Below, piece after piece: positions 1 to 64,000 of a DNA stretch of 64,000 nucleotides (position 1 is the first letter of the stretch; the number at the start of each line of letters is the position of its first letter). The stretch is from a candidate division WWE3 bacterium. Its GTDB lineage: Bacteria > Patescibacteriota > WWE3 > UBA101185 > UBA10185. The position numbers and the translations under genes were made by a program. Below the pieces are notes generated by a model that had not been told where the DNA came from, ran no database searches, and saw only the letters and a program-made list of their open reading frames with translations. The DNA is taken from positions 5,280-69,279 of the forward strand of contig JACPGI010000003.1 in NCBI GenBank assembly GCA_016182565.1, given 5' to 3'.

Positions 1-335
1 CCTTTTTCAAGAAGTTTTTCTAGCCCATATTCCATATCTTTGTCTTCTACATATTTTGTAGGGTAGGGGATTTGTTCTTTTACAATATCTTCTTTTACGT
101 CAAATGCAGTTTCGGTTGTCACCTTGATATCGGAAATTCCAAGCACTTCACCCCCAGACCTTCTTGCGTTTACTTTGTCTATATTCTCCCCATAGTTATT
201 TAATTCATAGCTTAGATTATTTTTACTGTCTGATGCATAGGTTTTGTGTTTTATAATTCCACTTACATCAAATACACCTGAAATCTTAAAAAGACCTAAA
301 AGAAGTATTAAAAGTGAAAAGTAATGTTTGTGCAT
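1..335 (-). CDS. Partial (start only) hypothetical secreted protein, N-terminal signal peptide; continues past window edge
   Basis: The minus-strand ATG at 335 gives MHKHYFSLLILLLGLFKISGVF..., and the frame stays open to position 1. It is absent from the ORF track because it is incomplete. Confidence 0.4.
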   Translation of the reverse strand, partial: MHKHYFSLLILLLGLFKISGVFDVSGIIKHKTYASDSKNNLSYELNNYGENIDKVNARRSGGEVLGISDIKVTTETAFDVKEDIVKEQIPYPTKYVEDKDMEYGLEKLLEK

Positions 336-373
336 ATATCCTAAAAATAAATAAAAGCAGTTTAAAAGTTAAT

Positions 374-2440
374 TTAATCCCAATGAAAATTATTGCGATT
401 ATATTCTAGATCATCCATAAAGCTGTCTGCATTTTTCTGTTTGTTATTATACCCACCACCGTTTCCATAACCACCATTATTTCCAAAGTTACTTCCACTT
501 TTATTTTTACCCATTCTGCCAAACCCCCGACCCCTTTCAAGAAGGTCGCCTTTTTTCTCTATAAAATCTTCAGGAATTTCGCTTAAAAATCTACTTGGTA
601 TATTTGACTGGACATTTCCAAAGTACGTTCTTGATAACGCATTTGTTAAATATACTTTTTCCATAGCTCTTGTAATTGCCACATAGCAAAGCCTTCTTTC
701 TTCCTCCAATTCCGAAATTTCCATAGAGGATTGTGAATGTGGGAAAAGCCCCTCTTCCATACCTATTATAAAAACTGCCGGAAATTCAAGTCCTTTACTT
801 GCATGCACTGTCATTAAAGTAACTACATCTTTTTCTTCCATGTTTGGTTTATCTGAGCTTTCAATCAAAGCAACATTTTCCAAAAATTCAGCAAGATCAG
901 TAAACTGCACAGCAACCGACCCTAGCTCTTTGATATTTTCAATTCTTATTTTATCTTCTTCAGTTCCGGTATCAAGCCACTCAATATATTTTGTATCAGC
1001 CAAGATCTTATCCATTATTTCAAGAGTTCCATGGGTTGCAGTCATTTCCACCCACTTTCTTATAGGAAGTTTTGTTTTTTCTTCAATGTGGTTTAAGTCC
1101 CAATTTGTTGCTTTTACCTCCTCTAGAGTTTTTTTGCCAATTCCCCTTGGGGGAATATTTATAATTCTTTCCCAAGACACCGAGTCATTTTGGTTATGCA
1201 CAATTCTTAAGAACGCTACTATATCTTTGACTTCTTTTCTTGCATAAAATCTTAAGCCCCCTATGATACGATAGGGAATATTGTTTTTGATCAAATGTTC
1301 TTCCATGTTTCGGGACTGCGCATTTGTTCTATATAAAACTGCTAGATCCCTATAAGTTTTTCCAGTGGAAAGTATTACAACCATTTGTTCGGTTACAAAA
1401 GCAGCTTCTGAGTGTTCGTTTGACCCCGTGTATAAGGTAAGTTTTTCGCCATCTCCATTTTTTGTCCAAAGATCAAGCGGTATGTGGGTGGAGTTGTTTT
1501 TTATGACATGTTTTGCGCTATCTAATATGTTTTGAGTCGATCTATAGTTTTGCTCTAGATTGTAAATTTTTGCATTTGGGTAATCCCTTTGAAAATTTAA
1601 AATATTTCTATAATCAGCCCCCCTAAATGAATAAATTGCTTGTGACATATCACCTACCACAAAAATATTTTGATGCCCCTCTGCCAGAAGTTTTGTAAGA
1701 ACATATTGTGATTTATTAGTGTCCTGATATTCATCCACCAAAATATATTGAAAAAGACTCTGAAAGTGCTTTAAGGTCTTGTTATCCTTTTCAAATAAAC
1801 TTACCGTTTCCATCAAAAGATCATCAAAGTCTAAAGCGTTGTTTATTCTTAGCCTTCTTTGATATTCAGGATAAATTTTTGCAACTGTTCGTTGGAAGTA
1901 GCCCTGTGCATATTTTAGATACTCATTTCGTGTAAGAAGTTCTGACTTTGCACTTGAGATTGTACTAAGCGTTGCTTTTGGATTGATTTGTTTTGTATCA
2001 ATCCCAAAGTCTTTCATGATGTTTTTGATTAAAGATTGCTGATCATCAGAATCATAAATAACAAAGGAAGGTTGGATACCTATTTTGTAACCATGTTTAC
2101 GTAAAATTTTTGAGCAGATTGAATGAAATGTACCAGACCAGGCAAGCATTTTTGTACCGCTATCACTTAAAAGTTTTTGAACTCTAGTTTTTATTTCACC
2201 TGCGGCCTTGTTTGTAAAAGTAACACATAAAATATTTGTCTCTGGGACGTCATGCATCTTGATAAGATAAGCAACACGATTTGTAAGAACTCTTGTCTTA
2301 CCACTTCCTGGCCCTGCTACTACAAGAGCCGGTCCGTCTAGATGTTTTATAGCTTCTATCTGTTGTGGATTAAGGCCATCTTCGAGTTTGTTAACATCAT
2401 TTTGTTTTTGATTTGTTTTTTCTTCGGTATTATTTTGCAC
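374..2440 (-). CDS. pcrA: UvrD/PcrA-type ATP-dependent DNA helicase with a Gly/Asn-rich C-terminal tail
   Basis: Walker A AGPGSGKT, FTNKAAGE and the DEYQDTN Walker B box, in a 688-aa superfamily 1A helicase layout. The C-terminus GRGFGRMGKNKSGSNFGNNGGYGNGGGY is low complexity. Confidence 0.9.
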   Translation of the reverse strand: MQNNTEEKTNQKQNDVNKLEDGLNPQQIEAIKHLDGPALVVAGPGSGKTRVLTNRVAYLIKMHDVPETNILCVTFTNKAAGEIKTRVQKLLSDSGTKMLAWSGTFHSICSKILRKHGYKIGIQPSFVIYDSDDQQSLIKNIMKDFGIDTKQINPKATLSTISSAKSELLTRNEYLKYAQGYFQRTVAKIYPEYQRRLRINNALDFDDLLMETVSLFEKDNKTLKHFQSLFQYILVDEYQDTNKSQYVLTKLLAEGHQNIFVVGDMSQAIYSFRGADYRNILNFQRDYPNAKIYNLEQNYRSTQNILDSAKHVIKNNSTHIPLDLWTKNGDGEKLTLYTGSNEHSEAAFVTEQMVVILSTGKTYRDLAVLYRTNAQSRNMEEHLIKNNIPYRIIGGLRFYARKEVKDIVAFLRIVHNQNDSVSWERIINIPPRGIGKKTLEEVKATNWDLNHIEEKTKLPIRKWVEMTATHGTLEIMDKILADTKYIEWLDTGTEEDKIRIENIKELGSVAVQFTDLAEFLENVALIESSDKPNMEEKDVVTLMTVHASKGLEFPAVFIIGMEEGLFPHSQSSMEISELEEERRLCYVAITRAMEKVYLTNALSRTYFGNVQSNIPSRFLSEIPEDFIEKKGDLLERGRGFGRMGKNKSGSNFGNNGGYGNGGGYNNKQKNADSFMDDLEYNRNNFHWD

Positions 2441-2476
2441 TTTTCTTATGATAGCATACGATAATTGACTTATAGT

Positions 2477-3451
2477 CTACCAAAGGTTGTGCACAACATT
2501 TACTCCAAGTGTATTAAACCCATGATCAAGCATTAAAATCATATCTCCCTTACGATCCCCACTTCCAAGTACAGCTCCTACTAGTTCTTTTCCATCATTT
2601 GATGCGTAAGTTACAAGGCAAAGTCCTGCAACTTCCGTGTACCCAGTTTTAACTCCGGCAACCCCAGGGTAACTGCTCAGTAAATTAGTTTGATTTTCCA
2701 GATAAATATACTTATGGTCATTTGTATCTGAGATTTCGTACTGCAAAGTAGCAACAATTTTTCTGAAGGTCGGATTTTTTAAGGCATATCTTGTTAATTT
2801 TGTAAGATCTGCAACCGAACTCATGTTCCCATCATCGAGTCCACTTGGATCAGTAAACACAGAATCGGTAAGCCCTAGCTCTTTTGCTTTTATATTCATC
2901 CAGTCTACAAATCTAGATTTATCCCCAGCGACCCCTATTGCGATAGCATATGCAGCATCGTTTCCGGAGTTTAATATCAAGCCATACATAAGTTCTTCCA
3001 GTGAGTAAATCTCACCGTAATCAAGATTCATACTATTCTCGCCAACCTCATCTGCTTCCTGACTAACGTATATCTTTTCTCCAAGTTTTTTGTGTTCCAA
3101 GGCTACAACGGCCGTCATTATTTTGGTAAGACTGGCAATCGGCAGCTTCTCGTTTGGATTCTTTGAAAATACTATATTTCCCGAGTTTATATCGATAAGA
3201 AACCCAGCAGTGCCTGAAATAAAAGGTTCATTTGCGGTACCAATCTCTTCTTGTGGTTGCCAATTTGGCTCAGGATCATAAGTATCAACAATCGTTTGGT
3301 CATATAACTTCTTGGAATCTATTTGCTGCTCTTTTACAAGCCCGGTTATAAAAAATTTTGTTGTAGTATCGCTGGTTTTGAAAACAAGAACAGCTAGAAG
3401 AATTAAAATTATTGTGAGTCCGATGTTTAATAGTATTTTATTTCTATTCAT
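2477..3451 (-). CDS. D-alanyl-D-alanine carboxypeptidase (serine peptidase S11, PBP5-like), N-terminal membrane anchor
   Basis: SxxK (SLTKIMTA), SGN (NSGND) and KTG (KTGYT) motifs, plus an N-terminal TM segment. Confidence 0.8.
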   Translation of the reverse strand: MNRNKILLNIGLTIILILLAVLVFKTSDTTTKFFITGLVKEQQIDSKKLYDQTIVDTYDPEPNWQPQEEIGTANEPFISGTAGFLIDINSGNIVFSKNPNEKLPIASLTKIMTAVVALEHKKLGEKIYVSQEADEVGENSMNLDYGEIYSLEELMYGLILNSGNDAAYAIAIGVAGDKSRFVDWMNIKAKELGLTDSVFTDPSGLDDGNMSSVADLTKLTRYALKNPTFRKIVATLQYEISDTNDHKYIYLENQTNLLSSYPGVAGVKTGYTEVAGLCLVTYASNDGKELVGAVLGSGDRKGDMILMLDHGFNTLGVNVVHNLW

Positions 3452-3520
3452 AACGCGGATTAGTGTATGTTATCATAGTTGCATTACGCTTTTGTAATTA
3501 ATTATAGAACGGAAAACTTT

Positions 3521-3787
3521 ATGTACGAATTATTAGACTTTTATGCAGATTGGTGTGGTCCATGTCAGATTATGAAACCAATTTTTGCAGAAGTTGAACC
3601 CGCATTTGAAGGAAAAATTTCTTTCAAGACAGTTGATGTTGAAGCTGATCCTGATAAAGCTGTGAAATTTGGTGTTATGGGTATCCCTACTTTTGTTGTA
3701 TTAAAAGACGGCAAAGAAGTTGATCGCAAAACCGGTGCCATGCCAAAAGAATCCTTGGTAACTTGGCTTAAAACACATGTAAATTAA
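3521..3787 (+). CDS. trxA: Thioredoxin
   Basis: WCGPC active site. The start was reassigned to the ATG at 3521 (MYELLDFYADWCGPC); the track ORF begins upstream at 3479. Confidence 0.9.
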   Translation: MYELLDFYADWCGPCQIMKPIFAEVEPAFEGKISFKTVDVEADPDKAVKFGVMGIPTFVVLKDGKEVDRKTGAMPKESLVTWLKTHVN

Positions 3788-3821
3788 GTAGTTTAGTTTT
3801 GGTTTGTTTGAAAGGAAAAAA

Positions 3822-4910
3822 ATGTCTGCCCGCATTGCAATTAACGGTTTCGGAAGAATAGGTCGAGCCGCCTTTCGTATAATTTTGGAAAAAAATTTGG
3901 CTGATGTTGTTGTGATTAATGATCTTACAAACGCCAGAATTCTCGCTCATTTATTAAAATATGATACGGCATACGGCATTTATCCAGCTCAAATTTCTGT
4001 TGAAGAAGATGGGGTGGTTGTAGAGACGGAGGGTAATTCAAAGATGGAAGAGCATTTTGTAGAAGTTACTCCGAAAGAGTCCTACCTTGTTGTAAATGGG
4101 AAAAAAACTAAAGTAATTTCTGAAAAAGATCCAGCAAATCTTCCATGGAAAGATATGGGTATAGATGTGGTTTTAGAATGCACAGGTAGATTTACAAAAG
4201 ATGGCTCTGCAAAAGCACATATCACAGCAGGAGCAAAAAAAGTTGTGGTTTCTGCACCAACTTCAGGAGATAACGACGATGTAATGACTTTTTTGAAGGG
4301 TGTTAACCACGAAAGTTATTTAGGTCAAAATGTTATATCAAATGCTTCGTGTACTACAAACTGTATAGCGCCCGTTGCATCCGTAATACATGCCAATTTT
4401 AAAATCTTAAAGTCTTTGATGACGACAGTGCATAGTATTACCGCCGAACAAAGCATAGTAGATGGACCTCCTCCCGGGCTTCATCCGGACTTAAGAAGAG
4501 CAAGAGCTGCAGGACACAACATAATCCCAACTACCACAGGTGCTGCAAAAGCTATTGGTAAAGTAATTCCGGAATTAAATGGAAAATTTGATGGGATTGC
4601 TTTGAGAGTGCCTACATTAGTTGGCTCTCTGTCAGATATTACATTTGTGGTAGAGAAACAAACTACGGTTGAAGAGGTTAATAAAGCATTTATCAAAGCA
4701 AAAGAAAACCCATTTTATAAAGGAGTACTAGATACTACATGGGAGCCTTTAGTATCAAGCGATATTGTGGGAAGTCCATTTTCTACGATTGTGGATCTTT
4801 CCATGACAAAAGTTGTAGGGGGAGACCTTGTAAAAGTTTTAGCTTGGTATGATAACGAGTGGGGTTATGCTAATAGACTTGTTGAAATGGCACTTCTCGC
4901 GGTTTCGTAG
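3822..4910 (+). CDS. gap: Glyceraldehyde-3-phosphate dehydrogenase
   Basis: NGFGRIGR NAD-binding motif and the SNASCTTNC catalytic Cys region. The AAAGGAAAAAA RBS favours the ATG at 3822 over the track start at 3804. Confidence 0.9.
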   Translation: MSARIAINGFGRIGRAAFRIILEKNLADVVVINDLTNARILAHLLKYDTAYGIYPAQISVEEDGVVVETEGNSKMEEHFVEVTPKESYLVVNGKKTKVISEKDPANLPWKDMGIDVVLECTGRFTKDGSAKAHITAGAKKVVVSAPTSGDNDDVMTFLKGVNHESYLGQNVISNASCTTNCIAPVASVIHANFKILKSLMTTVHSITAEQSIVDGPPPGLHPDLRRARAAGHNIIPTTTGAAKAIGKVIPELNGKFDGIALRVPTLVGSLSDITFVVEKQTTVEEVNKAFIKAKENPFYKGVLDTTWEPLVSSDIVGSPFSTIVDLSMTKVVGGDLVKVLAWYDNEWGYANRLVEMALLAVS

Positions 4911-4996
4911 GTTTGTTATCTGTTGTAATTTCTCAGACAAAATTCAAAATTTAAATATTACTGGGTAGATTAGAAGATTAAACTTCTGTAAATGCT

Positions 4997-5044
4997 AAAA
5001 CAGCCAGAGGATAAGCAAGTGCTTTTTCCATCTGGCTGTTTTTA
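4997..5044. terminator. Bidirectional intrinsic terminator hairpin between gap (+) and a small minus-strand gene
   Basis: Stem AAAACAGCCAGA/TCTGGCTGTTTT with an internal loop, followed by TTTTTAGG on the plus strand. Confidence 0.5.
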
Positions 5045-5051
5045 GGTTAAG

Positions 5052-5294
5052 TTACGGTTGCCCCCATTTGTGACATGTGTCTTCAATTCCCCTCATCGAA
5101 GTTATTGAAAAGACACAAGGGTGCCCCTCCACCTCATAGAAAAGATGGAACATCGGGCTCCCGTCCATGCTTTCACTGAGGGAGTATGAACCGCCATCTT
5201 CCATTCCGTAATACAGGAAAACGGGGCCTGCACAGCATGCAATACACGCAACTATGCATAAAAGCGTGAAAAGCAAGTTCAAAAATTTTTTCAT
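5052..5294 (-). CDS. Hypothetical small Cys-rich membrane protein (80 aa) in a GC-rich insert
   Basis: N-terminal TM MKKFLNLLFTLLCIVACIACC. Local GC is clearly above the flanking genes. Confidence 0.4.
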   Translation of the reverse strand: MKKFLNLLFTLLCIVACIACCAGPVFLYYGMEDGGSYSLSESMDGSPMFHLFYEVEGHPCVFSITSMRGIEDTCHKWGQP

Positions 5295-5501
5295 GGCTGA
5301 TGAGCCTCCTACGTGCTATTATACCGCCAAACCCCCATTCTGGCAATGACTATAGGTTGCCGAATTGTCCGAATTATGCACCATAAAGGACTTTCTGCCC
5401 AAGGCAATCCTTGATTTTGCCATTGGTATTTACCTCGTTAATACTTTAAATTCACCTCTAACCCATCCCAAACCAACCTCAAAACCTGTTATCATTACCT
5501 T

Positions 5502-6476
5502 GTGGAGTCACTCAAATCTGCCCCAATTCAAAAAGGAACTCGTGTTTTTGTTCGATGTGATCTTGATGTCCCTGTGTCAGAGGGTAAAGTTAATGAGGTA
5601 TTTAGGCTTTCAAACCTTATACCAACCCTAAAACTAATAATACAAAAAGGAGGACGCCCTATAATTGTAGGACACATGGGAAGGCCCGAAGGAATTTTTA
5701 GAGAGGCCTTATCGACAATGCAGCTTAGACCATTTTTTGATTCTACCCTTGGCGAAAGTAATTATGAACTTCTTCAAAATTTAAGATTTGATTCCCGTGA
5801 AGAAAAAAATGACATAGAGTTTGCCAAAGAACTTATCGAAAAAACAAAATGCACTTTATACGTAAACGAATCTTTTGCAAATTCTCATAGAAAACACACC
5901 TCAATGATCGAACTACCTAAACTTCTTCCTCATTTTGCTGGACTTCGTTTGTGTGAAGAGCTAAGTATTTTAAGTAAGGTGCTAAAAAATCCCAAAAGAC
6001 CACTTATTGCAGTTATTGGTGGGGTAAAATTAGATTCAAAAAAACCTGCAATAAAAAAGTTTCTTGAAATTGCGGATGGTGTTTTAGTTGGTGGTAGGAT
6101 TGGTTTAGACTGGGACGAATTAATACCACCAAACCTTTTTCTGCCAGTTGACTATGCAGAAGGCAACAAAGACCTCGGCGAAAAAACTCTCGCCCACTTC
6201 TCAAAAATACTTCAAAGTGCAAGGACCATAGTTTGGGCAGGCCCAATGGGACTTTTTGAAGATCAAAACTACAGACATGGTACAAAAGTAATTGCTCAAA
6301 ATGTAGCACTAAGCTCTTCTTTTACTATTGTAGGCGGGGGTGATACTATCGCAGCACTGAAAAAAGTTGGTTACTTGGAAAAAATGGATTTTGTTTCTAC
6401 AGGTGGTGGAGCAATGCTTGAATTTTTAATACAAGGCAATCTCCCAGCTTTAGAAGCACTTGGTTATCATGGGTAA
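5502..6476 (+). CDS. pgk: Phosphoglycerate kinase (compact, 324 aa)
   Basis: RVFVRCDLDVPV N-terminal motif, VWAGPMGLFE and STGGGAMLEFL C-domain motifs. Shorter than the typical ~390 aa. Confidence 0.85.
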   Translation: MESLKSAPIQKGTRVFVRCDLDVPVSEGKVNEVFRLSNLIPTLKLIIQKGGRPIIVGHMGRPEGIFREALSTMQLRPFFDSTLGESNYELLQNLRFDSREEKNDIEFAKELIEKTKCTLYVNESFANSHRKHTSMIELPKLLPHFAGLRLCEELSILSKVLKNPKRPLIAVIGGVKLDSKKPAIKKFLEIADGVLVGGRIGLDWDELIPPNLFLPVDYAEGNKDLGEKTLAHFSKILQSARTIVWAGPMGLFEDQNYRHGTKVIAQNVALSSSFTIVGGGDTIAALKKVGYLEKMDFVSTGGGAMLEFLIQGNLPALEALGYHG

Positions 6477-6741
6477 AATTTTAAAAGCAACATTTAAAAA
6501 AAACTGTATAGGTTGTGAGCTTTGTGTATTTGAAGTTCAGCGGCAGCTTGGAAAAATCGGACTTGAAGGGTCTCCCATCAGGGTATTTCGTGAAAAGGGT
6601 GAGAAAGAAAAAATTGTTTATACAATAGGTATTGACCCATCTGTAAACAAACTTGATGTCGAAAAAATAGAGGGCGTTTGTCCCACAATGGTTTTTACTA
6701 TTGAGGATGAATCAAAGGAAGCAAATGACTACATTGAATAA
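6469..6741 (+). CDS. Small single-cluster [4Fe-4S] ferredoxin
   Basis: CIGCELC...CP pattern (CxxCxxC...CP). The ATG at 6469 overlaps the pgk stop by 8 nt (ATGGGTAA). Confidence 0.6.
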   Translation: MGKILKATFKKNCIGCELCVFEVQRQLGKIGLEGSPIRVFREKGEKEKIVYTIGIDPSVNKLDVEKIEGVCPTMVFTIEDESKEANDYIE

Positions 6742-7591
6742 AAAAATCTTATACATCAATCTTGCAAACCAAACTTATGAAACAAAGCTGCATGACAATT
6801 ACGGTAAGTATATTGGAGGTGTGGGTTTGGGGGCTAAGATTCTAAACACAATAGAAAAGTCTGAAGAGGCCTCAGTAAGTTCGGAACCCATCATATTTTC
6901 CATCGGGCCATTAAACGGCTATTTTCCATATGCATCTAAAACCTCCGTCTTGTTTCGCCACCACAATGAGCTAAAAGATCACTATTTAGGTGGTAATCTT
7001 TCTACAAGAATCAAATTCTCTTCTCTAGATGCGATTGTAATTTATGGGCGCTCCAAAGAACCAGTGACTTTTGATATTTTAGACGAAACAGTCATCTTTC
7101 ATACAGGCGGTGTAGATTTAGGCTCTCTTGGTCTTCCGGGAAAAAGATCTCAAATTTCAAAAAAAGGTGAAAAATATTTATTAGGTGACTATTTTGCGAC
7201 AGTAGATGATTCTTTAAGTCAACTTCTTACTAACAAAAACCTACAAGGTTTTGTAATTACCGGAACTCATACTTATGATCTTCCAAAATCCGAAAGATAT
7301 CTTGAACTTTATAATATGATGCTTTCACGCATCGAGGAAATTTCAGTTCGAAAAAGTGGTAGCCCATCATGTTCAGGATGTCCTGTAGGATGTTTTGAGT
7401 CAAGTAAAGGTGAAGAGGGTGGTAATCTTTTGGCGCATAGCCTAGTTGCATGCACATTTGCTCAAAAGATTTACGGTGATACAAGTATAGTTTTTTCTTG
7501 TCTTGATGTTTTAGGAAGTGGTTACACTCATGAAGATATAGAAAACTTTCCTAAGCTTGTATATGATTTGCTAGAAGAATTAAAAAAATAA
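6725..7591 (+). CDS. Truncated aldehyde:ferredoxin oxidoreductase (AOR)-family protein: N-terminal AFOR domain plus the CxxCxxxC cluster motif, lacking the pterin-binding C-terminal domain
   Basis: YIGGVGLGAKIL, IGPLNG and IKFSSLDAIVIYGRSKEPV align with the Pyrococcus AOR N-domain, and CSGCPVGC matches the AOR Fe-S ligand motif. AAAGGAAG RBS before the ATG at 6725. 288 aa against ~600 for a full AOR. Confidence 0.6.
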   Translation: MTTLNKKILYINLANQTYETKLHDNYGKYIGGVGLGAKILNTIEKSEEASVSSEPIIFSIGPLNGYFPYASKTSVLFRHHNELKDHYLGGNLSTRIKFSSLDAIVIYGRSKEPVTFDILDETVIFHTGGVDLGSLGLPGKRSQISKKGEKYLLGDYFATVDDSLSQLLTNKNLQGFVITGTHTYDLPKSERYLELYNMMLSRIEEISVRKSGSPSCSGCPVGCFESSKGEEGGNLLAHSLVACTFAQKIYGDTSIVFSCLDVLGSGYTHEDIENFPKLVYDLLEELKK

Positions 7592-7595
7592 ATTT

Positions 7596-8276
7596 ATGAA
7601 TAAATTAGTAGTTGGCAATTGGAAGCAAAATAAAACATTAAGTGAGGTAAAGGTGTGGATTAACGAGTTTAAAAAACTACTCAATGATAACCCAGAAATT
7701 ACAGGTCCCCTAGCAAAAGTGGATATGGTAGTTGCGCCGTCATTTCCTTTTTTGCACCATTTCCAAGGCTTGCGTACAAATGTAAGTAACTTTTATTTAG
7801 CTTCCCAAGATGTTTCTGTTTTTGAATCGGGGCGTCATACAGGCGACGTTGGTGCCAATCAGTTAAAAGATTATGTTGAATATTCTTTAATAGGTCACAG
7901 TGAAAGAAAGGAAGACAGAGCTTTAGTACTACAAAAAGGTACAAGACTTTTTGAGGCTTGTATCACCCCCATTATGTGCTTTAGTGAATTTGACCCAAAG
8001 ATGTACGTGGAGGGGACAGTTTTAGTTTGGGAAGACCCGGACAATATTTCAAATGATAGTGGTTATAGAGAGAAAGATATGAATGATATTGTGGAAGGCA
8101 TGAAAAAAATTAAGTCTCAGTTACCAAAAAGTGCTCGTGTTTTATATGGTGGGTCAGTTAATAGACAAAACGCTGCAAAATTAAGTACTATTAGTGAGCT
8201 GGATGGGGTTTTACCAGGTAATGCGAGTCTTGACCCAGCCCATTTTTTTGAGATAGTTAAAGCCTTCAACAAATGA
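7596..8276 (+). CDS. tpiA: Triosephosphate isomerase
   Basis: VVGNWKQNKT and GHSERK catalytic motifs. Confidence 0.9.
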   Translation: MNKLVVGNWKQNKTLSEVKVWINEFKKLLNDNPEITGPLAKVDMVVAPSFPFLHHFQGLRTNVSNFYLASQDVSVFESGRHTGDVGANQLKDYVEYSLIGHSERKEDRALVLQKGTRLFEACITPIMCFSEFDPKMYVEGTVLVWEDPDNISNDSGYREKDMNDIVEGMKKIKSQLPKSARVLYGGSVNRQNAAKLSTISELDGVLPGNASLDPAHFFEIVKAFNK

Positions 8277-9412
8277 GTTATGTAGATTTAGGTAAAACTG
8301 TTGAGCAACATCAGCAGAGAAAAGAAATTGCCAAAAAAAGGGAAATTAACTCTTCTAAAAAAGGTATTTTTGTAGCCTTGTTTTTGCTCGCACTTCTAAT
8401 TGGATTTATAACTTTGTTTGGTAAAAATGTTGTGGCATTATTTGATCCTGTATCTATTGTGGGTGATGTATCAGCTCCAAAAATAAAAGAGGTTGATGGC
8501 AGAACCAATGTTTTGATAATCGGTGTTGATAGAAGATCAACTGGTCCTGAGACCTCAGTACTTACCGACACTCTACTTTTTGCCTCAATTGGAAGAACTG
8601 ACGGGAAAGTTTCAATGATTTCACTACCACGAGATCTTTGGGTTGAAGCCGATTCTGGAAAAGGTCCCCATTTTATGAAAATAAATTCGGTGTATGCAAT
8701 AGATGGGTTGACTGAGCTTAAAAAAGTTACCGAAAATGTTTTAGGAATGCCTGTTCACTACTATATTGTGGTAGATTTTAATTTATTTAGAAAAGTTATA
8801 GATATACTAGGTGGTATTGATGTAAATGTTGAAAATGCCTTTATAGACTATGAGTATCCAAAAGAAGGACACGAAGCTGACTATTGCGGAAGATCCAATG
8901 AGGATGTAGTTAGGCTTGATGGCCAGCCATTGTATGTAATATTTCCTTGTAGATACGATAAAGTTGAGTTCAAGGCCGGCATGCAAACAATGAACGGTGA
9001 TTCGGCTTTAAAATTTGCTAGATCGCGCCATGGTAATAATAATGAAGGTACCGACTTTGCACGTGCTCATCGTCAGCAAAAAGTTATTATGGCAGTGAAA
9101 GATAAAGCATTTTCTCTTAACACAATTATGGATATAAGTAAGATAAAAGAACTATATGATTCCTACGCAAAAAGCGTGGAAACTAATGTTTCACTTGATG
9201 ATATTCAGGGATTTCTTGCATTGTCCCGAAAAACAGATATAAGCACAGTACGCTCAATTGTTCTTGATGATAGAAGTGGTGCTGATGCGGGGGGACTCTT
9301 ATATCATCCAAGTGATAGCAGCCTGTATGGTGGGGCGTATGTCCTTATTCCAAAAGCGAATGATTACGCTCAAATAAGAGCTTACGTGCAAAGATATATT
9401 TTTGGTGAATAA
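8273..9412 (+). CDS. LytR-CpsA-Psr (LCP) family cell-wall polymer transferase
   Basis: N-terminal TM, LIIGVDRR and an LCP-domain layout. Confidence 0.8.
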   Translation: MSYVDLGKTVEQHQQRKEIAKKREINSSKKGIFVALFLLALLIGFITLFGKNVVALFDPVSIVGDVSAPKIKEVDGRTNVLIIGVDRRSTGPETSVLTDTLLFASIGRTDGKVSMISLPRDLWVEADSGKGPHFMKINSVYAIDGLTELKKVTENVLGMPVHYYIVVDFNLFRKVIDILGGIDVNVENAFIDYEYPKEGHEADYCGRSNEDVVRLDGQPLYVIFPCRYDKVEFKAGMQTMNGDSALKFARSRHGNNNEGTDFARAHRQQKVIMAVKDKAFSLNTIMDISKIKELYDSYAKSVETNVSLDDIQGFLALSRKTDISTVRSIVLDDRSGADAGGLLYHPSDSSLYGGAYVLIPKANDYAQIRAYVQRYIFGE

Positions 9413-10124
9413 TATAAGTATGATTTATATACTGCATGGTGATGATGCTTCGTCTTCTAGAGATTTTATACTTAGCCTCCAAGATCAAAATAAAGTAACA
9501 AAAAAAACTGAAGTAACCTTTGATGGGATAGATTTAACAGCCTTAAAGATTGAGTTGAGTGCCCTAGATATGTTTAGCGAGTCCAGGATGTTGGTTTTGG
9601 ACATGTCTAAAGTCGGAAAAAGTAATGTCGATAGTTTAATTGAGGTCTTGGAGAACGTGCCTTGCGATTTACTTCTTGTGATTTTTACAAACAAAGAACT
9701 TTCAAAGGTTAATCCTTTTATAAAAGCAGCACTCAAACTAAAAGCAAAAGTTATGGAGTTTAAGAAAAGGCCTTCTGCAAATATTTTTGCGTTTGTAGAT
9801 GCTGTGTTTGATAAAAACAGGCCCCAAGCCTTCAAAGAGTTACAAAAATTACTTCTTATGGGTGAGGATGCAGTGTATCTTATTACCATGTTGTCGTATG
9901 GGCTAAGAAATGTAGCTTATGCTAAGTTTAATTCCCCGTTATTTGAAAAGATTCCACCTTTTAATAAAGGAAAAGTTAGAGCTCAGGCTGCAAAGTTTTC
10001 AGAGAGTGGCGTTGTAAGTTTAATCGAGCAGTTTTATGAAATGGATCGAGGAGTTAAATTTGGTGATTTTGATCCTAATGTAGTTATTCCAATGGCACTA
10101 GAAAAGGTAATGGCTTCCCGGTGA
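9402..10124 (+). CDS. holA: DNA polymerase III delta subunit-like (clamp-loader delta)
   Basis: N-terminal IYILHGDD... pattern typical of HolA and a size of 240 aa. Moderate similarity only. Confidence 0.5.
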   Translation: MVNNISMIYILHGDDASSSRDFILSLQDQNKVTKKTEVTFDGIDLTALKIELSALDMFSESRMLVLDMSKVGKSNVDSLIEVLENVPCDLLLVIFTNKELSKVNPFIKAALKLKAKVMEFKKRPSANIFAFVDAVFDKNRPQAFKELQKLLLMGEDAVYLITMLSYGLRNVAYAKFNSPLFEKIPPFNKGKVRAQAAKFSESGVVSLIEQFYEMDRGVKFGDFDPNVVIPMALEKVMASR

Positions 10125-10148
10125 TATAAAGGTGCTAACATATATTTA

Positions 10149-11006
10149 ATGACTTACTTCTCACCGACTAAATATATAAAAGATGAATCAAGGGACCCAA
10201 TATATTCAGTGATGAACAAGAGATTCTTTTTCGCCTCGTCAGTCTACCCATTTGTATTTGTGATTTTGGGCATATTCTTTACGGTAACTCAGATCGTGAT
10301 ACCAATTGTTGCTTTGGAAACAACTGATGAAACCTCGAAGTCCGTTTCCAAGTCAGTTTTAGGTATAGTGAGCGGATTTAGAAAATTTGAGTTCAATGAA
10401 CTTTCTTTTAAGTACGACAAAAGTAGAGACACTAACAAACTTTTGAATGGCTCTGGGGCGAAAGATTTAGAAAAATTGTTTGGCAAATCTACCTCAAACA
10501 TAGTTGCCAATATAAATTCTATAAATGATGTCTCAAGTGTTTTGGGCGCTTCTAATACCGGAATTGATATAAATGCCCCTGAGTTTTACTACCTAACTAT
10601 TCCAAAACTTGGAATCTCAAAAGCAAGAGTTGAGAGTAAACCTGCCAACTTGGATCCTGACAAAGCCCTTGGGCATTATGTGGGATCTGCTTTTCCCGGA
10701 GAGGTTGGAAATGCGTTTATTTATGGCCATTCTGTACTACCAGCTTTTTATAACCCCAAAAATTATAAATCAATATTCTCGACTTTAAGCAGTTTAGATG
10801 TTGGGGATAAGTTTACAATTGACTATAACAATAAAACATATACATATTCTGTGGAAGGTAAAAAGACATTAAAACCGGAGCAGGTTGACCCATTAGCTAC
10901 TTTTAAGCCTGGGTATTTAAGTGAATCTACAGTTACACTGATGACTTGTTCACCGGCAGGTACAAAGCTAAAAAGACTTTTAGTATATGCGAGCTTGGTG
11001 GAGTAG
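10149..11006 (+). CDS. Sortase (transpeptidase) with N-terminal membrane anchor
   Basis: Catalytic TLMTCSP (TLxTC), conserved His (IYGHSVL), C-terminal Arg, and an N-terminal TM. Confidence 0.8.
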   Translation: MTYFSPTKYIKDESRDPIYSVMNKRFFFASSVYPFVFVILGIFFTVTQIVIPIVALETTDETSKSVSKSVLGIVSGFRKFEFNELSFKYDKSRDTNKLLNGSGAKDLEKLFGKSTSNIVANINSINDVSSVLGASNTGIDINAPEFYYLTIPKLGISKARVESKPANLDPDKALGHYVGSAFPGEVGNAFIYGHSVLPAFYNPKNYKSIFSTLSSLDVGDKFTIDYNNKTYTYSVEGKKTLKPEQVDPLATFKPGYLSESTVTLMTCSPAGTKLKRLLVYASLVE

Positions 11007-11015
11007 TTTGAAATT

Positions 11016-11480
11016 TTAACTTTTCTTGAGTATTTCGTTCTCAAAGCCCTCTATAGCAAGTTTTCTCGGACCTACCATCAAAAGGTAAAGCGCAATTGCA
11101 AAAAACCCACCTGCTAACAAAGCTCCGGAAAGTGTTTCGGAGCCGGTGTCAGGTACGCTAGATTGAGTTGACTCAGAAGCAGCACCCAAAACCCCAACAA
11201 CGGCAGTTTTAGCATTTACTGGTTTTTGAGATATTTCACTGAAAACACTTGGCTGAGTATCTAAAGCTAACTTGCCACCAGCCATATCCTGTGATGATGT
11301 AGTTCCTGCAACTTCCTGTTTTGGAGTTTGTACTACTACGGCTTTTTCGCTATTCTCTATATCTACATTTCCTGAAACATCAGAAATTAGATAATATATG
11401 GCACTAAATGCGACAAGTGAAATACTCAAAGTTATTACAAAAGTCTTAAATCCGTTTTGTGCTTGTGTTTCATAATTCAT
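11016..11480 (-). CDS. Small predicted sortase substrate (signal peptide, Ser/Thr/Gln-rich stalk, VPDTG sorting signal, hydrophobic segment, basic tail)
   Basis: C-terminus SSVPDTGSETLSGALLAGGFFAIALYLLMVGPRK is an LPXTG-like cell-wall sorting signal. The gene is convergent with the sortase. Confidence 0.6.
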   Translation of the reverse strand: MNYETQAQNGFKTFVITLSISLVAFSAIYYLISDVSGNVDIENSEKAVVVQTPKQEVAGTTSSQDMAGGKLALDTQPSVFSEISQKPVNAKTAVVGVLGAASESTQSSVPDTGSETLSGALLAGGFFAIALYLLMVGPRKLAIEGFENEILKKS

Positions 11481-11659
11481 GGCAGGTTATTTACTTTCTA
11501 AATTACTTAAAAACTCTACGTCTATTCTACCACTAATGGGTAGGGATATTTCAAGTAGATTCTTTGAGATGTATGTCTTTTCTAAAACTACCTTGGTTTG
11601 TAATACAATCCAGGAGGTTAACGCCAATATTGTAACTAAAACAACTAACATTACTTGTT

Positions 11660-12223
11660 TCATAAAATGTATGTTTGTACTTTCATTTGCAAAATAGATG
11701 CATCCTTCGTTTTATTTTTTTCTGTTCTTATCCAGTCTATTTTAGTAAAACGTTCCATTTGTTCTACTGCTTCCACCATCTCAGGAAGTTGTAATAACGA
11801 TCCCACTAACTCCACACTTATTGATATTTCCCCTTTTTCCACACCAATTAGATTTACACGATTTACAATAAACCCGGATTTAGATGTGGCCATAATAAAT
11901 TCTTCTAAAAATTTATCAAAATCTACTTTGAACGGTAATTTTTTATTTAAAACAAAAACCCCCTCCCCATTGTCCCTAAGAAGTATTTCCCCCCCCTCAG
12001 TCTTTCTATTTTTCTCAAGCATAATTCTTTCTATGTTTAATAATTCTTTTTTGTACTTGATGTTTTTGGCTAAATTCTCTGACGCAGGTTTTATCCCAAA
12101 AAGTAAAGATACAAAAATAAGAATTGTGGCAAGTGCAGAAGTAAAGATTACGTTGTTTAAGGGTTTATTTTCTATTTCTCGTTCGTATGTTGCTAAAAAT
12201 TTTGACCCTAAAATAAAACTCAT
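11660..12223 (-). CDS. PilO-like bitopic membrane protein (TM, coiled coil, alpha/beta domain)
   Basis: The layout (single TM, coiled coil, C-terminal globular domain) matches type IV pilus PilO. Sequence similarity is weak. Confidence 0.35.
   Translation of the reverse strand: MSFILGSKFLATYEREIENKPLNNVIFTSALATILIFVSLLFGIKPASENLAKNIKYKKELLNIERIMLEKNRKTEGGEILLRDNGEGVFVLNKKLPFKVDFDKFLEEFIMATSKSGFIVNRVNLIGVEKGEISISVELVGSLLQLPEMVEAVEQMERFTKIDWIRTEKNKTKDASILQMKVQTYIL
11989..11996. repeat. Homopolymeric C8/G8 tract inside the coding sequence of the PilO-like gene
   Basis: CCCCCCCC on the plus strand is GGGGGGGG on the coding strand (TEGGEIL). It is unusual in this AT-rich genome and is a candidate slipped-strand site. 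Confidence 0.5.
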
Positions 12224-12810
12224 TTTAGTGTTAACTCCAATGTTGAAATAAATTTTTTGTTTGCAATGCTTAAATAGGCCGTTTTTATACTAATTTCTTG
12301 GGCTATATTATTTTCTAAAAGGGAACTAATTATTGCAGAGACTTCCAGAGGATTTTCAGTCTCAGTTGATATTTGAATCACACTTGGCCTTATATCTAGC
12401 TTTGAAAGCACTTCCGGATTTGGCGTGTACTTAAATAATTTAAATACGGTATCTGCAAGTCGTGGCGAAGTTTTTTCCAGTTTTTTTAATTTAGTAATTT
12501 TGTCTATTACGATTTGAATTTCTTGGCTCTGTTTACTCCTTATTGTAAGACTTGTTTCCAACGCTCTTACATTTTTTTCAAGAACGGAAACATCGGCTGC
12601 TATTCTTGAATTTATAGCAATAAAGACCAGAAAGACTACTTGAATAATCACTACTAGTATTTTTACTACTGTGGCAAATTTAATATGATACCGTTCAATT
12701 ATTGGAATCACCGAGTTTGTAGAAAGAGAGTGGAGTAGATTAGGACTTCTTGTTGGTTGAAGCTTTTGATTTTCTTGCTGGTTTTGATTCTTTGATTGGT
12801 TTTGATCCAT
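12220..12810 (-). CDS. PilN-like or FtsL-like bitopic membrane protein (short cytoplasmic N-terminus, TM, long coiled coil)
   Basis: Called from the layout only. The annotated N-terminus overlaps the rpsT 3' end, so the real start is probably downstream. Confidence 0.3.
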   Translation of the reverse strand: MDQNQSKNQNQQENQKLQPTRSPNLLHSLSTNSVIPIIERYHIKFATVVKILVVIIQVVFLVFIAINSRIAADVSVLEKNVRALETSLTIRSKQSQEIQIVIDKITKLKKLEKTSPRLADTVFKLFKYTPNPEVLSKLDIRPSVIQISTETENPLEVSAIISSLLENNIAQEISIKTAYLSIANKKFISTLELTLK

Positions 12811-13069
12811 TGGCAGTTATCTTTTTTGCATAATTAGATTTGACTCTATTTGCTTTATTTCTGTGAATTATTTGCTCTTTGACAGCTTTATCAAGTATTT
12901 TTTGAAGAACTGATAATTCTTTGATAATTATATCAGCATTACCCCCATCTTTAATAATATTGACTAGGTTTTTTTCTGCAGACGCAATCCTTCTTTTCCA
13001 GAACAGATTATGCTCTTTTTTCTTGCTGCTGCTTCGTATTGCTTTTTTTGCTGATGCTGTGTTTGCCAC
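12740..13069 (-). CDS. rpsT: 30S ribosomal protein S20 with C-terminal basic extension
   Basis: MANTASAKKAIRSSSKKKEHN N-terminus typical of S20. Confidence 0.85.
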   Translation of the reverse strand: MANTASAKKAIRSSSKKKEHNLFWKRRIASAEKNLVNIIKDGGNADIIIKELSVLQKILDKAVKEQIIHRNKANRVKSNYAKKITANGSKPIKESKPARKSKASTNKKS

Positions 13070-13222
13070 GGCGTAAATATACAGGCGGGACAGGGGTTTG
13101 TAAAGGTGGAGTTCAATCCCTTATTCTACATTACCGTAAAAGCTACAAAATGCTTTGGGGGTTTAGCTTTTGTAAGTTCTGGGGGTTGCTTTTAACTTCT
13201 GGAGCCATTATCTTGTAGTAGC

Positions 13223-14875
13223 ATGGTCGGACAAGCTTTAGAAAATGGAAAAAAATTTCTTATGAGTACACAAAAAAGCATATTATCGGCGGCTTTTATC
13301 ATAAGTATTACTTATGGACTTTCTGCAATTTTAAGCCTTTTTAGATCTAGGCTTCTTGCCTCCCACTTTGGTATTTCTGATGATTTAACTATCTTTTATA
13401 CTGCGGATAAGATTCCAAGTCTTATTTATTCTTTGATTGTTCTTGGCACGATTTCCACAGTTTTTATTCCGGTGTTTACCGAACTCTTAGTCAAAGATAA
13501 AGAGGATGCATGGCGTACGGCGTCATCAATTGTGAATTTAGCGCTGGTTGTATTTTTTCTATTAGGTAGTATTGTTGCGATATTTGCTCCAGAAATTATT
13601 CAACTACTCTCTGTTGGACGATTTACTACCTCCCAAAATCAACTTGGTGCTGGGCTTATGCGCGTCATGATTTCAGCGCAGTTTATTTTGGTGATAAGTA
13701 GTTTTGTGACAAGTTTATTACAGTCGTTTAAACACTTTGTACTTCCAGCCCTAGCTCCGATTTTTTATAACGTAGGAATGATTTTAGGTATTGTTTTATT
13801 AACACCGTTTTATGGTATTTATGGTCCGGCTTACGGGGTTTTTATTGGGGCACTACTCCATCTTTTAATTCAACTCCCACTTCTCCCAAAAATAAAACTA
13901 AAATACGCTTTCATTTTTGATTTTAAAGAAAAAGGGGCAAAAGAGATTTTTAGTTTGATCCCCTCAAGACTGCTTGGTTCTGTATTAATCCAATTTTCCG
14001 GAATTTTGACAAATACTTTAGCAATATTAATTTCAAATTCTGCTGTGGTTGTATATAAATTTGCAGATCAATTACAGTCTTTTCCAGTAAATTTATTTGG
14101 TGCATCAATGGCACTTGCGGCTCTTCCCACACTTTCTACAGAAGCTGCTTCAAAAAATAAGCAAGAATTTAAGAAAACTTTTCTCACGTCGTTTCATCAA
14201 ATGATGTATCTTGTAATACCGGCAAGTGTGATTTTGTTGGTTTTACGAGTACCTGTTGTTCGTATTGTTTTTGGGGCTAGAGAATTTCCTTGGGACGCCA
14301 CACTTGAAACTGCTGCAACTCTTGGTTTATTTAGTATTTCTATTTTTGCTCAAAGTGCCGTGTTTTTGGTAACCCGTGCTTTTTATGCATTGAAAGACAT
14401 GTCTACTCCAGTAAAAGTCAATGCCCTCACTGTATTTTTAAGTTTTACATTGTCATTGTTTTTTGTAAAAAGTATGGGGCTTGGTGTTTGGTCTCTGGCT
14501 ATTTCCTACACAGTAGGATCACTTCTCGACTTACTTTTACTTATGCATATATTGGATAAAAAGGTCGAACATTTTGCAAGAAAAGATCTTTTTGTACCAC
14601 TCGCGAAAATTTCGCTAGCTACGTTATTAATGGGTGTGTTTTTATATCTACCTATGAAGGCATTAGATGCATTTGTTTTTGATACTACAAGAACACTTCC
14701 CCTTGTTGCCTTGACTTTAATTGTCACTTTAGTTGGTGGTAGTGTATATCTGCTGTTAACTAAATTGCTAAAAGTCGAGGAGATTCAATTGTTTTATAAG
14801 CTACTCGCAAAGTTTGAGATAAAAAGGCTTAAAATTGACCCGATTTTAAGCGGTACTCAAAGAAACCCCTTATAG
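13223..14875 (+). CDS. murJ: Lipid II flippase MurJ (MviN)
   Basis: 550-aa polytopic membrane protein with a MurJ-like TM layout and conserved Arg and Pro positions. Confidence 0.8.
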   Translation: MVGQALENGKKFLMSTQKSILSAAFIISITYGLSAILSLFRSRLLASHFGISDDLTIFYTADKIPSLIYSLIVLGTISTVFIPVFTELLVKDKEDAWRTASSIVNLALVVFFLLGSIVAIFAPEIIQLLSVGRFTTSQNQLGAGLMRVMISAQFILVISSFVTSLLQSFKHFVLPALAPIFYNVGMILGIVLLTPFYGIYGPAYGVFIGALLHLLIQLPLLPKIKLKYAFIFDFKEKGAKEIFSLIPSRLLGSVLIQFSGILTNTLAILISNSAVVVYKFADQLQSFPVNLFGASMALAALPTLSTEAASKNKQEFKKTFLTSFHQMMYLVIPASVILLVLRVPVVRIVFGAREFPWDATLETAATLGLFSISIFAQSAVFLVTRAFYALKDMSTPVKVNALTVFLSFTLSLFFVKSMGLGVWSLAISYTVGSLLDLLLLMHILDKKVEHFARKDLFVPLAKISLATLLMGVFLYLPMKALDAFVFDTTRTLPLVALTLIVTLVGGSVYLLLTKLLKVEEIQLFYKLLAKFEIKRLKIDPILSGTQRNPL

Positions 14876-14895
14876 ATTCAGTTATCCTATAGTAT

Positions 14896-14924
14896 TTGAC
14901 TGGACGCTTCTTCTGCGATAAAAT
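14896..14924 (+). promoter_or_regulatory. Sigma70-like promoter TTGACT-N17-TAAAAT
   Basis: Perfect -35 and near-consensus -10 with a 17-nt spacer, followed by the RBS GAAGGAGAT and the ATG at 14942. Confidence 0.5.
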
Positions 14925-14941
14925 GACCTGAAGGAGATATC

Positions 14942-15247
14942 ATGAAAATCAAAATGTTACTAATTGGACTGGTTTTGTTTGCTGTGCTGGTTTCCGTTGG
15001 AGGATACATCGCTCTCCACAGAACAGAATCAGTTCTTTGGGCTGGGTGTTATACATACACTCAGAATGACCTGGAAACTGGGGAGTTCGGAAGGGCAGTT
15101 TTCACGTGCTCTTCAACCCTTTTAAATAAGGATGGAATTGTCTGGAATTCACCGGATTTCAACCTGGTGACGTTGAAGACAAATGAATTTCATGAGGTAT
15201 GGATTGGGGGAAATGAGGATCCTCGGATCCCCTTAAACGAAAAATAA
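14942..15247 (+). CDS. Hypothetical small secreted protein (101 aa), GC-shifted
   Basis: Signal peptide MKIKMLLIGLVLFAVLVSVGG. It has a strong promoter and RBS, a terminator hairpin downstream, and higher GC than its neighbours. Confidence 0.55.
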   Translation: MKIKMLLIGLVLFAVLVSVGGYIALHRTESVLWAGCYTYTQNDLETGEFGRAVFTCSSTLLNKDGIVWNSPDFNLVTLKTNEFHEVWIGGNEDPRIPLNEK

Positions 15248-15269
15248 AAAATAAATGAGCACAAAACTC

Positions 15270-15312
15270 GGGACGATTCTCCAAAAAAGAAGCGTCCCTT
15301 GTGTATTTATTC
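15270..15312 (+). terminator. Intrinsic terminator after the small secreted-protein gene
   Basis: GGGACG/CGTCCC stem with a 17-nt loop, followed by TTGTGTATTTATT. Confidence 0.4.
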
Positions 15313-15358
15313 CTAATTCTTTGACTATTTAGCCATATAACCGTGCTAAAATCCCATC

Positions 15359-17164
15359 ATGCAAAAATCTCATATAAGAAACTTCTGTATCATTGCACAT
15401 ATTGATCATGGTAAATCAACACTAGCTGATCGTTTTTTAGAAGTTACTGGAACAATTGACGCAAGACACCAAAAAGCCCAGATATTAGATAGCATGGAAC
15501 TTGAGCAAGAAAAGGGTATCACTATAAAACTAAAAGCTGTCCGCATGGCTTACAAAAAAGATAATCAAGAGTATCAGCTAAATTTAATAGACACTCCAGG
15601 GCACGTTGATTTTTCATATGAGGTTTCAAGATCACTCGCCGCTTGTGAGGGGGCTTTGTTAGTAGTCGATGCAACTCAAGGTATACAAGCACAAACTGTT
15701 TCAAATATTTATAAAGCACTTGATGCAAACCTAACTATCATTCCTGTAGTAAACAAAGTTGACCTCCCAAGTTCTGATGTCGAAAAAGTTATGAATGATA
15801 TGTGTGCTACTTTTGGTTTTGCAAAAGAAGAAATCATGAAAGTTTCTGCAAAAACCGGTGAAGGTGTAAGAGAACTTTTAGATCTTGTTGTAGATAAGGT
15901 TCCAGCTCCAGATGGTGATGAAGCGGCTAATCCAAGAGCTCTTATCTTTGATACTTTTTATGATGAATATCTTGGAGTTGTCGCAATTATAAAAGTAGAA
16001 GATGGGGCTTTTCCATATGATCTTATTGCAACAAGAAAAAGAATTAAATTTTTAGCTACTTCATCTGAATCAGTGCCTGAAGATATAGGGATACTCATAC
16101 CTACCAGAAAATCAATTGACGTTTTGTATACAGGTGAAGTGGGCTACATAGCAACTGGTTTTAAAGACATAAAGCAGGTTAAGGTAGGTGACACGGTTAC
16201 GATGGCAAGCGCTAAAAATGTAGAGTCACTTCCCGGATACAAAGAAATAAAGCCTTTTGTGTTTGTAAGCATTTTTCCCATAGATAATGATAGGTTTCCT
16301 GATTTGCGTGAAGCTTTGGATAAGTTGTCTTTGTCAGATGCATCTTTATCTTATGAACCAGAAAGCAGTAGTGCACTTGGTTTTGGTTTTAGATGTGGCT
16401 TTCTGGGATTGTTACATGCTGATATTATCCAGGAAAGATTAGAGCGTGAATATAACCTTCAACTTATTTCTACAATTCCATCAGTTGAATATGACCTAAC
16501 ATTAAATAATGGTGACAAGCTTGCTGTAAAAACTGCAAGCGATTTTCCTGATAGATCAAGAATCAAAGAGGTACGGGAACCAATAATTCTTTTGACAATT
16601 GTAACTCCAGCTTCTTATGTGGGTGGGGTTATAAAGCTTTGTGAGGGTCGAAGGGGAATCCAAAGAAAGATGGAATATCCAACACCAGAAAGAGTAATTT
16701 TTGAATATGAACTTCCGTTGATTGAGCTTGTTTATAATTTTTTTGACGAGTTAAAGACAGTGTCGTCCGGATTTGCAAGTTTGGATTATGAATTTTTGGA
16801 GTACTGCTTAGTAGATGTAGTTAAGCTTGATATCTTGGTACACAACGAAATAATAGATCCTTTGTCGAGGTTAGTTTTAAGAAGTAGGTCTGTTGAAAGT
16901 GGTAGAGAAATTTTGAAGAAATTAAAAGAAATATTGCCAAAACAACAATTTAAAGTTTCTTTGCAGGCTTCAATTGGCGGAAAAATTATAGCTCGTGAAG
17001 ATATATCCTCAGTTGGTAAAAATGTGTTGGCTAAGATGTCAGGAGGTCATAGAGAAAGAAAAGATAAGCTTCTTGAAAAGCAGGCCAAAGGTAAAGAAAG
17101 ACTTAAAAAGGTAGGTAAGGTGGATATACCACAAGAGGCGTTTAGACATATATTGGAGGCTTAA
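15359..17164 (+). CDS. lepA: Elongation factor 4 (LepA)
   Basis: AHIDHGKSTL G1 and DTPGHVDF G3 motifs in a 601-aa LepA layout. Confidence 0.95.
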   Translation: MQKSHIRNFCIIAHIDHGKSTLADRFLEVTGTIDARHQKAQILDSMELEQEKGITIKLKAVRMAYKKDNQEYQLNLIDTPGHVDFSYEVSRSLAACEGALLVVDATQGIQAQTVSNIYKALDANLTIIPVVNKVDLPSSDVEKVMNDMCATFGFAKEEIMKVSAKTGEGVRELLDLVVDKVPAPDGDEAANPRALIFDTFYDEYLGVVAIIKVEDGAFPYDLIATRKRIKFLATSSESVPEDIGILIPTRKSIDVLYTGEVGYIATGFKDIKQVKVGDTVTMASAKNVESLPGYKEIKPFVFVSIFPIDNDRFPDLREALDKLSLSDASLSYEPESSSALGFGFRCGFLGLLHADIIQERLEREYNLQLISTIPSVEYDLTLNNGDKLAVKTASDFPDRSRIKEVREPIILLTIVTPASYVGGVIKLCEGRRGIQRKMEYPTPERVIFEYELPLIELVYNFFDELKTVSSGFASLDYEFLEYCLVDVVKLDILVHNEIIDPLSRLVLRSRSVESGREILKKLKEILPKQQFKVSLQASIGGKIIAREDISSVGKNVLAKMSGGHRERKDKLLEKQAKGKERLKKVGKVDIPQEAFRHILEA

Positions 17165-17236
17165 AATTCTGTAATTTATATAATTTGGGTAACTAAGGTT
17201 TGATGTGGTGTGGAGTCATAGGATAGGTTTTAGTAC

Positions 17237-17272
17237 CATCCATCCCAAATCTTTTCAAGTTTGGGATGGATG
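17237..17272. terminator. 13-bp perfect hairpin, bidirectional terminator between lepA (+) and a zinc-ribbon gene (-)
   Basis: CATCCATCCCAAA / TTTGGGATGGATG arms with a 10-nt loop. Confidence 0.55.
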
Positions 17273-17297
17273 TGAAACAAGAACATATCGTTGAGGT

Positions 17298-17528
17298 TTA
17301 GGTCGGCTGTGAATCGGGAAGATCGTGAAGTGGATGGCCGCATTCGATGCAGAATTGGGCATCCGATTCGTTGGGGGTATCGCACTCTTCCCCGTTGACG
17401 GTGTGTCGGCAGATAACACTACCATGCTGTGTTCCAGATGCAAGAATGGCCGATTTGGATGCAAGAAGGGAGTTAGGATCCCCCGTTTGTAAACCTCTGG
17501 GTGGCCGAGCTATAGGAATGGTTGACAT
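17298..17528 (-). CDS. Double zinc-ribbon protein (76 aa), GC-rich
   Basis: CxxC...CxxC pairs (CRHTVNGEEC... and FCIECGH). There is a strong AAAGGAG RBS 9 nt before the ATG. GC is markedly above the genome background. Confidence 0.55.
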   Translation of the reverse strand: MSTIPIARPPRGLQTGDPNSLLASKSAILASGTQHGSVICRHTVNGEECDTPNESDAQFCIECGHPLHDLPDSQPT

Positions 17529-17724
17529 CTTCAGTTGCTCCTTTCGTTGGATTCACCTTCATCTTGTTAGATGAAAATTTGGTCGGATTATCTTCCTATT
17601 TTTTTGAATTGTAAATACACAAAACTTTCATGTTATTAACTATTGCTTATCAGTCCAATATTTGTTATAGGTTATTCAAGCTTTTTTTGTCCCATACGGT
17701 AAGAAACTAAAGGAGATGAGTCTC

Positions 17725-18462
17725 ATGACAAAAAAGATCAAAGGAAGGCGAATCAATTGGCTTTTGCTTTTTGGGGCTGCCGGTGCCGGAAAGGGCACAC
17801 AGGCAGCGAGGATTCGTGAAATTCTCGAAAAACATGGATTACGTGTGGCTTTGCTTGCTACTGGTGATCTGTTTCGTAATCCTCCTGGAACGCTGGATCG
17901 CGGTGTTGTATCACAAATCAGTGAGAACATGAAAAAAGGTGTGTTGGTAGACGATGCAGTTACCATGGTCATTGCTGGTGAGGCACTTAACGCCAAACTT
18001 GAGGAGGACCCTGACTGGGTGATATTGGATGGTTTGCCAAGAAATGTTTTTCAGCTTGCTGCGGTTTTGTTCGCCATGACCTCAATCGGACTGGCACATT
18101 TTTTCACATTTGAACTTGCAGTGGCCGACAGTCTTCTTATCCCACGTCTTCAAGGTCGAAAGACTTGTAAAAGTTGTGGTAAAGTCCATCCGGCCTCCAC
18201 TGATTTAGCAGGTGCATGTCCAAAATGTGGGAAGGTCACCTTGTTTATTCGCGATGACGATAGCAACCCAAAGTCAATCCGGAATCGCTTAGGTGACTAC
18301 AGGAAAACGATCTCAAGTGTTTTGGATGCGCTCAGAAAACTTATCTCAACACTTGAACTGAAAGATCGGTTCAGTGTGGAGACTGTTGATGGGTCGCTTC
18401 CGGAAGACTCTGTTACTGACCGCATTATCAAGCACCTTGATCTTCAAGACCAACCCGCTTAA
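17725..18462 (+). CDS. adk: Adenylate kinase with Cys4 zinc lid, GC-shifted
   Basis: GAAGAGKGTQA P-loop, LATGDLFR, ILDGLPR, the lid CKSCG...CPKCG, and RDDD. The second ATG at 17725 was chosen for its RBS spacing. Confidence 0.85.
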   Translation: MTKKIKGRRINWLLLFGAAGAGKGTQAARIREILEKHGLRVALLATGDLFRNPPGTLDRGVVSQISENMKKGVLVDDAVTMVIAGEALNAKLEEDPDWVILDGLPRNVFQLAAVLFAMTSIGLAHFFTFELAVADSLLIPRLQGRKTCKSCGKVHPASTDLAGACPKCGKVTLFIRDDDSNPKSIRNRLGDYRKTISSVLDALRKLISTLELKDRFSVETVDGSLPEDSVTDRIIKHLDLQDQPA

Positions 18463-18466
18463 ACAA

Positions 18467-18506
18467 GCGAAGTTCACCAGTGGCTTTCCCTGCTGGTGAA
18501 CTTTCG
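18467..18506 (+). terminator. Stem-loop after adk (14-bp stem, no clear U-tract)
   Basis: GCGAAGTTCACCAG / CTGGTGAACTTTCG arms. Confidence 0.35.
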
Positions 18507-18547
18507 ATACATCCCACTTCCATTTAATTTTTGGATATAAATCCCCA

Positions 18548-18583
18548 TTGACACTTTTAGCACTCGTGTGATAATAGTGATAT
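18548..18583 (+). promoter_or_regulatory. Promoter (TTGACA-N17-ATAATA) overlapping a CIRCE-like HrcA operator (TTAGCACTC-N9-TAGTGATAT)
   Basis: The left half is a perfect CIRCE half-site and the right half matches 6 of 9. It lies immediately upstream of the hrcA ATG. Confidence 0.5.
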
Positions 18584-18584
18584 T

Positions 18585-19316
18585 ATGGAATTTGGACTTA
18601 CTGATCGTCAAATAAAACTTCTAGAATCAATCATCAGAGAATATTCTGAGTCCAGTGAGCCTGTTGGTTCTAAGACTATAGTCAAGAAATACTCTCTCAA
18701 AGTTTCCCCCGCTACCGTACGAAATGAAATGGCAGCCCTTCTTGAGGATGGCTTTCTAGAAATGATGCACACCTCCTCCGGTAGAATTCCTACTTCCCAA
18801 GCTTTCAGATATTTTATTGAAGAACTAATGCATGAGGATGATTTACCAGTTTTACAAGAGGTTGCTTATAAACAGCGTCTTTGGCCACACCGTTTTGAAT
18901 TTGAAAAAATGCTTCGCCAAGCAGTACTTTCACTTGCCGATTCTACTGGCTATATGTCTTTAGCTTTGACCGACGAGGGTTTTATTACATACGCCGGTGC
19001 TCACTCACTTCTTGAAAGTTCAGAATTCTGGGACATTGAAGTCATGAAATCAACCCTTGCCCTTATGGACAAATTTGATATGTTGGATAAAATCTTTAAA
19101 GATTTAACAAAAAGTAATGATGTGAATGTAATTATTGGTGAAGAACTGGCATTACCGAAACTTAACCATTGTTCTTTAGTTTTTGCACCATTCCGTACTC
19201 AAAAGAAATCCGGATATATCTCTATGTTTGGACCCTCAAGGATGAATTACCAGCTAGTAGTACCCGCCATAAGGTACTCTAGAAATCTTATTGAAGAACT
19301 CTCCGGTTCTTGGTAA
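18585..19316 (+). CDS. hrcA: Heat-inducible transcription repressor HrcA (compact)
   Basis: EPVGSKT...SPATVRNEMAALLE...HTSSGRIPT N-terminal winged-helix motifs. Confidence 0.85.
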   Translation: MEFGLTDRQIKLLESIIREYSESSEPVGSKTIVKKYSLKVSPATVRNEMAALLEDGFLEMMHTSSGRIPTSQAFRYFIEELMHEDDLPVLQEVAYKQRLWPHRFEFEKMLRQAVLSLADSTGYMSLALTDEGFITYAGAHSLLESSEFWDIEVMKSTLALMDKFDMLDKIFKDLTKSNDVNVIIGEELALPKLNHCSLVFAPFRTQKKSGYISMFGPSRMNYQLVVPAIRYSRNLIEELSGSW

Positions 19317-19375
19317 TTCACAAATATATGCAAAATATAGATAGTAAAAAGTTTAAATAAAACGGACCAAAAAAT

Positions 19376-19828
19376 ATGAAAACGAAAAAACAAGATGACC
19401 AAAACGATCAAGATAGAATCACTGATCTGGAAAATAATTGGAAGCGCGCTCTTGCCGATTATAAAAATTTGGAAAAAAGAACATTTGAAGAAAAAGAAGC
19501 AATTATTACATTTGCAAACTCGGTTTTGATTTTAAGAATTTTGCCGGTTCTTGATAATCTTAAAACTTTGCAGAAACACTTTGATGATCCAAGCCTTAAA
19601 ATGATAATCAAAGAATTTGAAAAGATATTAAAAGAAGAACAAATCGAGGAAATAAATGCACTTGGCCAAACATTTGATCACACTACAATGGATGCAATAG
19701 AAAGTATTGAGTGTGAGGCAGATGACGAGGGCAAAGTAGTAGAAGTTCTTCAAACAGGTTATACGTTAAAAAATAAAGTTCTCCGACCAGCTCGTGTAAA
19801 AGTTGGCGGACAAAGAAAGGTAAATTAA
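19376..19828 (+). CDS. grpE: Nucleotide exchange factor GrpE
   Basis: Size, coiled-coil N-terminus and position between hrcA and dnaK. Confidence 0.8.
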
Positions 19829-19829
19829 T

Positions 19830-21773
19830 ATGGGTAAAATCATAGGTATAGATTTAGGTACTACAAATAGTTGTGTTGCTGTCATGGAAAGTGGTCAGCC
19901 AAAAGTAATTCCAAATTTGGAGGGTGCAAACACCACCCCATCAATTGTTGCTTTTAATACAAGTGGCGATTCTGTGGGAGTTTCTGCAAAAAGACAACAA
20001 GTAGTAAATCCAAAAAACACAGTATTTTCTGTAAAAAGGCTTATTGGAATGAGATTTGATTCACCTGAAGTTCAAAAACTTAAAAAAGATTATCCATACA
20101 CTATTGTTGAGGGTAAAAATGGAATGGCCGGCGTAGAAATAGATGGTAAAGTTTTAACTGCACAAGAAATCTCCGCAAAAATACTGCAAAAGCTAAAAGC
20201 TGATGCCGAAAAATTTTTAGGCCAAACTATAACTGAGGCTGTTATCACTGTTCCTGCCTATTTTAATGATTCACAAAGAACAGCCACAAAAGAAGCGGGT
20301 CAAATAGCAGGCCTCGATGTCAAAAGAATTATTAATGAACCTACAGCTGCAGCGCTTGCATACGGTCTTGATAAAAAGAAAAACGAAAAAATAGTAGTTT
20401 ATGATCTTGGCGGAGGTACATTTGATGTTTCAGTTCTTGAAATAGGAGACGGGGTTTTTGAAGTGAAATCTACAAATGGGGACACTCACTTAGGCGGAGA
20501 TGATTTTGATCAAGCGGTTATAAATTGGCTGGTTGATACTTTTAAGGCTGAACAGGGAATTGATCTTAAAAATGATCGACAAGCAATGCAAAGACTCAAA
20601 GACGCTGCTGAAAAAGCAAAGATCGAACTTTCAAGTACAGCAGAAACCGAAATAAGCATCCCATTTATTACAGCTGATCAATCTGGACCAAAGCATTTAA
20701 ATATTCATCTAAGTCGTGCAAAGCTTGAGCAACTTACTGATGATTTATTGCAAAGAACAATAAAACCCATCGAAAATGCGCTAAAAGATGCAGGTCTTAC
20801 CAAAACCGACATAAACGAAATAATTATGGTTGGTGGTATGACTCGTATGCCAAAGGTAAATGAACTTGTAAAAGAATACTTTGGTAAAGATCTCCACAAA
20901 GGTATAAATCCTGATGAGGTAGTCGCTGTAGGTGCTGCTATTCAGGGTGGAGTATTGGGCGGTGACGTCAAAGATGTACTTCTTCTTGATGTGACACCAT
21001 TGACACTTGGTCTTGAGACTTTAGGTGGCGTAAGTACCCCACTTATTAAAAGAAATACAACTATCCCAACATCAGCTTCTCAGGTATTTAGTACCGCTGC
21101 TGATAATCAGACAATGGTTGAAATAAATGTTTTGCAGGGTGAGAGAGAAATGGCAGCTGATAACAAATCTTTAGGAAGGTTTGTTTTAGATAGTATTGCA
21201 CCAGCTCCAAGAGGTGTTCCGCAGGTTGAAGTTAAATTTGATATAGATGCAAACGGGATAATTCATGTGTCAGCAAAAGATAAAGCAAGTAACAAAGAGC
21301 AAAAAATAACAATTCAAGGTGGTACCGGACTTGCCAAAGAGGAAGTCGAAAAGATGGTACGTGATGCTGAGGCAAGTGCAAGCGAGGATAAGAAGAAAAA
21401 GGAAGCTGCTGAAATCAAAAACGGTGCTGATACCATGTGCTATACCGCTGAAAAAGCTTTAAGAGATGGTGGTGATAAAGTACCAGCAGATGTGAAAACT
21501 GAGGTTGAGGCAAAAGTTAAGGCGGTAAAAGATATTTTACAGACGGCAACTGTTGATGAGCTAAAACAAAAAACTCAAGATTTAAGTGTAGCAATGCAAA
21601 AAATAGGTACTGCTATGTATGGCCAAGCTGGAGCAACAGGTGCAGATGGTGCACAAGCTGCTGGACCTGAAGGTGGAAGCGCAAACAATGGTACTGATGG
21701 CAATCCAGATGATAAAGATGGCAAAGAGAAACCAGGCAAAGATGCTGTTGAAGGTGAAGTTGTAGAGAACTAA
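19830..21773 (+). CDS. dnaK: Chaperone DnaK (Hsp70)
   Basis: [18 protein letters not shown] and the rest of the Hsp70 signature set. Confidence 0.95.
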
Positions 21774-21798
21774 AGAAAAAACTAGTTAGAGAATTGAT

Positions 21799-22758
21799 GT
21801 GGACAACAAAAGAGATTATTACGACATTTTGGGCTTAAATAAAACTTCCTCCGCCGATGAAATAAAATCGGCGTATAGGAAGATGGCAAGAGAACATCAT
21901 CCTGACATGGTGAACGAAAAAGAAAAACCTGGGGCCGAAAAAAGGTTCAAAGAGTTAAATGAAGCCTACCAAGTTTTAAGTGATCCTGATAAAAGGAGAA
22001 TGTATGATCAATTTGGTCATGCTTCTTTTGGTGGTGGTGCCGGAGGTGGCTCTGGAGGACAAAATCCTTTTGGAGGGGGTTTTGGTGGTGGGAATACCGG
22101 CCAATGGGGCCCATTTAGTTATTCTTATAGTTCAAGCGATGGTGGAGCAAGTGGAGCTGGCTTTGATTTTGATCCCTTTGATATTTTTGAGAGTGCTTTT
22201 GGCTTTAGAGGTTTTGGAGGTGCAAGAAAACCTAAAAAAGGTAAAAATCTCTATTACGAGATGGCAATAGATTTTGTGGATGCTGTAAAAGGAAGCGAAA
22301 AAGAAGTAAATGTGGAAGGTGGTAAGCTAACTATAAAAATTCCAGCAGGTGCAAGAGACGGCATAGAACTAAGATATCCAGAAAAAGGTGCCAAAGGGCC
22401 TGATGGTGTGCCAAACGGCGATTTATATATAAGTTTACGCGTGAAAACTCCCAAACAATTTGAAAGATATGGTGATGATTTAGCTACTCGCGTAGAAGTG
22501 AGTTTTGCACAAGCAGCTTTAGGCGATGTAATAGATGTAGAAGTTATTGATATAAATTCCCTGGATGGACTAGGTAAAGTAAAAATGAAAGTTCCAGCGG
22601 GAACTCAGCCAGCCTCTTACATAAAATTAAAAGGCAAAGGTATGCCAAGACTTCAAAGGTCAGGTCAAGGGGACGTAATTGTAAAAGTTGATATCAAAAT
22701 ACCCACAAGACTAAATAGAACCCAAAAAGATTTACTGGAAAAATATCAGAAGGCTTAA
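21799..22758 (+). CDS. dnaJ: DnaJ-family co-chaperone (J domain + G/F region + C-terminal domains, no CxxCxGxG zinc finger)
   Basis: DYYDILGL, HPD and a G/F-rich linker. It starts with GTG and resembles type II (CbpA-like) J-proteins. Confidence 0.8.
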   Translation: MDNKRDYYDILGLNKTSSADEIKSAYRKMAREHHPDMVNEKEKPGAEKRFKELNEAYQVLSDPDKRRMYDQFGHASFGGGAGGGSGGQNPFGGGFGGGNTGQWGPFSYSYSSSDGGASGAGFDFDPFDIFESAFGFRGFGGARKPKKGKNLYYEMAIDFVDAVKGSEKEVNVEGGKLTIKIPAGARDGIELRYPEKGAKGPDGVPNGDLYISLRVKTPKQFERYGDDLATRVEVSFAQAALGDVIDVEVIDINSLDGLGKVKMKVPAGTQPASYIKLKGKGMPRLQRSGQGDVIVKVDIKIPTRLNRTQKDLLEKYQKA

Positions 22759-22767
22759 AAACTTCAA

Positions 22768-22810
22768 AAGGTCATCTAAGCTTAGCCAAGACGACCTTCG
22801 ATTTGTTTTT
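22768..22810. terminator. Bidirectional terminator between dnaJ (+) and a minus-strand gene
   Basis: AAGGTC/GACCTT stem around a CTAAGCTTAG palindrome, with T-runs on both sides. Confidence 0.45.
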
Positions 22811-22820
22811 AATTTAGTTT

Positions 22821-23069
22821 TTAACAAACGCTTATTGTTTCGAATGCTTTCATTAATCGCATGTATCTAATTAATTCATCTTCTACACGTTTTTTATCTG
22901 GCGCTTTTACAAAAAGCTGCATTTCGTGAACTTTCAAGAATGAATCATTTCCATTTATTGTCACCAATCCAGAGTCTGAATGAAAGTTTCTGACCAGGTT
23001 TTCATGTAAAGCATGGCAGGAAAACCCGTCTTTTAAGACTGCAATAACCTTGAACCTTTCCATGCTCAC
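22821..23069 (-). CDS. Hypothetical small protein (about 80 aa)
   Basis: An ORF with no recognisable motif. It lies between dnaJ and nusA on the opposite strand. Confidence 0.35.
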   Translation of the reverse strand: MSMERFKVIAVLKDGFSCHALHENLVRNFHSDSGLVTINGNDSFLKVHEMQLFVKAPDKKRVEDELIRYMRLMKAFETISVC

Positions 23070-23217
23070 CTTCTTTTGATTTGTTTTGGTGGGATTTTAG
23101 CACACTAAGGCTTTAAAGTTTTATTTTTATGCTTAAGCTAGGTGCAAATCACTTTCTTGACCCCACGTTTTGCCTGTGGTAACCTAACGTTGTTAGTTTA
23201 TATAGTTATAAGTATTT

Positions 23218-23241
23218 GGTGGGTTTTGGCCCACCTTTTTT
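23218..23241 (+). terminator. Intrinsic terminator-like hairpin (GGTGGG-ttttgg-CCCACC + T6) in the nusA leader
   Basis: GC stem followed by TTTTTT, 15 nt upstream of the nusA ATG and abutting its RBS GAAGGAAAA. Confidence 0.5.
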
Positions 23242-23255
23242 GAAGGAAAACAAAA

Positions 23256-24398
23256 ATGGCCGTATCTGAATTTAGTGCTGCATTAAAACAGGTTGCCGTA
23301 GAAAGAGGCATTCCTGAGGAAAGTATATTAGAAACAATAAGAGTTGCTATTGCATCTGCATATCGTAAAGATTATGGAACAGATGTTGATAGTGTCGAGG
23401 TTATTTTAAATCCAGAAACCGGTGAGACAAGGATTTTTAATGAAGCTAAAAAAGATGTTACTCCCCCAGGTTTTGGAAGAATTGCGGCCCAAACAGCGAA
23501 GCAAGTTATATTACAAAAAATAAGAGAAACAGAAAAAGAGGTTATTTTAGATGAATATAAAGGTAAAGTTGGGCAAATAGTTCTTGGCACTATTTTTAGA
23601 GTTGAAAATGGTGTTGTCGTTTTGGACTTAGGTCGTGCTCAAGGAGTGTTACCACAATCAGAACAAGTAGATAATGATGATTACAGATCCGGTCAGAAAT
23701 TAAAAGTATTAGTCAAAGATATTAGAGAAAATTCAAGGGGAACAGAGATTATAGTAAGTCGTGCCGATTCCAAATTTTTGACAAGACTTTTTGAACAAGA
23801 GGTACCAGAAATAGCCTCAGGTGTAGTAACTATCGAAGCTATTGCAAGAGAGGCTGGTTCTAGGACTAAAATGGCTGTTTTATCAACTGATGACAAAATC
23901 GATCCAGTAGGAAGTTGTGTTGGTCAAAAGGGTGTAAGGGTCCAAGCTATAATTTCAGAGATTCATGGTGAAAAAATAGATATTGTTCCTTTTTCAACAA
24001 GTATCGATAAATTTATTGCTGCATCTCTCTCACCTGCAAAAGTTACTGAAGTTGAAATAAATACTGAGGCTAAAGAGGCAAAAGTTTCCGTACCTGAAGA
24101 TCAATTAAGTTTAGCAATAGGTAAAGATGGACAAAACGTGAGACTTGCCGCAAAACTTACACGTTGGAGAATAGACATCAAAGGTGCCACTGGAGTATTT
24201 GCTTCTGATGGCGCCGGATTTGCTACAAGTGGAAGATCAGAAGAGGCGGTTGTTGGGGTATGGGACGCTGCTATTAAAGCTGCAAAGAAAATGGAAGATG
24301 AAGCCAAGCAGGTTAAGATTGATGCTGAGAATGAAGAAAAAACTGAAGAAGCTCCTGAAGTTACCACTGTAGAATCAACTGATTCGCAGGTAAACTAA
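23256..24398 (+). CDS. nusA: Transcription termination/antitermination factor NusA
   Basis: N-terminal domain, S1 and KH domain layout. Confidence 0.9.
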   Translation: MAVSEFSAALKQVAVERGIPEESILETIRVAIASAYRKDYGTDVDSVEVILNPETGETRIFNEAKKDVTPPGFGRIAAQTAKQVILQKIRETEKEVILDEYKGKVGQIVLGTIFRVENGVVVLDLGRAQGVLPQSEQVDNDDYRSGQKLKVLVKDIRENSRGTEIIVSRADSKFLTRLFEQEVPEIASGVVTIEAIAREAGSRTKMAVLSTDDKIDPVGSCVGQKGVRVQAIISEIHGEKIDIVPFSTSIDKFIAASLSPAKVTEVEINTEAKEAKVSVPEDQLSLAIGKDGQNVRLAAKLTRWRIDIKGATGVFASDGAGFATSGRSEEAVVGVWDAAIKAAKKMEDEAKQVKIDAENEEKTEEAPEVTTVESTDSQVN

Positions 24399-24419
24399 TA
24401 TGCGAGGAAAGAATAGTGA

Positions 24420-25916
24420 ATGCCAAGTAAAAAAACAGAAACACATGAATCAAAAAAGCTTTCTCGTGCACCCATTGTCACAATCATGGGTCACGTTGAC
24501 CATGGCAAAACTAGTCTTCTTGATGCAATAAGAAAAACAAATGTACAGAGTCGTGAGTATGGTGGAATTACTCAACATATCGGTGCATACCAGATAATTC
24601 ATAAAGGAAATCCTATTACATTTATAGATACACCGGGGCATGCGGCGTTCACTCAGATGCGTGCACGCGGTGGAAGAGTTGCTGACATTGTAGTCTTAGT
24701 TGTCGCGGCAGATGATGGAGTTCAACCTCAAACAGTTGAAGCTATTTCACACGCAAAAGCGGCATCAACTCCAATGATTGTTGCTATTAATAAAATAGAT
24801 AGTGATGGTGCTGATATTAATAAAGTTAAACAAATGCTTTCTCAAGAAAACGTGCTTGTAGAAGATTGGGGTGGCGAAGTTATTGTTGTTGAAACTTCTG
24901 CTATAAAAGGAACAGGTCTTGAAAAACTTCTCGATGCAATTTTGGCACTTGCTGAAGTTTTGGATATTAAGGGTGATAGCTCTCAAGAACTAGAGGCTAT
25001 GATTATTGAAGCTAAAAAAGATAGCAAAAGGGGAGTTTCAGTTTCTGCAATTATTAGAAATGGGACTTTAAAGATAGGGGACGAGGTAAATGCTGGGGGA
25101 CTTAATGCAAAAATTAAATCTATGGTAAATGATAAAGGTGAGGCGCTTAAAACAGCTTTGCCTTCAACACCAATTGAAATCCTTGGTTTTAGTGAAGTTC
25201 CTCATGTGGGTGATTTGATAGTAGAAAAGGGAAGTGAACTAGCAGAGTTATCAAAGGATGAGTTTAGGGTAGAAACTGTAGGCAGAAATACAAAAAGGAC
25301 TGTAGGAATTATTATCCGAGCTGATACCCAAGGAACTCTGGAGGCAGTAAAGGCAAGTCTTGCAAAGCTTGTGAGTGAAAATGTAAATGCAGAATTTTCT
25401 TTGAAATTTTTGCTCGAGTCCACCGGAAGCCCTACTGATTCTGACGTTTTGTTAGCTTCAAGTGCAAAAGGTTTGATTGTCGGTTTTAACGTAAAAATTC
25501 CCACCTCTGTTGAAGAACTTGCCCTTGAGAAAAAAGTATCAGTAAAAGCTTACCGCACAATTTATGACTTGATTGATGAGGTTAAGGATGTATTGATTGA
25601 TGCTGCATTCGATGAGGAAGCAAAGATAAAAGGTAGAGCCAAAGTTAATAAGATTTTTAAACTTCCATCTGGCGATATTATTGCAGGTTGTTTAGTTTTA
25701 GCCGGTGCTTTAAAAGATACTTCAAGAGTTTCTATTTATGAAAAAGATCCAGCTGATTTATTAAAGACGGATGTTGCTTTGTACAATGGCAATATCAAAA
25801 AACTAAAAAAACAAAAAGATGAGGTGGCAATAGTCGGTAAAGATAATGAGTGTGGTGTGTTACTAAAACCACAATTTGATGATATTGCAGAAGGTATGTT
25901 TATTGAGGTTAGATAG
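24420..25916 (+). CDS. infB: Translation initiation factor IF-2 (compact, lacks long N-terminal region)
   Basis: GHVDHGKT and DTPGH. It is 498 aa. Confidence 0.9.
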   Translation: MPSKKTETHESKKLSRAPIVTIMGHVDHGKTSLLDAIRKTNVQSREYGGITQHIGAYQIIHKGNPITFIDTPGHAAFTQMRARGGRVADIVVLVVAADDGVQPQTVEAISHAKAASTPMIVAINKIDSDGADINKVKQMLSQENVLVEDWGGEVIVVETSAIKGTGLEKLLDAILALAEVLDIKGDSSQELEAMIIEAKKDSKRGVSVSAIIRNGTLKIGDEVNAGGLNAKIKSMVNDKGEALKTALPSTPIEILGFSEVPHVGDLIVEKGSELAELSKDEFRVETVGRNTKRTVGIIIRADTQGTLEAVKASLAKLVSENVNAEFSLKFLLESTGSPTDSDVLLASSAKGLIVGFNVKIPTSVEELALEKKVSVKAYRTIYDLIDEVKDVLIDAAFDEEAKIKGRAKVNKIFKLPSGDIIAGCLVLAGALKDTSRVSIYEKDPADLLKTDVALYNGNIKKLKKQKDEVAIVGKDNECGVLLKPQFDDIAEGMFIEVR

Positions 25917-25968
25917 AATTATTAACTTATATTAACGATCTTTTCCGCCTCTAGAACCTAGCAAAACT

Positions 25969-27324
25969 CTATTTTAATTTGTTTCTTATACTACTTATCT
26001 GTTTTTTTATACTCTCCTCCGATTTTCCTATAAATAACACTGCCAAAATGTTACAAGCTAATAAATCTGGATTCGCAAGTATCATTCCGTAACCTTTTTG
26101 TTTTGTGTAAAGTTCTTTATCAAAAAGTTTATAAGCTTGTGCTGGCGTTAACTTTTTTGAGCCCTCAAGTTTAATGTCTTGAATGTTTACAAAATATTTT
26201 GTCGAGTAGTTTTTACCAAGAAGTGCTTTGCAAAATTCATGGGCGTGAGTGCCACCGGTACGTCTTAAATTTGCCTCTATCGCATAAAGTTTGTTTGTTT
26301 TTGACACTACAAGATCCATATCAAATACGCCTTTATACCCATATTCTGCAAGTTTTTTGCCTATTTTTTTTGCAGCAGCAAAAGCTATTTTGATGTGTTT
26401 ACTCTTGTCCACATTTTTGTTCATACCTACACCCATAAACGTTTTTTTGTCCTCGGCTATGATTTGTTCACACGCATACTCATTTATGACTTTTCCGTTT
26501 TCATCAATTCGCATCTCTACATTCGGAGATCCCCCCAGTTTTGTGGTATCGGTATCTACCTTTTCTTCTACCACAAGACATGCTGAATGCCACATTTCCC
26601 CATCTAAGTCTTTTCTAATTTGTTTGGAAAATGCCTCCTTGTTTTTTGGTAATTTACTTTGAGACATAAAGATAACCCCTATGCCCTGAACACCACGGTT
26701 ATATTTGATAACAAAGTTTTTCTTTTGTCCCATAAACCACCAAGCTGCCTCAATTGCTTCCTCTAAGTTTTCAACAATAAATCCTTCAGGAAGATGAATT
26801 GGAAGTTTTGGATCTTTTACCATTTCCCATAAGTGTCTAAAACCTCTTTTAGAGTGAAAGTAAGTTTCGATAAATTTTTTACCTTTTGGAAAAGTTTCAG
26901 GCAAGGTAAATTTAAGCTTTTTACTCTTTAGAAAATCAACTAGATCATAAAATTCATCTGTCTGGCGGTAAGGGATAATTTGTATATTTGGATTATTTTT
27001 TATTATTTCTATGAATTTTGTACTAAGTGTCTTATCTTTGATTAAATCTAGTGAAATTGTATTTCCTAATTTCTTTGGAAAAAGGTTTATAACATTTTTC
27101 CAACCTGCTAGTTTTTTTAGAGTTTCAAAGTGTTTAGAGTCTATTTCTATAGGTGTAATAATTACTTTATCATCGCCGCCGTATAAGATAGATCTGTTGT
27201 TATCTAGAGCATCATATTTGGTCCAGAATTCCATTTCATCTTTGGGAAGTTTTTGATGACCCTTGTAATAAGACTCTAAGATATTTCCAATATAGATTTG
27301 CTTTAACTTTATAGTTTTTGCCAT
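25969..27324 (-). CDS. ATP-grasp fold enzyme (carboxylate-amine ligase-like), function unknown
   Basis: C-terminal GVFDMDLVVSKTNKLYAIEANLRRTGGTH ATP-grasp motif with a pre-ATP-grasp N-domain. It is an orphan gene convergent with infB. Confidence 0.55.
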   Translation of the reverse strand: MAKTIKLKQIYIGNILESYYKGHQKLPKDEMEFWTKYDALDNNRSILYGGDDKVIITPIEIDSKHFETLKKLAGWKNVINLFPKKLGNTISLDLIKDKTLSTKFIEIIKNNPNIQIIPYRQTDEFYDLVDFLKSKKLKFTLPETFPKGKKFIETYFHSKRGFRHLWEMVKDPKLPIHLPEGFIVENLEEAIEAAWWFMGQKKNFVIKYNRGVQGIGVIFMSQSKLPKNKEAFSKQIRKDLDGEMWHSACLVVEEKVDTDTTKLGGSPNVEMRIDENGKVINEYACEQIIAEDKKTFMGVGMNKNVDKSKHIKIAFAAAKKIGKKLAEYGYKGVFDMDLVVSKTNKLYAIEANLRRTGGTHAHEFCKALLGKNYSTKYFVNIQDIKLEGSKKLTPAQAYKLFDKELYTKQKGYGMILANPDLLACNILAVLFIGKSEESIKKQISSIRNKLK

Positions 27325-27451
27325 TAGGAGAATTTAGCATAGATTCGGGGCTTGGTCAGTAGGATTAGTGGATTGTGCGTGTTATTTATAGATAATAAGC
27401 AAATTTCGAGATTTTAAACATACCTATAGTATAATGAGATTGGAGGTAACA

Positions 27452-27895
27452 ATGAAAAAAATCCCAAGAAGACCATTGTTGACGTTGACTGTTTTAATTA
27501 TCCTGCTATCAGGAGCGTTCCTGATCCACCCCTTTAATCCCGGATACCATGGGGCAAAAGCTGTTGGACCTGCCGAGAGCTGGCAGGAGTTGGTTACAAG
27601 AAGCACCGGGCGGATTGTGCTTCAGAGCCTGCAGAGCAGCCTGCTTGGACCTTCCGGTCGTCAAGATGAAGATGGCTGGATTGTTGTATCATCAGATCTC
27701 TCTGAGGTTCTTGCCGCAATTCCACATGATGTTTTGACCCTACACCTGTCCTGCTTTGGGATAGATGCGAGTAATATTGAAATGAGTGGGGATATTCAGT
27801 TGCTTCAGGCCTTTGCCTCTCTCTGCAGCGAACATTTTTATGTGCTGTATGAGCGACTTCCAGCAAATGAGCGAGTTTCACCAGAACAGGGTTAA
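27452..27895 (+). CDS. Hypothetical secreted protein, strongly GC-rich
   Basis: Signal peptide MKKIPRRPLLTLTVLIILLSGAFLI and GGAGG RBS. GC is far above the genome background. Confidence 0.5.
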   Translation: MKKIPRRPLLTLTVLIILLSGAFLIHPFNPGYHGAKAVGPAESWQELVTRSTGRIVLQSLQSSLLGPSGRQDEDGWIVVSSDLSEVLAAIPHDVLTLHLSCFGIDASNIEMSGDIQLLQAFASLCSEHFYVLYERLPANERVSPEQG

Positions 27896-27900
27896 AGCTA

Positions 27901-27939
27901 TTTAGAGCGAAAGCAATGAAATTCTGCTTTCGCTCTAAA
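27901..27939. terminator. 15-bp perfect hairpin after the GC-rich ORF
   Basis: TTTAGAGCGAAAGCA / TGCTTTCGCTCTAAA arms with a 9-nt loop. Confidence 0.45.
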
Positions 27940-27992
27940 ATTCTAAGAATAAGAACTCCCCTAAGACTTTAAATTATTACCCTATTTCCAAT

Positions 27993-28021
27993 TTGACTTT
28001 CCGATACATATATCCTATAGT
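27993..28021 (+). promoter_or_regulatory. Sigma70-like promoter TTGACT-N17-TATAGT placed for a leaderless transcript
   Basis: Consensus -35, 17-nt spacer and a good -10. The ATG at 28028 lies about 7 nt downstream and there is no RBS. Confidence 0.4.
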
Positions 28022-28027
28022 TACAAT

Positions 28028-28261
28028 ATGCATAGCATGGTTGTGATGATCTCATACAGCCCCGGCCCTGAATCTCAGGAAACCCCTCGGAACAGGCCAA
28101 ATTGCTGGCTAGTGGACGGGATACAAACCCGCCCATCGTTTATTTTATTTCTGCTTACCTTTTTTGCGTGTATTACAGGCGTTAGCGCAGGAGAACAGAT
28201 CCTGGCAGCCCCGGTTGGTAACTCCGGTTGTCGCCAATTATGCGCTCTAGGAGCAGATTGA
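28028..28261 (+). CDS. Hypothetical small membrane protein (77 aa), GC-rich
   Basis: An ORF with a hydrophobic core (SFILFLLTFFACITGVSAG) directly after a promoter-like motif. Confidence 0.3.
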   Translation: MHSMVVMISYSPGPESQETPRNRPNCWLVDGIQTRPSFILFLLTFFACITGVSAGEQILAAPVGNSGCRQLCALGAD

Positions 28262-28499
28262 AATGGCCGATGAAAAGAGCCAGATGTATTAAATCATTTT
28301 AAGTGGCCGGACTTCGTGTCTGCCCCAATGGTTTGAACCGACTGTGATGATGTCTCCCCCTGAGACATTAGAAGAGGTCGATGAGTATCTTAGAGCAATT
28401 AATCCACTCTGGGGATTAATTTTTTCTAATAAATATTGTGTTTGAGAACGACACATACTCGGACTTTCGGAAAACACAGTCGGTCACCACACAAATTAA

Positions 28500-28542
28500 C
28501 GAGTCTCTTTTTGTTTACACGAAAGAGACTCGATTTGTTTTT
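28500..28542 (+). terminator. Strong intrinsic terminator closing the GC-rich islet
   Basis: CGAGTCTCTTT / AAAGAGACTCG 11-bp stem followed by ATTTGTTTTT. Confidence 0.6.
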
Positions 28543-28582
28543 ACCCTGTTTTAGCCGATTCCCATCTGTTATCATTCTGACT

Positions 28583-29449
28583 ATGGAAACTCTAACAATG
28601 TGTGATTTATGTGGTAGCGTAAAAATCCACTCAATTGATGGGGACGCTTTACTGTACAAGTGTTCTGACTGTAATTATATTTTTGACAACCCACGCCCAA
28701 CGATACAAGAAATAATTAACTTTTATTCAAAGCCAGCAAAATACGATCTTTGGCTCTCGGAGCTTTCTTTAAGAGATGGGCTTTGGAAGCGCCGTGCAAC
28801 TAAACTTGCAAGATATATTAGAGGTGGTGCACTTTTGGATGTTGGAGCCGGCATTGGTCAATTTTTACAATTTGCAAAGCCGTATTTTACAGAGCTTGTA
28901 GGTACTGAAGTTTCAAGTTCGGCTGTTGAACTTGCCAAGTCTAAATATAATTTGGAAATCTTACATGGTGAGGTCGAAAAAATAGATTTTGGTACCAAAA
29001 AGTTTCAAGTTATTACCCTTTTTCATGTTTTAGAGCATGTTCATTCACCAAGAAATCTAATTCAAAAATGTTATGACTTACTTTCTTCTAGCGGGATGTT
29101 ATTTATTGCTGTTCCAAATGATATCGAAAGCATCAAAATGCGAATAAAAAAATTGCTTAACACAAAATTAAATAACAGATATGAGGGCACAAAAATGGCC
29201 TTAAAACGCATAGTTTTAGATGGCACAACCCAAGAGATTCATCTATCACATTTTACGCCTCATGTGCTGGCTAAGTTTCTAATGTCTTACGGGTTTGAGA
29301 TAGTTGACAATACAATTGACTCTTATTATGTGGCAAGTGGTAAGAGAAAAGTTCTCAAAGATATTTACTATGGGATTCACTGGTTAATAAATCGACTTTT
29401 TGGCACAAATCTTTATGACACTATTTGGATTGTTGCAAAGAAAATTTAA
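28583..29449 (+). CDS. Class I SAM-dependent methyltransferase with N-terminal zinc ribbon
   Basis: CDLCG...CSDCNY zinc ribbon and the LDVGAGIGQF motif I. The start was trimmed from the track ORF to the first ATG (28583) or the ATG at 28598. Confidence 0.7.
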   Translation: METLTMCDLCGSVKIHSIDGDALLYKCSDCNYIFDNPRPTIQEIINFYSKPAKYDLWLSELSLRDGLWKRRATKLARYIRGGALLDVGAGIGQFLQFAKPYFTELVGTEVSSSAVELAKSKYNLEILHGEVEKIDFGTKKFQVITLFHVLEHVHSPRNLIQKCYDLLSSSGMLFIAVPNDIESIKMRIKKLLNTKLNNRYEGTKMALKRIVLDGTTQEIHLSHFTPHVLAKFLMSYGFEIVDNTIDSYYVASGKRKVLKDIYYGIHWLINRLFGTNLYDTIWIVAKKI

Positions 29450-29620
29450 GTAATGCTCTTAGTTCCCAAGTTTTTCTGAAAGGTATAAAGTCTTCCCCCA
29501 ATATAGCAGTTAAGCCTTGACAAAGCAACCTATATCATGTACATTTCCATGTTAAAAACTTCTTGTGGCCGCTTTTGAAAAGTTTGGTCTTAAAACAGCA
29601 GGTTCTAACAGAAAGTACAT

Positions 29621-30367
29621 ATGCAGGAGATAAATAATACAAAACAAAATACAGACTCTACAAACCCCACAACTACCTCAAACAAGGTAGCTATAAACAT
29701 GAATGATTTAAATAAAGAAATGGCATTAGAGCTTATAAAAGAATCAAAAACTATCGCGTTAGTGCCATCAAAAATAGCAGGCACTGACTCATTTGGAGCC
29801 GCTGTGGGGCTTTACTTTACGCTCCTTGATATGCAAAAAGACGTATACTTTGTCTACCCTGGAAAAGTTCCAGATGATGCAAAAGGTTTAATAGAAAAAG
29901 ATAGGATCGTTGCAAATGTGGATGAGCGTGAGCTTTTAGTTACTATAGATTATGCCGAAACTCCAGCGGCTTCTGCTCACTATGCTACTGAGGGTGAAGC
30001 GTTAACAATAAAGCTTGGGCCTGTTGCCAAAGACTTTTCTGTCATGGATAGGGTAAAAATTGAGCTTGTAGGTTTTGAGTTTGATCTTATTGTAGTATTT
30101 GGTGCTCAGGAGATAGAAGACCTTGGTGGGACATTTACCCATCTTAGAGAGTCATTTAGCCACGCAAGGGTCATAAATATCGACAATACAGAGAGAAATG
30201 GTGGTTATGGTGATGTAAATCTTATCGATCCTACCGCAATTTCACTTAGTCAGCAGGTCTTTAAATACACGTCAGAGTGGCAAATGGCACCAAGCGAGAA
30301 GTCAGCAAAAGCCTTTTTGACCGGTATGACTTACAGAACGCTAAATAATCCGGTTGCCAATGCTTGA
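29621..30367 (+). CDS. Degenerate DHH-like domain protein (catalytic motifs lost)
   Basis: N-terminal fold matches NrnA/RecJ DHH, but DHH is replaced by NIDN and DxD by GTD, with no DHHA1/GGGH motif. Confidence 0.4.
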   Translation: MQEINNTKQNTDSTNPTTTSNKVAINMNDLNKEMALELIKESKTIALVPSKIAGTDSFGAAVGLYFTLLDMQKDVYFVYPGKVPDDAKGLIEKDRIVANVDERELLVTIDYAETPAASAHYATEGEALTIKLGPVAKDFSVMDRVKIELVGFEFDLIVVFGAQEIEDLGGTFTHLRESFSHARVINIDNTERNGGYGDVNLIDPTAISLSQQVFKYTSEWQMAPSEKSAKAFLTGMTYRTLNNPVANA

Positions 30368-30392
30368 TTAAACTGGTAAAATCACCTCGCAT

Positions 30393-30662
30393 ATGGCGTT
30401 AACTAAACCAAAAAAGCAGGAAATAATGAAAACAAGTCAGTTACATGAAAGTGATACAGGTTCTCCAGAAGTACAAGTAGCACTTCTTTCAGAAAAGATA
30501 GCAAAACTTGCAGCCCACTTAAAACTTCATAAAAAAGATAACCACTCTAGAAGAGGTCTATTACAGATGGTTAATAAAAGAAGAAGACTCCTTGCTTACT
30601 TAAAGAAAAAAAGCGAAGAGAGATATGGATCTTTGATAGAGCGATTAGAGCTCTCTAAGTAA
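30393..30662 (+). CDS. rpsO: 30S ribosomal protein S15
   Basis: [13 protein letters not shown]...[12 protein letters not shown]...RRRLLAYLK. Confidence 0.9.
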
Positions 30663-30819
30663 TTATTAAACATATTTATTGGGAAAATGTGTTGTTTGTA
30701 AAAGATTAGGAAATGGGATTTTTTGCTTGAGACATTTTTTGATTGCTGAGTTTAATTTTTCAAGCTACAAAATCACATCTCTTAATCACAAACCATATAT
30801 TCACCCAGGAAAGTAACAA

Positions 30820-33099
30820 ATGAATAAAATAGTAAAAAAAGAGATAATGTTTGCCGGGCGAAAGCTAGCACTTGAAACTGGCGAACTAGCTATGCAGGCC
30901 AACATGGCTGTAAAAGTTTCTTATGGCGATACAACCGTTTTAGTAACAGTAGTTTCAGCCGCAGCAAATCCTGAAAAAACCGATTTTTTTCCATTGAGTG
31001 TTAATTACATTGAAAGACTTTACGCAAGTGGGACTATCAAAAATTCCAGATTTATGAAAAGAGATGGTCAACCGTCCGATGATGCTGTTATTAAACGCAG
31101 ACTTATCGATCACGCTATAAGACCACTTTTTCCAGCAGAAGAGGGATACATGGACGAGGTACAAGTTGTTGTAACCATTCTTTCTATGGATGAGATGTCT
31201 GATCCTTTAGTTGCAAGTATGATCGCAACTTCTGCCGCGCTTCACGCTTCTGACATCCCTTGGTCAGGGCCAATGGCAACAGCTAGAGTCGGTAGACTTG
31301 AAGGCAAATACATTTTGAATCCAGCTTTAGTTGAGCTCGAAGAACACTCAGATATGGATCTTGTTGTTTCATTTGTAGGTAAAGAAAAAAGATTTTTAGC
31401 TTTGGAAGCAGAAGCTAACCTAGTTCCAGAAGAGGAAGTTTTGGGAGCATTAAAATTTGCTCAGGAAAATATTGATCCTGTTCTTGATTTAATAAATGAG
31501 TTCGCTCGTGAAGTAAATCCAGAAAACAAAAAATATGCTTGGGTTTCATATCTTCCTGCAAAAGAACTTGTAGATGAGGTTTCCAATCTTGTAAAGGCCC
31601 GACTTGTTGCAAGTCTTGAAGTTGGCCATGACAAGGAGACTCAACAGAACTTACAAAAAGAACTTTTAGCAGAAGTTTATACTAAACTTGAGGGTAAATT
31701 TAAAAAAGTTGATATGGAAAAGGCCTTTGAAAAAGTTGTGAAAAAAGCCTTGCAACACCTGATTTTGGAAGAAGGTAAAAGACCAGATGGTAGAGCCGTT
31801 GATGAACTTCGAGAATTAAAAGGTGCAGTTGGAGTACTTCCTAGAGTTCATGGAAGTTCTTTGTTCTCAAGAGGCGAAACCCAGATTTTAGATGTTACAA
31901 CTCTTGGATCTTTAAGTATGGAACAAAATATCCAAGATATGTATGGCGAAAGAAAGAAAAGATATTTGCATTTTTATACTTCCCCTCCTTATGCTGCAGG
32001 TGAAACAGGTAGAGTTGGTGGAGTTGGTGGTAGGGAAATAGGTCATGGACGACTTGCCGAAAAAGCACTAGTTCCTGTGATCCCATCCAGAAAAGAATTT
32101 CCTTACACAATAATTTTGCAGTCTGAAGTTTTATCTTCAAACGGATCTACTTCGATGGCATCTACTTGTGCAAGCTCGTTATCTTTAATGGATGCAGGAG
32201 TACCTATTAAGGCAATGATTGCAGGAATAAGTATCGGACTTGTTGTAAACGAAGACTTTAGTAAATACGTACTTCTTACCGATATTGCTGGTGCTGAGGA
32301 TGGAAATGGTTTTATGGACTTTAAGATGACCGGTTCAAGAGACGGTATTACAGCCATTCAAGTTGATATCAAAGCAAAAGGTTTACCATACGAGATGGTT
32401 CCTTTAATTCTAAAACAGTCCCACGATGCAAGAATGCGAATCCTTGATTTCATGGAAACAATTATTAAAGCCCCACGAGAATCTGTTGGTGAATTTGCAC
32501 CAAAGACAATGACAACTACAATTCATCCCGAACAAATAGGTATGATTATTGGTACCGGTGGTAAGGTCATCAAACAAATACAAGAGGACACTCAAACTGT
32601 AATCGCAATTGATGAGGATGGATCTGTTGCAATTTCTGGCGACAACCTAGATCTTGTCCAAAAAGCTAAAGACATCATAGATGGTATGACAAGGGAAGTT
32701 AAAGCTGGTGAAGTGTTTACGGGAACTGTAGAAGAATTAGCCCCTTATGGAGCTTTTGTAGAAATACTACCTGGAAAGACCGGACTTTTACACATAAGTG
32801 AGATCTCAAACGAATTTGTTGCGCAGATCGAAGATGTTTTACAAGTCGGCCAGCAAGTTGAAGTCAAAGTGCTAGAAGTTACAAGAGATGGTAAATACTC
32901 CCTGTCCATGAAAGCAATGAATCCAGACTATAAATCACCTGCAAGAGGAGATGATAACGGTGGAAATGGAGGAAGTCGTGGTGGATTTAGAGGAAATGGC
33001 GGCGGAGATAGAGGCGGCTTTAGAGGACACGATAACAGAGGCGGTCGAGGTGGAGATGGTGGAAGAGGCCATAGTAACGACCGAGGAAGTAGATACTAA
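30820..33099 (+). CDS. pnp: Polyribonucleotide nucleotidyltransferase (PNPase) with RGG-rich C-terminal tail
   Basis: Two RNase PH domains, KH and S1 domains. The tail is RGGFRGNGGGDRGGFRGHDNRGGRGGDGGRG. Confidence 0.95.
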   Translation: MNKIVKKEIMFAGRKLALETGELAMQANMAVKVSYGDTTVLVTVVSAAANPEKTDFFPLSVNYIERLYASGTIKNSRFMKRDGQPSDDAVIKRRLIDHAIRPLFPAEEGYMDEVQVVVTILSMDEMSDPLVASMIATSAALHASDIPWSGPMATARVGRLEGKYILNPALVELEEHSDMDLVVSFVGKEKRFLALEAEANLVPEEEVLGALKFAQENIDPVLDLINEFAREVNPENKKYAWVSYLPAKELVDEVSNLVKARLVASLEVGHDKETQQNLQKELLAEVYTKLEGKFKKVDMEKAFEKVVKKALQHLILEEGKRPDGRAVDELRELKGAVGVLPRVHGSSLFSRGETQILDVTTLGSLSMEQNIQDMYGERKKRYLHFYTSPPYAAGETGRVGGVGGREIGHGRLAEKALVPVIPSRKEFPYTIILQSEVLSSNGSTSMASTCASSLSLMDAGVPIKAMIAGISIGLVVNEDFSKYVLLTDIAGAEDGNGFMDFKMTGSRDGITAIQVDIKAKGLPYEMVPLILKQSHDARMRILDFMETIIKAPRESVGEFAPKTMTTTIHPEQIGMIIGTGGKVIKQIQEDTQTVIAIDEDGSVAISGDNLDLVQKAKDIIDGMTREVKAGEVFTGTVEELAPYGAFVEILPGKTGLLHISEISNEFVAQIEDVLQVGQQVEVKVLEVTRDGKYSLSMKAMNPDYKSPARGDDNGGNGGSRGGFRGNGGGDRGGFRGHDNRGGRGGDGGRGHSNDRGSRY

Positions 33100-33139
33100 G
33101 GCTATTTCTGATCTCAGTTATCATGCTAGAATTTAACTA

Positions 33140-34048
33140 ATGCACAACAGAACCTGCTCAAATTGCAAAAATGTTCTAGGTGAGTTTGATCACTATTTTT
33201 GCTCATTATGTGGCAACAAACTTTCCAAAGAGGAAATTTTAGAATTTGGAGGTGTGAGAGTACGCACCTTTAAACTGTCATCTGTAACAAGATCTACACT
33301 TTCAGATATTTTCTCAATATTTAAAAGTATCAAGGTATATTATATCTTTGCTTTACTTATCTTTATTGGTTTTATTATTTACGGTATTACACAAACAGGG
33401 CTTGTTGAATTTGCCAATTACGAGTTAAGCAAAACTACCGAATCAGAGGTAAAACTTCCACCAAGGTTAAAAACACCAGAAATAACTTTTGATATTGCTT
33501 CAGCAGATGGCAAATTTACCACAACCAAATTTGCAGAACTAATTCCAGCGAAAGCCTCATTGTATTTTGAAGGAACTGATATTTCACTTATTGCTAAATA
33601 TTTGATACGAGACGAGAACTTAATACCTTTACTTAAAAAGCCTACTATTTTGCTTGATTCTGGTTATGCTGGATTTTACCTTGATGGTAATTGGGGATAT
33701 ATTCTATTGCCAAAAGATGTAGATATTATCCAAACAGTTATGAAAGATGTAAAAGATCCTTATTGGCATTTTAAGATAATAAAAGATAAATTTGTAATGG
33801 TATCAAATCCAAAAGTTTTTGAACAAATTGCTGAAATAGAAAAAGGGACAGCCCCAAGTCTTGCTTTAAATTCGGACTTTGTAAAAAAAGACCAGCTGCT
33901 TAAAACTGAAGGTCGTGGAAAGATGATTTTTATGGACAAGAAAGCATTTACTGTAGTAAGAAATTCGTTGGGCGGGCTAGATCAAACTACAATTGGTAAC
34001 ATCAACAAAGTTTTGGAAGCTGGGTTTGATAGTATAGTTATTAACTAA
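33140..34048 (+). CDS. Hypothetical membrane protein: N-terminal zinc ribbon, one TM, about 210-aa extracytoplasmic domain
   Basis: CSNC...HYFCSLC (CxxC...HxxCxxC) followed by the TM YYIFALLIFIGFIIYGI. Confidence 0.45.
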   Translation: MHNRTCSNCKNVLGEFDHYFCSLCGNKLSKEEILEFGGVRVRTFKLSSVTRSTLSDIFSIFKSIKVYYIFALLIFIGFIIYGITQTGLVEFANYELSKTTESEVKLPPRLKTPEITFDIASADGKFTTTKFAELIPAKASLYFEGTDISLIAKYLIRDENLIPLLKKPTILLDSGYAGFYLDGNWGYILLPKDVDIIQTVMKDVKDPYWHFKIIKDKFVMVSNPKVFEQIAEIEKGTAPSLALNSDFVKKDQLLKTEGRGKMIFMDKKAFTVVRNSLGGLDQTTIGNINKVLEAGFDSIVIN

Positions 34049-34101
34049 GACAAGTAAATGAATAAAGATGTAAATAAGTTACGCCAGAAACTAATTTAAA
34101 A

Positions 34102-35247
34102 ATGACAAAATATACAACAGATACATTAAAACCAGATAAAATAGCATCAAAACATCCTATCAGTGATCGGGATATTCCAACCACAAACCCTGATGGCGGT
34201 TTTCTTTTCGAGGAAATAGCTGAATTACAAGCAAAAGTTGATGCTTCCAAGGACTTGCCTGACGATCTTAAAGTGCGTCTTGAAAAAATGGTAAGACGAC
34301 TCAATACCATGGCAAAAATGGGTACATATTCAGCAGATTTTGACATCGTATCCAAATATATAAATACAGTTATTTCTATTCCATGGACTACCCGAACTGA
34401 AGATAAATTAGATCTCAAAGGCACGCTTGAGATGTTAAATGCTACTCACTACGGTATGCCAAGTGTAAAAGATAGGGTTATGGAATACCTTTCAACCATG
34501 ATCTTGATGAAACGCCATGGTGAAAATGCTATTGCTAAATCCCCAGTTCTTTTGCTCGTTGGACTTCAGGGTGTTGGTAAGACAACAGTTGCTATTTCTT
34601 TGGCAAAAGCGCTAAACCGTAAGTTTGTAAGAGTCTCTATGGGTGCCATTGGTTCTACTACCGAACTTAGAGGTCAGAGTAAATCAATGCCTGAAGCAGA
34701 ACCTGGGCAAATAATAAAAGCACTAATAAAAACAGGTGTGAGAAACCCTGTGATACTTCTTGACGAAATCGAAAAAGCAAGCGGTCAGGCTGGTTTATTA
34801 AGTGAGGTTATGGCTATTTTACTTGAACTATTAGATCCTGCCCAAAATATAAGTTTTAGAGATCACTATGTGGATTATCCGTATGATCTTTCCGAGGTGC
34901 TTTTAATATGTTCTGCAAACAATACAGGCACACTTTCTGCAGCACTTATGGATAGACTTGAAATACTTAAAATGCCTTCTTATTCAAATGCAGAAAAAGT
35001 CGTGATTGCAAGAGATTATGTTTTTCCTAAGGTCTTGGAAAATAGTGGTCTTGAGAAAGATGAGTTGCAAGTAGATCCTAATCTCTGGCCAGATATTATA
35101 CGCCCATTTGGTTTTGATTCGGGTATTAGAAGTATCACACGTACCTTAGAGTCAGTTGCACGAAAAGCAGCTAGAGAGATAGTAGAGGGAAGTGTTGAAA
35201 GTATTCTTATAAATAAAGATAACCTTAAGTACTATCTACCCAAATAA
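34102..35247 (+). CDS. Lon-like AAA+ ATPase module lacking both the LON N-domain and the protease domain
   Basis: It aligns with E. coli Lon residues ~230-585 (IPW...HYGMPSVKDRVMEYL, Walker A GLQGVGKTT, LLDEIEK, ANNTGTL...LMDRLE) and stops exactly where the protease domain would begin. The next gene follows after 4 nt. Confidence 0.7.
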   Translation: MTKYTTDTLKPDKIASKHPISDRDIPTTNPDGGFLFEEIAELQAKVDASKDLPDDLKVRLEKMVRRLNTMAKMGTYSADFDIVSKYINTVISIPWTTRTEDKLDLKGTLEMLNATHYGMPSVKDRVMEYLSTMILMKRHGENAIAKSPVLLLVGLQGVGKTTVAISLAKALNRKFVRVSMGAIGSTTELRGQSKSMPEAEPGQIIKALIKTGVRNPVILLDEIEKASGQAGLLSEVMAILLELLDPAQNISFRDHYVDYPYDLSEVLLICSANNTGTLSAALMDRLEILKMPSYSNAEKVVIARDYVFPKVLENSGLEKDELQVDPNLWPDIIRPFGFDSGIRSITRTLESVARKAAREIVEGSVESILINKDNLKYYLPK

Positions 35248-35251
35248 AAAT

Positions 35252-35761
35252 ATGAGAACAGCACAAGAGGTACGAAAAATGAATTTGAGACCCACAATTA
35301 TATGTTGTCCTGTATATGATAAAAAAATTCTATTGTTTTTTAAAAAAGATTATAAGATGTGGATGCTTCCTCAAGGTGGAATTGACAGTTCTGAAAGCCC
35401 AGCCCAGGCTATATTTAGAGAGCTTACTGAGGAAGTTGGTGCTGATTTTGTAAGTAAATGTTCTCCAGAGGTGATATTTTTAAAAGAAGATGAGATAGAT
35501 TTTAAACCGCGTGTATTAGATGTTGCAAAATTTGTAACTGAGTCGGTAGAAAACAAAAATATAAAGGGTAAATATTATTATGTTTATTTAGTAAATTGTT
35601 TAAATCCCGACTTCTTATTTGAAAAAAAAGAATTTGATGAATATTTCTGGCTTGAATATAAAGGGGCAAAAGGATTAGTAGATAAAATTTACCAGGTAAA
35701 CAAAAGAAAACAGCTTTTGGAGGTTTTGGATATACTAAAAGCACAAAATTATATCGAGTAG
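35252..35761 (+). CDS. NUDIX hydrolase
   Basis: Nudix box GGIDSSESPAQAIFRELTEEVG. Confidence 0.8.
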   Translation: MRTAQEVRKMNLRPTIICCPVYDKKILLFFKKDYKMWMLPQGGIDSSESPAQAIFRELTEEVGADFVSKCSPEVIFLKEDEIDFKPRVLDVAKFVTESVENKNIKGKYYYVYLVNCLNPDFLFEKKEFDEYFWLEYKGAKGLVDKIYQVNKRKQLLEVLDILKAQNYIE

Positions 35762-35832
35762 ATTTTACTTATTTTTTTACTCATGCTTTTTCGAGTAATT
35801 TTATTATTTAATAGTTAAAACATACAAAAAAC

Positions 35833-36408
35833 ATGCAAACCAAGTCCCAACAAATGTTTATAATAGAAAAAAGTATAAGAGAATGTAGAAAATGTAATTT
35901 ATGTAAAACAGCTCTAAATGCAGTTTGCGGGGAGGGTAATATTGATTCATCTGTTGTATTTATAGGAGAAGCTCCCGGTCAAACTGAAGACGAGACCGGA
36001 AGGCCCTTTGTAGGCCGCGCCGGTAAACTGTTGGAAAGTTTATTAAATGAGATAGGTAAGAAAAGAGAGGAAATTTGGATTGGAAATATTATAAAACACC
36101 GACCCCCTCAAAACCGTGACCCACTACCTGAAGAAATAAGTTTGTGCCAGCCTTTTTTGAAAGCCCAACTTGCTACAATTGACCCTAAACTTATCGTTAC
36201 ACTTGGAAGATTTTCTATGAACTATTTTTATCCCGCCGGAAAAATAACAAACGATCACGGTAAACTTAGAAAAGTGGGTAAATATTATGTATATCCTGTT
36301 TATCACCCTGCAGCTGCGCTCCGAAATCCTACCTTCGCCAAAACTTTAAAAGAGGACTTTGTTAAAATTCCAAAGGTGTTAGAATTCATAGATAAAGGTG
36401 CCAAATGA
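35833..36408 (+). CDS. Uracil-DNA glycosylase family 4 (Fe-S type)
   Basis: CRKCNLC...GEAPG...GRPFVGRAGKLL. Confidence 0.85.
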   Translation: MQTKSQQMFIIEKSIRECRKCNLCKTALNAVCGEGNIDSSVVFIGEAPGQTEDETGRPFVGRAGKLLESLLNEIGKKREEIWIGNIIKHRPPQNRDPLPEEISLCQPFLKAQLATIDPKLIVTLGRFSMNYFYPAGKITNDHGKLRKVGKYYVYPVYHPAAALRNPTFAKTLKEDFVKIPKVLEFIDKGAK

Positions 36409-38108
36409 AGATTAGCTTAGATCAAATAAATACTATTAGTAGTGATTTAAAACCCCCGCTCAAGTTTATAGCTGTGGGAGATGGTGTTACAAAAAACCTC
36501 TCAATTTATGAATATGGTAACGACATAATTGCCGTTGATTATGGAATTGGTTTTCCGGGTGTTGATGATGTCGGGGTTGATTTTATTATTCCTGACATGA
36601 CCTACCTTGTAGAAAATGCATCAAGAGTAAAAGGGCTTTTTATTTCCCATGCTCATGCCGACCATTTCGGTGCTGTACCCCATCTTATAAAAGAGTTAAA
36701 TCTGCCCATCTACTGCAGTAAATTAACCCAAGCTTACATAAAAAATATGCTTGACGAAAAGCAATTTAAAAACCTAAAAGATGGCGTGAAATTTCATGAG
36801 TTTGGTGCCAACACTGGAGTTGTTAGCCTCGGTGCTTTTAAAGTCTCAGCTTTTAATGTAAACCACTCAGTTCCTGGGTCATTGGGTATTGTTATTGATA
36901 CACCCGAAGGACGTGTTGTTCATATTGCAGACTTTAAAATTGATGCAACTCCTGTGATTGATCCACCAATGGATCTTGGTAAGCTGGCTGATATTTGTAA
37001 AAACGGTGTTTTATGCTTGGTCTCTGATTCACTGGGCGCAAGAAGTAAAGGAAGTGTTGCATCGGAAAGAACACTTGACGGCACCTTCCCAAAGCTTTTT
37101 TCAAAATACCCAACTAATCAACTTTTTATAACAATAATCTCTTCTAATATTTCAAGGATGTATCAAATAGTAGAAGCCGCTGTAAAGGCCGGCAGACGAG
37201 TTGTTCCAACAGGTAGATCAGTTGATACTTCGGTTAAGATTGCAAGAAACTTAGGATACTTACCTTTTCCTGATAGTGTGTTTGTAGACTTAAGAAAAGC
37301 AAGTGAAATGCCGCAAGAATCCCTTGTTTATTTGGTAGCGGGGTGTTTTGGTCAGTCCGGTTCAGCACTTGATAGAATAAGTCGAGCGGAACATAGAAAT
37401 ATCTCACTTGAAGAAAATGCAATAGTTATTTATTCGGCTGAACCAAATCCACCGGGAGTTGATGTTGATGTTGAAAATGTCAGCTCCAATCTTGTTTTGC
37501 TAGGAGCTGAGGTTTTAGATCATACCAATTTTGATAATCTGCATGTGTCTGGCCACGGTCATAGAGACGAGCTTCTTAAAGTTGCAACAATTGTAAAGCC
37601 AAAATATTTCATACCAAAGGGTGGAACCCCGCTCCAAATGCATGCATATAAGAATATGCTTGCTGAGACCGGTGTAGATAAAAAAAGAATATTTGAGCTT
37701 CAGGAAGGTGAGGTAATCGAATTTATAGATGGCGAGGCAAGACGGGGTAAAAGACTTGAAGTACATGACGTTTATTTTGATGGTTCAAGTGTAAGCCCGA
37801 TTGTCATCGGAGACAGGCGCGTATTATCTCAAGATGGGGTCTTTGTTGTTGTAATACCTGTAAATGAATCTACAAAAGAAATTGGAGCGAGAGCGGACAT
37901 TGTGACTAGGGGATTTGTTTATGTGAAAGAGTCGGGCGAACTTGTTGGTGGGGCAAAAACCTTGATCAACAATCTAATTTTAAAAAATAAAGTCAAGGGT
38001 AATGATTGGGGTGCGTTAAAATCCCTTATAGAAAAGGAAGTTGAAAAATATTTACATAAAGCCACAGGTAGGATGCCAATGGTTATAGTTCATGGTGCTA
38101 AGTTTTAA
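36405..38108 (+). CDS. rnj: Ribonuclease J (metallo-beta-lactamase/beta-CASP)
   Basis: HAHADH motif in a 567-aa beta-CASP layout. Confidence 0.9.
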   Translation: MKISLDQINTISSDLKPPLKFIAVGDGVTKNLSIYEYGNDIIAVDYGIGFPGVDDVGVDFIIPDMTYLVENASRVKGLFISHAHADHFGAVPHLIKELNLPIYCSKLTQAYIKNMLDEKQFKNLKDGVKFHEFGANTGVVSLGAFKVSAFNVNHSVPGSLGIVIDTPEGRVVHIADFKIDATPVIDPPMDLGKLADICKNGVLCLVSDSLGARSKGSVASERTLDGTFPKLFSKYPTNQLFITIISSNISRMYQIVEAAVKAGRRVVPTGRSVDTSVKIARNLGYLPFPDSVFVDLRKASEMPQESLVYLVAGCFGQSGSALDRISRAEHRNISLEENAIVIYSAEPNPPGVDVDVENVSSNLVLLGAEVLDHTNFDNLHVSGHGHRDELLKVATIVKPKYFIPKGGTPLQMHAYKNMLAETGVDKKRIFELQEGEVIEFIDGEARRGKRLEVHDVYFDGSSVSPIVIGDRRVLSQDGVFVVVIPVNESTKEIGARADIVTRGFVYVKESGELVGGAKTLINNLILKNKVKGNDWGALKSLIEKEVEKYLHKATGRMPMVIVHGAKF

Positions 38109-38194
38109 TCTATTTGTAGATCGGCTTTGATTAGTCTAGTTTCACTTTATAATTTTAGTTTTAGTAACCAACTTAATCTGATATCATAAACTCG

Positions 38195-40420
38195 ATGGCA
38201 AAAAGAGGAAGGAAACCAAAAAATAAGGTCAAAGTAAGCCCCGAGACCACAAAATCGGTTTTTGCAATATTTTTATTGATGGCTGCAGTTATTGTGTTAA
38301 TATCCTTTTTTGCTCCTGACTATGCACTCAACAAAAAAATCCAAAAAGTCATCCTTGGACTTTTTGGTTGGGCGGCTATCTTTATCCCATTTATTATGGC
38401 TATTGGGGGGCTACTTTACCTCCATCTTTTTAAATCAAAAATTGTACAATTAAAAACTTTTCTTGGGCTTTTGTTCTTTATGTTTTTTGCAAGCTCTCTT
38501 GCTTCCAGCATAGGAATTAAAAGTGGCAAGGTTGGAAATAGTGTTGATGAATTTTTATCTGATTCTATAAGTTCAGGTGGGTCTTTTGTGATGCTTTTTG
38601 CACTTACTGTTGCGACAGTTTTTTTTATTTTTAATGTTTCGTTTGCTCAGATATCCGAATTTTTTGCATTTATATTAGAAAAGCTTTCTTTTAAAAAAGA
38701 AAAAAAATCTAGGGGATTTTCAGTGGATGATGATATAAAGATATCAACTGGTTCCCCAAACCCTGATAGTGATGAATTTGTGGAAGATGGGGCAAAGGAC
38801 AATTTAGAAGACAATCAAGATATCAGTGAAAATCCTGAAACTCCTGCCACCTTTGAGGTGATACCATCTCTTTCTGAGCCAAAATCTGCAAAACTTGAAA
38901 TAACTCCAGAAGCTATACTTGCAACTGCAAAATCAACAAAACCGGGTTTGCCATATTCAGATCGTGTTTGGGAAAATCCTCCACTTGACTTGCTTTCTGA
39001 TCCATCGACAGTCCCAATTGACAGGGGAGATGTTATGGAACGCGCTAAGATAATTGTTGCAACACTTAGATCTTTTGGTATAGATTCCAAAGTCTCGGAA
39101 ATTAATTTTGGTCCATCTGTAACACAATATGCACTTGAAGCAGGATCCGGGGTTCGTATTGCAAAGGTTGCTAACTTACAAAATGATATAGCCTTAGCTC
39201 TAGCCTCACCGACCGGATCAGTTAGAATTGAAGCCCCAATACCCGGTAAGTCTCTTATTGGAATTGAAGTCCCAAATAATACAAGAGTACCTGTCTGTTT
39301 CAAAGAAATTTTTAATTCCGATGCAATGCGGGGTATGAAGTCCAAGAGGGGCATTGTTTTAGGTAAAGATGTATCAGGAGCTCACGTTGTTTATGATATT
39401 GCTAAGATGCCCCACCTTTTAGTGGCCGGATCAACAGGATCAGGCAAATCAGTGTTTCTCCACTCATTAATATTTAGTATTTTGTACAGATGCAGTCCAC
39501 AAGAATGCAAATTTTTATTTATTGATCCAAAGAGAGTTGAGCTTGTACATTATTCCGGTATACCACATTTACTTGCTCCTGTTGTGACAGAGACAGATAA
39601 AGCCCCCGCACTTTTTAGGTGGCTTGTAAGTGAGATGGAAAAAAGGTACAAACTTTTAGAACAAGCTAAAGTAAGAAATATAGATGGATATAACGAGAAA
39701 ACAGGTTTTCAGGTAATGCCATATATTGTTGTAGTTGTTGATGAGCTAGCAGAAATTATGATTTCTGATCCGCAGGCAGTAGAAAAAAGTATCGTTAGAT
39801 TAGCGCAGCTTGCAAGGGCAGTCGGAATACATTTGGTGCTTACTATTCAAAGACCAAGTGCTGATGTTTTAACTGGGCTAATTAAAGCAAATATCCCATG
39901 CAGAATTGCATTTGGAGTCACAAGTCAGGTGGATTCTAGGGTCATTATTGATCAACCGGGTGCCGAAAAACTTCTTGGAAAGGGTGACATGCTTTTTGTT
40001 CCACCCGATGCCGCAAAACCAGTAAGGATTCAAGGTGCTTTCGTATCCGAAAAGGAGATTGCAAATGTAGTTGCGTACCTTAAACAATCGGGTTTTGAAC
40101 CAGAACTCAATCATGAGATTTTTGAAAATAAAGACCAGGGTAGAAGTTTAGCGGCAGGTGGCGAGGGAAAAGATCCGCTATTTGATGAGGCAATTGAGAC
40201 AATTCTTAGTGCTCAAAAAGCTTCAGCCTCCCTTCTTCAAAGAAGATTGCAGATAGGCTATGCACGTGCCGCAAGAATTTTGGATGAACTTGAAGCATCC
40301 GGTGTTATTGGTTCCGCCCAAGGAAGTAAACCCAGGGATATTTTAGTAAGTCAAAAAGGACAGTCAACACATCAAGAATTTGATAACTTAGCCCCTCAGG
40401 AAGAACATGTGATTTATTAA
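38195..40420 (+). CDS. ftsK: DNA translocase FtsK/SpoIIIE
   Basis: N-terminal TMs, a linker, GSTGSGKS Walker A and a C-terminal gamma winged-helix domain. Confidence 0.9.
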   Translation: MAKRGRKPKNKVKVSPETTKSVFAIFLLMAAVIVLISFFAPDYALNKKIQKVILGLFGWAAIFIPFIMAIGGLLYLHLFKSKIVQLKTFLGLLFFMFFASSLASSIGIKSGKVGNSVDEFLSDSISSGGSFVMLFALTVATVFFIFNVSFAQISEFFAFILEKLSFKKEKKSRGFSVDDDIKISTGSPNPDSDEFVEDGAKDNLEDNQDISENPETPATFEVIPSLSEPKSAKLEITPEAILATAKSTKPGLPYSDRVWENPPLDLLSDPSTVPIDRGDVMERAKIIVATLRSFGIDSKVSEINFGPSVTQYALEAGSGVRIAKVANLQNDIALALASPTGSVRIEAPIPGKSLIGIEVPNNTRVPVCFKEIFNSDAMRGMKSKRGIVLGKDVSGAHVVYDIAKMPHLLVAGSTGSGKSVFLHSLIFSILYRCSPQECKFLFIDPKRVELVHYSGIPHLLAPVVTETDKAPALFRWLVSEMEKRYKLLEQAKVRNIDGYNEKTGFQVMPYIVVVVDELAEIMISDPQAVEKSIVRLAQLARAVGIHLVLTIQRPSADVLTGLIKANIPCRIAFGVTSQVDSRVIIDQPGAEKLLGKGDMLFVPPDAAKPVRIQGAFVSEKEIANVVAYLKQSGFEPELNHEIFENKDQGRSLAAGGEGKDPLFDEAIETILSAQKASASLLQRRLQIGYARAARILDELEASGVIGSAQGSKPRDILVSQKGQSTHQEFDNLAPQEEHVIY

Positions 40421-40429
40421 TCCTGCCCA

Positions 40430-41239
40430 TTGAACTATTATAAAAATATGAAAACTGTCGGACAGATTTTAAAGACTGCACGTGAGCAGAAAAAATTTAC
40501 GCTTGAGGATGTACATAAATTTATAAAAATACACCCCAAGTTTTTAATTGCCCTTGAGGAGGGTGAATATCAGATATTTTCAAATAAAATTCATGCCAAA
40601 GGATTTCTTAAGATTTATTCTGAATTTTTAGGACTTGATGTGCCCCAAGTGCTTGCCTTTTGGCGACGTGAGTACGAGGCAATGTTTGAAAAAAGGGAAA
40701 GTTTACTCCCCAAATTTAAAGTTAATCATTTACAAAAAGTTGGGGTGGTTTTAACTCCAAGTTTGGTTTTGATCACCCTTTCCGTTTTTCTTACACTTAG
40801 TTTTTTTAGTTACTTATTTTATCAATACCACACATATTCAGGTGCTCCAAAACTAGACATCTATAACCCTCAAAATAATGTAGTAATAAACTATGAAATA
40901 TTGGATGTGACAGGAAAAACTGATATTGATGCAAATCTTATGATAAATAATCAAAAAATTAATTTGGATAAAGATGGGGGTTTTGCTACTTCAATTAGAT
41001 TACAACCGGGTTTAAATACTCTTAGCTTTCTTTCTGTAAATAAACTTCAGAAGGAAACCGAAGAAATAAGAACAATAATTTATCGAAATCCTGAACAGGA
41101 AAATGTATCTTCTATACTTCCTGTGGTTGAGTCTACACAGTCTACAAGGGAAACCCCAGGGAAGTTTGAGCCTGATACTAAGCCAAGTATTAGAGAGGGA
41201 GGGGGTTTGGAGTTTGTAGAAGAATTTCAGTTACCTTAA
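40430..41239 (+). CDS. RodZ-like HTH (XRE-type) bitopic membrane protein
   Basis: N-terminal HTH_25-like domain (GQILKTAREQKKFTLEDVHK), a TM and a C-terminal domain. Confidence 0.55.
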   Translation: MNYYKNMKTVGQILKTAREQKKFTLEDVHKFIKIHPKFLIALEEGEYQIFSNKIHAKGFLKIYSEFLGLDVPQVLAFWRREYEAMFEKRESLLPKFKVNHLQKVGVVLTPSLVLITLSVFLTLSFFSYLFYQYHTYSGAPKLDIYNPQNNVVINYEILDVTGKTDIDANLMINNQKINLDKDGGFATSIRLQPGLNTLSFLSVNKLQKETEEIRTIIYRNPEQENVSSILPVVESTQSTRETPGKFEPDTKPSIREGGGLEFVEEFQLP

Positions 41240-41308
41240 GTAAGTCATAGATCTAGCTTTTAAGTACACGTTTGAGCTTATGATATAGCCCCAAAAATAT
41301 TTTTAGTA

Positions 41309-41336
41309 TTGACTTAATATATATATGAAATAACAT
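41309..41336 (+). promoter_or_regulatory. Promoter-like TTGACT-N16-TAACAT directly upstream of the giant surface-protein gene
   Basis: Same -35 hexamer as the other putative promoters. The ATG lies within about 7 nt of the -10, which suggests a short or absent leader. Confidence 0.35.
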
Positions 41337-41339
41337 AGA

Positions 41340-44300
41340 ATGTGTATGAAAACTTTGATTAAGGTTCTAACCCTACTTTTTTTGTTTCTTATTACTTTAA
41401 TGTCTAACACCAGATTTTCTTTTGCTGTTGATCTAGATGTTTATACTGAGCCGACTAGTTACGTCTATGATGCCACTGATAACGCCTCCCTTGTGATTGA
41501 AGATGTTTCGGGGGATGGGGCAGACGATATGCTGTATTTTTCAGGTGACAACAGTGGAACGATGTATGTGTACCTAAATGGTAACTTACCCCAAACCGGT
41601 GAAGTTCTTAGCACTGCGCTTACAGGATATAATGTTAGGTATACTAATTTGGGCACTAATTTGTACGGACAACATCGTATCGCCACTGGAGATATTGATA
41701 ATGATGGCTCTACTGATATTTTGGTTTCAACAGAATCCGCTCTTTACGGGTTTTTAGCAGATGATATTGCTGCATATCAGAATCAGACGCTACAGACGGT
41801 GAATGTTTCAACAACCCCCGCTGCCTACCTGTTTAAAATGTACAGAGCCGGTCTTCAAATTGGATATAGTCACGGCCAGGCTTTTTACTTGACTGATATT
41901 TCAGGGGATGGGGCAAATGACATTGTACTAAGCGACGACAATAATTTTTGGATTTATTATGTTAATAACAGCATCTTTGGTAGTGTGAGCCACGGTACTC
42001 AACTAAACCTTGCCACTTCATCAAACTACAATGTTTTGATGACTTCAGGATTTAGTGGGATTATGGAAGATGGTGATGGGTTTACTGTGGGAGATTTTAC
42101 AGGCGATGGTAAATCTGATGTCGTGGCTCTTATTAGTAATCTATCTTACGGAACAATAAATGTTGTACTTGGATCTCAGTTGAGTGCAATTGCGGGGACA
42201 GGAAATTCCTTAGACCTCACTAGTGCTGCAAACTCATCAATAAGAATTAAAGGCACTAGTACACTTGCTTTCTACGAGAATTACACTGGTTTGGGGATAT
42301 ACGATGTGACTGGGGACGGTGATCCAGATTTGGAAGTTGCCTTAGGTGGGACTAGTGGATCAGGTCCAGGTTATTTGTATGTGTTTTCAAATGAATTAGC
42401 TCAAACTTGGGAGGGGGTCACTGGAACAGACGTTTTGCTTAGTACAAATACCGTTTATTCCTACTCGATTTCTGGTGAAGGGTTTAGTGGTGGCAATTAT
42501 GGTTTCGCTGCAAATAATGGGTTTCATGTGGCTGATATAAATGAGAACGGTATAAACGACCTTGTGATCGGAGATGATTACTACAGCACCGGTTGTACTA
42601 ATTGTGGTGTTGCCTATGTTATATTGGATAACTTGTTAGCTGATTTTGCTGTATCATCTGCGCCTAGTAATACATTTTCCTTAGGAAATTCTGCATATTT
42701 TACTCTTAAGATAAAAGGAGCAGCCAATAGTGCACGGGCCACAAGCACTAGTAGCCAGGGCAATGGTGGTATTTTCTTAGGCGATGTGAATAGTGATGGT
42801 TATAACGACCTAGTTGTTACATATAGTGATGGTTGGAGCTTATATTTGAGTGATAGGTTTGTAGATTTAGGAATAACTACAGGAACTTCTTGGACAACTG
42901 CTACCAATGTAGATCGTAGGTATACGGGCTCTTGGTGTGGTGCTTGTCGGCTTTCAGTGGGTGATTTAAATGACAACGGGGCCAACGACCTAGCAATTAG
43001 TAACTCGGGGCGTGATGAGAGCTATTTTTTCCTTGGAGGTTCAACAATAAATTCCCTAGGGGCAAGTTTAGGGGCTGAGGTGCAGTCTAATGGTGATGAT
43101 GCAACTAGCGACCCGCAAGGGGGCACAAAAAGCGTCATTTTAACAAAATCCAGTATTCCAGTCGCCTTAGTTACAACATCCTTTACTGCTATTGATGGTT
43201 TAGATTGGTCTGTTATCACTGCTGATGTAGATTCGGATGCCGGTAAAAGCGTGGCAACAAATATTGAAAGTGCTGATGGAACAGGAGCTTCTCATAGCCT
43301 GTACGTACCAAAGCTTGCGGGGGCTCTAGGTGTGTATGTTTGTCCTGATGCCACAAATCTTGCAGGAGTAACTGATTCATGTACAAACGGCTATGAACTT
43401 TCCGAAGGCGAAAGCGGTCTTACCGAGGTAACCATTGACTCAGTAGATTACTGGAGAATTTCAGGACTAACTGGAACAGGTGCTCAAAATGTATTGGACA
43501 CAGATCCTCCAGTAAATGGTAATTTCGTGATAAATGGTGGTGCTGCTTATACTACTTCAACCAGTGTTACTTTAACAATCTCAGCTACTGATGAGCTATC
43601 TGATGTTTCTCAGATGGAGATCTCCGAAGACTCTAGTTTTACTGGTGCCTCGTGGGAAGCTTATTCGACTAGTAAGAGTTTTACCTTATCATCAACCTCT
43701 GGTACCAAAACCGTCTACATAAAATACAAAGACAGTAATGATAACGAGTCATCATCCTATTCAGATAGTATTATTTTAGACAGTAACTCTCCTGGGAAAC
43801 TTCGCATAGGTCTAAAGGAAGATAAACTATTTACCGTAGGCGAAGCTCACTTTGAGCTTAAGGATAGGAAATTCAAGCTATATGTAGATACATTTGATAG
43901 TACAACAGATGTAGACCAAATTAAGGTATCAGAACATAGTGATTTTGAAGAGGATGACTATGAAGACTATGATGGTGATCTTAACATCAAGTTGTCAAAC
44001 GGTGCTGAAAAGAAGTATCTCTACTTTAGATTAAAAGATAGTGCAGGAAACACCTCGAAAGTTTATAAACAACTCGTCAAATACAATCCAAACTATACTA
44101 AAAACTTAATCCAAGAAGACGATGATGACATGGAAGAAAACCCAATTTTAAATGGTATGACAGAAGATACAGATGTAGTTCTTGAAAAGATCGGAACTAT
44201 TCAATATTCTACAGATCACAAAAACTATTTCTATACAGAAAATTTCTTGACCCTTTTAGGTAAATCCAGTGGAATTGTATCAATATCAGTAGACGGAGAT

Positions 44301-44639
44301 TTCAGTGATTCTACATACTCTAATGATACTAATGTCTTCTCACTTTCATTAAACCTTACAGACGGTAAACACGATATTGTAGTAGGTAATACAAGCTTTT
44401 CTATAACAATAGACCCATCAGGTAACTCCTTTCCTACTTCATTGAAAACTGTGCTTGGCATACAAACGTCTTCTGAGCAGATATCCGGGGACGGTGATGA
44501 AAAAAGAGTTGAAACCCCAGATAATAAAGAGTTGATCCAAGCTGATGGAGCTTCACCGGAAGTGACTGATGGTACACAACAAACAGGCGGAACATTTTTT
44601 GGGAATACATGGCAGTGGGTCAAATCTTTGTTTGATTAG
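41340..44639 (+). CDS. Large secreted/surface protein (1099 aa) with about 7 FG-GAP (integrin-alpha-like, Ca-binding DxDxDG) repeats and a long Ser/Thr-rich C-terminal region
   Basis: Signal peptide, then repeats TGDIDNDGSTDIL, DISGDGANDIV, GDFTGDGKSDVV, YDVTGDGDPDLE, ADINENGINDLV, GDVNSDGYNDLV and GDLNDNGANDLA. Confidence 0.7.
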   Translation: MCMKTLIKVLTLLFLFLITLMSNTRFSFAVDLDVYTEPTSYVYDATDNASLVIEDVSGDGADDMLYFSGDNSGTMYVYLNGNLPQTGEVLSTALTGYNVRYTNLGTNLYGQHRIATGDIDNDGSTDILVSTESALYGFLADDIAAYQNQTLQTVNVSTTPAAYLFKMYRAGLQIGYSHGQAFYLTDISGDGANDIVLSDDNNFWIYYVNNSIFGSVSHGTQLNLATSSNYNVLMTSGFSGIMEDGDGFTVGDFTGDGKSDVVALISNLSYGTINVVLGSQLSAIAGTGNSLDLTSAANSSIRIKGTSTLAFYENYTGLGIYDVTGDGDPDLEVALGGTSGSGPGYLYVFSNELAQTWEGVTGTDVLLSTNTVYSYSISGEGFSGGNYGFAANNGFHVADINENGINDLVIGDDYYSTGCTNCGVAYVILDNLLADFAVSSAPSNTFSLGNSAYFTLKIKGAANSARATSTSSQGNGGIFLGDVNSDGYNDLVVTYSDGWSLYLSDRFVDLGITTGTSWTTATNVDRRYTGSWCGACRLSVGDLNDNGANDLAISNSGRDESYFFLGGSTINSLGASLGAEVQSNGDDATSDPQGGTKSVILTKSSIPVALVTTSFTAIDGLDWSVITADVDSDAGKSVATNIESADGTGASHSLYVPKLAGALGVYVCPDATNLAGVTDSCTNGYELSEGESGLTEVTIDSVDYWRISGLTGTGAQNVLDTDPPVNGNFVINGGAAYTTSTSVTLTISATDELSDVSQMEISEDSSFTGASWEAYSTSKSFTLSSTSGTKTVYIKYKDSNDNESSSYSDSIILDSNSPGKLRIGLKEDKLFTVGEAHFELKDRKFKLYVDTFDSTTDVDQIKVSEHSDFEEDDYEDYDGDLNIKLSNGAEKKYLYFRLKDSAGNTSKVYKQLVKYNPNYTKNLIQEDDDDMEENPILNGMTEDTDVVLEKIGTIQYSTDHKNYFYTENFLTLLGKSSGIVSISVDGDFSDSTYSNDTNVFSLSLNLTDGKHDIVVGNTSFSITIDPSGNSFPTSLKTVLGIQTSSEQISGDGDEKRVETPDNKELIQADGASPEVTDGTQQTGGTFFGNTWQWVKSLFD

Positions 44640-44699
44640 ATCTAACTGTGATTTTCACATATTTTATTTTTTACATTCATCCTGAAGATCTAAATTACA

Positions 44700-45020
44700 T
44701 TGTGGGACTTGCTCAAACTTCTTACTCATGAAATACTTAATGCACAAAGGAATCTGCCCAATATGGATATACAAGCAATTTTAGTTCTAATACTTTCAAT
44801 TCTCACAATAAATTTAGTAGTAGTAGGTGTTTATGTAATTTTAGTTTTAAGGGAACTGCGCGAAACTATTAAGAAAGCTAATGAGGTCATGGATACGGTG
44901 ACTTCTGTAAGTTCTTTAGTATCAAATCCGTTTGGAACAATAAGTAGTTTTATTACTGCTTTAATTGATGGTTATAAAGCAGTAAAGGAAGTTAGGACTA
45001 TAAGAAGTCTAAAAGATTAA
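44700..45020 (+). CDS. Small bitopic membrane protein, DUF948-like (TM + coiled coil)
   Basis: 106 aa with an N-terminal TM and a helical C-terminus. It is first in a four-gene overlapping operon. Confidence 0.35.
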   Translation: MWDLLKLLTHEILNAQRNLPNMDIQAILVLILSILTINLVVVGVYVILVLRELRETIKKANEVMDTVTSVSSLVSNPFGTISSFITALIDGYKAVKEVRTIRSLKD

Positions 45021-45023
45021 GTT

Positions 45024-45464
45024 ATGGAATGTAAGCATTGTGGTAAAAATCATACAGATGCCGGAAGTTTTGTCCACGGAGCTATGTGGGGAGCTTTAGC
45101 CGGGGCTATTCTTGGCATGCTTTATGCTCCTGAAAAAGGTGAGGATAACAGGGCAAAATTAAAGGAAGCATTTGACGGTGCAGAGGCCAAGGGAAAAGAA
45201 TTAGGTGGAAAAGTACGTGATGAATTAAAAGATCTTACCGGAGATATAAAAAAGACCACAAAGGAGATAGCGGAGGCAGCTAAGCCTTTTATATCTGAAC
45301 TTGAAAAAAGTATTAAACCGGTTTTAGATAAAGCTAGATCCTCAAGCCAAGATGTACAACTGCAGGTCATGGAGAAAATAGAACAGCTTGTTGAAGATGC
45401 TTCTTCAGGATATGATGACGACAGGAATATGAAGAAGTTTTTCAAGGGCACCAAAAGAAAATGA
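45024..45464 (+). CDS. YtxH-like stress-associated membrane protein
   Basis: GAMWGALAGAILGMLYAPEKGEDNRAKLKE matches the YtxH N-terminal signature and is followed by a charged coiled coil. Confidence 0.45.
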   Translation: MECKHCGKNHTDAGSFVHGAMWGALAGAILGMLYAPEKGEDNRAKLKEAFDGAEAKGKELGGKVRDELKDLTGDIKKTTKEIAEAAKPFISELEKSIKPVLDKARSSSQDVQLQVMEKIEQLVEDASSGYDDDRNMKKFFKGTKRK

Positions 45465-46708
45465 ACTCGTTTAAAATAATCCTCGCAATAAAAGACTCTT
45501 TAAAAATTGCCTACAAGAATAAAATTTTGTGGGTTTTTGCTCTAATGCTTGCGGGTACTTCTGCTGGGTCAAATTTTAATACCGCAAGAAATCTTGATCC
45601 AAACAAGGACAATACAAAAACCTCCGATAAAATCATATCCATGACCGACCGAGGCAGAAAAAATGAAAGCAAGCTTTTAGCAGTAGGCGAAGGTATAACT
45701 TCAGAAGAAAATAAGTTACTTAACGATTTAGATTTGGTAATTCCAGAAAAAGACTTTGCCCAAGACGAATTTGAGCCTACTGTAAATGCAGAAAACAGTG
45801 GTGAAACACTTGATGTGACTTCTAAAAATTTTATATTTATGCAGGCGCTACAAATACTCTACCTAACCCCACCTCAAGAATATCTTCAAATATTTAAAAC
45901 AAACTTAATCACTTTAGGTTTTGTCGCAGTTGTTGGTATTACAGTTGCAATTGTGGTCGGGTTAATAATTCATGCTTGGGGTTATTTAGCTATTTTAGTT
46001 GGTTCAAAAGATGCAGTAGATGGGCAGGACATTAATTTAAAAAAACTCTCGGATAAAGGAATGACAAATTATCTAAGAATGGTAAGGTTTAAAATTCTTA
46101 TGTTTTTGACTTTTCTTATTACAATATTTGTATTTATGATAATAGGTGTTGCTCCGTTTATATTTTTTGAAAAAAATATAATTACGACTCTAATCTACAT
46201 ACCACTTGCTGCTATTTATATAACAATATTTATATCCCTTATCTATATCACAAAAATTGGCCCATATTTTATAACTTTTGAGGATTCTAAGGCCAGAGAG
46301 GCATTTTATTTAGGATGGGACTTTTTTAAGAAAAACTTTAAGCTTGCTATTTTGACAGATTTGGCAAGTTTTGTACTTGTTGGCTTAATAACATGTGTGG
46401 TGATTTTGTTTCTTGGCGTTTTGTTTTTTGGAGGTGTTTTTATCTACCCAAGCGTTGTTTCCCTTTTACAAGAGCATTTTGCGCTAATACTTCCTGTTTC
46501 ACTATTTTTGAGTATTTTGCTTATCAGTGTAGTGTTCTCATTCATGGCGTTTACGGGCTTTATACTTACATTTAGATATATATTATGGACAAAGTTATTT
46601 TTTGCATTAAAAGATAAGGACAATGATCAATACCGAGATCACTTCCCATTAAAAACTGATTTAGATTTAACAAATAGTAACAAAATGGAGGTGACAAGTG
46701 TTGCCTAA
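45461..46708 (+). CDS. Polytopic membrane protein (415 aa; signal/anchor, hydrophilic loop, about 6 TM), function unknown
   Basis: Hydropathy by eye. ATGA overlap with the upstream gene. Confidence 0.45.
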   Translation: MNSFKIILAIKDSLKIAYKNKILWVFALMLAGTSAGSNFNTARNLDPNKDNTKTSDKIISMTDRGRKNESKLLAVGEGITSEENKLLNDLDLVIPEKDFAQDEFEPTVNAENSGETLDVTSKNFIFMQALQILYLTPPQEYLQIFKTNLITLGFVAVVGITVAIVVGLIIHAWGYLAILVGSKDAVDGQDINLKKLSDKGMTNYLRMVRFKILMFLTFLITIFVFMIIGVAPFIFFEKNIITTLIYIPLAAIYITIFISLIYITKIGPYFITFEDSKAREAFYLGWDFFKKNFKLAILTDLASFVLVGLITCVVILFLGVLFFGGVFIYPSVVSLLQEHFALILPVSLFLSILLISVVFSFMAFTGFILTFRYILWTKLFFALKDKDNDQYRDHFPLKTDLDLTNSNKMEVTSVA

Positions 46709-47282
46709 TTCTAATTCGAGTATGAACGCGGGTTTTTTGATAAGAGCCTTAGCTTATTTATTAGATAAGCTTTTAGGTCTAATTTTGCTTCTTTCTATAA
46801 TTTTAATATATTCATATTTTGTAACTCTTGAGGACGGTATGGAGTTTATAAAAATATTTGGAAATATCACAACAATAGTAATCTCACTACTGCTTTTGGC
46901 AACACTTATAAACCTTATCTATTACACCTACTTTTTATCAAGGTTCGGCGGGACACTGGGTAAACTACTTCTTGGAATACAAGTTTTTGACAAGGAAACC
47001 GGCAGATTTCTTGATACAAAAAAAGCGTTTTTTCGAAGTTTTGCGGGATACAGCTTTTCAGGTCAGTTTATGGGATTAGGATTTCTTGCAATAAATAAAA
47101 AGAGGAATAATCTTGCTTGGCATGATGAATTATTTAACACTGAGGTAAAAGCTGTGGGGTCGGTTTGGCCTGGAGTTATACTAACCCTTCTCTTTTTAGC
47201 CATTAACGCATTCGTTGTTATACCGGTTATTTTTTCTCTAGTATCCAAAACGTTTTCTGCATTTGGTACCCCATCTTTATGA
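46698..47282 (+). CDS. RDD-family membrane protein
   Basis: RFGGTLGKLLLGIQVFDKETGRFLD core with flanking TMs. Confidence 0.6.
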   Translation: MLPNSNSSMNAGFLIRALAYLLDKLLGLILLLSIILIYSYFVTLEDGMEFIKIFGNITTIVISLLLLATLINLIYYTYFLSRFGGTLGKLLLGIQVFDKETGRFLDTKKAFFRSFAGYSFSGQFMGLGFLAINKKRNNLAWHDELFNTEVKAVGSVWPGVILTLLFLAINAFVVIPVIFSLVSKTFSAFGTPSL

Positions 47283-47373
47283 CTTTTAAAATGCTAAGTT
47301 TTATATGTCTTAGTACTCCCAGTCACACTAAATAGTATTTTTTAGCTTAGATAATTGATGCTACAATTCATGC

Positions 47374-47793
47374 ATGAGTGATTTACTGTCCCAACAAAAT
47401 TCACAGAACGATCAGAATTTATCCGGAGTTCAAAATACTTCACCTACCCCATTTATCCCATCGACCCAATCTTATAGTCTTGGTGCCGAAAACCCACAGA
47501 TTGTTGAGACACCAACTCCAGTTGAGTTAAATCCGGAAAGTAAAGAACTTTTGCGAAAACCAGAAATACCAGTGCCAGCTGCACTTAAAGAAGAATCCAA
47601 TCAAGCAGAAAAAAATAACCCAGTTTTTACAATTGTTCCAGACCTAGCAGTAAAAGTAGCTATTCCAAAAGTTGAACCAAAAAAAGCAACCCTACATCAT
47701 ATTGAAACTCCCGGGAATGACCTTACAAAAAAAGCAGACGAAGAAGAAGAGGATTTTATAAAGCATGTTGAGGAAATCCACACTATTGTATGA
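47374..47793 (+). CDS. Hypothetical Pro/Gln-rich low-complexity protein, translationally coupled (ATGA) to the downstream ATPase
   Basis: The ORF has no TM. Its stop overlaps the ATPase start. Confidence 0.4.
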   Translation: MSDLLSQQNSQNDQNLSGVQNTSPTPFIPSTQSYSLGAENPQIVETPTPVELNPESKELLRKPEIPVPAALKEESNQAEKNNPVFTIVPDLAVKVAIPKVEPKKATLHHIETPGNDLTKKADEEEEDFIKHVEEIHTIV

Positions 47794-50195
47794 GTAGCCT
47801 AATGGACACACTTTACACAGGATTTTGGATTGTTTTTTATATTGTGTTTCTCATCACTTTTTTTTGGGTTATTTTTCTTGCAGTTTCAAGAAGATTTAGA
47901 AACAAAAGAGAACATGAAGAAAGATACAGCCTTACTTTCATGCAAATAAAACTACCGCGTGAGAATGAGGTTGAGATAAAAGCTGCTGAGCAGATGTTTT
48001 CTGGACTCATTGGTATTAAAAAACCGTTTTGGGGAGCTCTATTTACAGGGCAGCATAGGGTTTCATTTGAGATAGTGTCTAAGGCTGAAGGAATAGGCTT
48101 TTATGTTGTAACGCCGGATTCACTTGCCGGTCTTGTTGAAAAGCAAATAAATGGAGCATACCCGGATGCTGAAATTGATATTGTTGATCCAAGCGAGGTC
48201 TGGGATCGTGGGGCGTACACGTCAGTCATGGAACTACGTCTTGCAGGGCCTTCTTATTACCCTATTAAAGTTTATGAAAATATGGGTAGTGATACCATGA
48301 GTGGCATCACTTCTGTCATGAGTAAGCTTGAGGCAGATGAGGCTCTTGCAATCCAGCTTGTAATAAGCCCATCAGGAGAGGCTTGGAGAAATCATGGTTA
48401 TAGATTTATAGGAAATGTTAAAGCCGCTCAAGCAAATCCCGAAAAGTCTTCTAAGGTCGACGCTACTTTTATCGAGGGGGTTGAAAAAGAAGTTGCTAAA
48501 CCTGGTTTTGATGTTGCAATAAGAGTAATCTCCTTAGCTAAAGATAAAATTACCGCCGACTCTCATTTACAAAATGTCCACTCGGCCTTCGAACAATTTA
48601 CAAATCCAAAATACAATAAATTTAAACAAGTTAGCTTCATGAGTTCTCAAAGAATTGTTGACGACTTCATTTTTAGAAGGCTAGATGCCCTGGAAGTTTC
48701 AATTCCGGCTTTTGACATCCCGCTTTATAGAAATACTTCCCTTTTAAATATTGAAGAATTAGCAACAGTGTTTCATTTCCCAAATAAAAATGTCCAGACC
48801 CCAAAGATTATGTGGCTGCAGTCAAGAAAAAGCGCAGCCCCATCAAATGCACCAAAGGAAGGTATGTACCTCGGGAAAAATATATTTAGAGGTGTGGAGA
48901 CTAAAATCCACTTAAAACCGGATGATAGAAGGAGACATACTTATATTATTGGCCAGACCGGTACAGGAAAGTCACAACTTTTGATGTATATGGCAGTGCA
49001 AGACATTGTTGCAGGTCACGGAGTATGTGTTATTGATCCACACGGAACTGATATAGATGATATTTTGAAAAAGATTCCACCGGAAAGAATGGACGATGTT
49101 ATTTTGTTTGATGTGTCGGATACTACAAGGCCTCTTGGTTTAAATATTTTAGAGGCGGAAGATGATGATCAAAGAAATATGATCATAAATTCGTTTATAG
49201 GGCTTTTATATAAACTTTATGATCCAAACCATTCAGGTATTATCGGCCCACAGTTAGAGCGCGCTGTTCGAAACATAATGCTTACAGCAATGGTTGACCC
49301 TGAAAGCACCATGATTGATGTATTACGGCTTGTAATCGACGGTGAGTATATCAAAAAGTTTCTGCCAAAAATAAAAGATCCGCTTGTGAAAAGGTATTGG
49401 ACAGACGAAATGGCAAAAACTTCTGATTTTCATAAAAGCGAAAAAGTAGGCTATTTTGTTTCGAAGTTTGACCGTTTTGTTACCGAAAAAGTAATGCGTA
49501 ATATCATAGGGCAGCCAAAATCCGCTCTAAATTTTCCTAAAATTATGGCAGAAAAGAAGATACTTCTTGTTGATTTATCAAAAGGTAAGATCGGGGAAGA
49601 AAATTCAAATTTCTTAGGTCTTATTTTAGTTCCAAGAATATTATCAGCCGCTATGGCAAGACATACTTTAATAGGCAAAGAAGATTTTCCGGACTTTTAT
49701 CTATATGTCGATGAGTTTCAAAATTTTGCAACTCCGGACTTTGCGACTATTTTATCGGAAGCTCGTAAGTACAAGTTAAACTTAATTGTTGCCAACCAAT
49801 TTATAGCTCAGCTTACAGATGACATTAAAAATGCAGTATTTGGCAACGTTGGTACTACTATGGCATTTAGAGTAGGCGCGGATGATGCAGAGTATCTTGA
49901 AACTCAGTTTGCACCGTTTACTAAGGCTGATCTTATAAATAATACTGTCGGTAATTACTACATGAAGCTTCTTGTGAATGGCCAGCCAACCCCACCATTT
50001 TCTGTAAATATAAATTGGGAGGAAATACAGGCCGTAAAAAAATATCCAGGTGTTGACGAGAGGCTTAGAGAAATGTCTAGGATGAAATACGGCGTACCTG
50101 TAGAAGAGGTTGATAAATATATAAATCTTCGTGCCGGCTTTGGTGATGAGTTTGAAACCAAAGATCCAAGAGATATTATAAAAGAGTTGTTTTAA
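47790..50195 (+). CDS. VirB4/VirD4-superfamily (TraG/TraD-like type IV secretion/conjugation) P-loop ATPase, N-terminal TM anchor
   Basis: N-terminal TM, an approximately 350-aa N-domain, Walker A GQTGTGKS, Walker B LYVDEFQNFA and the conserved ARKYKLNLIVANQFIAQL motif typical of T4SS VirB4/coupling-protein ATPases. It is 801 aa. Confidence 0.6.
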   Translation: MSSLMDTLYTGFWIVFYIVFLITFFWVIFLAVSRRFRNKREHEERYSLTFMQIKLPRENEVEIKAAEQMFSGLIGIKKPFWGALFTGQHRVSFEIVSKAEGIGFYVVTPDSLAGLVEKQINGAYPDAEIDIVDPSEVWDRGAYTSVMELRLAGPSYYPIKVYENMGSDTMSGITSVMSKLEADEALAIQLVISPSGEAWRNHGYRFIGNVKAAQANPEKSSKVDATFIEGVEKEVAKPGFDVAIRVISLAKDKITADSHLQNVHSAFEQFTNPKYNKFKQVSFMSSQRIVDDFIFRRLDALEVSIPAFDIPLYRNTSLLNIEELATVFHFPNKNVQTPKIMWLQSRKSAAPSNAPKEGMYLGKNIFRGVETKIHLKPDDRRRHTYIIGQTGTGKSQLLMYMAVQDIVAGHGVCVIDPHGTDIDDILKKIPPERMDDVILFDVSDTTRPLGLNILEAEDDDQRNMIINSFIGLLYKLYDPNHSGIIGPQLERAVRNIMLTAMVDPESTMIDVLRLVIDGEYIKKFLPKIKDPLVKRYWTDEMAKTSDFHKSEKVGYFVSKFDRFVTEKVMRNIIGQPKSALNFPKIMAEKKILLVDLSKGKIGEENSNFLGLILVPRILSAAMARHTLIGKEDFPDFYLYVDEFQNFATPDFATILSEARKYKLNLIVANQFIAQLTDDIKNAVFGNVGTTMAFRVGADDAEYLETQFAPFTKADLINNTVGNYYMKLLVNGQPTPPFSVNINWEEIQAVKKYPGVDERLREMSRMKYGVPVEEVDKYINLRAGFGDEFETKDPRDIIKELF

Positions 50196-50255
50196 TACCA
50201 TTTTCAAGCTAAATTCCTTTCCACCAAGGCCAAAAAATGCTATATACTTTATCCT

Positions 50256-52127
50256 ATGGCAACTTTAACTACAAATGATATTCGAACAAGATTTCTTGAA
50301 TACTACAAAAATCGTGGGCACGAGGTTGTTCCATCTTCAGCCATAATTCCAGAAAATGACCCTACAACCCTTTTTACCGGTTCTGGGATGCAACCTATGC
50401 TTCAATACTTGCTTGGTGCACCTTATCCCTCAGGAAGTTCAAGAGTAGTTGACTCACAAAAATGTTTTAGAGCCATGGATATAGAAGAGGTGGGTGACAA
50501 CAGACACACTACTTTTTTTGAAATGCTTGGTAACTGGTCGTTTGGTGATTATTGGAAAAAAGAACAATTAAAATGGATTTTCGAGTTTTTAACTACAGAA
50601 CTTGGTCTTGATCCAAATAAACTTTATGTGACAGTTTTTATAGGTGATGAAAAAAACGGTCTTACAAAAGATGATGATTCAGTTGCGATTTGGCAAGAAT
50701 TATTTAAAGAAAAGAACATAGAGGCAAAAGCCATCGAGATCGGTAGCGAGGAAAATGGGGCTAAGATTGGTATGAGTGATGGCCGAATTTTTTATTATGA
50801 AGCTAAGAAAAACTGGTGGAGTAGAGCTGGAGTTCCAGATGCCATGCCTATTGGTGAACCGGGGGGACCAGACTCTGAAATATTTTATGATTTTGGTACA
50901 ACCCACGACCCTAAATTTGGGGAAAAATGCCACCCAAACTGTGACTGCGGCAGATTTTTAGAGATTGCAAACTCAGTGTTTATGGCCTTTAAGAAGGTCG
51001 GTGATGGTAAATTTGAAAACTTGCCCAAAAGAAATGTGGATTTTGGTGGTGGACTGGAAAGAATTTCAGCTGCATTAAACGACAACCCAGATATGTTTAA
51101 AATAGATATTTTTGCCAAAATAATTGCGGTGATTGAAGAAGAATCGGGCAAAAAGTATATGGGTGAAAATATGGCTCCAATGCGAGTAGTGGCTGACCAT
51201 TTGCGAGGCGCAGCTTTTATGATTAAAGAGGGTGTGATTCCCGCCAACAAACTTCAAGGTTATGCTCTTAGGCGTCTTATTCGAAGATCAGTTGTAAAAA
51301 TGTATCAGTTATCTGGTACAACTGACAGTTCTGAGTTGTTTATTAAAATTATTTCCGAATACATAAAATTTTTTAAGGACCTATATTTTGACGAGCTTGC
51401 AGACACCAAAAAAATAAGTACCGTTTTGGTAGATGAAGTAAAAAAGTTTGGAAGGTCGCTTGATAAAGGTATTAAAGAAATTGAAAACATAAACCCCAAA
51501 GATATAAGTCCAAAATTTGCGTTTGATCTGTATCAGACCTATGGTTTTCCGGTTGAAATCACCCAGGAAATTTTAGCTGAAAAAGGGATAAAACTTGATT
51601 TGGCTAAAGTTCAAGACGAAAAGTCTAAACATCAAAGCGCCTCTCGTACAGCCTCAGCTGGAGAATTTAAAGGAGGACTTGGCGGTACCTCAGAAAAAGA
51701 TATCTGGTACCACACACTTACTCATTTATTACACAAAGCTTTACGTGATGTACTCGGCAATCATGTCCATCAAGCTGGAAGTAATATAACGCCAGAAAGA
51801 CTAAGGTTTGACTTTACACATACTGAAGCGTTAACTTCGGACGAAATAGAACAGGTGGAACGCATAGTAAATTCAAAAAAAGACGAAGCATTAACCGTAA
51901 GTTTTATAAATATGTCTTTGGATGATGCTTTAGCCTCCGGTGCACTAGCCTTTTTTACTGAAAAATATGGAGATGTTGTAACGGTGTATTCTATAGGCGA
52001 TTTTTCTAAAGAAATTTGTGGGGGGCCACATGTTGCAAATACATCTAAAATCAAGGGAGTGTTTAAGATTGTTTCCGAAAAATCTTCCGGAGCTGGGGTA
52101 AGAAGAATAAAAGCGGTTGTGGAGTAA
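50256..52127 (+). CDS. alaS: Alanine--tRNA ligase (catalytic + tRNA-recognition + editing domains; no C-Ala domain)
   Basis: N-terminal FLEYYKNRGHEVVPSS...DPTTLFTGSGMQP, editing-domain HTLTHLLH and CGGPHV. It is 623 aa. Confidence 0.85.
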   Translation: MATLTTNDIRTRFLEYYKNRGHEVVPSSAIIPENDPTTLFTGSGMQPMLQYLLGAPYPSGSSRVVDSQKCFRAMDIEEVGDNRHTTFFEMLGNWSFGDYWKKEQLKWIFEFLTTELGLDPNKLYVTVFIGDEKNGLTKDDDSVAIWQELFKEKNIEAKAIEIGSEENGAKIGMSDGRIFYYEAKKNWWSRAGVPDAMPIGEPGGPDSEIFYDFGTTHDPKFGEKCHPNCDCGRFLEIANSVFMAFKKVGDGKFENLPKRNVDFGGGLERISAALNDNPDMFKIDIFAKIIAVIEEESGKKYMGENMAPMRVVADHLRGAAFMIKEGVIPANKLQGYALRRLIRRSVVKMYQLSGTTDSSELFIKIISEYIKFFKDLYFDELADTKKISTVLVDEVKKFGRSLDKGIKEIENINPKDISPKFAFDLYQTYGFPVEITQEILAEKGIKLDLAKVQDEKSKHQSASRTASAGEFKGGLGGTSEKDIWYHTLTHLLHKALRDVLGNHVHQAGSNITPERLRFDFTHTEALTSDEIEQVERIVNSKKDEALTVSFINMSLDDALASGALAFFTEKYGDVVTVYSIGDFSKEICGGPHVANTSKIKGVFKIVSEKSSGAGVRRIKAVVE

Positions 52128-52170
52128 TTTCAAGCCCATATTTTCATAAATTCCCCATAAATCACTATTA

Positions 52171-52180
52171 ACCCCCCCCC
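52171..52180. repeat. Homopolymeric C10 tract in the intergenic/promoter region upstream of the FtsA-like gene, flanked by CCCCATAAAT direct repeats
   Basis: Ten consecutive C about 58 bp upstream of the ATG at 52239 in an otherwise AT-rich intergenic region. Confidence 0.6.
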
Positions 52181-52238
52181 ATAAATACTAGGGATATAAA
52201 AGTTGTTGCAGATTCGTTCTTAATCTATACTCATATTA

Positions 52239-53462
52239 ATGTTTCAACTGCCATTTAATTTCAAACAGCAAAAAAAACCTTCAAAATTTTTAACCATTGA
52301 TATAGGTTCCAATGAAGTTAAAGTGATAGCTTTTAATGTTGTTACACAGGATGGCCATCTTACTCCCAAAGCTTCGGTTCTTGGTATTGCAAAGAAGGAA
52401 ATCTTGCCCGAGACAACAAGATCGGGCTCAATCACAGACTCAAACGATGTAATTCAAGCCTTGAAAACTGCTATTACCCAAGCTTCACCCGAGGACGAAA
52501 CCATTAAAGATGCAGTTTTTGGTGTTAGCGGAATTTTGGGAACTGGATTTATGATTACAGTTAAGGTGGGGCGCAAAAGCACATCCCAGATCTCTAAAAA
52601 AGAACTCCAAAATAATTTTGAAAAGATTCATGAGGAAGCTTACGATATAGCTCAAGGGATCTTTAGGGATATGACCGGCCTTGAAGACCTCGACCTTAAG
52701 ATGATTACTTCTTCTGTAGTTTATGCAAAGTTGGATGGCCATCTTATGGACGATTTGGAAGGAAAGACTGGTAGAAAACTTGAGATTGCGGTTTATACTG
52801 CGTTTACCCCAACATACCATTTTAATACAATTCACGATATCGCAAGTAAATTAGGTTTAAACCTTATTGCGATTGCTCCTACCACATATTCTCTTGCAAA
52901 AGCTCTGTCGTACTCAAAAGGTGCCGACTATGATGCAGTGCTAATTGATGTTGGTGGGGACATAACAGATGTAGCTGTAGTCTTTGGGGGAGGTATTGTT
53001 GCAAGTAGGAGTATTGAGATAGGTGGCAACCATTTCACACGTGCTATAGAAAAAGGGATGCTATTACCACCACGAGAAGCTGAACTTCGCAAGATTTCTT
53101 ATTCATTTGAGAGACTAAATGAGTCCGATGAGATGCTTGTCCAAGGTCACATTGATAATTTGCTAGATATTTGGCTCCACGGCCTTGATGTTGTGTTTTC
53201 CGACTTTACCGGAGTTAAGATGTTTTCTTCCAATGTATATGTTGCGGGTGGTGGGATAATACTTCCTGATCTTTTTGAGGTTTTAAGTAAAGAGCCTTGG
53301 GCAAAATCTGTACCATTTAAATCTCCCCCAGAGTTTAGTAAACTGTCAATTGACGATTTAAAGCTTGTCGAAGATATGAGCGGAAATTCCTATTCTTTGG
53401 AGTATATTATCCCGGCTGCCCTATCAATTGTTTATCTTGAAGCGAAAGGTTTAATAGATTAA
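52239..53462 (+). CDS. Actin-like ATPase, FtsA-like (or PilM-like)
   Basis: IDIGSNEVKV phosphate-1, and LIDVGGDITDVAVVFGGG...SIEIGGNHFT phosphate-2/adenosine motifs. Size 407 aa is closer to FtsA. Confidence 0.55.
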   Translation: MFQLPFNFKQQKKPSKFLTIDIGSNEVKVIAFNVVTQDGHLTPKASVLGIAKKEILPETTRSGSITDSNDVIQALKTAITQASPEDETIKDAVFGVSGILGTGFMITVKVGRKSTSQISKKELQNNFEKIHEEAYDIAQGIFRDMTGLEDLDLKMITSSVVYAKLDGHLMDDLEGKTGRKLEIAVYTAFTPTYHFNTIHDIASKLGLNLIAIAPTTYSLAKALSYSKGADYDAVLIDVGGDITDVAVVFGGGIVASRSIEIGGNHFTRAIEKGMLLPPREAELRKISYSFERLNESDEMLVQGHIDNLLDIWLHGLDVVFSDFTGVKMFSSNVYVAGGGIILPDLFEVLSKEPWAKSVPFKSPPEFSKLSIDDLKLVEDMSGNSYSLEYIIPAALSIVYLEAKGLID

Positions 53463-55055
53463 ATGGAAAAACTTGAATTTTTAATACATGACGATGTAAT
53501 TGCAATAATAGATAAGATCAGAAATTTTTCGGGTTCTAATATAGAACTTTTTTTTCCAGATGGCTCCGTAGTTTTTGATAATGGATTAAACTTGCGTCTT
53601 ATAAAAAAAGAATGTGACAAACTAAATAAAACTGTTTTATTTTCTACCAATGATCCTGAAGGTAAATACCTTGTTTCTTTAGTCGATGATGTCACAAGGG
53701 AAGTTTCTGGAGATAGCAATTCCGACTTTGTTTCAAGAGAGGTTTCTTTGGATGAAGTAACAGGTATAACAACTAAAAACTCTATTAAATCCTCAAAATT
53801 TACTATGTCGACTGTGTTACCAAACCTTTCTCGTATACGAGGTATAAAAACTCCACTAATCAAGTTTCCAAAACTTGGGTTAAACTTTGGATTAATAGTG
53901 ATGGGGATTTTATTTGCTGGGTTAATTGCTGGTTTTGCGTATTGGTATTTTTGGACTATTCCTAAGGCAGATGTAAATATAGTTTTAAAATCAGAACCTC
54001 TTGTAAAAAGTCTTCAGATAACAGTTGAAAACGGTGGTAAAAATAGTGCGTCCCTAAGGACTTTAGAGGGGCGTATCTTTTCCTCTACACTCACCGAGAC
54101 TGTAAAAACAGATGCGACAGGTTCAAAACTTATTGGTGAAAAAGCAGGGGGCAAAATAAAAGTTATCAATAGAACAACAACCGCTAAAACTTTTAAAAAA
54201 GGCGAAAAACTGCATTATAAAGAAGATGATGATTTATTGTTTAGTATCGATGATGATTTGACGGTACCCGGAGCACAGTTACAGGATCCACTTGATGTAA
54301 ATTCTGCCTTGGTACCAGGAAATGCTGAGGTTTCTACAACTGCCACAGAGTTTGGCAAGAGCTACAACATATCAAAAGGCAAAACGTTTGAGTTTGAAAA
54401 ATATAGCACCACTGACTACATTGCCGAAGTCACGACAAGTTTTTCTGGAGGCTCAAGTGAGCAAGTTAAGGTAGTAACTCAGGTGGACTTAGACAAACTT
54501 GCAACAGATATTGCACTTGTTTTTAAGGAAAAAGGTCCCCAAGCAGTAAAATCTGGTGTACAGCAAGGTTGGGTTTTAATAAACGGTTCAGAGACAAGCA
54601 CGAGTATAAGTAAAAAATATAATAAAAAAGTTGATGACGTTTCTAATGAAGTCGAACTGGTCGAGACAGTAAACTACCAGGGGCTTGGATACAGTAGTAA
54701 TGGTTTAAATTCCCTTCTTAACGATCTTTTGGCCGAGTTTATTACAAAAGACTATGAACTTTCTAAGGAAAGTAGAGACATCAAGGCCGAAGTTTTAGGT
54801 AATACTGATAAAACAGTTTTGACTACGTCAAAAGCAGATCTTCAAGTGACCGTGAAGGCTTTCATTGTTCCAGTTTTAAATGCCGATAATATAAAAAATA
54901 GTCTTCTAGGAGTTTCTTTTACGGAGGCCGAGCGACTTTTAAATGAAATAAAAAATATTAAGACATATGGTATAAACATGACACCAAAAGTCTCACTATT
55001 AAAACGAATTCCAAAAAATATCGCTAACGTAAATTTAAACATTACCTTGGAATAA
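53463..55055 (+). CDS. Hypothetical bitopic membrane protein (130-aa cytoplasmic domain, TM, about 370-aa Thr/Lys-rich extracytoplasmic domain), coupled to the FtsA-like gene
   Basis: TAA-ATG adjacency with the upstream gene and a TM LIVMGILFAGLIAGFAYWYFW. Confidence 0.45.
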   Translation: MEKLEFLIHDDVIAIIDKIRNFSGSNIELFFPDGSVVFDNGLNLRLIKKECDKLNKTVLFSTNDPEGKYLVSLVDDVTREVSGDSNSDFVSREVSLDEVTGITTKNSIKSSKFTMSTVLPNLSRIRGIKTPLIKFPKLGLNFGLIVMGILFAGLIAGFAYWYFWTIPKADVNIVLKSEPLVKSLQITVENGGKNSASLRTLEGRIFSSTLTETVKTDATGSKLIGEKAGGKIKVINRTTTAKTFKKGEKLHYKEDDDLLFSIDDDLTVPGAQLQDPLDVNSALVPGNAEVSTTATEFGKSYNISKGKTFEFEKYSTTDYIAEVTTSFSGGSSEQVKVVTQVDLDKLATDIALVFKEKGPQAVKSGVQQGWVLINGSETSTSISKKYNKKVDDVSNEVELVETVNYQGLGYSSNGLNSLLNDLLAEFITKDYELSKESRDIKAEVLGNTDKTVLTTSKADLQVTVKAFIVPVLNADNIKNSLLGVSFTEAERLLNEIKNIKTYGINMTPKVSLLKRIPKNIANVNLNITLE

Positions 55056-55057
55056 AA

Positions 55058-55477
55058 ATGACAAATGTCACAAAATCAGAGGAAATTCTACTTGGAATAG
55101 ACTATGGTGCTTCAAATACCGGTATTGCTTTTGGTAGATCAGGACTTGCGGCTCCACTTGAGGTTCTTCCCAGTAAAAATATTGAAGGGTTAATTGGGCA
55201 TATTGGTAGAACAGTTATTGAGAATAAAGTTACAAAACTTATTGTCGGTTTACCACTTGATTGGGAAGGTAAAGAGACCAGTCAGTCATTGAAAGTCCGT
55301 CAATTTGTGAAGCTTCTAAAGATAAGATTAAAACGACCTGTTGAATTTATAAGCGAACATGGTACTACAAAGGAGGCGATCGATGGGGCAATAAAATCTG
55401 GAATTTCCATGAAAGCCAGAAGATCAAATGATTCTTTGTCTGCAGCAATTATCGTTAAAAGATATTACGCGCAATAA
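55058..55477 (+). CDS. ruvX: YqgF/RuvX RNase H-fold putative pre-16S rRNA nuclease / Holliday junction resolvase-like
   Basis: LLGIDYGASNTGIAFG N-terminal motif and a size of 139 aa. Confidence 0.75.
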   Translation: MTNVTKSEEILLGIDYGASNTGIAFGRSGLAAPLEVLPSKNIEGLIGHIGRTVIENKVTKLIVGLPLDWEGKETSQSLKVRQFVKLLKIRLKRPVEFISEHGTTKEAIDGAIKSGISMKARRSNDSLSAAIIVKRYYAQ

Positions 55478-55480
55478 AGA

Positions 55481-55723
55481 TTATTTATTTTCTTTTTTCA
55501 CCATTCTTACTTCTTTAGATTCACAAATCATACATTCAAAGTTTTCACCAGGATTTAAACAAGCTGGGCACATGTATATGCCATCTTTATAAACAACCTC
55601 TTCTCTTGAGCAGGTATTGCACAAAAAAACCACGTCATCCCTTGCTATAGTTCCGCATTTTGGACAAATAAATTCAACCTCTTCTGGAGTACTTGTATTA
55701 GTTTTTACTTCTTGATCTAGCAT
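55481..55723 (-). CDS. Small zinc-ribbon protein (four CxxC pairs)
   Basis: CPKCG, CNTCS, CPAC and CMIC. Confidence 0.45.
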   Translation of the reverse strand: MLDQEVKTNTSTPEEVEFICPKCGTIARDDVVFLCNTCSREEVVYKDGIYMCPACLNPGENFECMICESKEVRMVKKENK

Positions 55724-55777
55724 ACTTAAAATTTATCACGACTTGTTAGAGGGTACAAGCAATGTTAACCTTATATT

Positions 55778-56701
55778 ATGGAATTGACGTCTGGTTTAAA
55801 CATGTTTCTAATCTTCTATTTGGCAGTTGGCTTTATTTACGCCTCCTATATTTTACTTTTTGCGGGGGACCTTTGGTACGCATTTCCTATAAATATGCTT
55901 TTTGGCCCTGTTTACATTGTTCAAGTCATATTTAAATATAGAAAACTCCATCCTAACCCAAGTTACAAAGATGTATTTTATGGTAAAAAGGTGGCAATAT
56001 TTGATCTTGATGGGACGCTGATTGACTCGTCTCCAATATGGCTAGATGCTTTTTCGAACGTGAAGTTTGAGGTCGGTTTAGAAGCATTAATAATAGATTT
56101 TCCACCCGGGGTTGGAATACTGGATTGTTGGAAAAATTTATTGAAAAGTCCTGATTTTGATAAAAATATGAAATTTGAGTTTACTCCGGAACAACTGGCA
56201 GAAAAAACGGAAGTGGAGTATTTAAGTTTGTTTGAGGATGTGGCGTTGACAGAGGGATTTTGGTCTGTTGCAGCTGATTTGAAAGAAAATGGTTTTAGGT
56301 TAGCACTTGCAAGTAATACAAATAAGCATGTTGTTACCGAAGTGTTAAAAAGACTTGGAATAGAAAATGTTTTTGAGCAAATAATCTGTGGAGACGATGT
56401 GAAAAAGAAAAAACCAAACCCGGAGATGTACAAGACCTTAGCAAAAAATATGGGTGTAAAACCTAAAGAGTGTGTTGTGTTTGAAGACGCTGTGGTTGGA
56501 GCCAAGGCTTCGGTTGCTGCGGGGATGGAAACCGTAGTTATTTGGAATGGGGAGTATGATCAGGATGTATACCCAAAAGGTATTAAATTTTTCTTACCGG
56601 ATTTTACTGACCTTCCAGGAAACCTTTTTAAAACTAATAAAGAAAGAGTGCTTGAGGCGGCTAAGGAGTATGAAGAAGAAATTTCTTTAGCTAATCAATA
56701 G
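55778..56701 (+). CDS. HAD-superfamily hydrolase (subfamily IA, beta-phosphoglucomutase-like) with N-terminal membrane extension
   Basis: Motif I FDLDGTL, a motif IV DD and an N-terminal TM pair. Confidence 0.7.
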   Translation: MELTSGLNMFLIFYLAVGFIYASYILLFAGDLWYAFPINMLFGPVYIVQVIFKYRKLHPNPSYKDVFYGKKVAIFDLDGTLIDSSPIWLDAFSNVKFEVGLEALIIDFPPGVGILDCWKNLLKSPDFDKNMKFEFTPEQLAEKTEVEYLSLFEDVALTEGFWSVAADLKENGFRLALASNTNKHVVTEVLKRLGIENVFEQIICGDDVKKKKPNPEMYKTLAKNMGVKPKECVVFEDAVVGAKASVAAGMETVVIWNGEYDQDVYPKGIKFFLPDFTDLPGNLFKTNKERVLEAAKEYEEEISLANQ

Positions 56702-56729
56702 AAAACCCCCGATAGTATATAATATCCAA

Positions 56730-57722
56730 ATGGCCATCAATGATTCTGCTAGATTAATATTGGAAAATATAAGTAATGCTTCCAATATTTTAATCAATGT
56801 AGATACTAGGACTGATTATGATGCCTTATGCAGCGCCACTGTATTGAACAGGTTCATCAAAACTTTAGACATTAAGACTAAAGTAATCCATACAAATAGT
56901 ATTAATCAGACATACACTAGATTTTTTACTTTCAATGATATATTGCAACAAACCGATATTAGTTCATTAGACATCTCTGAATTTGATTTAATAATATTCT
57001 TAGACTCCGGTTTAAAACAACATATTTCTTTGGATGACAAATTCCAGATTCCTCATGGCATAAAAACACTAAATATTGATCACCATATAACAAATGATAT
57101 GTTTGGCACATTTAATTATGTACATCACTTTGGTTCATGTTGTTCAGTTTTATATATGCTATCCGATGATTTAGGTGTGGAATTACCACAAGAAAGCTTA
57201 AATATGTTAACAGTAGGAATCTTAACAGATACAGGATTTTTCAAGTTTGATTCTGTTACACCATACGATTTTAAAGTTGCGTCTTTGCTTCTTGAAAAGG
57301 GGGTAAAAGTATACGAATTTATATCTAAGCTGACTAGTTTTGAATACATTGACCAACTTCGATTTAAGGAATTAATTTTTAGAAATTTAAGAGCTAACTT
57401 TGACAAAAAATATGCGTATTCGACATGCACTTTAAAAGAATTAGTTGATTCTAATATAGATCTCAACAAAGTTTTTGTGCGTCATTCAGACCTATTAAAA
57501 TATATAGAGGGGATAGACTTATCATTTGTAATCTCCGAAACTGATAGTGATCCAAAATATTATGAATTAAGTTTTAGGTCAAAAGATCCGACAATGGATG
57601 TTAGCAAGATTGCTGAAAAGTTCGGTGGAGGTGGTCATAAAACAGGTGCTGGAGCTAAACTTTACAATATTTCTTCAATCCAAGAATGTTTAAATTTAGT
57701 CTTAAAAACTTTAGGCTATTAG
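56730..57722 (+). CDS. nrnA: DHH/DHHA1 phosphoesterase (NrnA-like oligoribonuclease/pAp phosphatase)
   Basis: DHH (NIDHH) and DHHA1 (FGGGGH) motifs. Confidence 0.75.
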   Translation: MAINDSARLILENISNASNILINVDTRTDYDALCSATVLNRFIKTLDIKTKVIHTNSINQTYTRFFTFNDILQQTDISSLDISEFDLIIFLDSGLKQHISLDDKFQIPHGIKTLNIDHHITNDMFGTFNYVHHFGSCCSVLYMLSDDLGVELPQESLNMLTVGILTDTGFFKFDSVTPYDFKVASLLLEKGVKVYEFISKLTSFEYIDQLRFKELIFRNLRANFDKKYAYSTCTLKELVDSNIDLNKVFVRHSDLLKYIEGIDLSFVISETDSDPKYYELSFRSKDPTMDVSKIAEKFGGGGHKTGAGAKLYNISSIQECLNLVLKTLGY

Positions 57723-57769
57723 ATTCTCAAATTTGACTATAAATTGTAACCATCTGATAAAATCTAGCA

Positions 57770-58114
57770 ATGCAGGAAATTAAACCCACAATTAAATATG
57801 ACGACTTTGCCAAAATTGATGTACGCGTAGTTAAAGTTTTAGAGGCATCATTTATAGAGGGTTCTGAAAAACTTCTGAAGCTAGAAGTTGAAATGGCGGG
57901 CGAAAAAAGACAAATTTTGTCCGGTATTAAGAAGTGGTATAACCCAGAAGATCTGGTTGGAAGAAAAGTTTTGATAGTTGCAAACCTTGAAACTCGTAAA
58001 ATGATGGGTCTTGAATCAAGGGGTATGATTTTGGCAGTTGAATCTTCCGCACAAGAAAAACCAGTTTTATTGGAATTGGGGGAGGAGGTAAATACAGGAG
58101 ATTTTTTGAGATAA
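57770..58114 (+). CDS. tRNA-binding domain protein (CsaA/Trbp111-like OB fold)
   Basis: DFAKIDVRVVKV...ANLETRKMMGLESRGMILA. Confidence 0.75.
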   Translation: MQEIKPTIKYDDFAKIDVRVVKVLEASFIEGSEKLLKLEVEMAGEKRQILSGIKKWYNPEDLVGRKVLIVANLETRKMMGLESRGMILAVESSAQEKPVLLELGEEVNTGDFLR

Positions 58115-58178
58115 ACTTTTACGATAAATTTTCCCTTTTAATTGTGACAACGTGCAGTAATTGGCAAAAAACTAGATT

Positions 58179-59369
58179 ATGGAAGATATAAAACACTACA
58201 AAGAACTTAAATATTGCATCACAACTTTTGGTTGCCAAGCAAATATTGCAGATAGCAGTATGATGGCTGGGATTCTAGAAGCGCTTGGATTTGAAAAAAC
58301 TGAGGATTTTACAGAAAGTAATGTTTTTATAATTAATACCTGTTCCGTCAGACAAAAAAGTGAAGATAAGGTTTATGGCATTGCTAAGAAATTAAAAGGT
58401 TTAGTTAAAAAACCGTTTGTGATAATGGCTGGCTGTATGGTAGGTTCTGTGACCGGAGAACGTCAAAGATATGAATTCGAAGAATTACAAAAAAGAACTC
58501 CATGGGTAGATGAATATATAAATCCAACCCAACTCAGAAATATCCCAAATATTCTGATGAATCGTGGTTTGATAGGTGAGTGGGCAATGCAAAAGTTTAG
58601 TTCTACAGATGTAAACCAAGTTTACAAGACTAAAGAGATTGGTTATGTAAACATATCCTACGGTTGTGATAATTTTTGCACTTTTTGTGTTGTCCCCTAT
58701 GCCCGTGGGGGTGAGGTGTCACGAAGTGAGCGTGAGATATTAAGAGAAGTAAAACACCTTTTAGCTACAGGATTTAAACATATTATGCTTTGTGGGCAAA
58801 ATGTAAACTCTTGGGGGATTGGGATGAATGAAAAATTTAAGATAAGAACGGGCAGTGAGCAAAACCTACCTTTTGCAAATCTTTTAAGAACTGTACATGA
58901 TATGGAAGGACTTGAGAAATTAAGCTTTTTATCTTCTAATCCATTTGATTTTACACAGGACCTGATTGATGCGATAAAGCTTCCTAAAATCGATAATTTT
59001 CTACATATTGCGGTACAGTCCGGAAATGATGAAATTCTAAAAAAGATGAATCGAAGGCACAGTATAAATGATTTTCTAAATCTAATTGAAAAAATTAAAA
59101 AAGAAAAACCGGATGTTGAGTTTGGGACAGATGTAATTGTCGGATTTCCCAGTGAAACTAGGGAACAGTTTATGGATACAGTAAAGCTTTTTGAGACTGT
59201 GCCATTTAATGTTGCTTTTATAAGTATATATTCGCCAAGAAAAGGAACACCTGCAGAAAGATTCTATAAAGACGATGTGCCTTTAGCCGAGAAAAAATGG
59301 AGGCATAAACATTTAAATGATGTTTGGAAGAGAAATAGGCCGGTTGGTGGGAGTAGGGTGAGAGTTTAA
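58179..59369 (+). CDS. Radical-SAM methylthiotransferase (MiaB/RimO family), compact
   Basis: MTTase N-domain Cys residues and the radical SAM CDNFCTFC (Cx3Cx2C). Confidence 0.7.
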   Translation: MEDIKHYKELKYCITTFGCQANIADSSMMAGILEALGFEKTEDFTESNVFIINTCSVRQKSEDKVYGIAKKLKGLVKKPFVIMAGCMVGSVTGERQRYEFEELQKRTPWVDEYINPTQLRNIPNILMNRGLIGEWAMQKFSSTDVNQVYKTKEIGYVNISYGCDNFCTFCVVPYARGGEVSRSEREILREVKHLLATGFKHIMLCGQNVNSWGIGMNEKFKIRTGSEQNLPFANLLRTVHDMEGLEKLSFLSSNPFDFTQDLIDAIKLPKIDNFLHIAVQSGNDEILKKMNRRHSINDFLNLIEKIKKEKPDVEFGTDVIVGFPSETREQFMDTVKLFETVPFNVAFISIYSPRKGTPAERFYKDDVPLAEKKWRHKHLNDVWKRNRPVGGSRVRV

Positions 59370-59402
59370 CTCTACCACCTTAATTGCCTACATGAATTGA
59401 AA

Positions 59403-59447
59403 GTGCCTGTATATTCTCAGATAATACAGGCACCTATACCAATTTTT
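59403..59447 (+). terminator. Terminator-like hairpin after the methylthiotransferase gene
   Basis: GTGCCTGTAT / ATACAGGCAC stem with a T-run 8 nt downstream. Confidence 0.4.
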
Positions 59448-59470
59448 GGATTTTCAAAGTGGGATGGACT

Positions 59471-59809
59471 TTAGATAATCTCGATTTTTCCATGCCCACT
59501 TTGAAACATCGCGCACAGATCGTCGAGCATGTCTTCTTTTCTCACACTTTTTTTCAAAATAATAGTAAAGGAAGTTTCCTTTGGCCAGCTTTCAAATGGC
59601 ATTTCTATCAGGGCTAAAAGCCAATCTGTTATTCTTGAGTCTTCTGAACGAAAATATCCAAAACGGGCTTCGATATCTCCGAACAAGATTGCTGCAAATT
59701 CCTTTCCAAGCGGCGAACAGTTTACAGATGTCCTGATTTTCAACCCCCTTTTTGCATTTTTGAAAATATCACACGGCTGTTTCTGGTTTTGAGGAATACT
59801 AACCATCAT
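59471..59809 (-). CDS. Hypothetical protein (112 aa), moderately GC-shifted
   Basis: An ORF with an imperfect hairpin at its 3' end and no recognisable motif. Confidence 0.35.
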   Translation of the reverse strand: MMVSIPQNQKQPCDIFKNAKRGLKIRTSVNCSPLGKEFAAILFGDIEARFGYFRSEDSRITDWLLALIEMPFESWPKETSFTIILKKSVRKEDMLDDLCAMFQSGHGKIEII

Positions 59810-59898
59810 TATCTCCTTTTTTGATGATTCCCGGTGTAACTAATGCTTGAAGCATCAAGCCTTAGTTTACTAAGATTAAATTTTGATTTGAAATTCTT

Positions 59899-60426
59899 TT
59901 AGCCCAGAAATTCTACCACAAGCTGTCTAATCTCTTTGTAATTGTCGTAAGCGTGGTTATCTCCTGGTATTTCTATGAGTTCATAGTTTTTTACACCATT
60001 TTCATCAATAAAAGTTTCTAGTTCAAGATAGCTAAAAAATGGATCGTTTGTTTGTTGAATAAAAAGTGTGTATATATCGTATTTTTTAAACCACTCTTTA
60101 AATTCTGGTATTTCACTAGCAAATTCACCGAATGGACACCCCACAAAAATACAAGCTTTTGGAGTAATCCCTTTTTCGACTATCGTTTTAATAGCAGTTA
60201 TAACCCCAACTGATTTTGCATAAATTATGTAATCATCTTTATTTTTTGTTTCTGCAATTAATCTTTCACTTTCAAAATCTAAATTAATCTTTTCATTTTC
60301 GTTTTGCCAGTGTTTGAAAATGTGAGTTGTTACCACGTCAAACATATCTGTAAAAGTTTTTGCCGAGTCATAAAGCCATTTTTCATTAAATTGTTTTGAG
60401 TTTCCCGGAAGAATTATTAAGTCCAT
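59899..60426 (-). CDS. Small alpha/beta-hydrolase (YdeN/RBBP9-like serine hydrolase)
   Basis: Nucleophile elbow AKSVG, and D/H candidates (GDNHAY). It is 175 aa. Confidence 0.45.
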   Translation of the reverse strand: MDLIILPGNSKQFNEKWLYDSAKTFTDMFDVVTTHIFKHWQNENEKINLDFESERLIAETKNKDDYIIYAKSVGVITAIKTIVEKGITPKACIFVGCPFGEFASEIPEFKEWFKKYDIYTLFIQQTNDPFFSYLELETFIDENGVKNYELIEIPGDNHAYDNYKEIRQLVVEFLG

Positions 60427-60475
60427 AAGTCGATTTTAGCACCTGTATACCACTTTTATAATATATAATCCAAAC

Positions 60476-61441
60476 ATGAGAAAAATTCCAGTTATTTTAG
60501 GTCCAACCTCATCAGGTAAAACTTCCATTGCGGTAGAACTCTCCAAGAAATTTAGCGGCAGGATAGTTTCTGCAGATTCAAGGCAAGTATTTAAGAACAT
60601 GGATGTAGGTACAGGCAAAACACCAATTGGATCTGCTTTTGAAGTACAGAATCTCAGTACTTACTGGACTTTGGATGATGTTCCTGTTTTTGGATATGAT
60701 TTAGCCTTTGCAGGTGAATATTTTTCAGCTAATGATTACTTACTTTGGGCAAACAATAAACTTTTAGAACTAAGTAGCGAGGATCCATCAAAAAATTTGT
60801 TTATTGTTGGGGGAACCGGATTTTATATAGATTTATTAACTGGTCGAATAAAAACTGCGCTAGTACCTCCTAATTTTGTGTTACGAGAAGAGTTAAAATC
60901 CATATCTCTAGAAGAACTTTTGGTTAGGCTAAAAAATTTTTCCCCAGAAAAATACAATCAGGTAGATAAACAAAATAAAGTAAGGGTTATGCGCGCTATT
61001 GAAATTGCAGAAAATTTACAGGTTGATAATAGTGTTTTAACCAACCATACAGAGGACTCTGCATCCAATTTAGAAAATAAATTTGAATTTTACTATATTG
61101 GCCTCACTGGAAGAAGAGAAGTTTTATATACAAGGGTAGACGCATGGGTCGAGAAGGTTTGGGAAAATGGCTTACTTGAAGAAGTGCAAAACTTAAAAAA
61201 CTTAGGGTTGGGTGGGAGTCTTTGCATGAAAGGAATAGTTTATAAAACCGTAAACGACTTTTTAGACGGCAAAATAGTAAAAACTGATGCACAACAAAGG
61301 ATTAAGTATGACCTTCATTCCTACATAAGGCGGCAACAAACTTGGTTTAAGAGAAATCCCGATATTGTTTGGTTTGATATAGAAGAACTCGATTTTTTCC
61401 AAAAAGTCACTAATCATGTACAATCAATATTAGATGGATGA
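60476..61441 (+). CDS. miaA: tRNA dimethylallyltransferase
   Basis: GPTSSGKT P-loop and the SADSRQVFKNMDVGTGK motif. Confidence 0.9.
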   Translation: MRKIPVILGPTSSGKTSIAVELSKKFSGRIVSADSRQVFKNMDVGTGKTPIGSAFEVQNLSTYWTLDDVPVFGYDLAFAGEYFSANDYLLWANNKLLELSSEDPSKNLFIVGGTGFYIDLLTGRIKTALVPPNFVLREELKSISLEELLVRLKNFSPEKYNQVDKQNKVRVMRAIEIAENLQVDNSVLTNHTEDSASNLENKFEFYYIGLTGRREVLYTRVDAWVEKVWENGLLEEVQNLKNLGLGGSLCMKGIVYKTVNDFLDGKIVKTDAQQRIKYDLHSYIRRQQTWFKRNPDIVWFDIEELDFFQKVTNHVQSILDG

Positions 61442-62432
61442 TCACGTTTTAATTACAATAAAAGTAGTTTCCACAGTAGCTGCAATGTTGTCGGTGGTTT
61501 ACATCCTTGTTATGGCAGCCCCTGTGTTTGCCACTCTTTTAATTGCACTTTTTATTTCTCTTGCTGTAGAACCTTCTGTGAAATATTTTCAAAAAGCAGT
61601 AATTCTTAATAAACCCATGCCGCGTGGGGCATCCGTTGCCGTTACATACATTTTATTATTCTTAGTACTTAGCGTTATTACCTCAATTGGACTTCCGCCA
61701 ATTCTTGGACAAGCCCAGAAATTTCTACTTGGCTTAACCGATATTATTGGAAGTTCACCTCTTATTGAGCAGTACAATATAGATTTAGATAGTTTGTTGC
61801 CCGGGATTTCCAAGATTTCCGAAACTGCACTAGACACAACATTATCCGTGTTTTCTAACTTCCTTGGTTTCATAAGTGTTTTTTTCTTATCTCTTTATAT
61901 CTCACTTGATTGGGAAAACTTAAAAAGAAAGTTTATTGAATTATTTAAGGGTAAGTTAAAAAGATATGTTGATGATTCTGTTGGAGAAATTGAGACAAAT
62001 GTGGGTTATTGGATAAAGGGTCAGCTTATTTTGATGTTAGTTGTTGGGCTGTGTAGCTTTTTTGGGCTTTTGGTTCTTGGTATTGATTATCCACTTGCTT
62101 TAGGACTTATATCAGGCCTTTTAGAACTTGTTCCTATGATAGGACCAATATTTTCTGCTGTTCTTGCATCACTTGTCGGATTTTCTGTTTCAAACGGAGA
62201 GGGTATTGCCGCATTAATTTTATTTTTTCTGATCCAACAACTGGAAAATAACTTTTTGGTACCAAAAGTCATGGAGAAAGTATCTGGGTTTAGCCCACTT
62301 GTAGTACTAGTTGCGGTTTTAGTGGGCGGCAACTTTTTTGGAGTTATCGGAGTAATTTTAGCTGTTCCTATTACAATGACTCTTTATATAATTTTGCAAA
62401 AGGTATTGGCATATTCTTCTAGTTCAAAGTAA
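61434..62432 (+). CDS. AI-2E family transporter (PerM/UPF0118)
   Basis: 8-TM topology with the conserved C-terminal Gly-rich segment. Confidence 0.75.
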   Translation: MDDHVLITIKVVSTVAAMLSVVYILVMAAPVFATLLIALFISLAVEPSVKYFQKAVILNKPMPRGASVAVTYILLFLVLSVITSIGLPPILGQAQKFLLGLTDIIGSSPLIEQYNIDLDSLLPGISKISETALDTTLSVFSNFLGFISVFFLSLYISLDWENLKRKFIELFKGKLKRYVDDSVGEIETNVGYWIKGQLILMLVVGLCSFFGLLVLGIDYPLALGLISGLLELVPMIGPIFSAVLASLVGFSVSNGEGIAALILFFLIQQLENNFLVPKVMEKVSGFSPLVVLVAVLVGGNFFGVIGVILAVPITMTLYIILQKVLAYSSSSK

Positions 62433-62499
62433 CTTCATATATTTTTTCTTTTGATTAAAACAATTCTTGTTAAGGAATTAAGGTTACCTGCCCAAAGAA

Positions 62500-62525
62500 A
62501 AACGCAGCTTTTTAAAGCTGCGTTT
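62500..62525. terminator. 12-bp perfect hairpin (AAACGCAGCTTT tt AAAGCTGCGTTT); terminator for minus-strand rnpB (U-tract on the minus strand) and a weak terminator for the plus-strand transporter gene
   Basis: Perfect inverted repeat. The minus-strand reading is followed by UUUCUUUGG. Confidence 0.6.
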
Positions 62526-62530
62526 CTCGT

Positions 62531-62886
62531 ATCGGGAAAATAATAAGCCAGATTCTGTTTCAAGCCAATCATCTATCTAGTGCTCCATCTTTATACCGTT
62601 TGCTTTTTAAAGCAAGTCGGGAAGCGTTCCTCAGACGGTAATTTCGTGGATTGCTGCGGGTGGGATTGCCCGTTTCACTCTTTCTTCATGCTAAGTTACC
62701 CTAGTTTAGAAAAAAGCATCGTCACTGTTGCTCTCAGATCCTGTTAATTCAGAAATCTGTTCTTGGCAGTTTTCACCGCCTAGACACCAGCTGTTGCCAG
62801 TCGGAGCTTACACTCCGTTCCCCCGCTTACTGCAGTCTGGACTTTCCTCCTGTTAAAAACAGGCGATTAGCCTTCTTCCCAAGCGG
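62531..62886 (-). ncRNA. rnpB: RNase P RNA (bacterial type A)
   Basis: Minus-strand RNA carries CR-I AGGAAAGUCC(AGAC), a P3 hairpin CCUGUUUUUAACAGG, GGUGAAA and AGUGAAACGGG loops, AUGA, and CR-V ACAGAAUCUGGCUUA. P2 pairing GCUAAUC/GAUUGGC and a P1 GGGAAGA/UUUUCCC are also present. It is about 356 nt in a 480-bp ORF-free region with elevated GC. Confidence 0.8.
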
Positions 62887-62915
62887 ATTATAACTGATAT
62901 GGTAATATTATTCAC

Positions 62916-63989
62916 ATGGAGCAAGCCGACCCTTCAAAATTTATTGTATTAACCGAACTTCAAAAAAAAGTAGTTATTGGGGCATCTTTATTAATTGTTT
63001 TAGTAGTTTTACCACTCTTTGTACTTTTTTATTACAACTGGGCGATCAATAGACCGGCACAGAGTTTCAAAGACCACACATTTTACATAGAGGACGGCGA
63101 AACGTTGTCTTCCATTGCAAGAAGATTGGGTGAGCAAGGTGTTGTAAACTCTGAATTTTTATTCAAATTTTACTTGTACAAAAATAAACTTCAGTCAAAA
63201 ATTCAAGCTGGAGTGTATACGATTCCTTCCGGTACTTCTGTAAAAAAACTATCAGAAATCTTTCAATTCGGTACAAATGATTTAAAACTTACTTTTCTTG
63301 AAGGTTGGCGTATGGAGGAATATGCAAGACTTGCCTCATCAGTGCTAAAAAAATCTGATTATGGTGAATTTGTAAAACTGGCAAAAAGCAAAGAAGGCAT
63401 GCTTTTTCCTGATACTTATTATTTTAATGTTGATTCTACTGAAAAAGATATTGTTTCACGACTTATCAGTAACTTTGAAGCCAAGACCAATCAGCTTTTT
63501 TTGTCTGATGCATTTAAAAAAACAGGTCTCACAAAAGCGCAGGTTATTACTCTTGCTTCAATTGTAGAGCGTGAGGTAAGCAGGGAAGAAGATAGACCAA
63601 TTGTTGCCGGGGTGCTTATAAAAAGGTTCTTAAATGAGGAGTTAATTGGTGCCGATGCTACAGTACAGTATTTAGTAGCAGAGAAAAACTTTTGCAAAAC
63701 CCAAGATAATATTATGGACTGCCCGGATAAGGATCAGATAAAACTAATTGACTGGTGGCCTCTAAATATAACAAAGGCGGATTTGGAGACGGAAAGTCCG
63801 TTTAATACAAGAAAAAATATAGGTCTTCCGCCAACACCTATATCAAACCCAGGTATTTCTGCAATTGAGTCAGTGATAAATTTTACTCCTACCACATACA
63901 ACTACTACTTAACAGATAAAAATGGAATAACTCACTTTTCAAACACTTTAGAAGAACATAATCAAAATATAGCTTCCTATTTGCAGTAA
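62916..63989 (+). CDS. mltG: Endolytic murein transglycosylase MltG (YceG-like)
   Basis: N-terminal TM, a LysM-like region and the YceG domain with the LEGWR motif. Confidence 0.8.
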   Translation: MEQADPSKFIVLTELQKKVVIGASLLIVLVVLPLFVLFYYNWAINRPAQSFKDHTFYIEDGETLSSIARRLGEQGVVNSEFLFKFYLYKNKLQSKIQAGVYTIPSGTSVKKLSEIFQFGTNDLKLTFLEGWRMEEYARLASSVLKKSDYGEFVKLAKSKEGMLFPDTYYFNVDSTEKDIVSRLISNFEAKTNQLFLSDAFKKTGLTKAQVITLASIVEREVSREEDRPIVAGVLIKRFLNEELIGADATVQYLVAEKNFCKTQDNIMDCPDKDQIKLIDWWPLNITKADLETESPFNTRKNIGLPPTPISNPGISAIESVINFTPTTYNYYLTDKNGITHFSNTLEEHNQNIASYLQ

Positions 63990-64000
63990 GATCTTATTTG

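Follow-up and report, generated by a model that had tools for sequence, protein, structure and literature searches.

An ATPase of 801 amino acids (aa) encoded by a candidate division WWE3 bacterium lies within the type IV coupling protein (T4CP) branch (VirD4/TrwB/TraD) and not with FtsK or HerA, and in WWE3 its gene is chromosomally fixed and vertically inherited. It was found in a 64-kb stretch of DNA, referred to here as the window. The orphan T4CP in WWE3 is a further case of a gene class already reported to be near-universal in Patescibacteria; what is new here is its VirB4-like N-terminal domain and its motif-bearing partner protein. The explanation that we lean toward, with modest confidence, is that this vertically inherited, relaxase-free T4CP energizes the VirB4-type type IV secretion system (T4SS) of Patescibacteria, with a small disordered protein as its dedicated partner.

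Both open reading frames (ORFs) of the pair pointed out in the preliminary description were confirmed, as were their ATGA overlap, the N-terminal transmembrane (TM) segment, and the ATPase motifs. The stop codon of the 139-aa ORF overlaps the ATG of the 801-aa ORF at positions 47790-47793. An identical database protein is called from Met5 (797 aa), a start that leaves an 8-nt gap and no overlap with the 139-aa ORF. At 45 of 65 WWE3 loci, the ORF located 5' of the ATPase gene overlaps the nearest in-frame ATPase start, the commonest overlap being 14 nt. Counts of promoters and terminators in a scan of 44.6-52.3 kb were not above chance, and operon boundaries could therefore not be called. The features of the locus are as follows.

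47374..47793 (+): acidic low-complexity (disordered-type) partner protein, 139 aa, translationally coupled to the ATPase gene (ORF, ATGA overlap)
47719..47790 (+): linear motif conserved at the C terminus of the partner, DLTKKADEEEEDFIKHVEEIHTIV (consensus D.LT..AD.EEE.FI..VE..H), from comparison of WWE3 loci
47790..50195 (+): membrane-anchored T4CP-family ATPase, 801 aa (DUF8128 N-domain plus VirD4/VirB4-type ATPase)
47823..47888 (+): single N-terminal TM segment, aa 12-33 (sequence, and model helix 2-44)
47922..48839 (+): N-domain, aa 45-350, Pfam DUF8128, VirB4-NTD-like fold
48951..48974 (+): Walker A/P-loop GQTGTGKS, aa 388-395, invariant in 48 homologs and aligning with the P-loops of TrwB and DotL
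49164..49550 (+): all-alpha segment inserted into the ATPase domain, aa 459-587, where T4CPs have their all-alpha domain
49698..49715 (+): Walker B YLYVDE, aa 637-642, aligned to TrwB LWLFIDE, with D641 and E642 invariant
49761..49814 (+): ARKYKLNLIVANQFIAQL block, aa 658-675, with R659 and Q670 aligned with the Arg and Gln of TrwB GRKAGLRVVAGLQ

The assignment of the 801-aa protein to the VirB4/VirD4 superfamily, made in the preliminary description, was borne out, and by sequence the protein is closest to coupling proteins. In Pfam, it matched TraG-D_C at 27.9 bits (cut-off, 22) and TrwB_AAD_bind at 22.0 bits (cut-off, 20.5). The best NCBIfam matches were T4CP models (SXT_TraD, 1e-14; CD1115 VirD4-like, 5e-10), and a profile of the ATPase family searched against PDB sequences matched DotL (3e-6) and TrwB (9e-5) best. 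Every curated NCBIfam T4CP equivalog or subfamily cut-off was missed widely (e.g., SXT_TraD, 53.9 versus 366), which counts against the favored explanation. PF02534 (T4SS-DNA_transf) did not match this ATPase and did match some of its relatives and a homolog from Embleya. Relatives are named by NCBI either [quoted passage not shown] or "DUF87 domain-containing protein."

In a profile comparison with VirB4, T4CP, and HerA/FtsK families that had been set beforehand, FtsK/HerA was not the best match. A housekeeping translocase of the FtsK or HerA kind was ruled out by the ranking of profiles and folds and by the presence of a separate, true FtsK in the window (38195..40420); the FtsK_SpoIIIE motor with alpha and gamma domains that characterizes FtsK/SpoIIIE proteins was not found in the ATPase. 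A HerA-, DptH-, or MADS-type ATPase belonging to a DNA repair or antiphage defense system is very improbable. A PADLOC match to mad8 (7.8e-17) and a fold similarity to DptH/HerA reflect the superfamily level only, and the partner genes are absent, with no NurA, Sir2, DUF4297, Dnd, or other MADS genes near the ATPase gene. The DUF87 and HerA matches are confined to the P-loop region (aa 368-419), and the T4CP matches are better by sequence. Furthermore, the protein carries a TM helix and a VirB4-NTD-like domain in place of a HAS-barrel, and its gene is a syntenic, conserved core gene rather than a gene of a variable island.

The ATPase contains the motifs GQTGTGKS, YLYVDE-FQNF (aa 637-646), and ARKYKLNLIVANQFIAQL. 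HMMER aligned its YLYVDE and ARKYKLNLIVANQFIAQL blocks to the Walker B and GRKAGLRVVAGLQ blocks of TrwB, and K394, D641, E642, R659, and Q670 showed no variation among the 48 homologs. We take R659 to be the arginine finger and Q670 the sensor Gln, carrying their catalytic roles over from TrwB. The AF2 model (pLDDT 85.9) consists of an N-terminal helix (aa 2-44), an alpha/beta N-domain (aa 48-330), and the ATPase domain, whose RecA-fold NBD has both Walker motifs (A and B) intact and carries the all-alpha insertion. The hydrophobic core of the N-terminal helix is followed by a basic RRFRNKR stretch, which by the positive-inside rule would put the remainder of the protein on the cytoplasmic side; the topology predicted from sequence is thus a single TM anchor, N-out and C-in. 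An N-terminal anchor is therefore present yet different from that of the classical coupling proteins TrwB (R388), VirD4, DotL/IcmO, and Cag-beta, which carry two TM helices, and this difference also speaks against the favored explanation. The classical T4CPs further lack a domain of ~300 aa between the membrane and the NBD, which the WWE3 ATPase has, and share only ~15% sequence identity with it.

This ~300-aa N-domain is of the VirB4 type. Structure prediction, which the preliminary description had called for, gave a fold whose best resemblance is to the VirB4 NTD, and a Foldseek search with the ATPase model ranked full-length TrwK/VirB4 first (E 3.5e-17). A literature search on DUF8128 found no paper. 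In VirB4, as seen in structures of the R388 system, VirB3 and VirB8 dock onto the NTD. That the ATPase is no coupling protein and is instead the VirB4 of this organism, the signature assembly ATPase of a T4SS that has diverged, we consider improbable. VirB4 models scored below their cut-offs (AAA_10, 13.4 versus 27.5 bits; TIGR00929, 18.1 versus 643), and CagE_TrbE_VirB was unmatched in the profile scan. Unlike VirB4/TrwK, the WWE3 protein carries its own TM helix, and its gene is unlinked to VirB3, VirB6, or VirB8; the TrsD, VirB3, VirB6, and pilin genes that typically flank VirB4 genes in Patescibacteria (PMC12102498) are not found beside it. Homologs of the ATPase on plasmids also coexist with a separate AAA_10 VirB4 and occupy, next to the relaxase gene, the place of a T4CP.

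These full-length homologs (~25% identity, N-domain included) are T4CPs of conjugative plasmids of monoderm bacteria and archaea. BLASTP aligned a T4CP of an Embleya plasmid (Embleya sp. NZ_CP108778, WP_331738717) with 24.8% identity over query aa 44-768 (E 4e-66) and one of a Bacillus subtilis plasmid (NZ_OX419568, WP_213380696) with 25.4% identity over query aa 91-775 (E 1e-45). In the haloarchaeal plasmid pHTS138, the protein is divided between two ORFs, the N-domain being an ORF of its own directly 5' of the ATPase ORF. Together, these DUF8128-type plasmid T4CPs match the WWE3 protein along its whole length at 22-30% identity, with E values as low as 4e-66; the match takes in the N-domain, the ATPase core, and the all-alpha insertion, and the Pfam signature of DUF87, TrwB_AAD_bind, and TraG-D_C is shared. 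Their genes adjoin those for VirB4 (AAA_10), PrgI or TcpE, and a Replic_Relax relaxase, so that the WWE3 ATPase is homologous from end to end with genes in the T4CP position of conjugation operons. No experimental characterization of these plasmid T4CPs was found in the literature. Unlike them, the WWE3 gene is chromosomal, lies among housekeeping genes without a relaxase, and has instead a lineage-specific acidic partner.

The preliminary description had also held that no conjugative element flanks the ATPase gene, and this proved correct within the 64 kb. Pfam scans of essentially all ORFs of at least 120 aa identified no relaxase, integrase, VirB4, VirB3, VirB6, or VirB8 in the window, and tblastn of the window with the plasmid relaxase, VirB4, TcpE, and PrgI proteins found nothing. 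No tRNA genes and no compositional break were detected in the window, which consists entirely of housekeeping genes. An integrated conjugative element was therefore ruled out. The nearest relatives outside the CPR are plasmid conjugation genes, as a decaying remnant of such an element would predict, but the catalytic residues are all intact, the GC content is native, and no repeat boundary was found. The gene is, moreover, the most conserved of its neighborhood and holds its syntenic position across WWE3 species down to ~57% identity, and these conservation data effectively refute a remnant, which we would count as extremely improbable.

The gene order of the locus is conserved across ~70 WWE3 loci, with DUF948, YtxH, an FtsA/PilM-like protein, a 530-aa TM protein, FtsK, a RodZ-like protein, and RuvX as neighbors. 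The median identity of the ATPase within WWE3 is 60.7%, and it exceeded that of FtsK, RNase J, AlaRS, and RuvX in paired comparisons (from 16 of 17 up to 53 of 53 loci). A housekeeping context is also seen in Woykebacteria, Dojkabacteria, and Doudnabacteria, whereas the WWE3 gene order is lost in these three and in CPR3. Because the synteny is confined to WWE3, it was treated as inheritance, which it probably is, and a functional linkage of the ATPase to its WWE3 neighbors was rejected. In other WWE3 genomes, variable large ORFs of 330-1180 aa were observed directly 3' of the ATPase gene. The complete WWE3 genome RAAC2_WWE3_1 (CP006914.1) carries a copy of the ATPase with 58% identity.

The protein encoded upstream had been described as Pro/Gln-rich; it is instead acidic, disordered, and modestly Pro-rich (Pro 11%, Glu 12%, Gln 6%), and the net charge of its family averages about -13. 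No match to it was found in Pfam, NCBIfam, or PADLOC. At nearly all WWE3 loci, a same-strand ORF of 70-269 aa abuts or overlaps the ATPase start. The consensus motif occurs in the last 35 aa of this upstream ORF at 46 of 65 WWE3 loci and at none of 11 more distant loci. No further occurrence turned up in the six-frame ORF set of the window or in ~2,000 ORFs from related loci, so a general C-terminal signal can be dismissed, and the motif is specific to WWE3. A profile of the C-terminal 48 aa searched against 5.8 billion proteins returned nothing at E <= 1e-3, a result that is uninformative because the profile is too short for a database of this size. The coupled partner is thus real, as first described, but restricted to the lineage: Dojkabacteria and Doudnabacteria keep the ATPase and lack the partner, which weighs against the explanation that we favor. 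Under that explanation, the acidic disordered protein would be a dedicated partner of the ATPase (an adaptor, a regulator, or a client), with its conserved C-terminal peptide as the predicted binding site for the ATPase.

Patescibacteria rely on hosts to supply nucleotides, lipids, and amino acids, and in the one tractable species epibiotic growth requires the T4SS. A 2025 census (Quinonero-Coronel et al., PMC12102498) reported 5,713 T4CP homologs in 2,918 of 3,035 Patescibacteria genomes (96%), only 148 of them near virB4. The same study found VirB4 in 2,417 of the genomes (~80%), elsewhere on the chromosome, with relaxases rare, and suggested exaptation of the unlinked homologs. The WWE3 ATPase presents the same phenomenon, and the unusualness first attributed to it is accordingly weakened; the window is one more example for the published census and not a new kind of system. 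The census gives counts only and is silent on the DUF8128/VirB4-NTD-like N-domain, on the synteny within WWE3, on how strongly the gene is conserved, and on the partner with its motif. It counted about two homologs per genome, and the DUF8128 family may not be the (only) family included. The ATPase had initially been called stand-alone, a term for which 64 kb is too small a scope; ~80% of Patescibacteria have a VirB4-based T4SS elsewhere on the chromosome (PMC12102498). Since T4CP homologs are usually unlinked to the chromosomal VirB4-T4SS, "unlinked" is the safe word. Linkage to a relaxase or T4SS is not strictly defining for a T4CP, whose gene commonly lies far from virB4.

By analogy with TrwB, VirD4, and VirB4, the ATPase would most likely form a membrane-associated hexameric ring that recruits a macromolecular substrate and powers its passage through a translocon. 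The relaxase partner of the plasmid relatives is gone in WWE3, and we infer that the ATPase works without one. The likeliest translocon would be the VirB4-type T4SS of Patescibacteria, whose genes would lie at another chromosomal site, and the VirB4-like N-domain may serve as the module that docks to it. No relaxase gene was found at the related loci either. T4SS components were absent within 6-8 kb on either side at every related locus examined and from the window, so the link to a T4SS comes only from homology and the literature. The near-universal occurrence of the gene class in Patescibacteria and its conservation in WWE3 above FtsK and AlaRS make it a plausible missing piece, the coupling ATPase, of their T4SS. 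The essential T4SS cluster of Southlakia has no linked coupling protein or relaxase (PMC10633639). The T4CP homolog of Southlakia, perhaps not of the DUF8128 type, was reported to be nonessential while the T4SS genes are essential (PMC12102498), an observation that speaks against the two having to function together.

It is possible, although unlikely, that the ATPase operates without any T4SS, alone or with other membrane partners, as a membrane-anchored motor for nucleic acids or proteins. Such an autonomous translocase may take up host DNA or RNA or handle the chromosome at division. Its superfamily relatives FtsK, HerA, and TcpA translocate DNA by themselves, but a single TM helix cannot by itself form a channel, and a canonical FtsK is already present. 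The domain that in VirB4 docks VirB3 and VirB8 also fits poorly with independence from a T4SS. In every CPR lineage examined, the gene stands by itself among housekeeping genes, and in WWE3 it belongs to a conserved block with FtsK and the RodZ-like, FtsA/PilM-like, and RuvX genes, than which it is more conserved; these neighbors are, however, not kept beside it in other classes. The dispensability of the Southlakia homolog beside an essential T4SS would suit an autonomous role, as would the presence of T4CP homologs in more genomes than VirB4 (2,918 versus 2,417 of 3,035; PMC12102498).

A broader reading, to which we give only a small chance, joins several of these elements. The DUF8128 ATPase would be a relaxase-independent coupling or energizing ATPase, structurally intermediate between VirB4 and VirD4 through its retention of the VirB4 docking domain, and a core motor of the CPR for host-derived or host-directed macromolecules, for example, in bringing in nucleic acids or exporting effectors where episymbiont and host meet. 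The acidic protein would be its dedicated adaptor or first client, engaged through the C-terminal peptide, and the variable downstream ORFs of WWE3 might be further clients, occupying the slot of the plasmid relaxase gene. Experimental handles are offered by the N-domain resembling a VirB4 docking module, by the architecture common to bona fide conjugative T4CPs, and by the motif-bearing WWE3 partner.

The ATPase and its small partner protein were both found in the window exactly where the preliminary description had placed them, and the motifs that it quoted were present in the translation.

47374..47793, + strand: partner open reading frame (ORF), 139 amino acids (aa)
47790..50195, + strand: ATPase ORF, 801 aa
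47790-47793, + strand: ATGA, the bases shared by both ORFs
ATPase aa 388-395: GQTGTGKS
ATPase aa 637-646: YLYVDEFQNF
ATPase aa 658-675: ARKYKLNLIVANQFIAQL

Residues K394, D641, E642, R659, and Q670 of the ATPase were invariant in an alignment of 48 homologs (58 to 73% identity). HMMER aligned the Walker B block to LWLFIDE of TrwB and the ARKYKL...Q block to GRKAGLRVVAGLQ of TrwB; going by TrwB, the acidic pair of Walker B, the arginine finger, and the sensor glutamine presumably lie in these blocks. An identical database entry begins at Met5 (797 aa), and the four-base overlap is therefore contingent on the choice of start: it holds for the 801-aa protein and is lost if Met5 is used. The small protein had been called Pro/Gln rich; with 11% Pro, 12% Glu, and 6% Gln, it is instead acidic and of low complexity.

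Judged by its sequence, the ATPase is nearest to the type IV coupling proteins (T4CPs). It scored barely above the Pfam cutoffs for TraG-D_C, TrwB_AAD_bind, and DUF87, and its top NCBIfam matches were TraD and VirD4-like models, all far under their curated thresholds, with VirB4 models scoring well below these. When a profile of the ATPase family was searched against solved sequences, DotL (3e-6) and TrwB (9e-5) came first and HerA reached just 0.01 to 0.04, while FtsK and VirB4 were not among the matches. The proposed placement in the VirB4/VirD4 superfamily was thus supported, as the best matches were coupling-protein profiles rather than those of FtsK or HerA.

In the AlphaFold2 model (pLDDT 85.9), four parts can be told apart. 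The N-terminal helix is long and hydrophobic at its core (aa 12-33), after which comes RRFRNKR; aa 48-330 make up an alpha/beta domain; and the predicted RecA-fold ATPase behind it bears an all-alpha insertion (aa 459-587). The N-terminal domain region is spanned in all homologs by Pfam PF26449 (DUF8128). Searched with phmmer against 1.84 billion representatives, aa 1-350 yielded 1,822 matches; among the matches listed, the matched stretch was always N terminal, and the longest matched proteins were ~790 to 1,130 aa. The ATPase therefore resembles VirB4 in its two-domain architecture, whereas it resembles T4CPs in its sequence and in the operon position held by its plasmid relatives. The likeness of DUF8128 to the VirB4 N-terminal domain appears not to have been described before, and our literature search found no paper mentioning DUF8128. 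The protein is an intact, strongly selected, membrane-anchored ATPase of the T4CP family with a VirB4-like N-terminal domain.

Searching plasmids with the ATPase by tblastn returned 307 records, 44 of which had a single match over at least 80% of the query. Homologs from Embleya (24.8% identity, query residues 44-768, E 4e-66) and a Bacillus subtilis plasmid (25.4%, residues 91-775, E 1e-45) both included the N-terminal domain. The Embleya gene order is PrgI family, VirB4 (AAA_10/TraG P-loop), ATPase homolog, Replic_Relax relaxase (PF13814, 2.7e-36), and NlpC/P60 hydrolase; that of the B. subtilis plasmid is ATPase homolog, replication-relaxation family protein, conjugal transfer protein, TcpE-family protein, and AAA_10 VirB4. 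On the haloarchaeal Haloterrigena plasmid pHTS138 (locus L087, 7758-12051), the DUF8128-like domain has an ORF of its own (399 aa), which overlaps the start of a 1,034-aa ATPase ORF ("TraM recognition domain"); beside these lie genes for a 1,099-aa conjugal transfer protein and for a pilin. The domain is thus able to exist as an independent subunit. Because the homology is full length and the homologs sit in gene neighborhoods of the conjugation type, the ATPase belongs to a T4CP lineage, bearing this N-terminal domain, of monoderm and archaeal conjugation systems.

Whereas the Embleya and B. subtilis homologs occupy conjugation operons, the ATPase gene of the window is chromosomal and has no relaxase in the window. 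The best matches of the ATPase belonged to Patescibacteria, candidate division WWE3 among them, and the entire 64 kb is ordinary chromosome: Pfam identified UvrD, GAPDH/PGK/TIM, MurJ, LepA, HrcA-GrpE-DnaK-DnaJ, NusA, IF-2, PNPase, RNase J, a complete FtsK (38195..40420), a RodZ-like protein, AlaRS, an FtsA/PilM-like protein, RuvX, MiaA, a MiaB-like protein, and YceG. Within these 64 kb, Pfam found no relaxase, integrase, VirB4, VirB3, VirB6, or VirB8, tblastn queried with the relaxase, VirB4, TcpE, and PrgI proteins of plasmids found no counterpart, and there were neither tRNA genes nor a compositional break, which bears out the earlier statement that conjugation genes and an integrated element are lacking nearby.

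Across 84 related loci (WWE3 members at 57 to 73% identity), the WWE3 order is (FtsK, RodZ-like), DUF948, YtxH, small ORF, ATPase, (AlaRS, few), FtsA/PilM-like, 530-aa transmembrane (TM) protein, RuvX, and HAD. Within this block, conservation is highest for the ATPase (median identity, 60.7%, versus 53.5% for FtsK, 48.6% for RNase J, 47.0% for RuvX, and 46.1% for AlaRS), and in paired loci it exceeded its comparison gene in 16/17 to 53/53 cases. This conservation and the shared WWE3 gene order rule out that the gene is a mobile-element relic in decay. Family members also occur in CPR3, Woykebacteria, Dojkabacteria/WS6, and Doudnabacteria (33 to 51% identity), where the gene is again solitary among housekeeping genes (PrmC, RF1, L31, HisRS, RecJ). 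As none of the WWE3 neighbors is retained beside it in those classes, the WWE3 synteny is best read as inheritance rather than as a functional link at the operon level.

Around the DUF948-YtxH pair (41340-47282), the window carries genes that the WWE3 order lacks. A 1,099-aa FG-GAP repeat surface protein (41340-44639) comes before the pair; YtxH is separated from the small ORF by a 415-aa protein (45461-46708), which has several TM segments and matched no family, and by an RDD-family membrane protein (46698-47282). Directly after the ATPase lies an FtsA/PilM-like gene in 39 loci and AlaRS in the window. An FtsA/PilM/MreB-like actin-fold protein (407 aa) followed directly by the 530-aa one-TM protein, which has no family match (52239-55055), is kept downstream throughout WWE3; FtsZ was not seen nearby, and the two may form a division pair or one resembling PilM/PilN. 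One WWE3-type locus (L052:4201-8936) carries two tandem copies of the ATPase gene, whose products are 59% and 51% identical to that of the window. In 17 of ~59 informative WWE3 loci, a highly variable ORF of 330 to 1,180 aa begins 3 to 60 nt past the ATPase stop (L004:10418-12595, L008:8386-11034, L017:8446-10914, L023:8428-11973, L029:8421-11786, L050:8420-10582, L053:8352-11453, and others). The seven large ones scanned had no Pfam match; in the plasmid relatives, this slot is filled by the relaxase gene instead.

Nearly every WWE3 locus has a same-strand ORF of 70 to 269 aa that runs up to the ATPase start or overlaps it, with overlap in 45/65 (commonest length, 14 nt). These partner proteins are highly variable, with ~74% disorder-promoting residues and a mean net charge of about -13, and share a C-terminal module, D.LT..AD.EEE.FI..VE..H, 9 to 17 residues from the end, in which 39 to 47 of 47 sequences share the T, A, D, E, F, I, V, and H. 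The motif occurs in 46/65 WWE3 loci versus 0/11 more distant ones and was absent from the rest of the window and from ~2,000 ORFs of related loci. Nonhomologous low-complexity ORFs hold the position in CPR3 and Woykebacteria, and no ORF does in the Dojkabacteria and Doudnabacteria loci. This distribution indicates that the partner, conserved and coupled within WWE3, is real yet lineage specific. From the translational coupling and the motif, we infer that it binds the ATPase via its C-terminal peptide. Such a protein appears to be previously undescribed.

By analogy with TrwB and VirB4, the ATPase would form a hexameric ring at the membrane. Its N-terminal domain may dock it onto a VirB4-type type IV secretion system (T4SS) encoded elsewhere in the genome, where it would recruit a substrate other than a relaxase, and the small protein could serve as an adaptor, regulator, or client. 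Quinonero-Coronel et al. (2025; PMC12102498) reported VirB4, whose clade falls within the monoderm MPF-FATA class, in 2,417 of 3,035 Patescibacteria genomes, 5,713 VirD4-type T4CP homologs in 2,918 genomes (just 148 near virB4), and only 109 relaxases. In Southlakia, they found the T4CP homolog nonessential and the T4SS essential, so that exaptation "cannot be ruled out"; Wang et al. (2023; PMC10633639) described the essential Southlakia T4SS cluster as having no recognizable coupling protein or relaxase. The main rival is that the ATPase is an autonomous motor unrelated to a T4SS, in keeping with a gene that is solitary in every case, with T4CP homologs in more genomes than VirB4, and with the dispensable Southlakia homolog. 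In NCBI, relatives already carry the name [quoted passage not shown] or "DUF87 domain-containing protein". Given this naming and the published census, the ATPase is a further instance of an already reported class. Taken together, what the preliminary description observed is confirmed, and its interpretation finds partial support.

Two other gene groups were observed in the window. On the - strand (11660-12810), a 187-aa ORF matches PilO weakly (E 4e-5), and the 196-aa ORF that precedes and overlaps it matched nothing; the two may encode type IV pilus alignment proteins of the PilN/PilO type. Between PGK and TIM, a 296-aa ORF (6701-7591) matches AFOR_N alone (1.8e-21), the N-terminal domain of aldehyde:ferredoxin oxidoreductase, and is apparently a truncated domain, or one that stands alone, within the glycolytic gene row.
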